From positions 1,376,001 through 1,440,000 of the forward strand of contig OZ219790.1 in the NCBI GenBank assembly GCA_964291215.2: a stretch of 64,000 nucleotides of DNA, written 5' to 3'. This stretch comes from Alphaproteobacteria bacterium. GTDB taxonomy: Bacteria; Pseudomonadota; Alphaproteobacteria; MPNO01; UBA830. Shown here piece by piece: positions 1-64,000 of the stretch (the first letter of the stretch is position 1; each line of letters starts with the position of its first letter). The translations under genes and the position numbers were made by a program. A model generated the notes under the pieces. The model did no database searches. It had not been told where the DNA came from and saw nothing but the letters and a program-made list of their open reading frames with translations.

Positions 1-280
1 CCGAAATGCGGAAGCGAACCGGCACAATGTCGAGAAAGGCCGGTGACGAACCGTCGGCCTTCCTGCCGAAATAGTCTCCGACATGGAACTCCAGCTGGTA
101 GATGCCAGCGGCAAGATCGACGCCTTCGAGCAGTGGCTCCTCGCAACGCCCGTCCTCGTTGGTCCGACTTCTCGCAATGCGGAACAGGGTAGAACCATCC
201 AGCCTGTGGAGATCCAGTTCGACGCCCGCTGCCGGCATACCGCCAGCGAGGTCAAGTACATGCGTCGTCAAACGCCCCAT
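1..280 (-). CDS. uraH: 5-hydroxyisourate hydrolase (transthyretin-like), 3' end runs off window
   Basis: Manual minus-strand translation from ATG at 280: MGRLTTHVLDLAGGMPAAGV...RTNEDGR...GIYQLEFHVGDYF...FLDIVPVRF (HIUase motifs); divergent from puuE. Not in the supplied ORF track. Confidence 0.92.
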   Translation of the reverse strand, partial: MGRLTTHVLDLAGGMPAAGVELDLHRLDGSTLFRIARSRTNEDGRCEEPLLEGVDLAAGIYQLEFHVGDYFGRKADGSSPAFLDIVPVRFRIS

Positions 281-681
281 ACCCGTCTCCCGGGAAGAGA
301 AGGATTGCCGGACAGCGGCGACAGGCTATCCGCCGTCATCTCCCGGCTGCCGGACTGTCCGACCGTGCCGCGGTCGGCCCGGAGGTCGCCACCATCGCCG
401 TCCCGCAACGTCAATCCGCATAATACCGCGCCACGGAAAACTTGGCGAGTTCCGTCAGACGGGCCGGGAAAGGACAGTCCGGCCGCCCCGGGATTGGCGA
501 CCGCTGCATGCCTCCCGGCAACATGCGGGGCTTGCGCAACCGTGGAGAACCTGTCTGGAACTGCGCCGCGGAACCGCCCGCACCACCGTCCTCGCGGACA
601 TCCGCCTTGAACTTTTGCGGGCGCAGGCGAAAATGCACCTGCTTTCGGCCCGAGGGTCCCGACAGGCGAGTTGAGATTCCG

Positions 682-1602
682 ATGGATTCACCCTACCCGC
701 GCGACCTCGCCGGCTACGGCGCCAGCCCGCCGCAGGCAAACTGGCCCGGCGGCGCCCGCCTGGCCCTGCAGTTCGTCATCAACTACGAGGAAGGTGGAGA
801 AAACGCCGTCATCCACGGCGATCCGGCCTCCGAGGCATTTCTCTCCGAGATCATCGGCGCCGACGCACGCGCAGGCGTCCGCCACATGAGCATGGAGTCG
901 ATCTACGAATACGGCAGCAGGGCCGGAGTCTGGAGGCTGCTACGGCTGTTCGGCGACCACGAGATCCCGGTCACCTTCTTCGCGATTGCAATGGCGCTCG
1001 AGCGCACCCCAGCAGTCGCCGACGCCGCGCTCGCCGCCGGACACGAGATGTGCAGCCATGGCTGGCGCTGGATCGACTATCAGTACGTGCCCCCCGATGT
1101 CGAACAGGAACACCTCATGCGGGCCATCGACATCCACACCCGGATCTGCGGTGAACGCCCGCTCGGCTGGTACACCGGACGTACCAGTCCCAACACCCGG
1201 CACCTCGTCGCCGATGAGGGCGGATTCCTCTACGACGCCGACGACTACAATGACGATCTCCCCTACTGGACAGAAGCCGCCGGCAAGCCGCACCTCGTGG
1301 TCCCATATACCCTGGACGCTAACGACATGCGCTTCGCAACCGCCCAGGGATTCAATTCGGGCGACCAGTTCCTGACCTACCTGAAAGACACGTTCGACAC
1401 GCTTTACGAAGAGGGCGCGACCACCCCGAAAATGATGTCGGTCGGACTGCACTGCCGGCTAGCCGGGCGCCCGGGACGGTTCGCCGCCCTCAAGCGCTTC
1501 GTCGAATACGCACGAGGGCATGATGATGTCTGGTTCTGCCGGCGCATCGACATCGCCCGCCACTGGCGCGAGCGCCATCCTCACGGCGACGGGACGCGGT
1601 AG
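682..1602 (+). CDS. puuE: Allantoinase PuuE (polysaccharide deacetylase fold)
   Basis: YPRDLAGYG...ARLALQFVINYEEGGE...SMESIYEYGSRAG...HGWRWIDYQ...PKMMSVGLHCRLAGRPGR; start trimmed to MDSPYPRD. Confidence 0.95.
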   Translation: MDSPYPRDLAGYGASPPQANWPGGARLALQFVINYEEGGENAVIHGDPASEAFLSEIIGADARAGVRHMSMESIYEYGSRAGVWRLLRLFGDHEIPVTFFAIAMALERTPAVADAALAAGHEMCSHGWRWIDYQYVPPDVEQEHLMRAIDIHTRICGERPLGWYTGRTSPNTRHLVADEGGFLYDADDYNDDLPYWTEAAGKPHLVVPYTLDANDMRFATAQGFNSGDQFLTYLKDTFDTLYEEGATTPKMMSVGLHCRLAGRPGRFAALKRFVEYARGHDDVWFCRRIDIARHWRERHPHGDGTR

Positions 1603-1606
1603 CGTC

Positions 1607-2125
1607 GTGGCTCCCCCCGAAACCCGGCATGCCGGCAGCCTGTTGCCCGCCGAGCTCCCAAGCACCCTCGACGGCATCTACGAGCACTCGCCATGGGTCG
1701 CCGAGCGGATCGATCCGGCAGTGATTTCCGTCGGCGCGGATGTCGTTGCCTCTCTGGCCACGGCCATGCGCAACATCGTCGACAATGCCGGCGAAGACCT
1801 GCAGCTCGCGCTGCTGCGCGCCCATCCGGATCTCGCCGGCAGGCTTGCCGTCGGCGAAGCTCTCACCGATGCTTCCGCAGGCGAACAGGCGGGCGCAGGA
1901 CTGGACCGGTGTTCGCCGGAGGAATTCGAGGAGTTCCGGTCGCTCAACGATCGCTACAAGGAAAAGTTCGGGTTTCCCTTCATCCTCGCGGTGCGCGGCC
2001 GCGCCCGCAGCGAGATACTGCGCATCTTCCGCCAACGCGTGGACAATGACCGCCGCGCGGAGTTCACGGAGGCACTTGAACAAGTGCACAGGATCGCGCG
2101 GTTGCGCCTCGAGGATAGATTCTGA
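1607..2125 (+). CDS. uraD: OHCU decarboxylase
   Basis: GIYEHSPWVAE...LLRAHPDLAG...SAGEQAGAGL...LNDRYKEKFGFPFILAVRG...QVHRIARLRL; directly after puuE; start codon uncertain. Confidence 0.92.
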   Translation: MAPPETRHAGSLLPAELPSTLDGIYEHSPWVAERIDPAVISVGADVVASLATAMRNIVDNAGEDLQLALLRAHPDLAGRLAVGEALTDASAGEQAGAGLDRCSPEEFEEFRSLNDRYKEKFGFPFILAVRGRARSEILRIFRQRVDNDRRAEFTEALEQVHRIARLRLEDRF

Positions 2126-2674
2126 CGGACGGCAAAGAGACGCTCCGGCAGTCCCCGCCCGTACCGGCTGCCCACACCGGCCCTGGCGGTTTTGGCCTGC
2201 GAGGGCCCAAATACAGCGACGCAGTGCATCGTGAGCGTCTGTTTCGATGTCGGGCGCTCGCACGCGGTGCCATGCCGATCGGCCAGCACAAACACCCTAA
2301 TGGCTGGAACGCACGGTTTTTCCCCGGGATTTCCCCGGAAAATCTGCTCGAACAGTGGACGAAACGACGCCTCGGCCAATTGCGGCCTTGCTCGCCGCGG
2401 CATCCGCGGACGTCATCGTCCTGTCAGCACGATGGAACTCGCACTTGATGGGTGGGTGGCCCACCGAAAGGTTGGACGAGCCGGTTCCGAGGCGTCCGAG
2501 TTCAACGGGAAGAGGGGTCAGGGCGGCGGAGGCCATTTTTTCGCTTCGCCAAATTCCTCGCGCCATCCCGGCTTCCCTTCTCAGGATTGGCGGCGGTTGG
2601 GCGATGTGAAGTCGCAGCCTCCTCCCGTCGTAGCCGGCCAGAACCAACCGGCGGCGCCAAGATGAACCTCCGAC

Positions 2675-2741
2675 GTAACTGCTCACCCGCTGGTTCCCGC
2701 TTGATGTCGGGGTAGAGCAACGAAATGCAATACTGCATGCC
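2675..2741 (+). mobile_element. Solo IS66-family left-end remnant
   Basis: GTAACTGCTCACCCGCTGGTTCCCGCTTGATGTCGGGGTAGAGCAACGAA is nearly identical to the element ends at 13004 (+) and 17504 (-). Confidence 0.8.
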
Positions 2742-2947
2742 GGAGACCTGACCCGCGATCGCCGGACGTTCTACCAGCGGAGCGCGCCGCGCAGCATTAG
2801 GCTGTCTTCGGGAGCCGGCCCTGCCGGTGTGCGCCCTCGAGGCCGAGCACCGTCCAGAAACCGCTTCCGCCGGTGCCTCGCGAGTGCGGGGAACAGCCGA
2901 CTGTACGCTACGAGCAAGCGACCGACAGCGGGTACCCGGAAAACCCG

Positions 2948-4255
2948 TCAGAAGGCTGCGTCCCGGCCCTGCACCTTCGCGATCTCCCTGGCATTCGGGT
3001 TGACCGACGGCCGAAACGGAATCTCGACCACCCGCCCGCCGGCCGCCTTGCCGGGTTCGGTCTGGTACTGCTCCGGAAGCCATATCCTGACGGCGGTGCC
3101 GATTTCCGACATTGCGATCGGCACATACCCCATCGCGATGTTGGTCTCCAGTTCCGGCGAATACCACGGAGAGGTGACGTAACCGACCGGATCGCCTCCG
3201 TCGGCTCCGGAAATCAGCCAGAAATCAGAGGCATAGTCTTCGACAGGCTTGCCTTCGAATGCCATGCCGACAAGCGTCAGCTTGAACGGCGGGTTGCCGG
3301 CCTCTACCTCGGCGCGCACCTGTTCCAGCCTTGCCCTGCCGATGTAGTCGGCCTCCTTGGTGCGTGGCACCTGATAGCCGAGATTGCACTGGAACGGCAG
3401 GGTCTCGGCATCCAGGTCCTGGCCCCAGGACAGGATACCGGCGGCGATCCGGCGATGATGCGCCGGCGCAATGACCATCAGCTCATGTGGCTTTCCCGCC
3501 TCGAGAACGGCATACCAGAGCTTTTCGGCATGCAGCGTCGCATCGCGGAGATAAAACTCGTAGCCCTTCTCACCGGAAAAGCCTGTCTGGGAAACAACGA
3601 CGTCGCAGCCGGCGACGTGGGCCTCCATCAGGCCGTAGGATCGCAGGTTGCGAACCTCCTCGCCGATCAGGTCGGCCATCAGATCGACGGATTTCGGTCC
3701 CTGGATCTGCAGCGGGCAGACATCGATCTCGTCGATCTCGACATCGGCCTTGAAACCGGTGTTCACGCCCTGGAGCCAGAACATGATGTCGGAGTCGGAC
3801 AGGCTGAACCAGAACTCGTTTTCGGACAGGCGCAGAAGCACTGGATCGTTGAGAATCCCGCCCTTCTCGTTGCAGAGAATGACGTACTTGCCGTTCATCG
3901 GCTCAATGCGGCCGGCGTCGCGGGTAATGACGTGGTTGACGAAGGCTTCGGCGTCCGGGCCGGCGACGCGGACCTGGCGTTCGACCGCGACGTTCCACAT
4001 GGTGACATGGTCGACCAGAGCACCGTACTCGACCATCGCGCCGCCGTCTTCCGGTCTGACATAGCCGCGCGGATGGTAGGTTCGGTTATAGACGGTCGCG
4101 CGCCAGCAACCGGCCTCGTGCGACAGGTGCCAGTAGGGCGACTTGCGCACCCGTGTCGATATCAGCAGTTCCGTCGGCGTCGGCCCCGACTGGCGCAGGT
4201 TGATCGGCACCTTGCGGTCGGACTGGTCGACCGAATTCTCATAATTGACGGCCAT
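2948..4255 (-). CDS. GcvT-family THF-dependent aminomethyltransferase (DmdA-like; substrate unknown)
   Basis: STRVRKSPYW...VTMWNVAVERQ...GGILNDPVLLRL...QIQGPKS...SQTGFSGEKGYE...RRIAAGILSWGQD...VTSPWYSPELETNIAMGYV. Confidence 0.85.
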   Translation of the reverse strand: MAVNYENSVDQSDRKVPINLRQSGPTPTELLISTRVRKSPYWHLSHEAGCWRATVYNRTYHPRGYVRPEDGGAMVEYGALVDHVTMWNVAVERQVRVAGPDAEAFVNHVITRDAGRIEPMNGKYVILCNEKGGILNDPVLLRLSENEFWFSLSDSDIMFWLQGVNTGFKADVEIDEIDVCPLQIQGPKSVDLMADLIGEEVRNLRSYGLMEAHVAGCDVVVSQTGFSGEKGYEFYLRDATLHAEKLWYAVLEAGKPHELMVIAPAHHRRIAAGILSWGQDLDAETLPFQCNLGYQVPRTKEADYIGRARLEQVRAEVEAGNPPFKLTLVGMAFEGKPVEDYASDFWLISGADGGDPVGYVTSPWYSPELETNIAMGYVPIAMSEIGTAVRIWLPEQYQTEPGKAAGGRVVEIPFRPSVNPNAREIAKVQGRDAAF

Positions 4256-4669
4256 CGGACATTCATCCTGTGATGCGTCGACGCTTATGGTGTCGCGCAG
4301 TGATTGCATAGGCCTCCGCGGGCGGCGCTCCCCGCCGGATACCGCCTCCGGGCGGGGAACTCCGGCAAACCTGCCCGCGGCATCGTCCCGATCGGAACGG
4401 ACCCACAGGGCAACCGCGAATCTGTGGAGGTGGTCCTTATGCCCCAGGCGGCGGCAAGTCAATACCGCATTCCGGTCTTTTTTTGCACGGTGTCACATGT
4501 CGTCCGCCAGGCGTTCTGGACCGCTCCGAACGGACGGTCCGGCATACCTGCCTGGACAGGGGAATGCGACGAGGACCCGGCGCTGGGCGGCATCGTCCGG
4601 GCGCTATCGCAGTCGGGCGACGATTGTGCGACAGTAGATCGGGCGAGCCAGCAAGGCGCGGAGGGCACG

Positions 4670-7105
4670 TTGAAAACGCATGCGCGGGTAGTCGTGATCG
4701 GCGGCGGCGTGGTCGGCGTCTCGACGCTTTACCACCTTGCCAGAAAGGGGTGGTCCGATGTCGTTCTCTGCGAACGCACCGAACTGACAGCCGGGTCGAC
4801 ATGGCATGCGGCGGGACTGCTGCCGCTGTTCAACATGAGCTACGGCGTCGGACAGCTGCACAAGTATTCCGTCGACCTCTACAAGGCCTTGCCGGCCGAG
4901 ACCGGTCAGGATGTGAGCTTCCATGTCACCGGCAACCTGCGACTCGCGACCAACCGCGAACGCATGGACGAGTACCGCAAGTACTGCGGAACCGCCAACA
5001 CCATCGGCGTGCCGTTCGAGATCGTCACGCCTGCCGAGATCGCGGAGCTGTGGCCGCTCTGCAATGTCGAGGGGCTCGTCGGTGCGCTCTATCATCCCCA
5101 TGACGGCCACATCGCGCCAGCGGACATCACCCAGGCAATGGCGACGGGCGCCCGCAACAGAAGCGCGGAGATCTACCGTAACACTTCCGTCACCGCGCTG
5201 GAGCAGACGCCCGGCAGCGAATGGCTGGTCCGGACGACGGGTGGTGACATAACCTGTGAACACATCGTCTGCGCAACCGGCAACTACAGCTGGCATACCA
5301 GCCAGATGCTCGGAATCTACATCCCGACCATCCCGGTCGAGCACCAGTACATCGTCACCGACGAGGTGCCCGAACTCGTCGAGCGGCACCGGCAGGGTCT
5401 CCCGGAAATGGCGGTGCTACGCGAATCGGACGCGTCCTACTACCTGCGCGAGGAGCGCCAAGGCTACATTCTCGGACCGTACGAGAAGGGCGCGCCGGCG
5501 CGCTTCAAGGACGGCGTCCCTGACAGCTTCGAACGCGACCTGTTTCCCGGCGACCTCGACCGGCTGATGCCGCATGTCGAGGCGGCCATCAACCGCGTGC
5601 CAAGCTTCGAGCATGCCGGCATCAAGGACATCGTCAACGGCCCGATCGCCTACACCCCGGATGGCAATCCTCTGGTCGGACCGGCCTGGAACCTGCGGAA
5701 CGTCTGGCTGAACGAGGGCCACAGCTTCGGCATCACCGCCGCTGGCGGCGCCGGCTGGCAGCTGGCCGAATGGATCGTCGAAGGTCAGCCGTCGATCGAC
5801 ATGATGGATGTCGACCCCCGCCGCTTCGGCGCCTATGCCAACAAGCCTTACGTCAAGGCCAAGAACGAGGAAGCCTACGAGCACGTCTTCATCATTCACT
5901 ATCCGGACGAGGAGCGGCCTGCCGCGCGTCCGGCCAAGACCAGCCCGATCCACGATCTCCTCGACGGCATGGGCGCGGTCTGGGGCCAGCGCTATGGCTG
6001 GGAGCGGCCCAACTGGTTCGCGGCCGAGGGCGTCGAGCGCAAGGATGTCTGGAGCTTCCGGCGCACCAACTATTTCCCCCATGTGGGGCGCGAGCACCGC
6101 AACGTCCGCGACAATGTCGGCATCATCGACATCACGGGCTTCTCCAAGTTCCTGGTCTCCGGACCCGGCGCCGAAGCCTGGCTGGATCGGCTCGTCTGCC
6201 GCCGGCTGCCCAGAGCGACGGGCCGCGTCAACCTGTCGCACGCCCTGACCCCGACGGGCGGCGTGCGCTCCGAATTCACGATCATGCGCGACGGCCCACA
6301 TTGCTTCTACCTCGTAAGCTCGGGCGCCGCCGAGCGGTTTGACGGCGACTATCTCGCGAAGAATTTGCCGCCCGACGGCAGCGTCCGCCTCGACAACCTG
6401 ACGACGTCGCATGCCACGCTCGTGATCGCCGGTCCGAACGCACGCGCGGTAATGTCGAAGATTACAGAGACCGATCTCGACAATGAATCGTTCAAGTGGC
6501 TGACCGGGCAGCACACCCATGTCGGACTGGCGCCGGCACGGCTGATGCGGCTCAATTTCGTCGGCGAGCTCGGCTGGGAAATTCACCACCCCGTCGAATA
6601 CCAGCGGCACATTTTCCTCGAACTCATGCGCGCCGGCGCCGAATTCGATATCGGCCAGTGCGGGATGCGGGCCATGGATTCGTTGAGGATCGAGAAGTCC
6701 TATCGCATGTGGGCCCAGGATCTGACCCGCGAATACACCATCCTGGAAGCAGGCCTCGGACGGTTCGCCGCCATCGACAAGGGGGAGTTTGTCGGCCGCG
6801 AAGCACTCGTACGCCAACAGGCGGAAGGCGTGCCGCGGAAATTCGTCACCATGGAGGTTGAGGGCATCGAGGACGCCGACCCCAACGGCAACGAGCCATT
6901 GTGGCGGGATGGCGCCATGATCGGACGCGCCACCGCCGGCGCCTACGGCCATCACGTGGAGAAGTCGCTGGCGATCGGCTATGTCGATGCCGGGCACGGA
7001 GAGGTCGGCACGCTGCTCGAAATCGAGATCCTGGGGAAGCGTCATCCGGCGCGCGTGATCCCCGAATCCCCGCACGATCCCGGCAACGAGCGACTCCGCG
7101 CCTGA
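4670..7105 (+). CDS. Dimethylglycine/sarcosine dehydrogenase (FAD oxidoreductase + GcvT domains)
   Basis: TTG start after GAGGG; VVVIGGGVVG, ELTAGSTWHAAG, NGPIAYTPDG, GWERPNWF, FVGELGWEIH, DSLRIEKSYR, DPGNERLRA. Confidence 0.9.
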   Translation: MKTHARVVVIGGGVVGVSTLYHLARKGWSDVVLCERTELTAGSTWHAAGLLPLFNMSYGVGQLHKYSVDLYKALPAETGQDVSFHVTGNLRLATNRERMDEYRKYCGTANTIGVPFEIVTPAEIAELWPLCNVEGLVGALYHPHDGHIAPADITQAMATGARNRSAEIYRNTSVTALEQTPGSEWLVRTTGGDITCEHIVCATGNYSWHTSQMLGIYIPTIPVEHQYIVTDEVPELVERHRQGLPEMAVLRESDASYYLREERQGYILGPYEKGAPARFKDGVPDSFERDLFPGDLDRLMPHVEAAINRVPSFEHAGIKDIVNGPIAYTPDGNPLVGPAWNLRNVWLNEGHSFGITAAGGAGWQLAEWIVEGQPSIDMMDVDPRRFGAYANKPYVKAKNEEAYEHVFIIHYPDEERPAARPAKTSPIHDLLDGMGAVWGQRYGWERPNWFAAEGVERKDVWSFRRTNYFPHVGREHRNVRDNVGIIDITGFSKFLVSGPGAEAWLDRLVCRRLPRATGRVNLSHALTPTGGVRSEFTIMRDGPHCFYLVSSGAAERFDGDYLAKNLPPDGSVRLDNLTTSHATLVIAGPNARAVMSKITETDLDNESFKWLTGQHTHVGLAPARLMRLNFVGELGWEIHHPVEYQRHIFLELMRAGAEFDIGQCGMRAMDSLRIEKSYRMWAQDLTREYTILEAGLGRFAAIDKGEFVGREALVRQQAEGVPRKFVTMEVEGIEDADPNGNEPLWRDGAMIGRATAGAYGHHVEKSLAIGYVDAGHGEVGTLLEIEILGKRHPARVIPESPHDPGNERLRA

Positions 7106-7141
7106 CGTCCCCCGCGCCTCCGGCCGACGCCGGATCTGGCG

Positions 7142-7681
7142 TCAGGCCTGCGGCCCGTATTCGAGCGCCGCGTCCTCAAGCCAGCGCCGCGCGTAGTCGG
7201 CGAAGCTCTGCGCAATCGTGATCTCGTAACCCGGCTCGTCGGCCGGACGACGCAGCAGGACAGGCACCTTCGCAAGCAGGCTGCGGGCACAGCGACCGGC
7301 GCCCAGCCGGTCGAGGTCCAGGGTCATGCCCTTGGCCAGCACATCCTGCGCGTGCTGGCCGGTGAGGAAGAAGGTAACGCTGCCGTCGCCAACGACGGTG
7401 ACCGCGGCATGCAACCTGGCAAGCGCCTCTTCGAGCCGCTTTGCGACCTCGTTCCCGCGGTCTGTCTCGACCAGCCACTCGTCGGGTCCAAGCCAGAGGA
7501 TCCGCGCGTCGTCCCCCTGATGCACGGCGCCCGGCACGACGGGCGGCTCGACGCCGATGACGGCCGCAACCCCGCCCGCGAAGGCCGGGTCATCCGGGTT
7601 GCCGCGCAGATTGATGCGCCCCCGCGGCGGGCATTCCGTCAGCGCCACCGGCGGGACCGAGGCTTCGGCGGATTTATCCAT
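7142..7681 (-). CDS. soxG: Sarcosine oxidase gamma subunit
   Basis: INLRG...WLGPDEWL...DVLAKG...SFADY..WLEDAALEY; overlaps soxA stop. Confidence 0.9.
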   Translation of the reverse strand: MDKSAEASVPPVALTECPPRGRINLRGNPDDPAFAGGVAAVIGVEPPVVPGAVHQGDDARILWLGPDEWLVETDRGNEVAKRLEEALARLHAAVTVVGDGSVTFFLTGQHAQDVLAKGMTLDLDRLGAGRCARSLLAKVPVLLRRPADEPGYEITIAQSFADYARRWLEDAALEYGPQA

Positions 7682-10643
7682 GGAGGCGCTCTCCGCCGGG
7701 ATCGTAGAAACGCGGATCACAGATTGCCGCCCGCGCAACGCCATCATCGAGCGGTACATGGACGGTTGGCGACTCGCGGTCGCGACCGCCGTTCACCAGC
7801 GCCAGCGCGATCGAGCGTCCGAGGGTTGCGCTCCAGTAGCTCGACGTGACATGGCCGATCATGGTTTCGGGAAAACCGGACGGCGGCGCCGGCAGGATTT
7901 GTGCGCCTTCGGGCAGGACCTGTTCCGGATCCTCCGTCTTGAGGCCGACCAGACGTTTGCGCATCGGATCGATCATCCCGCTTCGCGAGAGCGAACGGCG
8001 GCCGATAAAGTCCTTCTTCCTGCTCAGGATCCAGCTCATCTCGAGATCATGCGGCGTGACCGTGCCGTCGGTTTCCTGGCCGACTGCAATGAAGCCCTTC
8101 TCCGCCCGCAGCACATGCATGGCGTCGGTTCCGAAAGGGGTGATGCCGCGCCCCTGCTCCATCAGCGCCGTCCACAGGGTCATGCCGTGGCCTGACGGGA
8201 CCACGATCTCGTAGGACAGCTCGCCGGTGTAGCTGACCCGGAACAGCTGCGCCGGAAGCCCCGCTACGTGGCCCCGGCGCCAGCTCATGAACGGAAAAGC
8301 TCCCGGTGCGAGATCGACGTCACCAGTGAGCCCGGCGAGTACCTCGCGGGCCATCGGACCCGCGAGAGCGGCAGTGCAGAACTGCTCCGTCTGCGACGTC
8401 AGATAGACCCTGAGTTCGGGCCATTCGGTCTGCAGCCACTCCTCCAGCCATGCAAGGACACGGGCCGCATTGCCGGAGGTCGTGGTCATCAGGTATCGGT
8501 TCTCGCCGAGACGCGCGGTCACCCCGTCATCGAACACCATGCCGTCTTCGCCCAGCATCAACCCGTAACGGCAACGGTCCACCTCGAGCCGGTCCCATGC
8601 GTTGGTGCAGATGCGATTGAGGAATTCAGCCGCATCCGGTCCCTGGATCGAGATCTTTCCGAGCGTCGACGCATCCATGACGCCGACGGCATGGCGCACG
8701 GCAAGACACTCCCGCGAGACGGCGTCGTGCCTGTTCTCGCCGGGCTTCGGATAGTAGAAGGGCCTCTTCCACTGACCGACATCCTCGAAGACGGCGCCGT
8801 TCTCCTCGTGCCAGGACTGCATCGGCGTGCGACGGACCGGATCCGCAAGGTCCCCGACATCGCGGCCCGCCATGGCGCCGAAGGTGACGGGCGTGTAAGG
8901 CGGCCGGAAAGTCGTCGTGCCGATATCCGCAACCGGCACGCCCCGCGCGCCAGCGAGGATGGCGAGCCCGGCCAGATTCGCTGTCTTGCCCTGATCAGTT
9001 CCCATGCCAAGGGTCGTGTACCGCTTGAGATGCTCGACTGATTCATATCCCTCGCGCGCAGCGAGCTCGACATCGGCGGCGGTGACATCATTCTGGAAGT
9101 CGACAAAACGCCGCGCTTCACCGCCTGCCGTCCGGGCCGGAACCAGCAACAGCGCAACCGGCGGCGCCTCGGCTGCAACGGCGGCCTCCGCGATGTCGCT
9201 GTCGTTCGAGGCCGCGCCTGCGGCGGCGCGGCCCTCGCGGATGCAGGAGATGGTATCGGTGGCACCGTTGACCGCGCCCGCCGAGCGCAGGCGCTGCAGT
9301 GAGCCCACGGGCACGAAACCACGCAACGCCTCGTCGTAGCGCAGCTTTCCCCCGGACTGGGAATGGAGATGCACGGCCGGATTCCAGCCGCCGGACATGG
9401 CAATCAGATCGCAATCAAGGCTGCGCCCCGGCCCCGCGATGGCGCCATCGGCGCCAAGCGGGGCGACATGGGCCGAACGCACGCGTCGGCGCCCGGCGGT
9501 ATCGACCACGGCCTGGCCTTGCAGGACCTCGACCCCGGCCGCGCGAGCCGCCGCCGCAGGCGCCGCTTCATCCTGCCTGAGATCGACGACCGCGGCGATC
9601 TCGATGCCGCGCCGCGCGAGATCGAGGGCCGTGCCGTAGGCGCTGTCGTCGTTGGTGACGACCAGCGCACGCCGGCCCGGGCGCACCGCAAAGCGGTTCG
9701 CGTAGGCGCGCGCCGCGCCGGCCAGCATGATTCCGGGCCGGTCGTTGTTCGCGAAGATCAGCGGCCGCTCGATCGCACCCGTAGCCAGGATCACGGCGTC
9801 CGCGCGGATCCGCCACAGGCGCTGACGCGGAAGATGCTCCGGCGCCAGCGGGCCGAGGTGGTCGGTGACCTGTTCCAGCGCGGTCAGGAAATTATGATCG
9901 AAATACCCGGTCACGGTCGTCCGCGCCAAGATCCGGACATTGTTCATGGCTTCGAGGGCGACGGCCGTTTCCGCAGCCCACCGGGCGCCGAACCCGTCCT
10001 CCGGTTCGGCCATGTTCAGGAGCGAACCGCCCGGGAGACTCCCGTCGTCGGCAAGCAGGACCCGGCCTCCGCCGTGCGCGGCGGCCTCCGCCGCAGCAAG
10101 CCCGGCCGGACCGGCGCCGACGACCAGGACATCGCAATGCGCATTCATGCGCTCGTAGCGATCCGGATCCGGACCGTCGGGTGCACGACCGAGACCCGCC
10201 ATGCGCCGGATCATCCGCTCGTAGAAATGCCAGCCGCGCCGCGGCCACATGAAGGTCTTGTAGTAGAATCCGGCGGGAATGAGCCGATGCGCCAGGTCAT
10301 TGACTGCCGCGGCGTCGAAACCGGGTCCGGGCCAGCAATTGACGCTCGCCGCGGCCAGTCCCTCATAAAGCTCGATCCGGGTGGCCCGAAGATTGGGGAT
10401 GCTGCGCGGGCCCGACTCCAGTTGCACCAGCGCGTTCGGCTCCTCGGCACCCGCGGACAGGATGCCGCGGGGACGGTGGTACTTGAAGCTCCGCCCGACC
10501 AGGTGCACGCCGTTGGCGAGGAGTGCCGAGGCCAGCGTGTCGCCGCCAAGACCGGTGTAGCTGCGCCCGTTGAAGGAGAAGCCGACCGACCGCGACCGGT
10601 CGACCGCGCCTCCGTCGGGCAAACGGTGCGGCTGACCGGTCAC
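7674..10643 (-). CDS. soxA: Sarcosine oxidase alpha subunit
   Basis: GDTLASALLANG...GRSFKYHRPRG, FVDFQNDVT, EHLKRYTTLGMGTDQGKT, TTFRPPYTP, C-terminal GcvT domain. Confidence 0.96.
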   Translation of the reverse strand: MTGQPHRLPDGGAVDRSRSVGFSFNGRSYTGLGGDTLASALLANGVHLVGRSFKYHRPRGILSAGAEEPNALVQLESGPRSIPNLRATRIELYEGLAAASVNCWPGPGFDAAAVNDLAHRLIPAGFYYKTFMWPRRGWHFYERMIRRMAGLGRAPDGPDPDRYERMNAHCDVLVVGAGPAGLAAAEAAAHGGGRVLLADDGSLPGGSLLNMAEPEDGFGARWAAETAVALEAMNNVRILARTTVTGYFDHNFLTALEQVTDHLGPLAPEHLPRQRLWRIRADAVILATGAIERPLIFANNDRPGIMLAGAARAYANRFAVRPGRRALVVTNDDSAYGTALDLARRGIEIAAVVDLRQDEAAPAAAARAAGVEVLQGQAVVDTAGRRRVRSAHVAPLGADGAIAGPGRSLDCDLIAMSGGWNPAVHLHSQSGGKLRYDEALRGFVPVGSLQRLRSAGAVNGATDTISCIREGRAAAGAASNDSDIAEAAVAAEAPPVALLLVPARTAGGEARRFVDFQNDVTAADVELAAREGYESVEHLKRYTTLGMGTDQGKTANLAGLAILAGARGVPVADIGTTTFRPPYTPVTFGAMAGRDVGDLADPVRRTPMQSWHEENGAVFEDVGQWKRPFYYPKPGENRHDAVSRECLAVRHAVGVMDASTLGKISIQGPDAAEFLNRICTNAWDRLEVDRCRYGLMLGEDGMVFDDGVTARLGENRYLMTTTSGNAARVLAWLEEWLQTEWPELRVYLTSQTEQFCTAALAGPMAREVLAGLTGDVDLAPGAFPFMSWRRGHVAGLPAQLFRVSYTGELSYEIVVPSGHGMTLWTALMEQGRGITPFGTDAMHVLRAEKGFIAVGQETDGTVTPHDLEMSWILSRKKDFIGRRSLSRSGMIDPMRKRLVGLKTEDPEQVLPEGAQILPAPPSGFPETMIGHVTSSYWSATLGRSIALALVNGGRDRESPTVHVPLDDGVARAAICDPRFYDPGGERLHG

Positions 10644-10933
10644 GGGGCGTCTCCGCCGCCATCGTCCGGCGGCACCTCGCCCATCAGGTAGACCGAAATG
10701 ATCTCGTGGGTCACCGTGTGGCGCTCGACATTGAACCAGCGCCCGCAGCCGTGGCTATGGCACCACCGTTCGCGGTGCCGGCCTCTGGGATTGGCGCGCA
10801 TGAACAGGTAGTCGGCCCACTGCGCGTCGTCGAGAGCATCCGGGTCGGCCGGCCGCCGGATGTGGGCTTCGCCGCCACACGTGAACTCGCTCTCGTCGCG
10901 CTCGCCGCACCAGGGGCAGGAAATCAGGAGCAT
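10640..10933 (-). CDS. soxD: Sarcosine oxidase delta subunit
   Basis: MLLISCPWCGERDESEF..GGEAHI.RP...ERW.H.HGC.RWFN..R.TVTHEI. Confidence 0.95.
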   Translation of the reverse strand: MLLISCPWCGERDESEFTCGGEAHIRRPADPDALDDAQWADYLFMRANPRGRHRERWCHSHGCGRWFNVERHTVTHEIISVYLMGEVPPDDGGGDAP

Positions 10934-10940
10934 CCCGTCC

Positions 10941-12191
10941 TCAATGAGAAACCGCGGCCGCGCCGTGCTCGTCGATCAGCCGACCGCTGTCGAACCGCTT
11001 CAGGGCGAAAGCAGCATTCAGATCGTGGGGCCGGTCCCGGGCGATGGTGTGGGCGAACACCCAGCCCGACCCCGGAGTCGCCTTGAACCCGCCGGTGCCC
11101 CAGCCGCAATTGATGTAGAGGCCCTCGACCGGGGTCTTGCCGACGATGGGACTGGCGTCCGGGCAGATGTCGACGATGCCGCCCCACTGGCGCAGCATGC
11201 GCAGCCGCGAAAAGACCGGAAACAGTTCGACCAGCGCTCCCATCTGGGCCTCGACGATCTGGAAGCTGCCGCGCTGGGAATAGGAGTTGTAGCCGTCGAT
11301 CCCGGCGCCGATGACCAGTTCGCCCTTGTCCGACTGGCTGACATAGACATGCACCGCGTTCGACATCACGACGCTGTGCAGGATAGGCTTGACCGGCTCG
11401 GACACCAGCGCCTGCAGCGCATGGCTTTCTATCGGCAACCGGAGCCCGGCCATCGCGGCAAGCACGCTCGAGTGCCCGGCCGCCACCAGGCCGATCTTTC
11501 GGGCAGCGATGTATCCGCGGGTCGTGTCGAGGCCGCGCACGCGGCCGCCGGCGACGGTGATTCCGACCACCTCGCAGTTCTGGATGATGTCGACGCCGCG
11601 GGCATCTGCCGCCCGCGCGAATCCCCATGCGACGGCGTCGTGCCGGGCGACCCCGCCGCGTTTCTGAATGGAGGCGCCGAGAATCGGGTAGCGGACATCC
11701 TGCGCGGTGTTGATGATCGGTACCGCGGCCTTGACGCCGTCTGGATCGAGCATTTCGGAATCGATGCCGTTCAGCCGGATCGCCCGGACGCGGCGGGACA
11801 TCTCTCTCAGGTCATGCTCGTTGTGCGCCAGGTTGAGTACGCCCCGCTGGCTGAGCATGATGTTGAAGTTCAACTCCCGGCTGAGGCCCTCGTACAGCCT
11901 CAGCGATTTCTCGTAGAGATGCGCGCTCTCGTCCCACAGGTAGTTCGACCTGATGATGGTGGTGTTGCGTCCCGTATTGCCGCCGCCAAGCCATCCCTTC
12001 TCCAGCACGGCGACGTTGTCGAGACCGTGCTCCCTGGCAAGGTAGTAGGCTGTCGCCAGACCGTGGCCGCCGCCACCCACGATGACCACATCGTAGGACG
12101 GGCGGGGATTCGGGCTGCGCCACGCCCGCGGCCAGTTCCGATGATAGGCAAGGGCGTTACGGGCAAGGCTGAAGATCGAATAGCGGGCCAT
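10941..12191 (-). CDS. soxB: Sarcosine oxidase beta subunit
   Basis: MARYSIFSL...[14 protein letters not shown]...[16 protein letters not shown]...ARHDAVAWG...[14 protein letters not shown]. Confidence 0.96.
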
Positions 12192-12539
12192 GAGTCCTTC
12201 GGATAATCCACCCCTCCCCCTGATGTTCCCCGGAAGCGCACCCGGCCGGAATCCCCCGCTGCCCGGGAACAGCTGCATGTGCGGCGCACCGGACAATAGA
12301 GATACAATCCGGCTTGAGCGGATACAATCCTGCCTTCTTCACGCAGGACTATCCAACGCATCCTTGATGCAGAGAGCGAGGCTGGGCCGGCCTGCATCGG
12401 TCGGGAGTTTTCCGTTGCGTGACAGACGGTTGGGCCCGGTCTCTGGCCGCGGTTCCGCGCGCAGGGCGCGTTGTCCGTTCAAGAGCGTCGTTCCGTTCCC
12501 CCGGGACGGACGGCGCCCGAGGGAACAGATAACGGAGAC

Positions 12540-12928
12540 ACGCGCATCCATGCCCCCATCAACGAGCGGACGGTCCACCGCACCTTCAGGGAGAAGAAAC
12601 CCGGACGATACGGCCTGACCGTCATCGACAGGGACCTGCCCGCCTTCGGCTTCACCGTCGCCAGGAACGGGACCAAGACCTTCTTCGTCCGGGCCTCACG
12701 CTCCGAAGACCGTCCTCGGCACCGCCGAGGACATGACCGCCGCCGAGGCGAGGGAGAAGGCCCTTGCCGCCATCGCGGAAGCCAGGGCCGACCGCGAGAC
12801 CGGGCCGCTGTTCGCCGACTTCGTGGCCGACTTCATGCGCCGCCAGGGGCAGCGCTGGAAGCCGTCCACGAGGGCGGGCAACGCCCACCTGATCGACCGC
12901 TACCTCGTACCCTTCTTCGGCGCGATGC
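12540..12928 (+). pseudogene. Tyrosine integrase N-terminal (Arm-DNA-binding + SAM-like) fragment
   Basis: DRDLPAFGFTVARNGTKTFFVR / TVLGTAEDMTAAEAREKALAAIA...WKPST....LIDRYLVPFFG, frameshifted, no catalytic domain. Confidence 0.75.
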
Positions 12929-13121
12929 CCGCCGCCTGGAAAATCGCCCCGCGCGACACCTTCATCGGATGGACACCCGAGCAGCGTCAGAAGAACCTGC
13001 CGCGTAACTGCTCACCCCCTGGTTCCGGCATGATGTCGGGGTAGAGCAACGAACGGGTTTTCGTGGAAATTTGACACCCGATTCGTTTAGTGGTGGTCAT
13101 CGAGAACGACGGGGACCGCCA

Positions 13122-13309
13122 GTGGGCTACTTTGGATCGAAGGCGACGAGCGGGCTGTGCCAGCTGCTTCCGGGGCTCCGCATGATCTGTATGTGGAAAC
13201 GCATCTCGGAGGCGGCGCGCTGATGAAGCGCAAGGCGGAGTACCGGAAGATGCCGCCGGGCGAGCGCCAGGCGATGCTCGCAACGATCATGACCGTCGAG
13301 GCCGGGTGA
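13122..13309 (+). pseudogene. DNA adenine methyltransferase remnant (IS66 passenger, copy 1)
   Basis: GTG-GYFGSKATSGLC...PHDLYVETHLGGGALMKRKA..; stop overlaps transposase start (GTGATG). Confidence 0.6.
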
Positions 13310-14338
13310 TGGCGATGGTCAACGCGGCGTCGCTGCGCGAGGAGTTCGAAGCGACCCGGATCGCAGCGCTGCGTGCGGCCGGCAAGGTGTCGGAAGAGGC
13401 CGTGATCCGGGTCCTCCTGCTCGACATCCTCATCGTCGTCCTTCTGGAGAAGACCACGCACGAGCCGGAACTCCGGCCTGCCGCCGTCACAGACGGACAA
13501 GAGCGCGAGGCGTGCCGGGAGCAACGGCAAGGGCCCGAAGCCGAACCGGCAGATGGGCGACAACCTGCGCAAGACCATCGTCGAGGAAACGGTCGCGGCC
13601 TGCGACGCCTGCGGCGCTGACATCGACGGCCCCGTCGATCGGGAGCGCCGCGTCCTCTACGACATCGTGTTCGAGGTCGTCGAGCGCCGCGTCGAGATCA
13701 AGGAATGCCCGAAGTGCAAGGCCCGGGGCCGGTTCCCCGACAACATCCCGTGCAGTACGGCATCGGCATCCAGGCCCTCGTCATCAACCTGCTGGTCGCC
13801 CAGATGCTGTCCCTGCGCCGTCGCGCTCGTGCAGGCGATCTCCGGCATCAAGCTCTCCGAGGCCTCGGCTATGCTTTCACGATGCGTCATGGGAGGAGGC
13901 CGCCGTGGCGCACCTCCTGCAACGCCCGATGTCGACGATTTCGGATCAACAGTAAGTGGCTCCATGTCGTGGGACCCTGACGTGCAAGTTCCCGCACCGC
14001 AAGCGCGGCCGGGAGGCAAGAGATCGGCATCATCCCGTGTTACAAGGGCGTCCTGGGCCTCGTACATGGGCCAGTGTAGCCACCAGCGGCAGCCACCTGC
14101 TGCGCGAACTGACCTTTGTCGCCGAGGCTGCCGCTGGGCGCGACTGATGAAGAGCCTGCTCCCTGCCACAAGGTCAACAAGAGCGCATCCAAAACCCTGA
14201 ACGACGCCGGGCGCTACCGCACCATCAGGGCGCCAGGGAACTGCCCGACATCCCGCCGCCGCCGAAAGGAAAACGTGGACGCAAACGCGCACAACCTGCG
14301 TCTCGTGAAACACGAAAACCTGCGCTTCATAGACGACC

Positions 14339-15863
14339 ATCGCGGTAGGGAACCGGGTTACCCCCCGCACAGAACCGGACGTGCGCTGTTCGCTCCTCCC
14401 CTGACGACAAGGCGCTGGTTTGGCCACGGGCTCAGTGGGCAGCGGTGAGGGTGTCTATGTCCCCGGTGAAGTCCTTTTGGGAGCGTCGCCGAAGGGCACG
14501 CAGCTGTTTGCATTGGTGTATGAACTTCTGCAGGCTGCTTCCTGGAACGGCGTAGTAGCAGCCGTTGATAACTCACCACTTGGCCGTTTCGTGCCGGTTA
14601 TCGTGCCACCGCCTGCGCAAGGCCTCCTTGATCCGCCGCAGGGTGCCCGTTTGCGACCGACCCTGAACCTGCCTTTCCTCGTCTGTTCGCAGAAGTGCGT
14701 CATGCCGAGAAAATCGAACGTCTTGTCCACGCTTCCGGCGGTTCGCTCTGGCAAACCGACCGAACTCGATGATTTTCCGGGTGCAGTTCAAGTGGGCTAG
14801 TCTCTCCCCAAGGTCTCAGCGCCGCCCAGATGCTGAAAGCCGCACACGAAGTCGTCCGCATAATGATCGTGTCCCGCTTGCGCCAGTGGTTCTGGAACCA
14901 GTCGCACGTAGTGCAGGTTCGCAAGGCGCCGCCCCTTGCGGTGTTCCCTTGCCAGTCGGTCCCTTCCATGACGCCGGCGTCACTTGATGATCAGACCCCC
15001 CCGGAGCATCGCAACCAGATGGTCGCGGTTGTCGAAGAACCCACGGGCGTCAACGATCCAGTTGACCTTCCGCCGTTCCACCGTGACGGCGCATGATGCG
15101 CCCCGGCCGGAACCGAGGAACTCCGTTTCGCGGCACCAGAATCACACCGCCCGCTGAAGAATCTTGTCCGAGGCAAGCGGTCGTTGCCCTCCATCCTCCT
15201 TGGGTATGTAAACCCCGGAGGCGCCCGGTACGCACCCCTGTGCACACGGGCGTGCAGCAGTTCCACACCCTCCGCATACGCTTGCCACACAACGCCCCGC
15301 CGCCGCGTCCTTCCTCAAGGAATGGAACGCATCGTGCAGAGCGTCGACCGTCACGTGGTGGAGTAAAGACGCTCTTCCGGGTTCCTCTTCGCTACCTGCG
15401 TTCAGCCGCCTGTGACCCCCGCTTCTGCGCGCGGCGCGGGCCAACCGCATTGGCCTTCCCTCCAGCAACTCCGCAGGCTCCGACGAACCCTTGTTCGCCG
15501 CCTTCAACGGTACTATGGCCGAATCTGACTTCTCGTTCATCATCGGTTTACGGATTAGTTCCTTTCCTCTGCGGCCCCTCCACGACAGAGGGGCAAGACC
15601 TCCCAGGTCCCTGCTTCGGCCATGGTTCTCGGACCCCGCGGAGCCCCCGTTCGCCTCACCAACGCGGCTCGTTGCCTTCGGCCACGACCTCGGCACTCCG
15701 GTTTCAAAGCATCTCGTGGCTCAATAGCCTGGCCTGCCGCTCCCCAACGCTTCGCCTGGCGCCTCACGACGCCCGACGCATGGTTCACGGAGAAAGTGGT
15801 GGTTAGCCTCTCTTCCTGCCGGGACTTGCACCCGGCCACATTCCACCAGTTTGCCTGGCGCAC
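14339..15863 (-). mobile_element. Group II intron with eroded reverse transcriptase ORF (probably bacterial class E)
   Basis: 5' GTGCGCCAGG at 15863; 3' DV/DVI-like CGCACGTCCGGTTCTGTGCGGGGGG...CCCTACCGCGAT at 14339; RT pieces LLHHVT..LRKDAAAG, VYIPKEDGGQRPL, TATGCGGACGAC (YADD) ~14851-14862, FDFLGMTH; removal restores transposase D-D-P-D-V. Confidence 0.9.
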
Positions 15864-15898
15864 CCGATGTCAGCTTCACCAACAATGCCGGAGAACAG

Positions 15899-17504
15899 GT
15901 ATCTACTCACCCCTTGTTGGGTTCTGATTCATAGTGCTCGTTGATGATGTCTGCGGCTTTTCCGTCGAGGGCGATCTGGGTGGCGACGAGTGGGTTGTAG
16001 CCGAGTGCGGCCATGGAGGTGAGGTAGCTTGAGCTCCGGCACCATGCTTTTGCGTGGAGCGGAAGCATCCGGACACCTTGAGCTTGACCTTTGCCATCCT
16101 GATCTTCTGTTCTCCGGCATTGTTGGTGAAGCTGACGTTGGGGTCGTCTGTGAAGCGCAGGACTGACTTTTCGTGTTTCACAAGACGTTCGTGCAGGTTG
16201 TGCGCGTCGGACTTGCGTCCACGTTTTCCTTTCGTCGGGATGTCGGGCAGTTCCCTGGCGCCCTGATGGTGCGGTAGCGCTTGCGCACGGCCCGGCGTCG
16301 TTCAGGGTCTTGGATGCGCTCTTGTTGACCTTGTGGCAGACCTCGCGGAGCAGGCTCTTCATCAGCCGCGCCCAGCGGTAGCCTCGACGACAAAGGTCAG
16401 TTCGCGCAGCAGGTGGCTACCGCACAGCTGGTGGCTACACTGGCCCATGTACGAGGCCCAGCAGTCAGGACGCCCTTGTAGCACGGGATGATGCCGATCT
16501 CTTGCCTCCCGGCCGCGCTTGCGGTGCGGGAACTTGCACGTCAGGGTCCCACGACATGAAGCCACTTACTGTTGATCCGAAATCCGGTCTCGTCGACATC
16601 GGGCGTTGCAGGAGGTGCGCCACGGCGGCCTCCTCCCATGACACGAGCGCATCGTGAAAGCATAGCTGAGGCCTCGGAGAGCTTGATGCCGGAGATCGCC
16701 TGCACGAACGCGACGGCACGGCGCAGGGACAGCATTTGGGCAACCAGCAGGTTGATGACGAGGGCCTGAATGCCGATGCCGTACTGCACGGGATGTTGTC
16801 GGGGAACCGGCCCTTGGTCCGGGCCTTGCACTTCGGGCATTCCTTGATCTCGGCGCGGCGCTCGACGACCTCGAACACGATGTCGTAGAGGACGCGGCGC
16901 TCCCGATCGACGGGGTCGACGCCGTCGATGTCGGCGCCGCAGGCGTCGCAGGCCGCGACCGTTTCCTCGACGATGGTCTTGCGCAGGTTGTCGCCCATCT
17001 GCCGGTTCGGCTTCGGGCCCTTGCCGTTGCTTCCGGCACGCTCTCGTCCTTGTCCGTCTGTGACGGCGGCAGACCGGAGTTCCGGCTCGTTTTGCGCGTG
17101 GTCTTCTCCAGAAGGACGACGATGATGATGTCGAGCAGGATGACGAGGACGCGGATGACGGCCTCTTCCGCCACCTTGCCGGCCGCACGCAGCGCCGCGA
17201 TCCGGGTCTTGGCCGCTTCGAACTCCTCGCGCGCCGCGTTGACCGTCGCCATCACCCGGCCTTGCGCTTCATCAGCGCGCCGCCTCCGAGATGCGTTTCC
17301 ACATACAGATCATGCGGAGGCTGGAGCCCCGGAAGCAGCTGGCACAGCCCGCTCGTCGCCTTCGATCCAAAGTAGCCCACTGGCGGTCCCCGTCGTTCTC
17401 GATGACCACCACTAAGCGAATCGGCATGCAGTGTCAAATCTCCACGAAAACCCGTTCGCTGCTCTGCCCCGACATCAAGCGGGAATCAGGGGGTGAGCAG
17501 TTAC
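15899..17504 (-). mobile_element. IS66-family element copy 2, inverted and nested in copy 1 transposase
   Basis: Same termini as copy 1; 8-bp TSD GAGAACAG at 15891-15898 and 17505-17512; frameshifted transposase homologous to copy 1. Confidence 0.9.
17252..17380 (-). pseudogene. DNA adenine methyltransferase remnant (IS66 passenger, copy 2)
   Basis: VGYFGSKATSGLCQLLPGLQPPHDLYVETHLGGGALMKRKAG*. Confidence 0.6.
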
Positions 17505-18079
17505 GAGAACAGAAAATCAGGATGGCAAAGGTCAAGGTGTCCGGATGCTTCCGCTCCACGCAAAAGCATGGTGCCAAGCTACCTCACCTCCATGGCCGCA
17601 CTCGGCTACAATCATCACGTCGCAACCCAGATCGCCCTCGACGGAAAAGCCGCAGACATCATCAACGAGCACTACGGCCAATCAGAACCCAACTAGGGGT
17701 GAGTAGATACCCTGCCGCTGGTGGTCGATAACCCGGGATTCCTCATCATGCCCTGGCTTTCCGTCGCGAACCCTGGGTCCCGCATCCTCGCCATCATGCG
17801 ACGCCGACTGCCCGATGACTGGACCAGACGTTACAACATCACCCCGGTCCTCATCGAGACCTTCGTCCAGACACCGCGCTACACCGAAGCCGTCTACAAG
17901 GCCTCAGGATGGATCCGTGTCGGAACCAAGAAAGGACGAGGCCGCTACGCACAAGAAATTCGACAAGCCAAAAAAAGACATCTGGCTGAGGCCTCTGCGC
18001 AAGTACTGGAAATGCATCCTCAACCGGTGAAAATCGCCCGCAATCACCTCGTGACCGAACGCTTACGTGCAGCGGGTGC

Positions 18080-20555
18080 GTAAGCGTTCGTTCGTGCGGT
18101 GATGACGATCTGCGCTGAGGTTTGTTTTGGTGATTCGGAGAAGGGGGCTGGTAAATTTTTTTTGACGGTGCCATCAGGTCGTGCATGGTCATGTGCATCG
18201 AGGATTTCGTGTCATCATCGGGGGCGGACGCCGCTGGCGATGTGCCGCAGTCGTCATATCGTGATTCGGCCACCTGGAAGTCCCTGTACGATCGCGAGCG
18301 TATTCGAGCCAAGGCTGCGGAAGCCCGCACGGCGGTTGCGGATGCCCGCACGAAGGCTGCGGAGGGTCGCTGTGAGGAGCTGCGCTTGCAGGAGGTGGAG
18401 GGGCGCAGCCGCGCGAATTCCCTGAAGGCGATTTTCGAGAGCAATCGCGAGAAGCTGGCAGCTGCCCGTGCGGAGGTCAGGGAAGTTCGGCGGACGGCGA
18501 AGCAGTTTCTTGCGCTGAAGCAGGAGGTTGCACGTCCGGGCAGGCTTCTTGCCGAGGCCGGCGCGCGGAAGCGGTCGACGGTGGTGTCGCTGCGCATGGA
18601 GAATGCCGGCCTGAAGACCGCGATGAGGGTTCTGAAGGGTCGGGGCGCTCGAGGCGGAGAACGACAAGCTTCACAGGTCGTCGATGTACGGGCGCAAGAG
18701 CGAGAAGAGGCAGCGGGCGCCATCGAAGTGCGGCCAGCAGTGCGGCACTCTTGGCCGCGGCCGGCGCTCGAGGAGGTGGAGGAGCGGCTGGAAGTGGCGG
18801 AGGACGCGCGCTCGTGCTGCGGCACGCTGCCAACGGTTTGCACCAGGATCATCGAGATCAGGGCGCACAAGCGGCGGATTGTCCGCCCGCGCCGGGGCTG
18901 TGACTGCCCCGGTTCACCGAGCGAGGTGGCGGCGCGGCTGTTTCCCGGCACCGCATTCGGGTGTGGACGCATGTGCTGCACGAGCGCGTGCATGCGGCCC
19001 TTGCGCCGCGCCGCCCGACCAGGGGCTTTCGCCGGGAACGCCGGCCAGCTCCACGAGCCGGATGCTGCCCCTGTTCGAGCCGCTTCGGGACGCGATCCTC
19101 GCGCACCGGAACGAGGCGAGTCTGCGCCATGCCGATGCATCCGGGCCCTGAGGGAGGTCCGGAAGTCGCGCCGCGCCTGCTCTGGACGTCGGTCAGCCGT
19201 GACGCGGTCCTCTTCCACCCCTCGCGCAGCACCGAGGTCGCGGCGAAGCTGTTCGCGGACGCCGTCGGCCCCATGTATCCGGTCTGCGACCGCTACGGCG
19301 CCTGCAAGAAGCTGGCGCGCCTGTGGCCCTTCATCATCCTGTGCTGTTGCCGGGCGCATTGTCGGCGCGACTTTCCGGACTGCGCCGGCCGCAGCTGGAG
19401 GGGTGGGCGGACGAATGGATCGATCGCGGAGATCTGCCGCCTGAACACGGCTCGACTGCCTTGCTTCCGGCGGCCGGTCGGCGGCGGCGTTCGAGGCCGC
19501 GCAGGCGGCGCCGGAGACTGCGGTCGCCGCGCTGTTTGCGGCAGCGCCAGCTGGAGAGGCTTCCGAAAGCGGCGCCGGAAGGCAGGCCGCTGCGCTCAAC
19601 CATCGCGCAGGCGTGTTCGTCGACCATGGACAACAATTTCGGGGAAAGGGCTGTCAGGGGCCCGGCCAACGGGCGGAAGCCCGGCTTCGGTTCCGACAGC
19701 ATGGACGGCGTGCGGCTGTCATGTACACGGTCCTGTTCACGGTCGCGAGGAGCGGCCTCGACGTTCTGCGCTGGCTTGATGCCTGCGCGGAGAACGGCGG
19801 CCCGGCGATCTGTCGCCCTGGTTGCCGTGGCCCGGAGAGGCGGCGGAGATTCGCGGCGCCGCCGTGAGCGGCGAGGTCGAGTGCCGCTGCCACGGGCGCG
19901 ACTTCATGATCGCGCAGATGCGGCTGCTGCGCGAACTGACGATCACGGAGTGGACCCCATCGCCCGCGCCTTCTGCCGCCGCCGGCCCCGAAGCTGATCA
20001 CGTCGGACACCGAGCCGCCGCCCCGAAGACCCTCAACGAGCTCCGCCCGCTGACACTACCTCGAATACACGCGCCTGGTCGACCCGCAGATGCGCTACGC
20101 GGTCCATGACCGGAACGGCGAGCCGCTGCTCGGCTTCTCGACCGCCGCATGGAGCGCGCACTGCAACACCACGCCCGTGCTTTGCGAGATCTTGGTCGAG
20201 GTCCCGCACCGCGGCGTCTGCCGGCCGCGTCGGAACAACCAGGGGCGCGGCCGCTACGACCGACATGACAGGGTCGACAAGTCGAAGAAGGACATCTGGC
20301 CCGCTCCGCAAGGACTGGAAGCGGACCCTCAATCGCTGAACCCTGCAACCGGCACAGGATGGTGCTCAGCTCCTCCTCCGCAGCGCCGGGACAAAACCGC
20401 AACCAATGCGGAAAACACGGCATGGCGCCAGTGCCTGCCAACCTCACCGCGCATCCCGGTGCACGAAACCGCTCCGGATGACGCTGGAACTCCCTGACAA
20501 AGGCCCGTCAAACGGACGAAAACAACAACACCTCACCCCACGAACGAACGCTTAC
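18080..20555 (+). mobile_element. Second-type IS66-family element (degenerate transposase plus DUF4338 remnant)
   Basis: TIR pair GTAAGCGTTCGTTCGTGCGGTGA / TCACCCCACGAACGAACGCTTAC; pieces RHADAS, VCDRYGACKKLA, CRAHCRRDF, MDNNFGERAVRGP..GRK; DUF4338 remnant ~19866-20339; no TSD seen. Confidence 0.8.
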
Positions 20556-20589
20556 CTTCGGTCAAACCATGCGTGGCTTGTCGGGGTCC

Positions 20590-23500
20590 TCACCCGCCGT
20601 CAAGAATGTCCTTCAGCGTCTCGCAGGATGAGGCCGGCTCCACGCTGCGCGCGAACTCCGGGGGGATGAAGAGGGGGTTGCCGGGAGACCAGAGTTCCAC
20701 GCTCCCGGCATTGTCCTCGAAATACTCCGTGCCCGTCGTCACCCGCAACTCTTCGGTCATGCCCGGCGCCAGCAACCCGTATTCGCGCCGCCCCATCGGC
20801 CGGACCTCAACGCCCGGCGCCATGAGGCCGGGCGCTGCGACGATCCGGTCCAGATCCTCCATCGTCACGATCGGGGGCAGACACGTCAACATGGCGATAT
20901 CGTCCTGCGTCGCGGCGTCGATATCGAACCCTGCGCCCCGGGCGTCGTCCGCCTCGCGTTCGATCGCGGCGACGAGGCCGGCGCGTCCGCGCTCGTCCCG
21001 GCCCGAGAGCACGCCTTGCGATATCGCGCCGGGCAGCCGCGCCAGAATCGGCTGCAGGCGCCCGACCACAGTCTCGAACAGGCCGATGCGCTCGCGGAGC
21101 GCGCGGTAGATGTCGGTCTCGACCGTCCCCTTGCAGTGCAGGTTGACGATCCGGACGATCGCGTGCGCCTGGCCCAGCCGGTCGATGCGCCCGATGCGTT
21201 GTTCGACCCGCATGGGGTTCCACGGCATGTCGTAATTGACCGCTGCGCCGCAGAACTGGAAGTTCAGGCCCTCGGCCGCGGCGTCGGTGCACAGCAGGAT
21301 ATCGGCTTGCCCTTCGCGGAACCGCCGTTTCGCATCGTCCCTGTTCATGCCGCGCCATGCGCCGTCGGCTCCGGGCGCCTCTCCGCCGCGCCCGGAGAAG
21401 CACAGCAGCGTCCACTCGCCGTTCTCGAGAAGGGCGTCGCGCAGGAAATCCATGGTGTCGGTATATTGGGTGAAGACCATCGCCTGGCGGTAGCCGTCCT
21501 GGCGCAATTCGCGCAGAACGCCCTTCAGGCTGTCGAGCTTGCTGTCCGGCGGAAGCTGCCCGACCGCGCCGAGCAGGCGGTCGATTTCCGCAGCCTGTTC
21601 GAGGACGAGGGCCCTGCGTTCGAGGCCCGCTGCATCGTCGGTGTCGGTGGCCTCGTCGGCTGCATCGTCGTCCGGCAAATCCTCATCAAGGCCGAAGAGG
21701 TTCTCGCGCACATCGCCGACGATGGCGTCGCGGCGCTTGCGCAGAGTCTCATGCAGCGCCGCGAAGCTGCTGGCGAGCCGGCGGCGGTAAATCGTCATGA
21801 CAAACCCGACCGCCGTGCGCTCCTTCTCGCTCGCCCGGCCGTATGCTATGGCAATGTAATCCTCGACAGCGTCGTAGAGCGCCCGTTCATCATCCGTCAT
21901 GTCGAGAAAGCGGTCCTCGACCCGGCGCTCCGCGATCGGCGTCTTCATCGTCCCTTCCCGGAAGTAGCGCCGCAGCAATTCGCGGGTGTTACGCGAGATC
22001 AGCCTGCGCACCGGGGCGCCGGCCCGCGCGATCGCGACCGCGCCCCGGCGTTCGTCGCTCTCAAGCCGGCGCCGCGGAATGCCCGCCTCGTCGCGCAGCG
22101 CGCGCAGCGCCTTGCTGGCCTTCAGCCGGGATAGGCCGGTCAGGCGTTCCGCCTCGGTTCTCCCGATCTTGCCATAGGCGCGCTCGGCCGCACGGAACAG
22201 AGACGCCATGCGCTCCAGTGCCTCCGCCGAAGGGTTCCGCTGTTCAATATCGTCAAAGAAGTCGAGAAACGCCCGTTCATGCCATTCCGGCGGCAAGCCG
22301 AGCAGGTCGAGCAGGTCGTGGACCTCGACGGGGTGCACTTGCATCGGCGTCGCCGTCAGCAGGACCAGCCCTTTCGTGCGGTCCTTCAGGCCGCGCATGA
22401 GCCGGAGCAAGGCGTTGGGGCCGCCTTCCTGCTGGCTGCCGGGGGCGCGGCGCCGGGCGTGATGCGCTTCGTCGAGCACCACAAGGTCCCACGGCTCCGC
22501 CCTTTCCAGCAGGTCCGCCTGCCGCTCGCTCCGGCGCATCAATTGGCTGGAGGCGATCACGACCGGCTCGCGATGCCATGTTTCGCGCCCGGCGGCGTGC
22601 TCATGGCGCCCTTGCAACGCCGGCGAGGGATGCCATGCCAGCTTGCCGCCATCGTAGATCGGCCAGTTCAGGTTGAACTTCTCTCGCAGCTCGACCTGCC
22701 ACTGGACGAGCACGGCCTTCGGCGCCAGGATCAGGATACGCTTGGCCCGTCCCGCCAGCCATGCTTGGCGCAGCAGCAGCCCGGCCTGGACGGTCTTTCC
22801 CAGCCCCACCTCGTCGGCGATCAGCAGCCGGGGCGGCCAGTTGCCGTACAAGCGCTCGAATGCCCGCGCCTGATGCGGCCAGGGATCGACCGGCGCGGTC
22901 GCCTCGCCAACCCGCACACCGCCGCCCGGCCGCGACGGCGCCTCCCGGATGAAGGCCCAGACCCGCGTGCGCAGCGTGCTGGCTGGCGGCAGGTCGGCGC
23001 CGTTATCGGGCCGCGGGTCTGGCCGGCGCACGAGCAGCCTTGGCACCTCGTCCACCCGTTCCAGCCGCGCCGGCCGGCCCGTCTTCGGCATGAAGCGCAT
23101 CAGGTCGCGGCGCGCCGCCTCCGGCACGTCCAGCACAATCGCGCGCTGCGCCCTGTCGGCCCAGAGGTTGGCGAAATTCGCCTCCTCCGCATCGACCCGC
23201 CCCGGCTCAGGTCCCCAGCTGGTATAGACGCTGATGCTCTCCCAATTGGCCTGCCAGCCGGCACCAGTCTCGTTGATGCTGCCGGTCCAGGCCAGCCGAT
23301 CGCCGGCCAGGTCCTCGATGATCCCGGTCTTCTCGTGGAAAATACCGCTGTCGGCCACCGGCTCTCGTGCGGCATTGCAGGGCACGGCGACCCTGACTGT
23401 GAGAAACCCGCCCGCGACCATCCACGCCAGCAGTTCCAGCGCGCCTGCCGCCGCCGGGTCGGGCGGGGCCAGCGGCAGACATGCCAAGTGCCGCTCAACC

Positions 23501-23760
23501 AAAGCGCGGAGGTCGTCTCCCTGCCGGATCGCCCCGATCTCGTCCGACCCCAGCGTGCAGCCGACCACCAGCCGCATCCGGCCGTCATTGCGCACCAGCC
23601 CTTCGATGCCGCGCGCCGCCAGCGCCAGCGCCCCGGCGTTGAAATACCCGGTCAGCCGGTCGTAGCGCTCCGCGTCCTCAAGCGCGGGAACGTAGAACAG
23701 CCGGACAAGGCCGCCGTCCTCGGGCGTGTATTTCAGGCGCCATGCGCGATCCCGCAGCAT
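20590..23760 (-). CDS. PLD-family nuclease domain fused to SNF2/SWI2 helicase
   Basis: FHEKTG...TGSINET (HxK..GSxN), LLIADEVGLGKT, DEAHH, LLTATP, CTDAAAEGLNFQ, NYDMPWNPMRVEQRIGRIDRLGQ. Confidence 0.92.
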   Translation of the reverse strand: MLRDRAWRLKYTPEDGGLVRLFYVPALEDAERYDRLTGYFNAGALALAARGIEGLVRNDGRMRLVVGCTLGSDEIGAIRQGDDLRALVERHLACLPLAPPDPAAAGALELLAWMVAGGFLTVRVAVPCNAAREPVADSGIFHEKTGIIEDLAGDRLAWTGSINETGAGWQANWESISVYTSWGPEPGRVDAEEANFANLWADRAQRAIVLDVPEAARRDLMRFMPKTGRPARLERVDEVPRLLVRRPDPRPDNGADLPPASTLRTRVWAFIREAPSRPGGGVRVGEATAPVDPWPHQARAFERLYGNWPPRLLIADEVGLGKTVQAGLLLRQAWLAGRAKRILILAPKAVLVQWQVELREKFNLNWPIYDGGKLAWHPSPALQGRHEHAAGRETWHREPVVIASSQLMRRSERQADLLERAEPWDLVVLDEAHHARRRAPGSQQEGGPNALLRLMRGLKDRTKGLVLLTATPMQVHPVEVHDLLDLLGLPPEWHERAFLDFFDDIEQRNPSAEALERMASLFRAAERAYGKIGRTEAERLTGLSRLKASKALRALRDEAGIPRRRLESDERRGAVAIARAGAPVRRLISRNTRELLRRYFREGTMKTPIAERRVEDRFLDMTDDERALYDAVEDYIAIAYGRASEKERTAVGFVMTIYRRRLASSFAALHETLRKRRDAIVGDVRENLFGLDEDLPDDDAADEATDTDDAAGLERRALVLEQAAEIDRLLGAVGQLPPDSKLDSLKGVLRELRQDGYRQAMVFTQYTDTMDFLRDALLENGEWTLLCFSGRGGEAPGADGAWRGMNRDDAKRRFREGQADILLCTDAAAEGLNFQFCGAAVNYDMPWNPMRVEQRIGRIDRLGQAHAIVRIVNLHCKGTVETDIYRALRERIGLFETVVGRLQPILARLPGAISQGVLSGRDERGRAGLVAAIEREADDARGAGFDIDAATQDDIAMLTCLPPIVTMEDLDRIVAAPGLMAPGVEVRPMGRREYGLLAPGMTEELRVTTGTEYFEDNAGSVELWSPGNPLFIPPEFARSVEPASSCETLKDILDGG

Positions 23761-23763
23761 GGG

Positions 23764-26676
23764 TCAGTGTTCGTCGTCGCGCCAGAGCCTGAGCTGTTCC
23801 GGCTCATCGACATGCTCGCCGTAGGCCAGCCGGCTCAGCTTGTAGAGCGCCTCGAAGTCGTTGCCCGAAGCCGCCGCCTCGCCTTCGAGGGCGATGCCCG
23901 TGAACGCCCCGGACACCGGCAGCACCTCAAGCACAGCTTCAAGCGCCGCGAAGAAACGAGGGTTTCGGTCCATCCCCGCATCCGCGAGCAACTCCCGCGC
24001 GGCGTCCAGCGAGCGCAGGCGCGCCAGATTGGCGCCGTGGTGGATGACATCGATCATGCCGCGCGAACCGTCGGCGGGGCCGAGCGTTCCCTTGGCCGCC
24101 CGGCGCGCACTGTCCCACAGCAGGATGTCGCCGCCCTTCCTTTCGCCCAGCCGGCCCACGATGCCGCGGTCGAGGTCGGCACCCACGGCGCGGGCCAGCC
24201 GCAACGCCTCGTCATAGGAGAACGCCGGCGCCTTGAAGGCGTCCCACGCCAGCACGAAGAAGGCGGTCGGGGCGTCAAGGTCGGAATCGGCCTTCATGTG
24301 CGTCAGCATCTCCAGCCGCCAGCGCTTGACCTCGCGGCGCGCGGCGTCGAGCGCGTCCTCCGGCGTCGCCGCGTACGGGTCCCACTCGAACGGTAGTTGC
24401 TGCCGCCGCTCCTCCGGCATCTCGCGCGGCGAGCCGCGCCTGAGCGGCCAGTGGCGCGAGAATGCCTCGAGCGCCGGGCCGAAGCAGGCCAGATAGAGAT
24501 CCACCCCGGCGATCCCCGCCTCCTGGAACTCACCGATCCGCCGCCGGACGGCCTGCGCCACCTGCGGCTCCACATCCTCCCAGTAGAGGCCCTGCTCCGT
24601 GTCGGCGTCCTTCGCGCGCGGGCGGCAGGCCAGGAAAACCGTGCTGTTCGCCGCCGCCTTGTCCCGGATATGCAGGCTGCCCTCGGCTTCCGTGTTGACC
24701 GGCCAGGACGCGGTGATCGTGAACCCCGCTTCCATCAGGCCCGCGGCAAGCGCGTCCCACGCCCCTGTCGCCTTGTGCGTGAACATCAGCGTCATGACGC
24801 CGTCGGGCTTCAGCACCCGCCGGCATTCGGCGAAGATCGACGCCATGCGCTCCCGGTAGTCGCGGCCCGCCAACGCCTTCGCCCCCTTCTCGCCCCGAAA
24901 ACGCGCCGGGTTCGCCACCGCCTCGTTCTCCTTGTCGGTCAGGACGCGCCGAAACAGGTCCGGAAACACATGCCCGGCGGTGCGCTTCAGCCAGACATAG
25001 AAGAAGTCCGAGAGTTCCGCATACATGACGTTGTCGTAATAGGGCGGGTCCATGACCACCGCGTCGATGCTGCCGTCCGCGACATGGTCGAGGCTGTCGC
25101 CCGACTTGCAGGTGACGGTGACCGGCGGAGGTGTATGTTCGACGGCGAACAGACTGCCATCGCCGCCGGCTTGCGGACGGACAAGCGACACGAGTTCCTT
25201 GATGCACTTGGCGGTCTGGCCGATGGCCCAGTCGTAACCCACACCAGCGACGAGAGGGGCCATTTCGGCGTAGGACCACTTGAACGAGAAGTCGTGACGG
25301 TCGAATGCTCCCAACAACACCTCTCGGTTGGCGTGCCAGCGGGTCATCCGCGCGTTGTAGTTCAGGAGCTTGTCGAGCGAGAGCGCCAGGTACCCGTATG
25401 CCGCTTGGCGGATGTCGGTCAGCCGGCCGGCCTCGCGGTCAGCCTCCAGCATCTCCCGGAAGACCTCGACGCTCGTGCCGTGGCACAGAAGCTGCCGGGG
25501 CGAAAACAGGTCGCGCCAGTACGGCATCCCGTATCGTTGTGGCTCGGTGGTCTTGTTGCCATCCGGAATCCGCTCGCCGGGGATGATGTCAAACGCCTCC
25601 CATTCGGGGAGTTTCTCGTCGAGGAGCGCCGCAATCTCGGCACCATTGTCGTCCTCCGGCTGCGGTGCCCGGTAGCCGCGCACCCACCGGTCCTGGCCCC
25701 GCCTGCCGGACTTCAGTATCTTGCCCGGTACGCGCTGCTTGTAGACCACCGCGTAGAGCTGCTCGCCCATGGCCCCGGCCCGCGCCTGGCGCTTGATCTC
25801 GTCGCCGTCGATGACGCGCCCGCAGTCCGCATACGGGCAGGCCCCCGCCCCGCGCGATACCGTGCCCGACGACTGGTCCCGCGCATCGCCCACGATCTCG
25901 AACGAGCACACCCGGCCAGCCGGCCCCGCGCCCGTCTCCGGCTTCAGCCGAACCCCGGTGCCGTCCGGCGCCAGCCGCCAATTCGGCGACAAAGGCACCA
26001 AACCCGCGCAATACGGGCACGAAATCGTCCGCGCCCAAAGGTAGCCTTCTACCCGAGCGCCTTCTGACTCAGCGGGAAATATCCCTTGGTATTTCGGCTC
26101 CGCCCGGCGTAGAAAGTCGGCCGTCAATTCATGGAACTCGGAAAACAATCGAGAACCATATTGAGCAGGCCACTCTGTCGTGGCCCTGAGGATCAGGGCA
26201 GCCACCGGGTTCAGGTCGTTGGCAAAGGAAGCCAATCCGAGACGGGCAGCTTCGATCGGAATGCTGCCCCCGCCGGCGGTCGGATCAAGAACCGTCGTGC
26301 CAGACAACGCGCTGCCTGCTACAGATCCGATCCACCGAATTTCGTCGGAACTCGGAGAATAGGTGAACGCCCGTCGGTACCCGTAGGGATCGGGCCCGAG
26401 ATTCCGTCCAGTTCTCTTGGCAGCGTCGATCCGGTGACGGGTGGCCACCGGGTCGCCATGAATGCCCAGAACATGAAGGAACCTGTCGCGGTCCGCATCC
26501 GCCGGCAGCAGCGACGCCAGAACGGCCGCACGCGATGCAACCAGAGGCCGACGCGCCCACCAGACGTGGAGGTAATACGTCGGAGGCAACGCCGTCATAG
26601 ACCGCCGCTCCCGCACACTTTCCTCCCCAAGCGCCGCAATCGGAAGCCAACGCTCGATCAGACGGGTGTCGGACAT
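23764..26676 (-). CDS. DUF1156-family amino (N6-adenine) DNA methyltransferase with Zn ribbon
   Basis: RLIERWLP...LHVWWARRPLVASRAAVLASLLP (DUF1156), VLDPTAGGGSIP (SAM motif I), NDLNPVA, CPYC/CPYADC, MDPPYYDNVMYAELSDFFYVW. Confidence 0.92.
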   Translation of the reverse strand: MSDTRLIERWLPIAALGEESVRERRSMTALPPTYYLHVWWARRPLVASRAAVLASLLPADADRDRFLHVLGIHGDPVATRHRIDAAKRTGRNLGPDPYGYRRAFTYSPSSDEIRWIGSVAGSALSGTTVLDPTAGGGSIPIEAARLGLASFANDLNPVAALILRATTEWPAQYGSRLFSEFHELTADFLRRAEPKYQGIFPAESEGARVEGYLWARTISCPYCAGLVPLSPNWRLAPDGTGVRLKPETGAGPAGRVCSFEIVGDARDQSSGTVSRGAGACPYADCGRVIDGDEIKRQARAGAMGEQLYAVVYKQRVPGKILKSGRRGQDRWVRGYRAPQPEDDNGAEIAALLDEKLPEWEAFDIIPGERIPDGNKTTEPQRYGMPYWRDLFSPRQLLCHGTSVEVFREMLEADREAGRLTDIRQAAYGYLALSLDKLLNYNARMTRWHANREVLLGAFDRHDFSFKWSYAEMAPLVAGVGYDWAIGQTAKCIKELVSLVRPQAGGDGSLFAVEHTPPPVTVTCKSGDSLDHVADGSIDAVVMDPPYYDNVMYAELSDFFYVWLKRTAGHVFPDLFRRVLTDKENEAVANPARFRGEKGAKALAGRDYRERMASIFAECRRVLKPDGVMTLMFTHKATGAWDALAAGLMEAGFTITASWPVNTEAEGSLHIRDKAAANSTVFLACRPRAKDADTEQGLYWEDVEPQVAQAVRRRIGEFQEAGIAGVDLYLACFGPALEAFSRHWPLRRGSPREMPEERRQQLPFEWDPYAATPEDALDAARREVKRWRLEMLTHMKADSDLDAPTAFFVLAWDAFKAPAFSYDEALRLARAVGADLDRGIVGRLGERKGGDILLWDSARRAAKGTLGPADGSRGMIDVIHHGANLARLRSLDAARELLADAGMDRNPRFFAALEAVLEVLPVSGAFTGIALEGEAAASGNDFEALYKLSRLAYGEHVDEPEQLRLWRDDEH

Positions 26677-26699
26677 CGGCGCGCTACGCTCTTGCCGGA

Positions 26700-27659
26700 T
26701 CATCGCTTCGTGATCTTGGGACCGGCGTAGACCACATAAACAGGCTTGTCTGCCTCGACGGGCCAGGAAAAATGCAGACGCAGCGTCTGGTGCTGCACCT
26801 TGCCGTGCCATGTGCAAAACAGCGTGTCTGCCCGGTTCTCCGGATGGGTAAACGTCAACTCTTGTCGAAATTTCAATTTTTCTGTGTCCGACGAGTCAGA
26901 AAACCACGCACGGTCGCCCGTGAAATAATCATTGTAGATTCGGTGGCCCTCTTCGTTGCGTTTGCCGTCATCATCAAAAGCGCTCGCGAAACGGTTCAAC
27001 ACCTCGATCAGCACCACAAGTCGATCAGCAGCGCTTCTGGCAAACGGAACCGCTTCGAGCGGCGCAAAGCACTCCTTCGCAAACACCAGGTTTGGGAAAC
27101 GGTTGCTTGATGCCTTACGCAAATCGTTCCACGAACGCAGCGGCGGCGCGCGATGCCGTAGCGATTCTTCCAGCGTTTCCGCACCCCACCAGTTCTCGAC
27201 CGCGGCGTTGCGGTCGTCCAGACCCTCGGCCTTGCGAACCCAGATTATATCTATGGGGGAAAGGCACCACTCGGACGGAGCCAGGCTGACCAGGCCGCAA
27301 TCTACGCCGTGCAGGGATCTGAAGGCCGCTTCGCCGATGGCCGTGTCTGTGACGACCTCGCCGTCATGTTCCAGCCAGTCATCATCGCGGTGCCTTCGCA
27401 CATCGTCCCAGAACGGGCCGGACCGGGTCAGCCAACTCATGACGGCGCGCTGGCGTTCGATGTCAAGGCTCCCGATTGCTCTCCGCAGCGGCAGCCCCGG
27501 TATCGGCTTGGTATTCAAGAATGCCCCATTGCTTTGGACTTCGATGCCGAAGCTCTTGGCCGTCTTGCGCAAGGCCATCAGCCGGGACAATGCATCCCGA
27601 AACCCCGCCAGATCGTGAAATTGCCCGTGGACGGACAGGTCGTTGACCAGCAGGTCCAT
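26700..27659 (-). CDS. Hypothetical protein; putative toxin/RNase effector (NsnC-like position)
   Basis: Intact 319 aa ORF starting 1 nt after the ATPase stop; C-terminus CTWHGKV...LRLHFSWP...VYVVYAGPK reminiscent of RelE-like RNase folds (inference). Confidence 0.7.
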   Translation of the reverse strand: MDLLVNDLSVHGQFHDLAGFRDALSRLMALRKTAKSFGIEVQSNGAFLNTKPIPGLPLRRAIGSLDIERQRAVMSWLTRSGPFWDDVRRHRDDDWLEHDGEVVTDTAIGEAAFRSLHGVDCGLVSLAPSEWCLSPIDIIWVRKAEGLDDRNAAVENWWGAETLEESLRHRAPPLRSWNDLRKASSNRFPNLVFAKECFAPLEAVPFARSAADRLVVLIEVLNRFASAFDDDGKRNEEGHRIYNDYFTGDRAWFSDSSDTEKLKFRQELTFTHPENRADTLFCTWHGKVQHQTLRLHFSWPVEADKPVYVVYAGPKITKR

Positions 27660-27660
27660 G

Positions 27661-28800
27661 TCAACTCCAGCCGGCGAAGTAGCTCATGTCACGATCAAAT
27701 TGATCGAAGAAACCATCTGGCCAGCCATCGATGTTACCACCGCGGTCGATTGCCGGACTCTCGACTTGCGGCTTGGCGTCACTTGTCTCCGCTCGAGGTC
27801 GGAAAAAGTGGAGCGCGATATCCTCGTGCGACAAAACACCGGATTTTACCGACCGGCGAATACCACTCAGGATATGATCGCTATGTGTTTCGACCATGAC
27901 CTGCACACCGGTGGACGAAACCTCCGCCAGAAACTCGCCCATTGCAGCTTGCCCCGCCGGGTGCAAATGCACTTCGGGATTCTCAATCAACAGCAAATTA
28001 CCTGCTTCCGATGACAGTGCCGCAACCACGATAGGAAGGACCTGTGTAAGCCCGAAGCCGGTATGCATCGGCCGATGGAAATCCGTTCCGGTAGAAGTCC
28101 GGAGACCCAAGGTTACGGCGTTGGCGCGAGTGACTTTCTCGACAACCAGCCCGCACCCCGGAAAAAATCGCGCCATTCTTTCTTCGACCTGGTGAAGCAA
28201 TGTAGGAGGTGCGCCAGAAAGCACGAGCCCTCCCGTCAGTTCAAGGTGCCCCTTCGAAAACAGCATGCTGACCGCATGCTCACCTTGAGGTCCCACTACC
28301 TGTGCTTCTTGAGGATCCTTCAGCATATACGTCTCTTGTGGCCCGAGCCTCTCGGCAGAAAGGTAGGTCAACCCCCGCAGCTGTTGCGCCAAGAAGCCTT
28401 GTCCGTGCGGATGAAACAACAGATTATTGAGCGGACCGGGCCTTGACTTTTCCTTTCCATCGACCGAAACATGCGCCACATGCATGGCCATGTTCTCGCG
28501 TTCACCGGAAAATACCCATTTGTAAGTTCTGCTCTCGTGAACCAACTCAAGGCTGAATTCCCGACGCCCGTACTCCTCGTCGATCACATCCGCCGCTGTG
28601 CCAAGGCATATCGTCTCCCCGTTGAGCATTAGCCGCGGAGACCATTGGTGCTCTCGCATGGTCTGATGCATCAATACCAGCGCCTGCATGACCGATGACT
28701 TTCCTGAGGCGTTGCCGCCGGACAGCAGCGTCAGGGGTTGGAGCTGCAGCTTCAGCACCTCGAAACACTTGAAGTGCCGAAGGTCAATTTGAGTAATCAC
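27661..28800 (-). CDS. ABC/AAA_21-type ATPase with DUF3696-like C-terminus
   Basis: LRHFKCF, GGNASGKSS (Walker A), YLSAERLGP, GFGLTQVLP, LLIENPEVHLHP (Walker B), VETHSDH, WPDGFFDQ. Confidence 0.9.
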   Translation of the reverse strand: MITQIDLRHFKCFEVLKLQLQPLTLLSGGNASGKSSVMQALVLMHQTMREHQWSPRLMLNGETICLGTAADVIDEEYGRREFSLELVHESRTYKWVFSGERENMAMHVAHVSVDGKEKSRPGPLNNLLFHPHGQGFLAQQLRGLTYLSAERLGPQETYMLKDPQEAQVVGPQGEHAVSMLFSKGHLELTGGLVLSGAPPTLLHQVEERMARFFPGCGLVVEKVTRANAVTLGLRTSTGTDFHRPMHTGFGLTQVLPIVVAALSSEAGNLLLIENPEVHLHPAGQAAMGEFLAEVSSTGVQVMVETHSDHILSGIRRSVKSGVLSHEDIALHFFRPRAETSDAKPQVESPAIDRGGNIDGWPDGFFDQFDRDMSYFAGWS

Positions 28801-29884
28801 CGAGCACCTCCCGAATCGCTTCCCGTGTCATGGCGAAGCGGGTCCTCACTTTTGTCGCATCATTCGGCCCATAGGTAATCGCAATATTGAAATTCTCATT
28901 GTCGAGTAGTTGATAAACCGCTCCGCGAACCAGATCAGCAGATGATTCGACAAGATTTTCATCGTAATGGGAAAACTCCGTGGACATGACATCCCAGAAA
29001 GAAGCATTCAATACTGAACGCCTTTCCTGACCTGGTTGGTGTTTTCGGAAGGCGAAATTGCCGAACAACTGCAAATTGTTGGAAAGGCCTCGGCGGAAAG
29101 CAACGGAAACGCGCGCTAATTGTATTCGATTCATCTTGTTCATCTTACGCAAGCAATCGGCCAGAAATTGGTCCATATCTCCACGGTAATCGTTCAGATC
29201 CAGGAGTCTGAATGCGCAAAATCGGTTGACAAATTCTCGATCTCTCATGGTCTTAAAATTCAAGCTATTACCAGTCGATTTTCGAAAAATATCCGTTTGC
29301 GCTTCTTTCTTGAGAAAGAGAGTCCCTGCGCCCATGAACAAGGAATTCCGCATCTGTTGGCGGGTTAGCGGGACGCCTCCATTGACCCTTTCGAAGATAT
29401 CCAGCCGGGCGCGCTCCGGCACTTTCGAGTCGATAACGTAGAAGATGAGATTGCAGTCCTCGACACGGTTCTGGATCTTGACGGGCAAGTCCGAAAATCT
29501 CCGGTTATTGAGCCCTATCCTGTCGGGGAGATTTAGCCTCAACTCATCCTTGACGAAACGGTGGAATGTAGAGAGACGCTGCAAGCCGTCCACTACCACC
29601 ATGCGTCCCCGATCATCCTCCGCGATGTAGAAGACGGGCAGGGGTATTCGCATGATGACCGATTCGACCAATTTGCTCTGCTTGTTTTCCGGCCAGATGA
29701 AGTCACGCTGGAAGTCCGGGTCCATGATGTAGTTGGACTGGTCGATCCGCCGGATGACGTCATGGACTGTCCGGTTCTCGTGCCTGATCAGGAGATCATC
29801 GAGCGGATAGTCGCCCCACGATGTGTCCTTTTGGTCCAGACCTTCCGGTTCCTCGTAGTCTGGTGTGGTTTCTTTTTCTTGCAT
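28784..29884 (-). CDS. DUF262 (ParB/Srx-like, GmrS-type) protein
   Basis: MDPDFQRDFIW...QSKLVESVIMRIPLPVFY...VVDGLQRLST...IFERVNGGVPLTRQQMRN. Confidence 0.92.
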   Translation of the reverse strand: MQEKETTPDYEEPEGLDQKDTSWGDYPLDDLLIRHENRTVHDVIRRIDQSNYIMDPDFQRDFIWPENKQSKLVESVIMRIPLPVFYIAEDDRGRMVVVDGLQRLSTFHRFVKDELRLNLPDRIGLNNRRFSDLPVKIQNRVEDCNLIFYVIDSKVPERARLDIFERVNGGVPLTRQQMRNSLFMGAGTLFLKKEAQTDIFRKSTGNSLNFKTMRDREFVNRFCAFRLLDLNDYRGDMDQFLADCLRKMNKMNRIQLARVSVAFRRGLSNNLQLFGNFAFRKHQPGQERRSVLNASFWDVMSTEFSHYDENLVESSADLVRGAVYQLLDNENFNIAITYGPNDATKVRTRFAMTREAIREVLGDYSN

Positions 29885-29892
29885 GACCCGTG

Positions 29893-30360
29893 CTACCTTT
29901 TCGGCTCGGTCAAGAGGCGCCGCAGCGCGGTCAGTACCCGGCGCGGGTTCTTGCGGTGCATGGCCATGCCCAGCCAGTAGGCCGCCTCTTCGCGCCCCAT
30001 CGCCTCTATGCCTTCCGCCACGGCGCGCATGTTGTCGCGGCTGCGCATCGGCGCCAGCGTCCGGAAGAGCAGGCCGAGCATGAGGGCGAGGTCCTCGCTC
30101 AGCGCATGGCTCCGTTCCGCCGCATCGACCTGCCGGCCCGGCTTCACGCCTGCCTGCGACAGCCTTTTCAGCACCCGGTGCTCCACCAGGTCGAGATTGC
30201 GGCCCCTGAGACCGGCGATGCGCAGCGCGCAGGCCACGTGCGGCGAGGCGGCGGCCGGCAACTGCCAGACCTCGTAGGCAGAGTCCGCCGGCCCGTGGCG
30301 GCGCACCCGCAACTCGTAACGCGGCGCGGACGCCTGCGCCGCCCGTTCCGCCCGCGCCAC
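29893..30360 (-). CDS. Small accessory protein of DUF499 systems (DUF3780/DUF7680-like position)
   Basis: 155 aa; GTG overlaps DUF499 stop (TAGTG); LSEDLALMLGLLFRTLAPM...IEAMGREEAAYWLGMA..RKNPRRVLTALRRLL. Confidence 0.75.
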   Translation of the reverse strand: MARAERAAQASAPRYELRVRRHGPADSAYEVWQLPAAASPHVACALRIAGLRGRNLDLVEHRVLKRLSQAGVKPGRQVDAAERSHALSEDLALMLGLLFRTLAPMRSRDNMRAVAEGIEAMGREEAAYWLGMAMHRKNPRRVLTALRRLLTEPKR

Positions 30361-33300
30361 TACGCCCGGGCCTCCGCCGCAACATACGCCGCGCCGCTCG
30401 CGAACCGGCTGAGCCGTCCGGTCAGTTTCTCCGCAGCGTCGCCGGCCATCGGCAGCCCGCTCTCGAAGGTCAACTCGAACCCGGCCTCAAGGTTGGCAGA
30501 GCTGGCGTCGCGAAGCTGCGGCTCCAGGAACTCCCGGACCGGCTGCGCATCAGCCACCGGCCCCCGGAACTCCAGCTCGAAACTGCCGCCGCCGCGGGTC
30601 TCGTACCCTCCGGTCAGGGTGACGATCCGTTCCGCCCCGGAAATCGCGCCCACCGCATTGAAAAGCGGAAAGGCGTCGTCGGCATCGAACAGGCGGATGG
30701 TCAGCGCCGCGACGACCTCCACCTTCTTCGCGCGCGCCTGCTCCCAGAGTTGCTGGAGCGCTTCGCGAAGAATGCCTTCCGCAGCCAGGGAGACGACAGA
30801 CGGGCCGGGAGGCTCCCCGCCCTCGCACCGTCCTCCGTTTTCCGCCCCTTCCGTTTCCTCGCCGCCAGCGCTGCCCGCGGCGGGATCGGGCGGCCTCTCC
30901 CGCGGCCAGATCTCCTTATTCCGTGCATAGGCCATCGTGAAGACCGTCGCCTGCTCGTCGATCCCGATCGCGGCCGGCGGATCGCCCGGCCCGCACAGCA
31001 GGTCTCCGCGCCGATACACATACTCGCCCTGCTCGATGCCCCGCCGCACGCCGCGCACGAAGATGTCGTCGCCCGCCAGGATCGGCAGGGCCGGGTCGCG
31101 GCGGAACTCGTCGCGCAACGACCGCGTCGACATCTGCCCCTTCCCGAGCGGCGTCCGGTCGCGCACATAGGCGGGCGAGTCCGGCTCGTCCTCGGGCAGG
31201 CGCAGCTTGTTCAGGTCACGCAGCGCCCGCACGACCTGCTGCTGCCCCGCGCCCGGCCGGTCCGAGGTCGAGTGCATGTCGATCGCCGTATGCGCCAGAT
31301 CGATGTCGCCCCCGCCGACACGGTGGCGCGAGGGGTAGAACACATGCCGGTAGCACTGCTGGACGGCAAGCGCCAGGTCATGCTCCGAACGCACCTCCAT
31401 CTCGCGCAACTGGGCCTGCTGGTGCTCCGCCAGATCGACCAGACGTTCCGGCTTCTTCATGTCCCGCAGCGCCAGCCGGCGGCGGGTCCAGCGGCGCATG
31501 TCCTCCCCGCGCTCCCCGTCGGCCGCCACGAAGACCAGATTGTTGCGGAGCAGGCGCAGGGCGGCGCCTTCCGATCCCTTCCTCTCAAAGATGCGCCCGA
31601 TCAAAGCCGGCACAGCCTCGACCGAGGCGCCGACGGTCACGGCCTCATAGCCGAGAACCACCAGTTTCGGGCGACCGTCCCCAACCTCGTCGGCCACGTC
31701 GAACGGGCCGCCCGGAAACGGTACCGCCTCCAGCGTCCCGCCGTTGAAGATCGTGCGGATCCGGTCGTTCAGCTCCGCCCGCACGTCCCCGGCGTCGATA
31801 TGGTCTTCCGTGCGCCGGATCATCTGGTTCAGATTGGCCTCCGCCAGAAAGCGCATCGGCGCGCCGGGACGGTCGTCGAGATAGGCGGACTCGGCAATGA
31901 ACCTCTTGCGCGCCTCCTCGACGAAGCCGATGTCCATCGACGCACCCAGCACCGAATAGCGCAGCCGCTCCGGCGATACCCCCTTCAGCGGGTCGTTGAA
32001 CGCCAGCGTGTGCATGAAGATGGCGCGGGCGACACGGGAGGCGTAGGGCGGCAGTCCCCCGTGATGCGCGGCGTCTATCTCCTCGGCCAGCGCCGCCTTG
32101 CCGCCCGGCCCCCCGGACACGTCGTTGGAAATGGCCGGCGCGAACGCCGACTGCCCGAGACGGGTCACGATCTCCTGCCGGACGGGTTCGTGGCCCGGGT
32201 CGATATGGTGCAGGTGGATGGCCGTCGCGTCGGCCGGCCGCTCCGCCCACAGATGGGCCACCGTGCGCGCAAGAAGCCGCAACATGCCCCGCACACGCTG
32301 GAAATTGCCGAGCGTCGCCGTCTTCGCCGTCAGCGTGTCCAGAACCTCCGGGTGAAGGGGATAGCTCGAAAGGAACGCCGCGGCCGCTTCCGGGCGGTTG
32401 GCAGCCTCCGGCAAAGCGTCCGCGTGGGCGCTCCACTGCGCCCGGTAGGCGTCCGCGGCAGCAGCGGCCGCCGCCTCGTCTATCGACTCGAACAGACGGC
32501 GGCGGAGCACCCGGGCCGTCTCGTCCTCTTCGGTGGGGTTGAGCAGTGTCGCCTTGCGCGCCGACACGCTCTCCGCCTCCGCCATGCCGTCGGCGATGAA
32601 CCGATTCTCGTCGCGGTAAGCGTCGGTCGCCCGTCCGTCCTTGCCGATCGCCAGCGTATGGACGAGAGCGGCGTTCGGCGCGCCTTCCACGGCCTTGAAC
32701 AGCGAGGTCAGGAACGCCGTCAACTGGGCGTGGCCGAGAGCCGCCGCCTTGCGCAGATAGACCGACAGCTCGTCGAGCAGGATCAGCGCCGGTTCGCCGC
32801 CGAACAGCTCACGCAGCGTTTCGGCCCCGGGCGCGATCCGGCGCTCGTCGCTCGTGCGCACCCGCTCATATCCGTCCCGGCCCGCCAAGGCCGTGGCGAT
32901 CTCGCCCCACGGCGTAAAGGCGAGATGCCCGCCTTCCATCCGGCGTCCGTTGGCCGGATCCGCGTTTTCCCCGTCAAAGGCGGCAATGCGCACACGGCCC
33001 CGCGGCAGAAGCGCAGGATCGACGAACTCGGAAATCCCCGGCAAATCGACGCCGCCGCCCGCAGCGTGGCACAGCGCGATCAGGCCGTGCGACTTGCCCC
33101 CGCCATAGGAGGTGTCAAGACGGAAGATCGACGCCGCTTCGCCGCCCGCGCCGCTCAGCCGGGCGCAGACATTGGCCAGAAGGCTCTTCAAACCTCTCGT
33201 CGGGTAGGTATTGGCGAAGAACCGGGCCGGATCGACATAGTCGGCCGCGCCCTCGCCAACCACCACCTGAGACAGGTCCGCCGCGAAATCGGCCTCCGTC

Positions 33301-33362
33301 ACGGCGCCCGCCAGGACATCTGCGCGCGGGCGGCAGGACTCGAAAATCGTCGGTATCGTCAT
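30360..33362 (-). CDS. DUF499-family (BrxC/PglY-related) AAA+ ATPase
   Basis: IFESCRPRADVL...FAADL...FFANTYPT, LDTSYGGGKSH (Walker A), LILLDEL (Walker B), SYPLHPE, FQRVRGMLRLLA. Confidence 0.92.
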   Translation of the reverse strand: MTIPTIFESCRPRADVLAGAVTEADFAADLSQVVVGEGAADYVDPARFFANTYPTRGLKSLLANVCARLSGAGGEAASIFRLDTSYGGGKSHGLIALCHAAGGGVDLPGISEFVDPALLPRGRVRIAAFDGENADPANGRRMEGGHLAFTPWGEIATALAGRDGYERVRTSDERRIAPGAETLRELFGGEPALILLDELSVYLRKAAALGHAQLTAFLTSLFKAVEGAPNAALVHTLAIGKDGRATDAYRDENRFIADGMAEAESVSARKATLLNPTEEDETARVLRRRLFESIDEAAAAAAADAYRAQWSAHADALPEAANRPEAAAAFLSSYPLHPEVLDTLTAKTATLGNFQRVRGMLRLLARTVAHLWAERPADATAIHLHHIDPGHEPVRQEIVTRLGQSAFAPAISNDVSGGPGGKAALAEEIDAAHHGGLPPYASRVARAIFMHTLAFNDPLKGVSPERLRYSVLGASMDIGFVEEARKRFIAESAYLDDRPGAPMRFLAEANLNQMIRRTEDHIDAGDVRAELNDRIRTIFNGGTLEAVPFPGGPFDVADEVGDGRPKLVVLGYEAVTVGASVEAVPALIGRIFERKGSEGAALRLLRNNLVFVAADGERGEDMRRWTRRRLALRDMKKPERLVDLAEHQQAQLREMEVRSEHDLALAVQQCYRHVFYPSRHRVGGGDIDLAHTAIDMHSTSDRPGAGQQQVVRALRDLNKLRLPEDEPDSPAYVRDRTPLGKGQMSTRSLRDEFRRDPALPILAGDDIFVRGVRRGIEQGEYVYRRGDLLCGPGDPPAAIGIDEQATVFTMAYARNKEIWPRERPPDPAAGSAGGEETEGAENGGRCEGGEPPGPSVVSLAAEGILREALQQLWEQARAKKVEVVAALTIRLFDADDAFPLFNAVGAISGAERIVTLTGGYETRGGGSFELEFRGPVADAQPVREFLEPQLRDASSANLEAGFELTFESGLPMAGDAAEKLTGRLSRFASGAAYVAAEARA

Positions 33363-34472
33363 CGCGCGCCCTCGGCCCTCCTGCTTCTGTCAACCGGGCC
33401 CGCTGCGCCGATCCCGGATCTCCGGAACCGCCGGCCCAGCATGTCTCCATCGGCGACAGGCCGCGGCTTCGCGCCGTCACGACACAGACGGCAGCCATCG
33501 TCGCTCCCGCCTCGTATCCGCCAGTCAACGCTTGCGCGAAACATACGCCAAAACAGGCAAGGCGGTCCAGTAGACGGCGGGCATGCGCCGCCCGTCCAAA
33601 AGGCATCCGGCGCTGCCCGAAGGCGGCCAGCGCCGGATGCCGCCCGGCCCACGAAGTCCTTGTCGTGCGCATCGCGAAACTCGCGCACCAGAGCGCGGTT
33701 GCGCTCCGGGATGGTGAACCGGCGCTCCAGGGCCTGCGGGTCCACCGTGATCGTGTCTGAACCGGCGAACAGCGCTTCGAATTCAGCCGGCGCAGCCTCG
33801 TCCATCGCGCTCCAGTCGCGCTGCCGCGGCGCACGGGGAACCCGTCTTCGGCGGCGGTCTTCACCGTCATCGCCCTGTAGATGCGGTAGGGCACGAGATG
33901 ACCTTTCTCGATCGCTCGGCGCAGGTCGTATCCGTATAGCCGTCGCAGGGGCTGTCACTCGTCGGCGCCGGAGCACCGCCTCCCGCCACCCAGAGGCAAG
34001 GTCTGGCCGTGAGCGGGGCGGCGGTCGGCGCTCCGGAGGGAGGGGGCGCTGCCGCCGTTCCCATTCACCTGTCGAAGGAGCACGGCACGATGCAGGCAGC
34101 AATCGCACGGCGACGCGCGCACCTATCTCATTCATTTCGTCGGAGGCGGTCTCGAGGACAAGCGCTATGTCGTCGAGCGCTACGTCTCGAAGGCCAACGG
34201 CGAGATCGTTCCCGTCCAGCGGCACGGCACACAAGGGCCGTCGCAAGGCCCGGGGCACGATCGTCACCGCGAAGGCGTTTGAGGAGATATGTCCGGCCCG
34301 AGACGAGATCATCATCGCGACGGGGGTCAGACTGCGGCATTGCGGGGTGCAGCTGTGAGTCTGGCGCAGCCTCGGGATCTTCGCCGACCGCCGCCAGCGC
34401 GGCTGATCGTCCCGGATGTCCTGCCGGCCCGCCTCCGCCGGCCGTATTTCACCCCCCGACCTGGAGCAGCCG

Positions 34473-35464
34473 ATGAGTTACCGCGACCCCGCCGTCGGCC
34501 GCGAGCGCGAACGAGTGGCCCGGCGCACTGCCGAACATCGCGACGCCGGCCTGTGCCCGAAGTGCGGAAAGCACCAGCCGGAGCCTGATCGAAGCATTTG
34601 CGAGCCGTGCGCCGAGCGTGCCCGTGCCGCCGGCCGCGCCCGCGACGCCCGGCTGCGGGCCGAAGGCAAACCGCGCAGGGCCCCGGAGCGCGCGAAGTCC
34701 TGCCAGCGCGGCGGTCCCGCCGGCAAGCCGCCGCGCGGCGGGGGGCTGCACGAAGTGCGGCGCCAATCCTCCGCAGGACGGGCGGCGCCGGCTGCGCCGG
34801 GAAGCGCCGCGCCGCCGACCGTCGGCGCTACGCCGAGGCCAGCGCTCGGGGCGAACTCTACGGGGGCAAGGACCCGGAGGCCAAGCGCCGGAGCGCCCGT
34901 CTCGCCAGCGCGAAACGCCGGCAGGCCCGGCTCGATGCCGGCGTGTGCACCCGATGTGGCCGCCAACCTTCCATCGAGGGAGGCACGACCTGCGGGTCAT
35001 GCCTCGAAGCCCGCCGCGTCGCGGACCGCGAGCGGTACGGCGTCCACCGGGCGGCGGGCCTCTGCGTCTCCTGCGGCCGCCCGGCCATCGACGGCCAGTC
35101 CCGGTGCGGCGTCTGCGCTGCCGTCGAGGCCGAGCGCCGCGACAAGGACGGAAAGAATGAACGCGAGCGCTACGCCCGGCGGCGCGCCCGCTCCGGGTGT
35201 ACCGATTGCGGCCGGCCGGCATTCGGCGCCTGCCGTTGTCCCGCGTGCGCCGCACGGTCTCACGAGCGGTCCGCGCACTTCAGGGGCATCCCTGCATGGG
35301 ACCCGCAGTTCATCGTCGTCGAGCTCGCCACAGGGGCGGAGCACGGCCCCTACGAGCCGGAGGCCGAAGCGGCGGCCAGCCTGGTGTTCGCGAAGCTCTC
35401 GCGCGACCAGGGCGAGATCGTGAGCGACGCGCCGGTCACCGCCACGGCGACCGGCCGGTCCTGA
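34473..35464 (+). pseudogene. Arg-rich protein with ~5 tandem CxxCG-x(7-10)-CxxC zinc-finger repeats (frameshifted)
   Basis: GGAG RBS; LCPKCG..CEPC, GCTKCG, VCTRCG..CGSC, LCVSCG..CGVC, GCTDCG..CPAC spread over three frames. Confidence 0.7.
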
Positions 35465-35820
35465 GCGGCCCCGTCCGGCGGGGGCGGTTTCGGGGAAGAG
35501 GACAGCGCATGCCGGGCAAGCGCCCGGCAGGGCCGGAGAGAGTGGGTCTCTCGCTTGCCGGGCTCGAACCCGAGAGGAGACCCGGCATGTTCGACCCTTG
35601 CACCGACTTCGATCCCATCGCCCCGTCCACCGGCGCCCTGCTCGCCGAGATCGGCGTGGACCCCCGACGGGTCCGCGAGACGCTGATCGACGACTACGCC
35701 CGCCGGTGCCCGGACCGCGAGGTCCCGGCGGACGGGAGTTGGAGGAAAGCAGGGGAAAGGTGTCGCGGTCCCCGTCGTTCGCATCCCATCTTCATCATCC
35801 GAAACCTGAAGGAGAATCCC

Positions 35821-36261
35821 ATGAGCTTCGGACTCAACCGCGCGGAAGTCATCGGCCGCCTCGGCGCCGACGTCACCGTGAACCACCTCGCATCGGGAGG
35901 CCGTGTCGCCAATCTGAGCATTGCGACCGACGAGAGCTACATCGACTGGAACGGCAGCGGCGAGCGCATCGACAAGACCGAGTGGCACCGGGTCGTGACC
36001 TTCCAGGACGGATTGATCGACATGCTGGTCAAGCACGCGAGGAAGGGCCGGCTGGTCTACCTCGCCGGCAAGATGCAGACCCGGCGCTGGCGCAAGGAGG
36101 GCGAGGACTCCGACCGCTTCTCCACCGATATCCTGCTGGCGCCTGGCTCGCGCATCCAGTTCCTCGATCGGCCGAACGACAACGGCGCGGCGGCGGAAGC
36201 GCCTGCCAACGGTTCGCCCGCGCCGGACAGCGACGCCGACCCGGACCAGATCCCGTTCTGA
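35821..36261 (+). CDS. ssb: Single-stranded DNA-binding protein (mobile-element type)
   Basis: MSFGLNRAEVIGRLGAD...SIATDE...KTEWHRVV...KGRLVY..GKMQTRRW; acidic tail DPDQIPF; AAGGAG RBS. Confidence 0.92.
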   Translation: MSFGLNRAEVIGRLGADVTVNHLASGGRVANLSIATDESYIDWNGSGERIDKTEWHRVVTFQDGLIDMLVKHARKGRLVYLAGKMQTRRWRKEGEDSDRFSTDILLAPGSRIQFLDRPNDNGAAAEAPANGSPAPDSDADPDQIPF

Positions 36262-36279
36262 TACCGCATTTCGCTCCCA

Positions 36280-36315
36280 AAGAGGGCCGGCGCCCCGCGC
36301 GTCGGCCCTTTCTTC
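36280..36315 (+). terminator. Probable intrinsic terminator after ssb
   Basis: AGGGCCGGCG-loop-CGTCGGCCCT hairpin followed by TTCTT. Confidence 0.5.
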
Positions 36316-36439
36316 ATGCAGGCAGGTTCGAGTCTCGCCGCGGCGCATACGGGAGTGGGAGCAAGGCTGGAAGCGGGTGAACCGCGCGAGGAGGAGAGGG
36401 AGGCCGCTCGCGCACCCATCACGCGACCCGGAGAACCCG

Positions 36440-36661
36440 ATGAGCACCATCTCCTTTCGCCGCATCACCACCGACGAAACCCGCCTCTACCGGGACGGCG
36501 ACCATGTCGGCGACGTCCACGCCTTCGACGACAACATCCGGCCGGAGCGCAGGGTGTTCGTCATACATCTCGACGAGGACCCGCGCGGGCCGGTGTATCT
36601 CCACGACCGCATCCGCGAGGTCGCCGGGGGCCTGGTCCTCTCCCATCCCCTGTGGGGTTGA
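36440..36661 (+). CDS. Small hypothetical protein (73 aa)
   Basis: GGAG RBS, MSTISFRRITTDETRLYRDGDHVGDV..., GC3-rich codons, hairpin downstream. Confidence 0.6.
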   Translation: MSTISFRRITTDETRLYRDGDHVGDVHAFDDNIRPERRVFVIHLDEDPRGPVYLHDRIREVAGGLVLSHPLWG

Positions 36662-37040
36662 CGCAAGGGCGGGCAGCGGCGCCTCCGGCGCCGTGCCGGC
36701 CGAACCGCCGATGGGGTCCGTGCTGTTGGAGAGAATTGGCCGAGTGCTGCGCTGTCCCATTGTGCCACACGGGCTCCCTCCGCCAACCCCGCCGGAGGCG
36801 GGGTCCTCCACTCCGCTGGCGCTCCGTTCCGGCCGGGACTCGGAATGAAACGGCGCTGGCGCCTGGCACCATGCGCGACCGTGGCTCCGCGCTCGCTCAC
36901 GCTCGCTTGTGCGCCCGCACCACTCGCGCATCCCGCCAGGCAATTCACTCCGGCCCCGGTGGCTGTGGTCCGCGCGCGTGACTCAACAGGACATCACAGC
37001 GGGGATCGGCCCCGAACGTGAAAACCGAAAGGAAAACGAC

Positions 37041-37945
37041 ATGACCTTCAATACCGACACCATCAAGACCGCAGCACAGTCCGCAACCGCGATCGTCTGC
37101 GACAACGCCGCCCTCTACGGCGCAACCCCCGAGCGCGACGAGTTCGACAACCGCGACGTCTGGGACGAGGACGATGCCATCACCGCCGTCGCCGAAGCCT
37201 TCCGCATCCTCAGCCAGGGCGTCGCGCCCGACGGCACCCAGATGGCCGACGAACGCGAACACCTCCTCTGGGGCTTCGTCAACATGCTCCACGCACAGCG
37301 CCTCGACCGCAGCGTCGACAAGCTCACCCCCGAACTCCAGGACCTCCAGCGCACCCAGGACGGCTCCGAGATCAGGTCCCTCGAACTGGACCTCACGACC
37401 GACCGCGCCCAGTGCCTCACCGCACGCCGCGACGCCTTCAAGACCTTGCGCAACGAAGCCGCCGAAGCCTACCGAGCAGACACCGGCGACACCTGGCGGC
37501 CCCGGCGCGGCAGCCACGCCAGCCAGACCGGACATCTGACCTCCGCCGCCATCGACGCCCGCGACTTCGTCCGCGCCCGCAAGGACCGCAAGACACAGGC
37601 ACACCTGCCCCAGGTAACCCTCGTCGCCATCGCCGGCGGCAAGAACGTCACCGACCCCGCCGCCGTGATCGCCAGGCTCGACCAGGCCCGCGCCAAGTAT
37701 GCGGACCTCGTCCACGGCGGCGGCCCCGGTGTCGAGAAGATCGCCGCCAGCTAGGCAGAGCGCAACGGCGTCCACCAGATCGTCTGCAAGCCCGACTGGG
37801 ACCGCCACGGTCGCGCCGCTCCGTTCCGCCGCAACGATGAACTGCTCAACCTCCTGCCCAGGGGCGTCATCGCCTTCCCCGGCTCCGGCATCACCGAGAA
37901 CCTCGTCGACAAGGCACGCACTCTCGGCATCCCGGTCATGCGCTG
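37041..37945 (+). pseudogene. DUF2493 / SLOG (YspA-like) protein with premature stop
   Basis: LLWGFVN..HAQ, WRPRRGS, LTSAAIDARDF, VHGGGPGVEKIAAS-TAG(37752)-AERNGVHQIVCKPDW.RHGRAAPFRRND...VIAFPGSGITENLVDKAR.LGIPV; end approximate. Confidence 0.8.
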
Positions 37946-38584
37946 CGGCGGCGGCGCGGTCCGTCTCCATAGGCGCATACCCGTCGCGCTGCAGTGCCGC
38001 CGGCACTGCTGACCCGCCCACTGCCGGCGCTGCTGCCGGACCAGCACGGCACGGTGCTTCGCATCGCTGCCCGCAGTCGTGCAGGCGCCGCCGTCGGCGC
38101 CTCTGATCGCAACGGCTATCGCAACCGTCACCGCACCCGCGCGGCTGACGCCGCGGTAACGGGTGCGCCATCACCGTCTGCGTCTGCGGTAATGTGTGAG
38201 CAGCACGCGATCACCCTGAACCGCCCCGCTTTCGTCGAGCACGCTTATATCGCGGTAACATGTGCGCGGCGTCCTTCGGCTCCGCGGAACATGTGCGGCG
38301 GCGCCCGTGCTGCCGAGGTAACGCCTCCGGCTTCGATGCGCCATGTGTGAAGACTGCCGCCCACTGTTTGCACTCCGCGCCGCGTTCTGTTACCTTTGTG
38401 TCCAGACGACAACGCGGAACGCGCTCGAAGATCGCAGGCTGGTCGTCTCGCTCAATCGTCGCGACGGCTCCATTGCCTTGTGACGCCGGCGTTTCAGGCG
38501 ATGGTGGTGTGCAGGGCAACTTCGCCCGATCTCGACTCCGTTCGGGGTTTTACCGTCACACTCCACGCAATCCAAGTGAAGACG

Positions 38585-38909
38585 ACTTGACGGCGTTCGT
38601 CTACCGCTCTCTTCGAGAGGCAGGGTGCCGGAATGCTCCCGGTCCCGGGTGTCCGTCGGGGGCGGTCCGCCCCCGGCGTCGCCACCGCATGCGCGTTCAT
38701 CGCGTAGTAGCCAAGAACTTCCGTCGGCCCTTCAGCCACCGCGACGAATATCTGCGTGACGTCGTCTTTCTGCTGCTTCCTCGCACTGAGCCCCGGAAAG
38801 TTGTCGAGGCGCTCGGTTACGCAGGAAAGCCCAACCGGTCGTGCCGGCCGGGATCGAACGACTCGATGACGATTCGGGGGACTTTTGAGCCTTCGCGGTC
38901 ACCGGGCAT
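38585..38909 (-). pseudogene. GNAT acetyltransferase toxin (TacT/AtaT-like), frameshifted and truncated
   Basis: IESFDPGRHDR..F / ERLDNF / SARKQQKDDVTQIFVAVAEGPTEVLGYYAMNA...GSIPA....RAVDERRQ. Confidence 0.7.
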
Positions 38910-39205
38910 TGGCGATCCGGGACCGGTAAGTCGCTAACCGCGTCCCGCGCCGCCCGTGACGGCGGATTTTCCAACGTCTCCGGCAGCGCCCGCCTGTCGC
39001 GCCCGGAGAGCGTCGTGGTCTGATGCTCGCGCAGAATGCGTTTAGATTCCCTGGCCGCCGATGCCTGGACGAACGTCGTGAGGTTGACGCCGGTCAACTC
39101 GGCCGCCCGCGCAATGCGGTTCCTGTCGCTCGGCCTGACCCGCATCCCGATATTGTCGGTCGCCCTCTCCTCCGGGGACGCCGTGACATCGCTGAAGTTC
39201 AACAC
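38900..39205 (-). pseudogene. DUF1778 (TacA/AtaR-like) RHH antitoxin, 3' end eroded
   Basis: IGMRVRPSDRNRIARAAELTGVNLTTFVQASAARESKRILREHQTTTLSGRD....ETLENPP; directly upstream of the GNAT remnant. Confidence 0.75.
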
Positions 39206-39572
39206 GATCGCACCTCTTCTCGTTGTCCCGACAACGCGGGTGCAGTCCCGGCGGCCGTCAATCCGCAAAATCCGATAATCTGATGACACTTGCCGCTTTG
39301 CCTTGTAACCGTTCACCCCTCCGCCGGTATGGTTCCGGCCTCGCAGCCTGCCGATCATGGCTTCGGGCGAGGAAACTCGAAACCCACTCCAGAATGTTGA
39401 TGTCTCGGGGACCGATCAATTGAACCAATCCGCTCCACGTTTCATCCGGCGGGGCGAGTGCCTCAAGGGCACTGATCGCGGTTTTGGCGTCCACCACCGG
39501 CTGACGCATCCTACGGAACGCCGGCGGCCGATGTGCCGGACCCGAGCATTCCGTGCTGGCGAACGAAGCCCG

Positions 39573-39818
39573 TCAGGGGCGAAAACTGATCAGGCCGCTC
39601 TCGATCAGGTACCAGGCGAGGCCCCAGAGTGCGGCTGCGATCACCGTCGTGGCCGCAACCTTGGCTCTCAGCCGCGGCCGCATCGGTGCGCTCTCGACAT
39701 TGCCGGCCTCCGTCGCCTCGCCGGCCTCGTGATAGGACCTGGCCCCTATCGGCAGCGTCATGAAGAACACGAGCCACCACAGCACCGTGTAGACCAGAGC
39801 CCCGGAAAACCAGGTCAT
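39573..39818 (-). CDS. DUF1467-family membrane protein
   Basis: [25 protein letters not shown]...GNVESAP..PRL..KV..TT; conserved position after rnj. Confidence 0.85.
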   Translation of the reverse strand: MTWFSGALVYTVLWWLVFFMTLPIGARSYHEAGEATEAGNVESAPMRPRLRAKVAATTVIAAALWGLAWYLIESGLISFRP

Positions 39819-41467
39819 ATCCTCACCACGTGTATCTCGGTCACCGGCCGTTTCCCGACGCACTCGCGGAGATAGGACTGAACCGCCTTGCGGCCGACCT
39901 TGGCGATCTCGTGGTCGTTGCGGCGCCGCTTTCCGCGCATGTTGGTGACGGCCTGGCGAAGGATCTCGATCGTGTCCTCGAGAATCTCGTCCTCGGCGCC
40001 GTCGTGGAGGACGCCTGTCAGCGAGAGCTGCGGATCTCCGATGACCCAGCCGTCGTGGTCAAGCACCACCGTCGCCACTGCGGCGCCATCGAACCGCATC
40101 CGGTGACGCTCCTTCAACACGTTGCTGGCAAGCGGAACGAGACGGTAGCCGTCGACCGCAAGACGTCCCGCCCGGACTTCGTCGCAGATCTCCGCACCGC
40201 TGGCGCCGATGCGCAGCATCTCTCCATTCTCGGCGATCGCCGTGCGCGGGATTCCGCCAGCCTCGGCGAGTTGCACATGTTCGTGCAGATGCCGCGATTC
40301 GCCGTGGACCGGTATCAGCATGTCCGGCTTCAGCCAACCATACATCTGGCGGAGTTCGTCGCGGGCGGGATGACCGGACACGTGAACAAACGCATCCTGC
40401 TCAGTGATCACCTCTATGCCGCGCCGCGCCAGCTGGTTCTGGACCCTGCCGATGGCTCTTTCGTTGCCCGGTATCTCGCGTGACGAGAAGATGACCGTGT
40501 CGCCCGCGTCGAGCGAGACGTGGCGGTGGCTGCCCGCGGCGATCTGGGCAAGAGCCGCACGCGGCTCGCCCTGGCTGCCGGTCACTGCCATGAGCACCTC
40601 GTGCCGCGGCAAGCTCGCGACGAGGGCCTCCGGAACGAACTCCGTCATGCCGTCGAGATAGCCGCACTCGCGCGCGATCTCCTCGATGCGCCGCAACGAG
40701 CGGCCGACCAGCGCCGGCTGACGCCCGGTTTCGCCAGCGATCCGGTTGACCGCAGCCATGCGCGCAACGTTGCTCGCAAAGCTCGCCAGCGCGACACGGC
40801 CCGGGCATTTCCGGACAACCTCGAGGAGGCTGTCACCGAGCGCCGCCTCCGAGCCCGCGACACCGTCGACGAATGCGTTGGTCGAATCGCAGATCAGCGC
40901 GTGAACACCCTCGTCCCCGAGACGGCGAAGCGCCGCCTCATCGGTGCGGCTGCCGATCACCGGTGCCGGGTCGATCTTCCAGTCCGTGGCGTGGACCACC
41001 ATCCCGCCCGGCGTGCGAATGGCGAGAATGTGGCCTTCGGGAATGGAATGGGCGGCGGCGACATAGGTAACGCCGAACGGCCCGATGCGAATCGTCTCGC
41101 CGGTGCGCACCGTGGTCAACGGGACCTCGCCGGCAAGCCCGGCCTGTTCCAGCTTGCGGAGAAGCAGGCCGCGGGCGAAGGGCGTGACGTAGATCGGACA
41201 GCCAAGCTCCGGCCACAGATGGGGAACCGCACCGATATGGTCCTCGTGGGCATGCGTGATCACCAGCCCGAGCAGCCGGTCGCCGAGGTCAAGCGCGAAC
41301 GCGGGATCGGGGGTCATGACGTCGACGCCGGGGGTCGTGTCGTCGCCGAACGCGATTCCCGCATCGACCATGATCCAGTGATCGCCGATGCCGTAGAGGC
41401 TCATGTTCATGCCTATTTCCCCGGCCCCGCCAAGAGGCACGAAGAACAGTTCGTCGGTATCCGTCAC
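39815..41467 (-). CDS. rnj: Ribonuclease J
   Basis: [60 protein letters not shown]. Confidence 0.95.
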
Positions 41468-42234
41468 GACACGTTTCTCCCAAAGACGCTCACCAGCCCG
41501 CGCAGCGTCAGGTCCCGGTCCACTTTCCCGATGACATCGGTGGCGGCACCAAAAAGCGGCGCCAGCCCTCCGGTCGCAACCACTGGCAGTTCGCCGCCGG
41601 CCTCGGCGTGAATGCGCGCGACGAGACCTTCGATCAGGCCGACATAGCCCCAGTAGACTCCCGACTGCATGGCACTCGACGTCCGCTTGCCGATCACCGT
41701 CGGCGGCCGTTCCACGGATATCCGGGGCAACATCGCCGCGGCCTGGTGCAGGGCTTCGACGGACAGGTTGATCCCGGGCGCGATGCAGCCGCCGCAATAG
41801 TTGCCGTCCCCATCAATGACGTCGAACGTGGTCGCGGTTCCGAAATCCACGACAATCAGCGGGCCGCCATAGGTCTCGTGAGCCGCGAGCGCATTGACGA
41901 GCCGGTCGGCGCCGACCGATTCGGGGGAGTTCACCAGCGCCTCGATCCCGAGCCGGACTCCGGGCTCGCCGACAACGACCGGCTCCACCCCGAGAAAGTC
42001 GCGGCACAGGGTCTTGAGGCTGAACAGCGTGTCGGGAACCACGGTTGCGATGACCGCACCGTTGATGTCCGCCGGTGCGAACTCCGACAATCCCATCAGC
42101 TGCATGAGCCACACACCGTACTCGTCCGCGGTCCGCCGGTAGTCGTTGGAACGGCGCCAGACTCCGCGCTGCTCGGTTCCGTCATAGAGAGCGAAGACGA
42201 TGTTCGTGTTGCCCGAATCGATGGTGAGAAGCAT
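41464..42234 (-). CDS. coaX: Type III pantothenate kinase
   Basis: [44 protein letters not shown]. Confidence 0.95.
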
Positions 42235-42238
42235 GGCG

Positions 42239-42991
42239 CTATTGCCCCACGGCGACATCGCCGGCGGCAATGATCCGCCGCACGCCGGCAGCATCGATAA
42301 GAGCGAGAGCGCCATCGCCGTCGAGGCCGTCGAATCGGCCGTTGACCGCGCCGGCGGCGGTGGTCGCGCAGAGCGCGTCGCCACGGCGCAGGCCGTGCGC
42401 CTGCCAGGCGGCGCGCACCGGCGCGAAACCGGCTGTCGCCCAGCACCGGTGCCACGCAGCGAGCGCCGGATAGAGCCCGTCGAGCATCCGTTCAGGCGAC
42501 ACCCGCCGGCCGCCCTCGGCAAGGACGCTGGTCGCCGGCAACCGCATCGAGGAAGCGGGCGGCACAGCGGCAAGATTGACGCCGATACCCGCGACGAAGC
42601 CGCCCTCGCCGGCCTCGATCAGGATTCCGGCGACCTTCCGGCCCCGGCAAAGCACGTCGTTGGGCCATTTGAGGGTGAAGGCCGGTCCAGGGGCAAGCGC
42701 GGCGAGTGCCTCGCGGACCGCGACCCCCGCCACCAGGGCAAGCTGGCCGGCATGGCGGCTGGTCACGACGGGCAATACCATGCTGGTGTGGAGGTTGCCG
42801 GACGCCGAATGCCAACTTCGACCGTCGCGCCCACGCCCGGCGCTCTGGGTAGCGGCAACGAACACGTCGCCCGGCTGCGCTGCACCGGCGGCCATCCGGC
42901 GTAGCGCCTCGGCGTTGGTGCTGTCGAGGGTGGCAAAGCCATGCAGCCTGTACGCCCCGGGCATTTCCGGGCAGGCGGCCCCGGCAGCCAT
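42239..42991 (-). CDS. birA: Biotin-[acetyl-CoA-carboxylase] ligase
   Basis: [37 protein letters not shown]. Confidence 0.95.
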
Positions 42992-42994
42992 GGT

Positions 42995-44452
42995 CTAGCT
43001 GCCCGCGAACAGGACGGCTGCCGCCGCCTCGGCGGCAGCGACCACCGGCGCCGGATAGACGAAGAACAGGAGCGTGAACAGGGCCGCTGCGGCCATGACG
43101 ACGCCGACCTCGCGGCCCGAACCCTGGTCAAAGGCCTCTTCCGCCTGGTCGAAATACATGATCTTGACAATCCGGAGATAGTAATAGGCGCCGACCACGC
43201 TGGTCAGGATGCCGACGACGGCCAGCAGGTACAGCCCTTCGTTGACTGCCGCAAGGAAGACATAGAGCTTTCCGAAGAATCCGGCAAGTGGCGGAATTCC
43301 TGCCATAGAGAACATGAAGATCGCCATCGCGCAGGCCATCATGGGCTGGGTGCGCGCGAGGCCCGCGAGATCGCCGATCTCCTCGACCTGCGCGCCCTGG
43401 CGCCGCATTGCAAGCACGCAGCAGAAGGCCCCCGCATTCATTGCGAGATAGATCGCCATGTAGAGCGCGACGCCGCGCACCCCTTCCTCCGAGCCCGCCG
43501 CAAGGCCGACCAGCGCGTAACCGACATGGCCGATCGAGCTGTAGGCGAGAAGCCGCTTGATGCTCGTCTGCCAGATCGCGGCCAGCGCACCGAGGATCAT
43601 CGACGCGACCGAGAGCAGGATGATGATCTGCTGCCACTCGCCGAACAGCTCGCCGAACGGTCCGACCATCGTGCGCACCAGCAGCCCGACCGCGGCGATC
43701 TTGGGCGCGACCGCGAAGAATGCCGTGACCGGCGTCGGCGCGCCCTCATAGACGTCGGGCGTCCACATGTGGAACGGTACCGCGGAAATCTTGAAGGCGA
43801 GGCCGGCGAGCAGGAACACCAGGCCAACGACGACACCGACGCCGAGGCTGAGGTCGGGACCGACGAAGAGGTCGCTCAGCTCGGAAAAGCGGGTGGTGCC
43901 GGTGAAGCCGTAGATCATCGAGATGCCGTAGAGCAGCATGCCGGACGACAGGGCGCCGAGCACGAAGTATTTCAGCCCGGCCTCGGACGATCTGACCGAA
44001 TCGCGCCGGAAGGCTGCGATCACGTAGAGCGGCAGGCTCTGCAGCTCGATCGCGACATAGAGCGACATCAGGTCGCCCGCCGACACCATCAGCAGCATGC
44101 CCACGGTCGCGAACAGGATCAGCACCGGGTACTCGAAGCGCTGGATGCCCTCGCGCTCGTTGTAGCCGAGCGACATCACGATCGCGAGCGCTGAACCGAG
44201 CAGGATCAGCCACTTCATGAAGCGCGCAAACATGTCGTCCACGAACTGGCCGCCGAAGGCAACAGCGCCCGACGCGCCCGACCAGCCCACCGCCATGACG
44301 ATCCCGGTCGCCGCGAGCGCGGCAACGGCAAGCCACGACAGCCGGCGCCCGGCATCCGGTGTCCTGAAGACACCGTAGATCAGCAGCGTCATCGCCAGAC
44401 AGGCGAGCACGAGCTCGGGCATCACCGCATGGAGATCGTGCACTGTCACCAT
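42995..44452 (-). CDS. nuoN: NADH-quinone oxidoreductase subunit N
   Basis: [39 protein letters not shown]. Confidence 0.96.
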
Positions 44453-44461
44453 CGCCCGCTC

Positions 44462-45976
44462 CTACCGACCGGCCGCGGCCAGCGGGCGGACCGCATCGAG
44501 CGCCGCGCGGTGCTGCTCGACGAGGTTGGCGACCGAAACCTCCATGACATCGAGGAACGGCGCCGGCCACACCCCCATCCAGACCGTCACCACAACCAAG
44601 GGTGCGAACACGAGAACCTCGCGGGCATTCAGATCGAGAATGGACTTCAGGTGCTCCTTCTCGAGACGGCCGAGAATCACCCGGCGGTAAAGATAGAGCA
44701 TGTAGGCGGCGCCGAGGATGATTCCCGTCGTCGCCAGGAGCGCCACCCAGGTGTTGACCTGGAAGGCCCCGACCAGCACCAGGAACTCGCCGACGAATCC
44801 GCTGGTGCCAGGCAGGCCCACGGAAGCGAGCATGAAGACCATGAACACCACCGCGTAGCGCGGCATGCGCTCCACCAGCCCGCCATAGGTCTCGATGTCG
44901 CGGCTGTGGATACGGTCATAGACGACACCGACGCAGAGGAACAGCGCCGCCGATACGAAACCGTGGCTCAGCATCTGGGCGACGGCGCCCTGCACGCCCT
45001 GATGCGTGAGCGTGAAGATACCGATGGTCACGAAGCCCATGTGCGCCACCGAGGAATAGGCAATCAGCTTCTTCATGTCCTCCTGCGCGAGCGCCACCAG
45101 CGAGGTGTAGATGATGGCAACGATGGAGAGCGCATAGATCATCGGCGTGAAAAAGTCCGTGGCCAGCGGCAGAATCGGCACCGAGAACCGCAGGAACCCG
45201 TAAGCGCCCATCTTCAGGAGCACGCCGGCGAGGATGACCGAACCCGCGGTTGGCGCCTCGACGTGGGCGTCGGGCAGCCATGTATGCACCGGCCACATCG
45301 GCACCTTGACGGCGAAGCTCGCGAAGAAGGCAAGCCACAACCACAGCTGCAGGTCGGGATCAAGCGCCACCTGCAGGAGCCTCGGAATGTCGGTGGTGTC
45401 GGCTTCCCGGAAGATCACGAGGATCGCGATCAGCATCAGCACCGAGCCGGTGAGCGTGAACAGGAAGAACTTGAAGGCGGCGTAGACCCGGCGCGGGCCG
45501 CCCCAGACGCCGATGATCAGGAACATCGGTATCAGCACGCCCTCGAAGAACACATAGAACAGCACGAAATCGAGCGCGCAGAACATGCCGACCATAAGCG
45601 TCTCGAGAACGAGGAAGGCGATCATGTACTCCCGGACCCGCTCCTGGATCGCATCCCAGCTCGCCAGCACACAGATCGGGGTGAGGAACGTCGACAGCAG
45701 CACGAAGAACACCGAGATCCCGTCGACCCCCATGTGGTAGGAGACGCCGAAGGACGGAATCCATGCCACCTTCTCGACAAACTGGAAGGCCGCGGTCCCG
45801 CGATCGAACTCGATCCACAGCAGCAGCGACAGCGCGAACACGATAAGCGACACCCACAGCGCCGTCGCGCGCGCGTTGCGCGCCACGACCCGGGCATCGC
45901 CGCGGATCATGAGAATCGCGAGCGCCCCCACCAGCGGCAGGAAGGTGATCAGGGACAGGATCGGAAACTGCAACAT
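44462..45976 (-). CDS. nuoM: NADH-quinone oxidoreductase subunit M
   Basis: [42 protein letters not shown]. Confidence 0.96.
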
Positions 45977-45988
45977 GCCGGCTTGTCC

Positions 45989-47917
45989 CTAGGCCTGGCC
46001 GAACAGGTGCCAGGTCACGATGCCGGCGACACCGACGAGCATCGCGAAGGCATAGTGGTAGATGTAGCCCGACTGCAGCGCGGCCACGCGGCGCGCGAGG
46101 TAGCGCGCCGCCGCAGCCACGCCATCGGGGCCGACGCCGTCGATGACGGCACCGTCACCGTCCTTCCACAGGCGGCGCCCGAGGCGGTGAGCGGGACGCA
46201 CGAACACGGCGTCGTAGAGCTCGTCGAAATACCATTTCGCGAGGAGGAAACGGTAGAGCCGGGGCAGGCGCGCCGCGAGCGCGCCCGGCAGGTCCGGCCT
46301 GACCATGTAGGCGTAATAGGCGCCGGCGATGCCGGCGACGCCGACCGCGACCGGAATGATCTTGACCCAGAGCGGCACATGGTGCGCGGCCGCGATCGGA
46401 TCGGTGCCCGGCCGCACGAAGATCGAATCGCCCCAGAACGCCGCCATCGCGTCGCCGGCGAAGTAGTCGTAGCCGAGCCAGCCGGCGAACACGGCGCCGA
46501 ACGCAAGCACGAACAGCGGCGCCAGCATGACCCGCGGCGATTCGTGGACATGGGCCAGCGTTTTCTCGTCGGCCTTGCTCTCGCCGTGGAAGGTCATGAT
46601 GATGAGGCGCCAGGAATAGAACGCGGTGAGCACGGCGGCAGCAATGCCCATCCAGAACGCGTACTGGCCGACCGCGCTGTGGGCGCCGAACGCCGCTTCG
46701 AGCACCAGATCCTTGGAATAGAAGCCGGCGAAGAACGGCATGCCGGCGAGCGCGAGGCTGCCGACCCACATCAGCCCGTAGGTAACCGGAATCAGGCGCC
46801 AGATGCCGCCCATCCTGCGCATGTCCTGCTCGGAGGACATTGCGTGGATGACCGAGCCCGCGCCGAGGAACAGCAGCGCCTTGAAGAAGGCGTGGGTCGT
46901 GAGGTGGAAGATGCCGGCCGCATAGGCGGAAACGCCGCAGGCGAAGAACATGTAACCGAGCTGGCTGCAGGTCGAATAGGCGATGACCCGCTTGATGTCG
47001 TTCTGGCACAGCGCCACGGTGGCCGCGAACAGCGCGGTGCTGGCGCCGACGACGGCAACCACGGTGAGCGCGACGGGCGCGTACTCGAACAGCGGCGACA
47101 GCCGGGCGACCATGAACACGCCGGCGGTGACCATGGTCGCCGCGTGAATCAGCGCCGAAACCGGGGTCGGGCCCTCCATGGCGTCGGGAAGCCAGGTGTG
47201 GAGGCCGAGCTGCGCCGACTTGCCCATGGCACCGATGAACAGGAGGATGCAGAGCGCGTCGAGCGCCGGGGTCTCGATGCCGAGAAAGGCGAGCGTCGTG
47301 CCGGCGCGATCCGGGGCCGCGGCGAATATGGCGTCATAGCTGATCGAGCCGAACATCAGGAAGACGCCGAGAATCCCGAGCGCGAAGCCGAAATCGCCGA
47401 CGCGGTTGACGATGAACGCCTTGATCGCAGCCGCATTGGCCGATGGCCGGTCGTACCAGAAGCCGATCAGCAGGTACGAGCACAACCCCACTCCCTCCCA
47501 GCCGAAGAACAGCTGCAGCAGGTTGTCCGAGGTGACCAGCATCAGCATGAAGAAGGTGAAGAGGCTGAGATAGGCCATGAACCGCGGAATGTGCGGGTCG
47601 TGGCTCATGTAGCCGATCGAGTAGACATGGACCATGGCCGAGACCACGGTGACGACGAAGACCATGACCGCCGCAAGCTGATCGAAGCGCAGCGTCCAGC
47701 TCGCCTCGAAGGCGCCGGAGATGATCCACGGGAACAGTTCGACTGCCTGCGGGCGTCCGCCGAGCGCCACCTCCGCGAGGATGACGCAGCCGAACCCCGC
47801 CGACAGCAGCATGGCGCCGCAGGTCACCAGTTGCGATCCGCGATCGCCGATCCAGCGACCGCCAAGGCCTGCGAGGACGGCGCCGATCAGCGGCAGGAAG
47901 ACGGCGGACGCATACAT
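45989..47917 (-). CDS. nuoL: NADH-quinone oxidoreductase subunit L
   Basis: KAFIVNRVGDFG, GKSAQLGLHTWLPDAMEGPTPVSALIHAATMV. Confidence 0.96.
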   Translation of the reverse strand: MYASAVFLPLIGAVLAGLGGRWIGDRGSQLVTCGAMLLSAGFGCVILAEVALGGRPQAVELFPWIISGAFEASWTLRFDQLAAVMVFVVTVVSAMVHVYSIGYMSHDPHIPRFMAYLSLFTFFMLMLVTSDNLLQLFFGWEGVGLCSYLLIGFWYDRPSANAAAIKAFIVNRVGDFGFALGILGVFLMFGSISYDAIFAAAPDRAGTTLAFLGIETPALDALCILLFIGAMGKSAQLGLHTWLPDAMEGPTPVSALIHAATMVTAGVFMVARLSPLFEYAPVALTVVAVVGASTALFAATVALCQNDIKRVIAYSTCSQLGYMFFACGVSAYAAGIFHLTTHAFFKALLFLGAGSVIHAMSSEQDMRRMGGIWRLIPVTYGLMWVGSLALAGMPFFAGFYSKDLVLEAAFGAHSAVGQYAFWMGIAAAVLTAFYSWRLIIMTFHGESKADEKTLAHVHESPRVMLAPLFVLAFGAVFAGWLGYDYFAGDAMAAFWGDSIFVRPGTDPIAAAHHVPLWVKIIPVAVGVAGIAGAYYAYMVRPDLPGALAARLPRLYRFLLAKWYFDELYDAVFVRPAHRLGRRLWKDGDGAVIDGVGPDGVAAAARYLARRVAALQSGYIYHYAFAMLVGVAGIVTWHLFGQA

Positions 47918-47924
47918 CCGTCCA

Positions 47925-48236
47925 CTAACCCTTCATGAGATTGACGTCTTCAACCGCGATCGAGCCGCGGTTGCGGAAATAGACCATGATGATGGCAAGC
48001 CCGATGGCCGCCTCGGCGGCGGCGATGGCAAGCACCAGAAGCGCAAGTATCTGCCCGGTCAGGTCCTGAAGGTGCACCGAGAACGCAACCAGGTTGATGT
48101 TGGCGGCGAGCAGGATCAGCTCGATCGACATCAGGATGATGATGACGTTTTTGCGGTTGAGGAAGATCCCGAACACGCCGAGCGTGAACAGCACCGCGCT
48201 CACCGCAAGATAGTGAAAGAGCCCGACCGCCGCCAT
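47925..48236 (-). CDS. nuoK: NADH-quinone oxidoreductase subunit K
   Basis: [19 protein letters not shown]...[11 protein letters not shown]...FRNRGSI. Confidence 0.95.
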
Positions 48237-48237
48237 G

Positions 48238-48855
48238 TCAGGCGCCGCTCCCCGGCTCGACCGACCTGACGTCCACCGCGTCGCCGCGCGTGCGGCCGAC
48301 CTGAGCGCCAATGCGCTGGCGGCGCACGCCTTCGCGCGTGCGCAGCGTCAGCACGATGGCCCCGATCATGGCGACGAGCAGGATCACGCCGGCCGCCTGG
48401 AAGAGGAAGACATAGTCGGTGTACAGCACATTGCCGATGGCGCGCGTATTGCCGATGGCCGGATCGGCGGGCAGCGCCGGCGCTGCCCGCGCCGCCTCGC
48501 TCCCGGGTGCCGCCGCCCAGGTGCCGAGGACAAGGACGAGCTCGGCGAGCAGCACCAGCCCCACGAGGCCGCCGACCGGCAGGTACTGCAGGAAGCCGGT
48601 GCGCAGCTCGGCGAAGTCGATGTCGAGCATCATGACGACGAACAGGAAAAGCACCGCGACCGCACCGACATAGACGATGACGAGGATCATCGCGATGAAC
48701 TCGGCGCCCATCAGCACGAACAGCCCCGCAGCGTTGAAGAAGGCAAGGATCAGGAACAGCACCGAATGCACCGGATTGCGCGCGGAGATCACCATCACGC
48801 CGGCGGCGACCGCGACCGCGGCGAAGGCATAGAAGGCGATGACGGAGACGATCAT
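48238..48855 (-). CDS. nuoJ: NADH-quinone oxidoreductase subunit J
   Basis: [32 protein letters not shown]. Confidence 0.95.
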
Positions 48856-48859
48856 CGGA

Positions 48860-49348
48860 TCACCTGTAGGGCGCGTCGGCGGAAAGCCGGGCGGCGAGAT
48901 GGCTTTCCCAGCGGTCGCCGTTGTCGAGCAGCCGCTCCTTGTTGTACATCAGCTCTTCGCGGGTTTCGGCGGCGAACTCGAAGTTTGGCCCCTCGACGAT
49001 GGCGTCGACCGGACAGGCCTCTTCGCAGAAGCCGCAATAGATGCACTTGGTCATGTCGATGTCGTAGCGCGTCGTGCGCCGGCTGCCGTCGGCCCGCGGC
49101 TCGGCTTCGATGGTGATCGCCTGGGCGGGGCAGATTGCCTCGCACAGCTTGCAGGCGATGCAGCGCTCCTCGCCGTTGGGATAGCGGCGCAACGCATGCT
49201 CGCCGCGGAAGCGCGGGCTCAGCGGCCCCTTCTCGAACGGGTAGTTGAGCGTTACCTTCGGCCGCAGCATGTATCTGAGCGTGAGCACCAGTCCGGAAAC
49301 CAGTTCCGAGAGCAGAAGTGCCCTGAGCGGGCGTGTCACGAGGGCCAT
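48860..49348 (-). CDS. nuoI: NADH-quinone oxidoreductase subunit I
   Basis: [41 protein letters not shown]. Confidence 0.96.
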
Positions 49349-49365
49349 CGCGTCCTCCCCTGCCG

Positions 49366-50400
49366 TCAGCGGACCGGCAACCAGTCGAAGGCGACGAGCG
49401 CGCCCGCCGTCAACGCCACCCACAGAAGCGTGAACGGCAGGAACACCTTCCAGCCGAGCCGCATCAGCTGGTCGTAGCGGTAGCGCGGGAACGTCGCACG
49501 CACCCATATGAACACGAACAGGCAGACCGCGATCTTGAGCGCGAACCAGACGACGCCCGGAATCCACGTAAACGGCACGAAATCGAACGGCGGAAGCCAA
49601 CCGCCGAGGAACAGCACCGCAGTCATGGCGCTCATGAGAACCATGTTGCCGTACTCGCCAAGTGAGAACAGGGCGAAGGTCATCGACGAGTATTCGACAT
49701 TGTAGCCCGACACCAGCTCGGCCTCGGCCTCGGGGAGGTCGAACGGGTGGCGGTTGGTCTCGGCCAGCGCCGAGATCAGGAAGATCACGAACATCGGCGC
49801 CAGCGGCAGCCAGAACCAGTTCCAGAATCCGCCGCCCTGCTGGGCGAGCACGATGTCGGAGAGATTGAGCGATCCGACGCACAGCAGCACGGTGATGATC
49901 ACGAACCCGATCGCAACCTCGTAGGACACCATCTGCGCGGCCGAGCGCAGGGCGCCGAGGAAGGCGTATTTGGAATTGCTTGCCCAGCCGGCCATGATGA
50001 TGCCGTAAACGCCGAGCGAGGAGATCGCGAAGATGTAGAGTACGCCGACATTGATGTCGGCAAGCACCCAGCCGACATCAAACGGCACCACCGCCCAGGC
50101 GACGAGGCTGAGGACGAAGGTAAGCATCGGCGCGACCATGAACACCACCCGGTTGGCGCCCGAGGGGATGATGGTCTCCTTGAACAGCAGCTTGACGGCG
50201 TCGGCGATGGGCTGGAAGAGCCCGAACGGACCGACCACGTTCGGCCCCCGGCGCAGCTGCATGGCGGCGATGATCTTGCGTTCGGCGAAGGTGAGATAGG
50301 CGATGGTAGCCATGACCGGAATGATGATCAGCAGGATGTAGGCGACTGTTTCGAGCCCGGGCCACAGATAGCCGTCGAGGAACTCAGACATCGCCGCCAT
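49366..50400 (-). CDS. nuoH: NADH-quinone oxidoreductase subunit H
   Basis: ERKI...[40 protein letters not shown]; start may be 50391. Confidence 0.96.
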
Positions 50401-52447
50401 CCCCGCCGCCGGCCGCAGGCGTGAACGCCGCCGTGCAGGCGGCCATCGTCGCCGAGGCGCGCGACACCGGATCGGTCATGTAGAAATTGGCGAACGGGAT
50501 CGCAAACGGCGCGTCCGAGACGCTGCCATCGCCGCCGAACGGTGCCCACGGCGCCGGTTCGACCCCGTCGGGCGCACCGAGCGGCGGCGCGAGTTCGGCC
50601 ATGCGCGCCCGCACCGCCGGGAGGTCGTCATAGGGGAGCGTCCGTCCGAGCTCTGCGGACAGCGCACGGACAATCGCCCAATCCTCGCGCGCTTCACCGG
50701 GCGGGAACATCGCCCTCCGGCCGCGCTGGGCGCGGCCCTCGGTGTTGACGTAGGTGCCGTCTTTCTCCGTGTAGGCGGCGCCCGGCAGCACGACATCAGC
50801 GGCATGCGCCCCGGCATCTCCGTGATGCCCCTGGTAGATGACGAACGCACCGGCTAGCTTCGCTGTATCGATCTCGTCGGCGGCGAGCAGGTACACGGCA
50901 TCGAGGTCGCCCGCGGCGGCGCCGTCGAGAATGGCGCCGACATCGCGGCCGCCCGCGCCCGGGACCAGCCCGAGATCGAGGCCGGCGACCCGCGCTGCAG
51001 CCGTGTGCAGAACGTTGAAGCCGTTCCAGTCGTCGCCGACCATACTGCAGGACTCGGCGATCCCGCGCGCCAGCGTCAGCACCGCGGCGCCGTCGGGGCG
51101 CGCGATCGCCCCCTGCCCGACCACCAGCATCGGCCGCTCGGCGCCGGCGAGCACCGCCGCGAACGGGTGACTGCCGTCGGCGATCGCGGCCAGAACCGCC
51201 GGATCGGTTCCGAGATGCTCGAAGCGGTAGGTGAGGTCCGCCGCCTCGCCGACCAGCCCGACGGGGAAGCGTCCCGCAAGCGAGCGCTTGCGCAGCCGGG
51301 CATTGACGAGCGCCGCCTCGCGGCGCGGATTGGTGCCGATCAGCAGGCAGGCGCCCGCCTCCTCGATGCCGGCGATGGTGGTGTTGAAGAGATAGGCCGC
51401 GCGCGGCGATGCCGGCAGGCGCGCGCCGTCCTGGCGGCAGTCAACATGCGGCGAGCCAAGGGCCGCCATCAGGTCCTTGAGCGCGACCATCGATTCGGCG
51501 TCGCACTGGTCGCCGGCAATCGCCGCGATGCGGCTGCCGGGAACGCCGTCAAGCCGCTCGGCAATGGCAGTAAACGCCTCGGGCCAGGTCGCCGGCCTGA
51601 GCCGCCCGTCGCGGCGCACATAGGGGCGGTCGAGGCGCTGACGCGCGAGCCCGTCGCAGGCGTAACGAGTCTTGTCCGAGATCCACTCCTCGTTGATGTC
51701 CTCGTTCAGCATCGGCAGGATGCGCATGACATCGCGGCCGCGACTGTCGATCCGGATGTTGCTGCCGACGGCGTCCATGACGTCGACCGATTCGGTCTTG
51801 ACTAGTTCCCATGGCCGGGCGGCGAAGGCGTAGGGCTTCGAGGTCAGCGCGCCGACCGGACAGAGGTCTATGATGTTGGCCGACAGCTCCGAGGCGATGG
51901 TGCTCTCGACATAGGTGCCGACCTCCATGTGCTCGCCGCGTCCGGTCGCTCCCAGCACCTCGACGCCGGCGACTTCGGTCGAGAACCGGATGCAGCGCGT
52001 GCAATGGATGCAGCGCGTCATGTGGGTCTCGATCAGGGGTCCGAAATCCTTGTCGGCGACGGCGCGCTTGTTTTCCAGGAAGCGCGAGCGGCCGGCGCCG
52101 TAGGCCATGGCCTGGTCCTGGAGGTCGCATTCGCCGCCCTGGTCGCAGATCGGACAATCGAGCGGATGGTTGATAAGCAGGAATTCCATGACGCCGTGGC
52201 GCGCCTTGCGCACGGTCTCGGTTGCAGTGCGGATGACCATGCCGTCGGCGGCCGGCATCGCGCAGGAGGCGATCGGCTTCGGCGAGCGCTCCATCTCGAC
52301 GAGGCACATGCGGCAGTTGCCGGCGATCGAGAGGCGTTCGTGATAGCAGAAGCGTGGGATTTCGGCGCCGGCCTGCTCGCAGGCCTGCAGCACCGTGAGG
52401 CCGGCGGCGACCTCGATCTCGACGCCGTCGATGGTGAGCGTGGGCAT
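50384..52447 (-). CDS. nuoG: NADH-quinone oxidoreductase subunit G
   Basis: [50 protein letters not shown]. Confidence 0.96.
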
Positions 52448-52464
52448 GGCCGGACTCCCGGACG

Positions 52465-53742
52465 TCAGGCCGCTACCGCGCGGCGGCGCGCGATGCGGTC
52501 CTCGATCTCGTCGCGGAAGTGACGGACGAGGCCCTGGATCGGCCAGGCCGCGGCATCGCCGAGAGCGCAGATCGTGTGGCCCTCGATCTCGCGCGACACG
52601 TCGAGCAGCATGTCGATCTCCGCAACCTCGGCCTCGCCGCGCACCAGCCGCTCCATGACGCGCCACATCCATCCCGTGCCCTCGCGGCACGGGGTGCACT
52701 GGCCGCAGCTCTCGTGCATGTAGAATTTCGAGAGCCGCGCGATGGCGGCGATGACGTCGGTCGTGTCGTCCATGACGATGACGGCAGCCGTGCCAAGTCC
52801 CGAGGACACCTCGCGCAGGGCGTCGAAATCCATCAGCACGCTGTCGCAGATCGAGCGCGGGATCAGCGGCACCGAGGAGCCGCCCGGGATGACCGCCTTG
52901 AGCCGGTTCCAGCCGCCGCGCACGCCGCCGGCATGGCGCTCGATGAGTTCGCGCAGCGGGATGCTCATCTCCTCCTCGACATTGCAAGGCTGGTTCACGT
53001 GCCCCGAGATGCAGAAGATCTTGGTACCGGTGTTGTTCTCCCGGCCGAAGCCCGCGAACCACGACGCGCCGCGGCGGCAGATGGCCGGCGCGACGGCGAT
53101 GGTCTCGACATTGTTGATCGTGGTCGGGCATCCGTAGAGCCCGGTATTGGCGGGAAACGGCGGCTTGATCCGCGGCTGGCCCTTCTTGCCCTCGAGGCTC
53201 TCGAGAAGCGCCGTTTCCTCACCGCAAATATAGGCGCCGGCGCCGCGGTGGACGAAGATGTCGAAATCGTAGCCGCTGCCGCAGGCGTCCCTGCCCACGA
53301 GTCCGGCCTCGTAGGCCTCATCGACCGCCGCCTGCAGCACCTCGGTCTCGCGGAAAAACTCGCCGCGCACGTAGATGTAGGCGGCCTCGGCTCCCATCGC
53401 GAAACCCGCGATCAGGCATCCCTCGACGAGCTTGTGCGGATCGTGGCGCAGGATGTCGCGGTCCTTGCAGGTGCCGGGCTCCGATTCATCAGCATTGACC
53501 ACGAGATAGGCCGGGCGGCCGTCAGATTCCTTGGGCATGAACGACCATTTGAGGCCGGCGGGAAAGCCCGCGCCGCCGCGGCCGCGGAGGCCGGACTCCT
53601 TGATCTCGTTCACGATCCAGTCGCGGCCGCGGGCGAGGATGTCGCGGGTACCGTCCCAGTCGCCGCGCGCCCGCGCCGCCGCCAGCCGCCAGTCCTCGAG
53701 GCCGTAGAGATTGGTGAAGATGCGGTCCTTGTCGGTCAGCAT
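52465..53742 (-). CDS. nuoF: NADH-quinone oxidoreductase subunit F
   Basis: [46 protein letters not shown]. Confidence 0.96.
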
Positions 53743-54338
53743 TGCGGTGTCTTCCCGGTAGACCCGGCCAGGGTGGTCGGCGCGCCCGCCGGAGCCGATG
53801 CCTGGCGTCCGGCCATCGATCCCGGTGCCGGGGCGCCGCCCTTGCGGATCGTGCGTACGAGTTCCCGCGCACCCTCGGGATCAACATCCTCGTAGTAGTC
53901 GTCGTCGATCCACACGATCGGCGCGTTCACGCAGGCGCCGAGGCACTCGAACTCGCTCAGCGAGAACAACCCGTCCGCGCTGGTCTGGCCGGTGGCGCAG
54001 CCGAGCTCGTCCTCGAGGGCGGAGACGATGCCGGCGCTGCCGCGCAGCCAGCACGGCGTCGTCGTGCACACCCGGAGCTCGTGGCGCCCGCGCGGGCTGT
54101 CGTGGAACATCTCGTAGAAGGAGACGATCTCATAGACCCGGATCGGCGCCATGTCGAGCATGTCCGCGACATGGTCGATGGCCGCGCGCGGCAGCCAGCC
54201 GCCGCACTGGCGCTGGGCGAGATCGAGAAGCGCGAGCACCGCGCTGGCCTGGCGCCCCGCGGGATACCTGGCGACATGGGCGGCGGCGAGGCGGCCGTTC
54301 TCGGCGGTGAACGCGAAGCTGTCAGCGGCGCCGGTCAT
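53736..54338 (-). CDS. nuoE: NADH-quinone oxidoreductase subunit E
   Basis: [31 protein letters not shown]. Confidence 0.95.
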
Positions 54339-55516
54339 CGGTCGATCTCGCCGAACACGATATCCATGGAGCCGACGATCGCGACCATGTCGGCCAGCAT
54401 GTGCCCGCGCGACAGGAAGTCGGTCGCCTGCAGGAAGGCAAAGCCCGGCGCCCTGATCTTGCAACGGTAGGGCTTGTTGGAGCCGTCGGCGACGAGGAAC
54501 ACGGCGAACTCCCCCTTGGGCGCCTCGACCGCGGTGTAGGTTTCGCCCGCGGTCACGTGATAGCCCTCGGTATAGAGTTTGAAGTGGTGGATCAGCGCCT
54601 CCATCGAGCGTTTCATCTCGATGCGCGGGGGCGGCGCGATCTTGGGGTCGCTCGTATGCACGGGGCCAGCGGGCAGGTTCTCGATGCACTGGCGGATGAT
54701 GCGCAGGCTCTGGCGCATCTCCTCGACGCGGACGAGATAGCGGTCGAAGCAGTCGCCGTTGCGGCCAACCGGGATATCGAACTCCATCAGCCTGTAGACG
54801 TCGTAGGGCTGCGCCTTGCGCAGGTCCCAAGGCACGCCGCTGGCGCGGAGCATGGGTCCGGAAAAGCCCCAGTCGAGTGCGTCGTCGCGGTCGACGACGC
54901 CGATGTCGACCGTGCGCTGGCGGAAGATGCGGTTGTCGGTGAGCAGCGCCTCGACATCGTCGATGATGGCGGGAAAGCTGTCACAGAACGCGGCGATGTC
55001 CTCGACCAGCCCCGACGGCAGGTCGCGGTGCACGCCGCCCGGGCGGAAATAGGCTGCGTGCAGCCGCGCCCCGGACACGCGCTCGTAGAACTCCATCAGC
55101 TTCTCGCGCTCCTCAAAGCCCCACAAGAGCGGCGTCATCGCGCCGACATCGAGGGCGAAGGCGCTGATGTTGAGGATGTGGTTGAGCAGCCGCGTGATCT
55201 CGCTGAACAGCACCCGGATATACTGTCCGCGAAGCGGCACGGCGATGCCGGCAAGCTTCTCGACGGCAAGCGCGAAGGCGTGCTCCTGGCACATCGGCGA
55301 CACGTAGTCGAGGCGGTCGAAATACGGCACCGCCTGGAGATAGGTCTTGTATTCGATCAGCTTTTCGGTGCCGCGGTGGAGGAGGCCGATATGCGGGTCG
55401 CAGCGTTCGACGATCTCGCCGTCCATCTCGACGACAAGCCGCAGCACGCCGTGCGCCGCCGGATGCTGCGGCCCGAAATTCATGGTCAGGTTCTTGATCC
55501 CGGCATCGGTCATCAT
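54335..55516 (-). CDS. nuoD: NADH-quinone oxidoreductase subunit D
   Basis: [34 protein letters not shown]. Confidence 0.96.
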
Positions 55517-56130
55517 GCGGCCTTCCCGTCATCCCCGGCCTTCTCGTCGCCGGGCAGGATGTGGGGGGCGCCCTCCCACGGGCTCATGAAGTCGAAGTTG
55601 CGGAAATCCTGGGTCAGCTTCACGGGCTCCTGGATCACCCGCTTCTGCTCCTCGTCGTAACGCACCTCTACATAGCCGGTCAGCGGGAAGTCCTTGCGCA
55701 ACGGATGGCCCTCGAAACCGTAATCGGTCAGCATGCGGCGCAGATCCGGATGGCCGGAAAACGCGATGCCGAACATGTCCCAGACCTCGCGCTCGAACCA
55801 GCCGGCGGCACTGAAGAGCGGGACCGCGGACGGAACCGGCTCCGACTCGCCGGCCGTCACCTTGACGCGGATGCGCTGGTTGTGGGTCAGGCTCAGGAGA
55901 TTGTAGACGACTTCGAAGCGCTCGCCGCGCTCGGGATAGTCGACCGCGGTGATGTCGGCAAGCATCTTGAACAGGCAGCTGGGGTCGTCGCGCAGGAACT
56001 TGAGGACGGCGAGGAGTTCGTCGCGCCCGGTCTCGAGCACCAGCTCGCCGTGCGTGATCTCCGACGCCGACGACGCGAGCGGCGGCGCCGATCGCACATA
56101 CTCTGCAAGTTCGTGGAGCGCTTCGTCCAT
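55513..56130 (-). CDS. nuoC: NADH-quinone oxidoreductase subunit C
   Basis: [37 protein letters not shown]. Confidence 0.96.
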
Positions 56131-56154
56131 CAGTTTTCGACAACCTGCCCTGGC

Positions 56155-56673
56155 CTAGCGCGCGATGGTGCTGGTACGTCCGATTTTCTTCTGCAACTGC
56201 AGGATTCCGTAGAGAAGCGCCTCAGCCGTCGGCGGACAACCCGGAACATAGACATCGACCGGCACGATGCGATCGCAGCCGCGCACCACGGAATAGGAAT
56301 AGTGGTAGTAGCCGCCGCCGTTGGCGCAGCTGCCCATGGAGATCACCCAGCGCGGCTCGGCCATCTGGTCGTAGACCTTGCGCAGCGCCGGCGCCATCTT
56401 GTTGGTGAGCGTACCCGCGACGATCATCACGTCGGACTGGCGCGGCGACGGGCGGAAGATCGCGCCGAAGCGGTCGAGGTCGTAGCGGCTGGCCGCCGTA
56501 TGCATCATCTCGACGGCGCAGCAGGCGAGCCCGAAGGTCATCGGCCACAGTGAGCCGGCCTGCGCCCACGACACCAGCCGGTCCAGTCGGGTAACCAGGA
56601 ATCCCTTGTCGCCGAGTTCGCGCCCAGCCGCCGCCGACAGCGCGGGCGTCACGCCGGAATCACCTACTCCCAT
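56155..56673 (-). CDS. nuoB: NADH-quinone oxidoreductase subunit B
   Basis: [32 protein letters not shown]. Confidence 0.96.
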
Positions 56674-57029
56674 TCCAGAGCCCCCTTGCGCCATTCATAG
56701 ACGAAGCCGACGGCAAGCACGCCGAGAAACGCCATCATCGACCAGAACCCGAACAGGCCGGTATCGGACAACGAGACCGCCCACGGAAACAGGAACGCGA
56801 TCTCGAGGTCGAAGATGATGAACAGGATCGCGACCAGATAGAATCGGACGTCGAACTGGCCGCGCGCGTTGTCAAAGGCGTCGAAGCCGCATTCGTAGGC
56901 CGACACCTTCTCGGGGTCGGGGCGCTGGCGGGCGACGATGTAAGACGCGATCACCGCCGCGGCAGCCATGCCTGCGGCGATCCCGATGAACAGCAGGATG
57001 GGCAGGTATTCCCGCAGCATGTCGTGCAT
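56664..57029 (-). CDS. nuoA: NADH-quinone oxidoreductase subunit A
   Basis: [39 protein letters not shown]. Confidence 0.96.
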
Positions 57030-57220
57030 GTGCGCGCTCCGCATATGGCTGGTTCCATCCCGGCAGGCACGGACATGCCGGACCGTGCGAGCAGCAGGGC
57101 CGCTCCGGCCGCGCCCGGTGGCGCGACGCCGGGCCGTTTATACGGCCAATGGAACAGGAATTCAAAGTCCCCTGCGAATCTCCGCACCCGGCCGCCGGGG
57201 CGGCAGACAGACAGGGAATG

Positions 57221-57298
57221 TGGCGGGAGTGACGGGACTCGAACCCGCGGCCTCTGGCGTGACAGGCCAGCGCTCTAACCAAACTGAGCTACACCCCC
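57221..57298 (-). tRNA. tRNA-Asp (GTC)
   Basis: GGGGGTGTAGCTCAGTTTGGTTAGAGCGCTGGCCT-GTC-ACGCCAGAGGCCGCGGGTTCGAGTCCCGTCACTCCCGCCA; cloverleaf and CCA present. Confidence 0.96.
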
Positions 57299-57550
57299 GG
57301 GGAACCCGGCCGCCGCGCGGACGCGGGGCGCGAGCGTTGTCGTTCGCCCGACAGGAGCGTCAATCTACACCATGGCCGGGCCGCCGTCCACAGCAATCTT
57401 GCGGACCATCGTCCGGTCAAGCCTCCCCGCCGTGCGCGCGCCCGGCGGCGGCGGTTCGACAGCCGCGGGCCTTTGTGCCACGGTCGGCCGCGAGCCTGCA
57501 TCCCGCCGCACCCGCCCGGATGCAGCGTCCAGGCCACGGGAGACGACCTC

Positions 57551-58519
57551 ATGAAATACCGCACACTCGGCTGCTGCACCGACGAGATTTCTGCGATCGG
57601 GCTCGGCTGCATGACGATGACCGGCCTCTACGGGCCGGCCGACGACGGCAAATCGGTGGCCACCGTCCAGGCCGCGCTCGATGCCGGGATGAACTTCATC
57701 GACACCTCCGACTTCTACGGCGCGGGCCAGAACGAGGAGATGCTCGCCGGTGCGCTCAAGGGCCGCCGCGACACGGCCTTCATTGCCACCAAGTTCGGCA
57801 ATCTCGGCAGCCGCGCCGACGGTCGGCCGGAGTACGTCGCCGAGGCCTGCGAAAGGAGCCTTGCCCGGCTCGGGATCGACGTGATCGATCTCTATTTCCA
57901 GCACCGCGTCGATCCCGACGTGCCGATCGAGGACACGGTCGGTGCCATGGCGCGCCTCGTCGAACAGGGCAAGGTGCGCTGGCTCGGCCTCTCCGAAGCC
58001 GGGCCCGAAACCATCCGCAGGGCGCACGCGACGCATCCGATCGCGGCGCTGCAGACCGAGTATTCCCTGTGGACGCGCTTCGTCGAGACCGACTACCTCG
58101 CGCTCCTGCGGGAACTCGGCATCGGCTTCGTCGCCTATTCGCCGCTCGGCCGCGGCATGCTGACAGGCGCCATCGAGGGATTCGGAAGCCTCGCGGAGAA
58201 CGACCGCAGGAAGGACCACCCCCGCTTCAAGGAGGGCAACATCGAGGCCAACGTCAGGATCGTCCGGCCGCTTGCGGATATCGCGGCCGAAAAGGGCGTA
58301 AGCAGCGCGCGGCTCGCCCTCGCCTGGCTACTCGCGCAGGGCGACGACATCGTGCCGATTCCGGGCATGCGCCGGCGCGCCCACCTCGCGGACAACATCG
58401 TGGCAGCCGATCTCGAACTGTCGCCCGAGGAGGCGCGGCGGATCGGCGATTCGATAGCCGCGGGCGCGGTGGCGGGCACGCGCTATCCCGAACAGCAGCT
58501 TCCCGGCCTCGGTCTCTGA
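57551..58519 (+). CDS. Aldo/keto reductase
   Basis: SAIGLGCM, DTSDFYG, IATKFG, IDLYFQHRVD, GLSE, QTEYSLW, YSPLGRG. Confidence 0.93.
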   Translation: MKYRTLGCCTDEISAIGLGCMTMTGLYGPADDGKSVATVQAALDAGMNFIDTSDFYGAGQNEEMLAGALKGRRDTAFIATKFGNLGSRADGRPEYVAEACERSLARLGIDVIDLYFQHRVDPDVPIEDTVGAMARLVEQGKVRWLGLSEAGPETIRRAHATHPIAALQTEYSLWTRFVETDYLALLRELGIGFVAYSPLGRGMLTGAIEGFGSLAENDRRKDHPRFKEGNIEANVRIVRPLADIAAEKGVSSARLALAWLLAQGDDIVPIPGMRRRAHLADNIVAADLELSPEEARRIGDSIAAGAVAGTRYPEQQLPGLGL

Positions 58520-59179
58520 GCCCGACAACGGCCGGCCCGTGGCCACCGCGCCGACGCTCCGGAACCGGTGGAGGCACGGACATCCGCAGCCAGCCTGGTC
58601 GAGCGGTGGATGCGCCGGTCGGGAAAGGCGGCAACGGTTCCGCGATCTCGGCGACGGCAGGAGATTCCACAAGCAAGGTCGCTGCCGGCGGGTGACCGCC
58701 GTCGGCAGCCGCCCGGAGTTCGGAAAGCTTGCACACGGGATGCCAGCAATATCACCACGTGGCATCGTCGATGTATTGCGAGGCGATCTCTTCTCCCCCT
58801 CTGCCTCGCGCATCCGCCGACCGGACCGACACGGAATCGTCGCGAACCGGGAACGCGTTGTTCCTTCCATCATGCCGGCAGCTGCAAGGACAAACTCGCG
58901 GGCGGCCCGCGAGCAGACTGCACGTTCGCATTCCGGCCTCGTCCGGACAGCCCGCATGCCGCGCTGGCACGGAACGTGTCCAGCCGCCCCAGGACCAGCG
59001 CCGGCCGATGTTCCGCCGCCGGGCGACGCCAGCATCGGGGTGATGTCTCGCCACCGTTCCCGGGCGAGATGCCCGGCTGCGCGCGGTGTCGTCGCCGGCC
59101 GCCATTCATCACGAGGGTCGTCCGCGACGGAAATTGGTGTACCCTGCGCGCGACGACGGCAAAGGGAGGGCAGCGCTCC

Positions 59180-60214
59180 ATGAATCCCGTACCGATCGGC
59201 GTCTTCGACCATGTCGACCGCCGCCCCGAAGTTTCGCTCAAGCAGACCTACGAGGACCGCCTCAAGCTCGTCGAGGCCTATGATCGTGCCGGGTTCTACG
59301 CCTACCAGATCGCCGAGCACCACGCGACGCCGCTCGCTATGGCGCCGTCGCCGGGGATCTTCCTGTCCCTGGTCGCGCAGCGAACCGAGCGCATCCGCTT
59401 CGGGCCGATGGTCTACGTGCTGCCGCTGCATCATCCGCTCCGCCTTCTCGAGGAGGTGTGCATGCTGGACCAGCTCTCGGCGGGCCGGTTCGAACTCGGG
59501 GTCGGGCGCGGCGTGTCACCGCTCGAGCTCGCGCATTACGGCGTCGACCGCAACGAGGCACGGACGATATATGACGAGACCCTGGAGATCCTCCTCAAGG
59601 GCCTGGCCATGGGCGCAGACGACCTCACCCATCATGGCCGGCATTTCGATTTCGAGAACGTGCCCGTAGCCTTCGAGGCCGTACAACGACCGCACCCGCC
59701 GGTCTGGGCGGGCATCGGCACGGCAGACGGCGCGCGGCGCGCCGGGGCGCTCGGCCGGAACGTGCTGACCAATTCGCCACTCGCCTTCGCCGGCGAGATC
59801 ATGAAGCTCTATGCCGACGCCTATGCCGAGAACCACGGCGGTGGGGAGCTGCCGAAGATGGCCGTCTGCCGCCACATCTACGTGGCGCCCACGGACGCTG
59901 AGGCGGTGGCGGTGATGCGCGGGGCCTACAGGGCGTGGTGGGATCACTTCATCGCGCTGTGGAAGCGCCACGGCGCCGATGTTGTGGTCGCTCAGTACGA
60001 GGAGGATTTCGATGCCTCGCGGGCCAAGGACCTGTTCGTCGTCGGCTCGCCGGCTACGGTCGCCGCCGAGATCGAGCGCTCCCTCGAAGTGTCAGGCACC
60101 AACTACTTCGTCGCCCGCTTCGCGTACGGCTCGCTCACCTACGAGCAGTCGCGCGCCGCGCTCGACCTGTTCGTCGACGAGGTGATGCCGAAGGTGGGCC
60201 TCCGCATACAGTAA
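59180..60214 (+). CDS. LLM-class (luciferase-like) flavin-dependent oxidoreductase
   Basis: IAEHH, PSP, TERIRFG, HPLRLLEE..MLDQLSAGRFELGVGRG, FVDEVMP. Confidence 0.9.
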   Translation: MNPVPIGVFDHVDRRPEVSLKQTYEDRLKLVEAYDRAGFYAYQIAEHHATPLAMAPSPGIFLSLVAQRTERIRFGPMVYVLPLHHPLRLLEEVCMLDQLSAGRFELGVGRGVSPLELAHYGVDRNEARTIYDETLEILLKGLAMGADDLTHHGRHFDFENVPVAFEAVQRPHPPVWAGIGTADGARRAGALGRNVLTNSPLAFAGEIMKLYADAYAENHGGGELPKMAVCRHIYVAPTDAEAVAVMRGAYRAWWDHFIALWKRHGADVVVAQYEEDFDASRAKDLFVVGSPATVAAEIERSLEVSGTNYFVARFAYGSLTYEQSRAALDLFVDEVMPKVGLRIQ

Positions 60215-60244
60215 CGGGAACCTCTCTCAAGGCTGGAAGAGTAA

Positions 60245-61388
60245 GGGCTATCGCCAAAATAAATAGGTCATTATGTCCGTGGCGTGAGGGTGTAGTTCCA
60301 CTCGCCGTGGAACAGGTCTCTGCGGATGGCGAGGCCATCCATCTGATCGTCGCTGACCTTGACCCCGAGCGGATAGCTGTTCTCGTCGAGGTACGAGCGT
60401 ATGGTGAGGCCGGTGGCGGCGATCAGCTTGACGATCACCTGGTAGCTGACGAGGGGCCGGCCGCGCCAGTTCCGGGTGATGTGGCAGAACATCCGGTGCT
60501 CGATCTTGTTCCACTTTCCGGGCGGGAAGCGGGCCACCGACACCTTCAACCCGAGTTCGTCGGCGAGGTGCTGCAGCTTCCACAGCCGGTTGCGGCTGCT
60601 GCCGTCGGCGGTGATCAGCAGGCGCCCGGCATAGAGCAGTTGGCCCATCTGCCGCCACCAGCGGCGCAGGGTCTCGACCGCGAATGCCGCCGTGTCATGT
60701 CCGACGCTGACCCGGCCGGCATTGGCGGTGAGATCGTAGACCCCGCAGGGGATCGCCTTGCCGAGCTCGGGGAAGTCATGCACGTTGACGGCTTCAGGGT
60801 CGCCCTTGGGCCGCCATTGCGGTACTGGATTTCCTTCTTCTTGGTGTCACCACAGGCTGGCCTCTGGAACGCGCGCACCCGGCGCGTCGGAACTGCGCAT
60901 CCCGGTGCTGGCGGCCTTCCAGCGTCTTGCGATTGGCCTGGAGGCTGTACCCCGGATCGTGGAGCAGCCGGTTCACCGTGCGCTCGCTGACCCTCGACCG
61001 CAAGACGGTCCGCCAGCGGCACTGTGAAACCGCAATGAACTCTCCGGATCGCCGCGCGTCATCGGTTCAAGCTCGCGCGCCGCCACCAAACCCGGATCCG
61101 TCACCCGCTTGCGCCCGCCGCCGGGGCGACGCAAACGTCCTGAAGGAATCTCACTCGAAGACTCGCAGGCTGCGTCCGAATCAAGCTCCTCCGGCGCGAA
61201 CGGTGCCCATCCCCGTCGCCTCGACCACTCGCCCGATGGCACGGGCCGCCGCCCACAGGCGCCGCGCACGTTCGTTCAGAACCGGACGCAACACCACAAA
61301 CTTGGATCGCAGCGTATCGACCATCGCTTCCATGGCATCATCGATGGCAAATCCACACCAAAAAAACAATCTATTTTGGCGTGAGTCC
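60245..61388 (-). mobile_element. ISAzo13-family element with frameshifted transposase
   Basis: TIRs GGGCTATCGCCAAAATA / TATTTTGGCGTGAGTCC, TAA on both sides; motifs LNERARRLWAAA, YSLQANRKTLEG, HDFP..GKAIP.GVYD, ITADG, KWNKIEHRMF, FHGEWNYT. Confidence 0.88.
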
Positions 61389-61651
61389 TAAGCGTTCGCT
61401 CGTGCGGTGATGACGATCTGCGGCGGGTTTATTTGGGCGGTTGCAAGAAGGGCGCTGGTAATCGGAATTCGGCTGTGCTATCAGGTCGTGCATGGTCATG
61501 TGCATCAAGGATTTCGTGTCATCATCGGGTGCGGACGCCGCTGGCGACGTGCCGCAGTCGTCGTGTCGTGATTCGGTCACCTGGAAGTCCCTGTACGATC
61601 GCGAGCGTATTCGAGCCGAGGCTGCGGAGGGTCGCTGTGAGGATCTGCGCT
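61389..61651 (+). mobile_element. Left part of an IS66-family element homologous to 18080-18390
   Basis: (G)TAAGCGTTCGCTCGTGCGGTGATGACGATCTGCG and ORF MVMCIKDFVSSSGADAAGDVPQSS nearly identical to the 18185 ORF. Confidence 0.8.
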
Positions 61652-63485
61652 TGTGTTGTCGGTTGGATAAACCGGCGGGATTTCGGCGATTCGCCGCGCT
61701 TTTCAGGATCGTGTTTCTTTCCTGTTGTCAGGTCCTGTTGTCGCGGTTTCAGTGTTTGTCTGTTTGTCTCTGTGAACCCCGCCCGTTTTCTTCCCTGTTG
61801 TCGTTCCGGTCCGGTTCCGGTTTTTCTGCCGGCATGTGATCCGGGCTCCTGAGGGTTGTCGGGAGGGTTCTAGTAGTCCACCGACATTGTATTGATGATT
61901 TTTGGTGGGTAGTATTTCCGTGTCGGCGTTCGTTGGAATCTGGACAGTGCGGATATCCACACGGGCAAGATGCCGAACGGGCAGGCAGCAGCGGCCCCAT
62001 GCGCAGGTCCGGACAACGGGCATGCCCGCAGGTCTTCGGGGCAATGACAGGAGCGGCGCATATGGCCAACTCCCAAGGCAGGAAGCTCTACCGCGTGACC
62101 CTTTCAACGCAGGAGCGCCAGGATCTGAAGGCGATCGTCGACGGTACCGGGGCCGCCTGGCACAGGTCCTGATGCTGAGGGGCGCTTGTCGATGCCGACA
62201 TTGCGCAAGGGCTGGGCATCGGCACGGCGACGGTCGAGCGTTTGCGCAAGCGCTGCGTCCTGGAGGGACGCCGCCCTCAGCCGCAAGGAGCAGGTGAACC
62301 GCCGGCCAAAACGGCTGGACGGGGCGATGGAGGCGAAGCTGATCTCGTCCCCGCCCGAGGGCTGTGGACGCTGCTCGCCGGCCGTCTGGTGGAGATCGTC
62401 GAGCGCATTTTGGAAGAGACGGTCAGGAAGACGCTAAAAAAGAGATCAAGCCGTGGCTGAACTGGTGCATTCCACCGCACCGGAGGGCACAGTTCGTGGC
62501 GGCGGTGTGCTTGACATTTATCAGCGGGACTTTGCCAGGGACGAGGTGCTGAGACCAGCCGGCAGCAGACGAAGGAAACCCCCCGTCCTCCGGTCAGCCG
62601 GAGGTGGTCGACTATGAATATGAGCGCAACGGCACGGCCAACCTCTTCATGGCCTTTGCGCCCAACGAGAACTGGCGCACGGTGAAAGTCACCGACCGCC
62701 GCGGGACTGGGCGCACTTCATCCGGGAGCTTGCCGACGACCATTTCCCCGATAGAAAGATCGTACTGGACAATCTGAACACGCACAGTCGCTGTATGAAG
62801 CCTTCGAGCCTGAGGAGGCGGGTACGAAAGCGGTTCGAGTTTCGCTACACGCCGAAGCACGGGAGCTGGCTCAACATGGCCGAGATCGGTGCGCTGTCGC
62901 GGCAGTGCCTTCGGCGACGCATTCCCGACCGTGACACCATGCGGCGGGAGACGGCGGCGTGGGTGGAACGGCGCAATGCGGCCGATGTCACTGTCGACTG
63001 GCGTTTCACGACGAAGGATGCCCGGACGAAACTGAAGTCTATATATCCATCAATCTAATAATGTCATACTGCTAGTGTTTCGCGGGACCGTCTGCTTCCC
63101 TGTCGTCCGGGCCCGGGGCGCCCTCGCGACGCCAGCACCAACAGATCAGCCTCGCCGCAAGGAGCCCTCCCAACGTCAGGACCATCGTCCTCGCGCAGGA
63201 CCACGATGAGACCGGAGAACGTCAGGCAGAAACCCTGCGCACAAGGCTGAAGGTCCCCCTCGCGTCACGCTCCACAGACGCCGACCGCAAGAAAACGCCG
63301 ACTGGAACGACATCATCAACACCAGAGCACAGGACCCGACAACAGGCAGAAAACGAAGACCGCGCGGCCTCTCGTCAACGCCGCATGTCCTCGTACCCGT
63401 GTTCGCCCAATCCACACGGCCAACCGCTCAAAAGCGCGGTTCTCCGCCGAAATCCCGCCGTTCTGAATCGCCGCCGACAGCTTAC
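61652..63485. repeat. Non-coding segment bounded by long imperfect inverted repeats, right end IS66-like (..GCTTAC)
   Basis: CGGCGGGATTTCGGCG, CCGCGCTTTT and CCTGTTGTCRGGTCCTGT at 61670-61740 recur as reverse complements at 63325-63465. Confidence 0.6.
61871..63074 (+). mobile_element. IS630-family element, degenerate transposase
   Basis: CTAG/TA at both ends; YRVTLS.QER, LKK..IKPW...WCIP, DYEYERNGTANLF, VLDNLNTH, FRYTPKHGSWLNMAE, DWRFTT.DAR.KLK.IYP. Confidence 0.85.
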
Positions 63486-63720
63486 AGGAGGTGGAGGAAC
63501 GGCTGGAGGTGGCGGAGGACGCCTGCTCGTGCTGCGGCACGTTGCCAACGGTTCGCACCAGGATCATCGAGATCAAAAGCGGCGGATTGTCCGCCCGCGC
63601 CGGGGCTGTGACTGCCCCGGTTCACCGAGCGAGGTGGCGGCTGTTTCCCGGCGCCGCATTCGGGTGTGGACGCATGTGCTGCACGAGCACTTTGCGTGCA
63701 TGCGCGCCGAGTCGCGCGCA
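63486..63720 (+). pseudogene. IS66 transposase internal fragment homologous to 18770-19000
   Basis: EVEERLEVAEDACSCCGTLPTV.TRIIEI...PRRGCDCPGSPSEVAA. Confidence 0.7.
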
Positions 63721-63803
63721 TGGCTTCCCTATCGAAGGCCGTTTGAGATATAATCGCGTACAATCGCACCCCGACGAGGCTGATGGAGCGCCGGAGGCTA
63801 GAA

Positions 63804-64000
63804 ATGACCTTCCTCAACAGTTTCGAGGCCGTCCACTATCGAGGCATAGATGGCCTGTCGTTCCCACACCTTGCACGCGCAAACCTCATCACGGGTGTGA
63901 ATGGAGTGGGAAAGACGGCGGTCCTGGAAGCAATGTGGTTATTTACCGGGCGAGACAACACATCCCTGCTGTGGAATCAACATGTGCAACGCACCGATAA
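63804..64000 (+). CDS. AAA_15/AAA_21-type ATPase, N-terminus only (runs off window)
   Basis: GGAGG RBS; manual translation MTFLNSFEAVHYRGIDGLSFPHLARANLITGVNGVGKTAVLEAMWL (Walker A); not in the supplied ORF track. Confidence 0.75.
   Translation, partial: MTFLNSFEAVHYRGIDGLSFPHLARANLITGVNGVGKTAVLEAMWLFTGRDNTSLLWNQHVQRTD

Follow-up and report, generated by a model that had tools for sequence, protein, structure and literature searches.

MANTIS, also called Gao_RL or Gao_29 and classed as BREX-related type 2, is encoded in the order DUF499, small protein, DUF1156 and PLD-SNF2 (bioRxiv 10.64898/2026.09.23.753747; PMC12839542), and its authors flag an unknown form of anti-MANTIS escape (bioRxiv 10.64898/2026.09.23.753747). 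That cassettes can be embedded in operons of this kind is already known from Payne 2024 (bioRxiv 10.1101/2024.01.29.577857). Menshen, a system of three genes (nsnABC), lies beside methylation systems in 27.9% of cases, and one such system protects against T2, T4 and T6 (Li et al. 2025, PMC12065111); the word 'Menshen' is absent from the text of the Millman preprint. Here, we describe a locus in which a MANTIS-like core and Menshen occur together, found in a window of 64,000 nucleotides. Our probable reading is of a MANTIS-like system of four genes that is predicted to place methyl groups on a single strand of a short self site and to cut unmethylated incoming DNA, with a complete Menshen in its cargo slot as a likely independent second layer that likely arrived by recombination between related core copies.

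An ORF check of 20590-33362 gave seven minus-strand ORFs with one terminal stop each, separated in order by a 1-nt overlap, an 8-nt gap, a 17-nt overlap, a 1-nt gap, a 23-nt gap and a 3-nt gap. The seven uninterrupted frames and six junctions claimed in the sequence-only reading were thus reproduced exactly. In operon order, Pfam assigns DUF499, DUF7680, GmrSD_N/DUF262, AAA_15 plus DUF3696, no domain, DUF1156 plus N6_N4_Mtase, and PLDc_2 plus SNF2 plus Helicase_C, the PLDc_2 match being below cut-off. A short-read contig of run X1, possibly the source sample, corresponds to 26661-29357 with zero differences. A scan for promoters and terminators found no more than expected by chance (2 vs. 1.6; 13 vs. 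9.7). Expression of the cassettes is probably driven by the transcript of the core. GC content is 50-59% in the inner triad and 67-72% in the core; we do not take the low GC to mean that the triad came in recently, because NsnA has a lower GC than DUF499 in 16/16 loci measured (means 0.535 and 0.653).

Table. Features of the locus, with positions in the window and the evidence for each.
Feature	Position	Strand	Evidence
DUF499 AAA+ ATPase, MtsA/HmaC-like, 1000 aa	30360..33362	-	Pfam DUF499 7.5e-31; PADLOC HmaC 1.3e-94
DUF7680 small subunit, in MtsB/DUF3780 position, 155 aa	29893..30360	-	Pfam PF24728 2e-44
Cargo slot	26691..29892	-	DUF7680 stop codon to ~17 nt upstream of methyltransferase start; Menshen inside
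NsnA, ParB/DUF262 predicted DNA sensor, 366 aa	28784..29884	-	PADLOC NsnA 7.5e-108; GmrSD_N 7e-22
NsnB, ABC/OLD-type ATPase with DUF3696 tail, 379 aa	27661..28800	-	PADLOC NsnB 4e-103; DUF3696 6.4e-15
NsnC, predicted effector, 319 aa	26700..27659	-	PADLOC NsnC 1.2e-117; no Pfam match
DUF1156 N6-adenine methyltransferase, MtsC/HmaB-like, 970 aa	23764..26676	-	Pfam DUF1156 6e-15; HmaB 1.4e-74
Dimorphic patch p1, methyltransferase aa 25-37	26566..26604	-	sequence comparison
Variable patches p2 (aa ~370-382) and p3 (aa ~435-468)	25273..25569	-	region inferred to match MANTIS target-recognition loop
PLD/HKD nuclease fused to SNF2 helicase-like ATPase, MtsD-like, 1056 aa	20590..23760	-	NF042964 5.2e-99

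Judged by sequence, the four genes around the triad form a system like MANTIS/Gao_RL, with DUF7680 standing where DUF3780/MtsB would be. Gene order, N-terminal PLD, profiles and motifs all agree with the DUF499/DUF1156/PLD-SNF2 restriction-like architecture proposed earlier. The catalytic motifs, read directly from the proteins, comprise Walker A (GGGKS 87) and Walker B (LLDE 195) in the DUF499 ATPase, DPTAGGG 131 and DPPY 543 in the methyltransferase, and HEK 142, GSIN 160 and DEAH 430 in the PLD-SNF2 protein. Profile searches found no PglZ (BR type 3/BREX) among the seven ORFs. PADLOC favours its HmaC and HmaB models over DUF499 and DUF1156_MTase for the core proteins, and all three large ones fail the NCBIfam cut-offs of NF042962-4, with 190 bits against 1200 for the DUF499 protein (NF042962), 229 against 1000 for the second model and 333 against 1100 for PLD-SNF2 (NF042964).

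These scores, which amount to 15-30% of the cut-offs, and the PADLOC preference could mean that systems with DUF7680 work by a mechanism of their own, in which the small subunit has another role or the target logic differs from that of MANTIS. The profile comparisons point the same way. With hhalign, DUF7680 against DUF3780 scored no better than block-shuffled controls, whether 34 vs. 2 or 27 vs. 22 sequences were compared, the DUF3780 profile being shallow, and cross-HMM searches between the two families gave no match. PF12635 (DUF3780) had no match in G000, and the gene in this position is DUF7680, not a standalone DUF3780 (MtsB) gene. For DUF7680 itself, an ESM Atlas search returned no usable named match, a fold search generic helical bundles only, and a literature search no paper. 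However, the predicted structure of DUF7680 (4 strands and 5 helices, pLDDT 86) has the same make-up as that described for DUF3780, the comparison being of a model with a description. The gene order, N-terminal PLD and DPPY and Walker motifs are also those of MANTIS, and variable patches lie where the MANTIS recognition loop does. We regard a distinct branch as very doubtful.

Because DUF7680 and DUF3780 show no homology in these comparisons and the three large core proteins score far below the NCBIfam cut-offs, carrying the MANTIS mechanism over to this core is an inference that these findings weigh against. The DUF499 ATPase would load the methyltransferase, DUF7680 would take the activating role of MtsB, and a PLD-SNF2 dimer would cut DNA with unmethylated, preferably inverted, sites. 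Patches p2 and p3 were placed by their offset from DPPY relative to residues 444-527 of MtsC. The methyltransferase patches reassort freely: 43 enzymes show 24 combinations, a set with which base-recognition rules could be mapped. We found no linkage between the methyltransferase 5' allele and the adjacent cassette, as both alleles follow Menshen and other cassettes.

According to its profile matches, the inner triad is a bona fide Menshen NsnA/B/C. The sequence-only reading had noted a resemblance, which became membership: PADLOC identified three adjacent, co-oriented genes A-B-C (E 1e-103 to 1e-117), with profiles spanning near-full length of all three. Across 21 sequences, the NsnA motifs QRDFIW 59, DGLQR 99 and FERVN 164 show little or no variation, and NsnB has GGNASGKS, GFG and an EN-type Walker B. 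For NsnC, the structural model (pLDDT 85) suggests an N-terminal PIN-like domain and a C-terminal RelE/YafQ (BECR)-fold predicted RNase. The fold matches to YafQ (Z 6.4, rmsd 3.0, 87 aligned) and to the PIN protein SSO1118 (Z 5.8, rmsd 4.3, 111 aligned) are modest, but many toxin-antitoxin RelE/PIN entries accompany them; H285, R294 and H296 are invariant in 18 aligned sequences. By analogy with Menshen and GmrSD, the ligand of NsnA would be phage DNA, in the likeliest case DNA whose modification lets it escape the core. NsnB would then set NsnC free or activate it, and RNA cleavage by the RelE-fold domain of NsnC would halt the infection. The DNA of T2, T4 and T6 carries glucosylated hmC.

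The borders of the slot can be seen directly. The same genome holds a second core copy with proteins 90-97% identical, and in both this copy and the closest relative (L001, 98% identical) identity is 96-99% up to the stop codon of DUF7680, where it drops to background, and it returns ~17 nt before the methyltransferase ATG. The slots of the second copy and of L001 contain a different three-gene cassette, and the two core copies differ in their methyltransferase patches too. The neighbourhood survey suggested earlier, for other inserts between accessory gene and methyltransferase, yielded at least 8 cassette types among 78 related slots; cassette turnover is directly visible. Two or more cassettes are present in 29/78 slots, and orphan pieces of core genes in 12/78, mostly at cassette joins. 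Besides Menshen, the occupants include Septu, TIR-SLOG, STAND-TPR, IrrE-DUF4411, ABC-3C and TIGR04255-like-MBL; a literature search on TIGR04255 found no paper. Menshen itself, counted by tblastn, was whole in 15 slots, in one of which a contig end cuts it, and survives as a relic in 12 more, in line with the expected recurrence of the triad at this position. Whole NsnA remains in 4/12 relics and whole NsnC in 0/12, as one would expect if NsnC is toxic when NsnB is missing. The 3' end of DUF7680 and the 5' end of the methyltransferase gene are conserved and are likely recombination anchors, and cassettes could therefore be swapped or stacked without an integrase.

The variety of cassettes sharing one slot, together with the relics in 12/27 Menshen slots, would suit pure hitch-hiking, a hypothesis named by Payne 2024 (bioRxiv 10.1101/2024.01.29.577857): the slot would be a genomic sink that provides expression and co-transfer, and the target range of Menshen would be unrelated to gaps in the core. 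Against this stand the small and recurrent cassette repertoire, the frequent position of Menshen beside methylation systems in general (PMC12065111) and the BrxU precedent, in which DUF262 modified-DNA sensors complement BREX (bioRxiv 10.1101/2024.01.29.577857). We hold it to be unlikely.

The opposite view, put forward in the sequence-only reading, is that the triad guards the core. As a PrrC/PARIS-like device, a dedicated Menshen would kill the cell on sensing that the MANTIS-like complex is inhibited or lost, and NsnB is indeed an ABC ATPase of the PARIS/Septu kind. Phylogeny lends this some weight. All core-linked Menshens in the tree (19/19, including that of the window) fall within one 25-row clade (SH-like 99; SH-aLRT 100 when re-run with 24 distinct rows), and in metagenome-only loci with enough flank, 2/6 in-clade Menshens were core-linked vs. 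0/27 out-of-clade (Fisher p 0.03, kin not being independent). This restriction to one clade also fits a tighter partnership. Another methylase or BREX gene was seen in 6/14 hand-picked non-core neighbourhoods (51/95 ORFs scanned). However, the nearest relatives have another cassette in its place, and in six rows of this clade no core lies nearby, the flank being long enough for a judgement in five. The family is mostly unlinked to the core, which was present in 3/80 metagenome loci, 43 of these with enough flank to judge; a first metagenome scan with NsnC gave no match. Plasmids of cultured bacteria carry operons with the core alone, and the characterised Menshen protected without this core (Li 2025, PMC12065111). 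Since core and Menshen each also occur alone, obligate guarding is not supported, and we consider a dedicated guard highly unlikely.

Co-divergence bears on the same question. On the DUF499 tree, the slots with Menshen are scattered (13 changes vs. 14.5 when shuffled). The sequences of the core-linked Menshens, which form one lineage, nevertheless co-diverge with DUF499 across phyla (rho 0.79, n=16), as would be expected if exchange needs close homology. The other common cassette co-diverges as strongly (rho 0.73-0.75), which again speaks against a guard, and Septu in the slot does so weakly (rho 0.34 and 0.17). The co-divergence could instead reflect one ancestral multi-cassette array that eroded differently, or a shared habitat or gene pool. 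More adventurously, this Menshen lineage may be a specialised partner of DUF7680-type MANTIS that fires when phage DNA modification or an inhibitor defeats the core, and the locus an integrase-free, recombination-driven shuffler of immune cassettes, handed on among several phyla, in which cassettes swap while three short methyltransferase patches reassort and reprogram the target. We consider this combined proposal decidedly unlikely, and keep to the four-gene core with Menshen as a likely independent layer.

The operon had been described as intact within a shredded island. Decay is present beside it, as 12999-20556 is mostly sequence with 10 to 250 diverged copies across the genome; it is not peculiar to the island, since such repeats make up 31% of bases in 12 random 20-kb windows of the genome. 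Both observations mark the decay as genome-wide mobile-element debris. Long intact genes flank the island, and no repeat of at least 10 nt was reported at its ends.

Neither the components nor their embedding is new in kind, and a specialist would find the locus useful rather than surprising. Its two near-identical cores with different cassettes form a natural paired test of modified-phage cover against core guarding, and the same genome lets one ask directly whether DUF7680 replaces MtsB. We did not find a MANTIS-Menshen pairing in print, the key supplements of PMC12065111 and PMC12839542 lying outside the search, and the available portions of the MANTIS text do not mention Menshen (bioRxiv 10.64898/2026.09.23.753747).

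Compared with MANTIS, the core has the same order and intact Walker A/B, motif I, DPPY and an N-terminal HKD/PLD on SNF2; it differs in its DUF7680 and its scores under the NCBIfam cut-offs. MANTIS has an MtsR-like repressor, whereas none was found here; an HTH-like gene lies upstream in 16/74 relatives. Hma/BR type 1 has three genes in another order, a C-terminal PD-(D/E)xK nuclease on the helicase and no small subunit, unlike the four genes and N-terminal PLD of this core. As here, cassettes in Hma loci are nested and co-oriented between DUF499/DUF1156/SNF2 core genes, and Septu is a common occupant; where Menshen is discussed in that preprint, the passages treat ABC ATPases rather than embedding (bioRxiv 10.1101/2024.01.29.577857). 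The triad shares with the Menshen of Li et al. 2025 its three-gene order, DUF262 motifs I-III, EN-type Walker B, GxG, DUF3696 and an effector that joins a PIN-like to a BECR domain and has the H-R-H triad, but it is embedded in a DUF499/DUF7680 operon, while the paper names BREX and type I/III R-M neighbours (PMC12065111). A further parallel in arrangement is BREX with BrxU on pEFER, where a methylation-based restrictor likewise has a DUF262 protein inside (via bioRxiv 10.1101/2024.01.29.577857). GmrSD and BrxU fuse DUF262 to a DUF1524 HNH, whereas NsnA consists of GmrSD_N only in its 366 aa; in place of a DUF262-HNH DNase, the present locus pairs DUF262 with an ATPase and a predicted RNase.

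Re-reading the window sequence gave exactly the seven minus-strand ORFs and six junctions of the sequence-only reading, and its likening of the inner genes to Menshen was upheld: the PADLOC profiles NsnA, NsnB and NsnC matched near full length (E-values 7.5e-108, 4e-103 and 1.2e-117), and all Menshen motifs given in the accessible text of Li et al. (PMC12065111) were present. In a structure model of NsnC (pLDDT 85), RelE-family toxins, YafQ among them, aligned with the C-terminal part (best match at Z 6.4, with rmsd 3.0 over 87 residues), and PIN domains aligned with the N-terminal part (Z 5.8); these Z values are modest, yet the predicted PIN-like plus RelE-fold composition agrees with the published Menshen architecture. 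Residues H285, R294 and H296 were invariant across 18 aligned sequences. The literature, in its accessible parts, is divided on whether the PIN domains of Menshen are inactive (PMC12065111 versus other text).

The outer genes encode DUF499, DUF7680, DUF1156 methyltransferase and PLD-SNF2 proteins by Pfam, which bears out the proposed restriction-like architecture. They have gene order and effector in common with BREX-related type 2 as outlined in PMC12839542, a type since characterised as MANTIS (bioRxiv 10.64898/2026.09.23.753747). According to the available portion of that preprint, a 6-bp site is hemimethylated in dependence on the ATPase and MtsB, and inverted sites favour restriction. The window core is not a strict MANTIS member because it is without DUF3780, its DUF7680 has no detectable sequence homology to that family and its NCBIfam scores are low: a profile search of the source genome gave no DUF3780 match, profile comparison found no sequence homology between DUF7680 and DUF3780, and the large core proteins (DUF499, methyltransferase, SNF2) scored far under the NCBIfam cut-offs. 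The structure model of DUF7680 has the four-strand, five-helix make-up described for DUF3780.

The slot between the DUF7680 stop codon and the methyltransferase start was surveyed in the best 79 of at least 425 relative loci, 78 of them with a readable slot; closed slots (n=59) measured 18 to 9192 nt. Counting whole or partial cassettes, the TIGR04255-like/unknown/MBL triad occurred in 35 of the 78 slots, Menshen in 27 (12 of them relics, 14 complete and one truncated where its contig ends), Septu in 22, STAND-ATPase + TPR in 13, TIR-SLOG in 4, IrrE-DUF4411 and ABC-three-component in 3 each and PDC-M38 in 2; 8 held none of these types. At least two cassette types, in varying order, were present in 29 slots, and 12 contained orphan core-gene pieces (clearest in L028 and L043), mostly a methyltransferase 5' end or a DUF7680 3' end sited at cassette joins. 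The Menshen triad does recur in DUF499 loci: the seven-gene order reappeared in L006, L009, L033, L054 and metagenome locus L103, and with a short additional gap in L020, and in two further loci (L070, L010) Menshen or a relic lay immediately outside the slot. Plasmids from Aminobacter, Skermanella and Sinorhizobium carried operons consisting of the core alone, as did Nostoc, where the slot was empty. The commonest cassette consists of a TIGR04255-like protein, a QEWEG-motif protein and a ComEC-like MBL hydrolase, and had no match in PADLOC 2.0; a small STAND-like ATPase that recurs in partnership with a large ATPase-TPR protein (L002, L058, L063, L073) likewise had no PADLOC match, nor did its partner.

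The source genome (G000) holds a second core copy (L083), with proteins 90-97% identical to the window's and DNA about 97% identical, whose slot carries a different cassette; this other cassette also occupies the slot of L001, the nearest relative outside the genome (98% in DUF499). Over some 2.7 kb of their methyltransferase and SNF2 genes the two copies are almost wholly identical, which suggests recent gene conversion or assembly collapse. At the slot borders, identity falls away at the DUF7680 stop codon and returns ~17 nt upstream of the methyltransferase start, where the shared spacer hints that an MBL cassette was formerly present in the window's slot.

Features of the window and of related loci
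Feature	Location	Observation
Methyltransferase patches	window 25273-26604	three short patches with discrete alleles, reassorting freely
Segment in a short-read contig of run X1	window 26661-29357	reproduced with zero differences
Spacer	window 26677-26693	17 nt common to MBL gene end in second copy
Repeat-rich flank	window 12999-20556	largely sequence with 10-250 diverged genomic copies
Decayed insertion-sequence families	window 12999-20556 and 60244-63688	tens to 250 copies; one family with ISAzo13-type transposase domain
Integrative or plasmid-like element remnants	window 12356-13044 and 35197-38573	3-9 genomic copies; SSB gene, YspA-SLOG gene and a fragment we take to resemble an integrase
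Second core copy (L083)	G000 C1:1878489-1890482	
TIGR04255-like/unknown/MBL cassette of second copy	L083:10590-12999	2.45 kb
Two remoter SNF2-methyltransferase-DUF499 systems, Hma order	G000 C1:102-113 kb (L085), 832-840 kb (L084)	gaps between core genes; one with ABC-ATPase match between methyltransferase and DUF499
DUF4365 gene and unknown 397-aa gene	L117:3522-5233	5' of Menshen in slot; core distant (45% DUF499)

Menshen presence was unclustered on the DUF499 tree (16 of 74 rows; 13 changes versus 14.5 with shuffled labels). Menshen and DUF499 sequences co-diverged (rho 0.79, n=16; single genes 0.40-0.67), and sister pairs span phyla (taxa as titled in the records). The taxa in the record titles are typical of sponge microbiomes. 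Since the MBL triad co-diverges with the core too (0.73-0.75), co-divergence is not special to Menshen; that of Septu was weak (0.34, 0.17). Significance is overstated in all of these tests because kin are not independent. Exchange of cassettes by homologous recombination between related cores would account for the sharp borders, the scars and the co-divergence despite random presence, while differential loss from an ancestral cassette array is a possible alternative to recombination.

In 43 full-length enzymes the methyltransferase patches occurred in 24 allele combinations, and patches 1 and 2 varied independently of each other (12/12/8/8); this suggests specificity shuffling. The MANTIS recognition loop is placed at MtsC 444-527 in the accessible part of bioRxiv 10.64898/2026.09.23.753747; judged by offset from DPPY rather than by alignment, patch 2 and the beginning of patch 3 would coincide with it. 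Patches 1 and 2 are not the same in the source genome's two copies, which therefore may recognise different sites. Near-identical core copies also diverge strongly at methyltransferase codons ~62-210.

The decay that the sequence-only reading saw around the operon is real, although it is mostly high-copy mobile-element debris, and such repeats likewise make up 31% of bases in 12 random windows of the genome. The operon's intactness nevertheless suggests selection or recent arrival, given that the ATPase gene of the second copy is frameshifted by a 7-nt deletion (possibly an assembly error). Run X1 may be the source sample of the window. A small HTH gene, which we take to be excisionase-like, lies 5' of DUF499 in 16 of 74 relatives (e.g. 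L020, L030, L033); none was detected in window 33363-33500, where it may have eroded, and in L001 it was no more than faintly detected.

Outside the slot survey, NsnC matched in 4 of 400 class genomes, one weakly. Three of these were examined: two were unlinked to the core, and the third, a core-linked case, may repeat a locus already among the 79. Metagenomes gave 471 NsnA loci, of which the best 80 were taken; 3 of the 80 were core-linked, and 43 had sufficient flank to judge. In Menshen trees retaining the 62 of 80 metagenome rows with near-full NsnA and NsnB, all core-linked rows fell in a single clade, together with six unlinked rows; among metagenome-only informative loci, 2 of 6 were core-linked within the clade versus 0 of 27 outside. 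This clade pattern is the sole positive support for Menshen as a guard of the core, which we consider improbable; ascertainment bias is strong because 17 of 19 linked rows (window plus 16 loci) were recruited via the core. Another methylase or BREX gene lay near 6 of 14 hand-picked unlinked Menshen loci, consistent with the 27.9% beside methylation systems in the accessible text of Li et al. (PMC12065111).

We instead favour two layers that would act independently, core and Menshen, probably sharing one transcript. Restriction of unmethylated DNA would fall to the core, in the MANTIS manner, and whatever escapes it would be caught by Menshen, in all likelihood DNA that is modified; T-even phages carry base modification. 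The DUF262 protein NsnA would be the sensor of modified DNA, and the response would be ATPase-controlled release of the RelE-fold RNase NsnC. None of the 12 relics retained a whole NsnC and four kept NsnA, a pattern that fits, weakly, an NsnC toxin held in check by NsnB. The published Menshen system protected against T2, T4, T6 and Fado (Li 2025, PMC12065111, accessible text).

The literature searched, mostly without subscription papers and with two key supplements outside its scope, yielded no MANTIS-Menshen pairing. As far as the available texts go, embedded cassettes are known in DUF499-type operons (62.7% of Hma systems; bioRxiv 10.1101/2024.01.29.577857), and both auxiliary effectors inside BREX-related systems and the association of Menshen with methylation systems (PMC12065111) are already published. 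The parts and the embedding theme are known; what appears to be new, as far as that literature goes, is Menshen within a DUF7680-type MANTIS-like operon.
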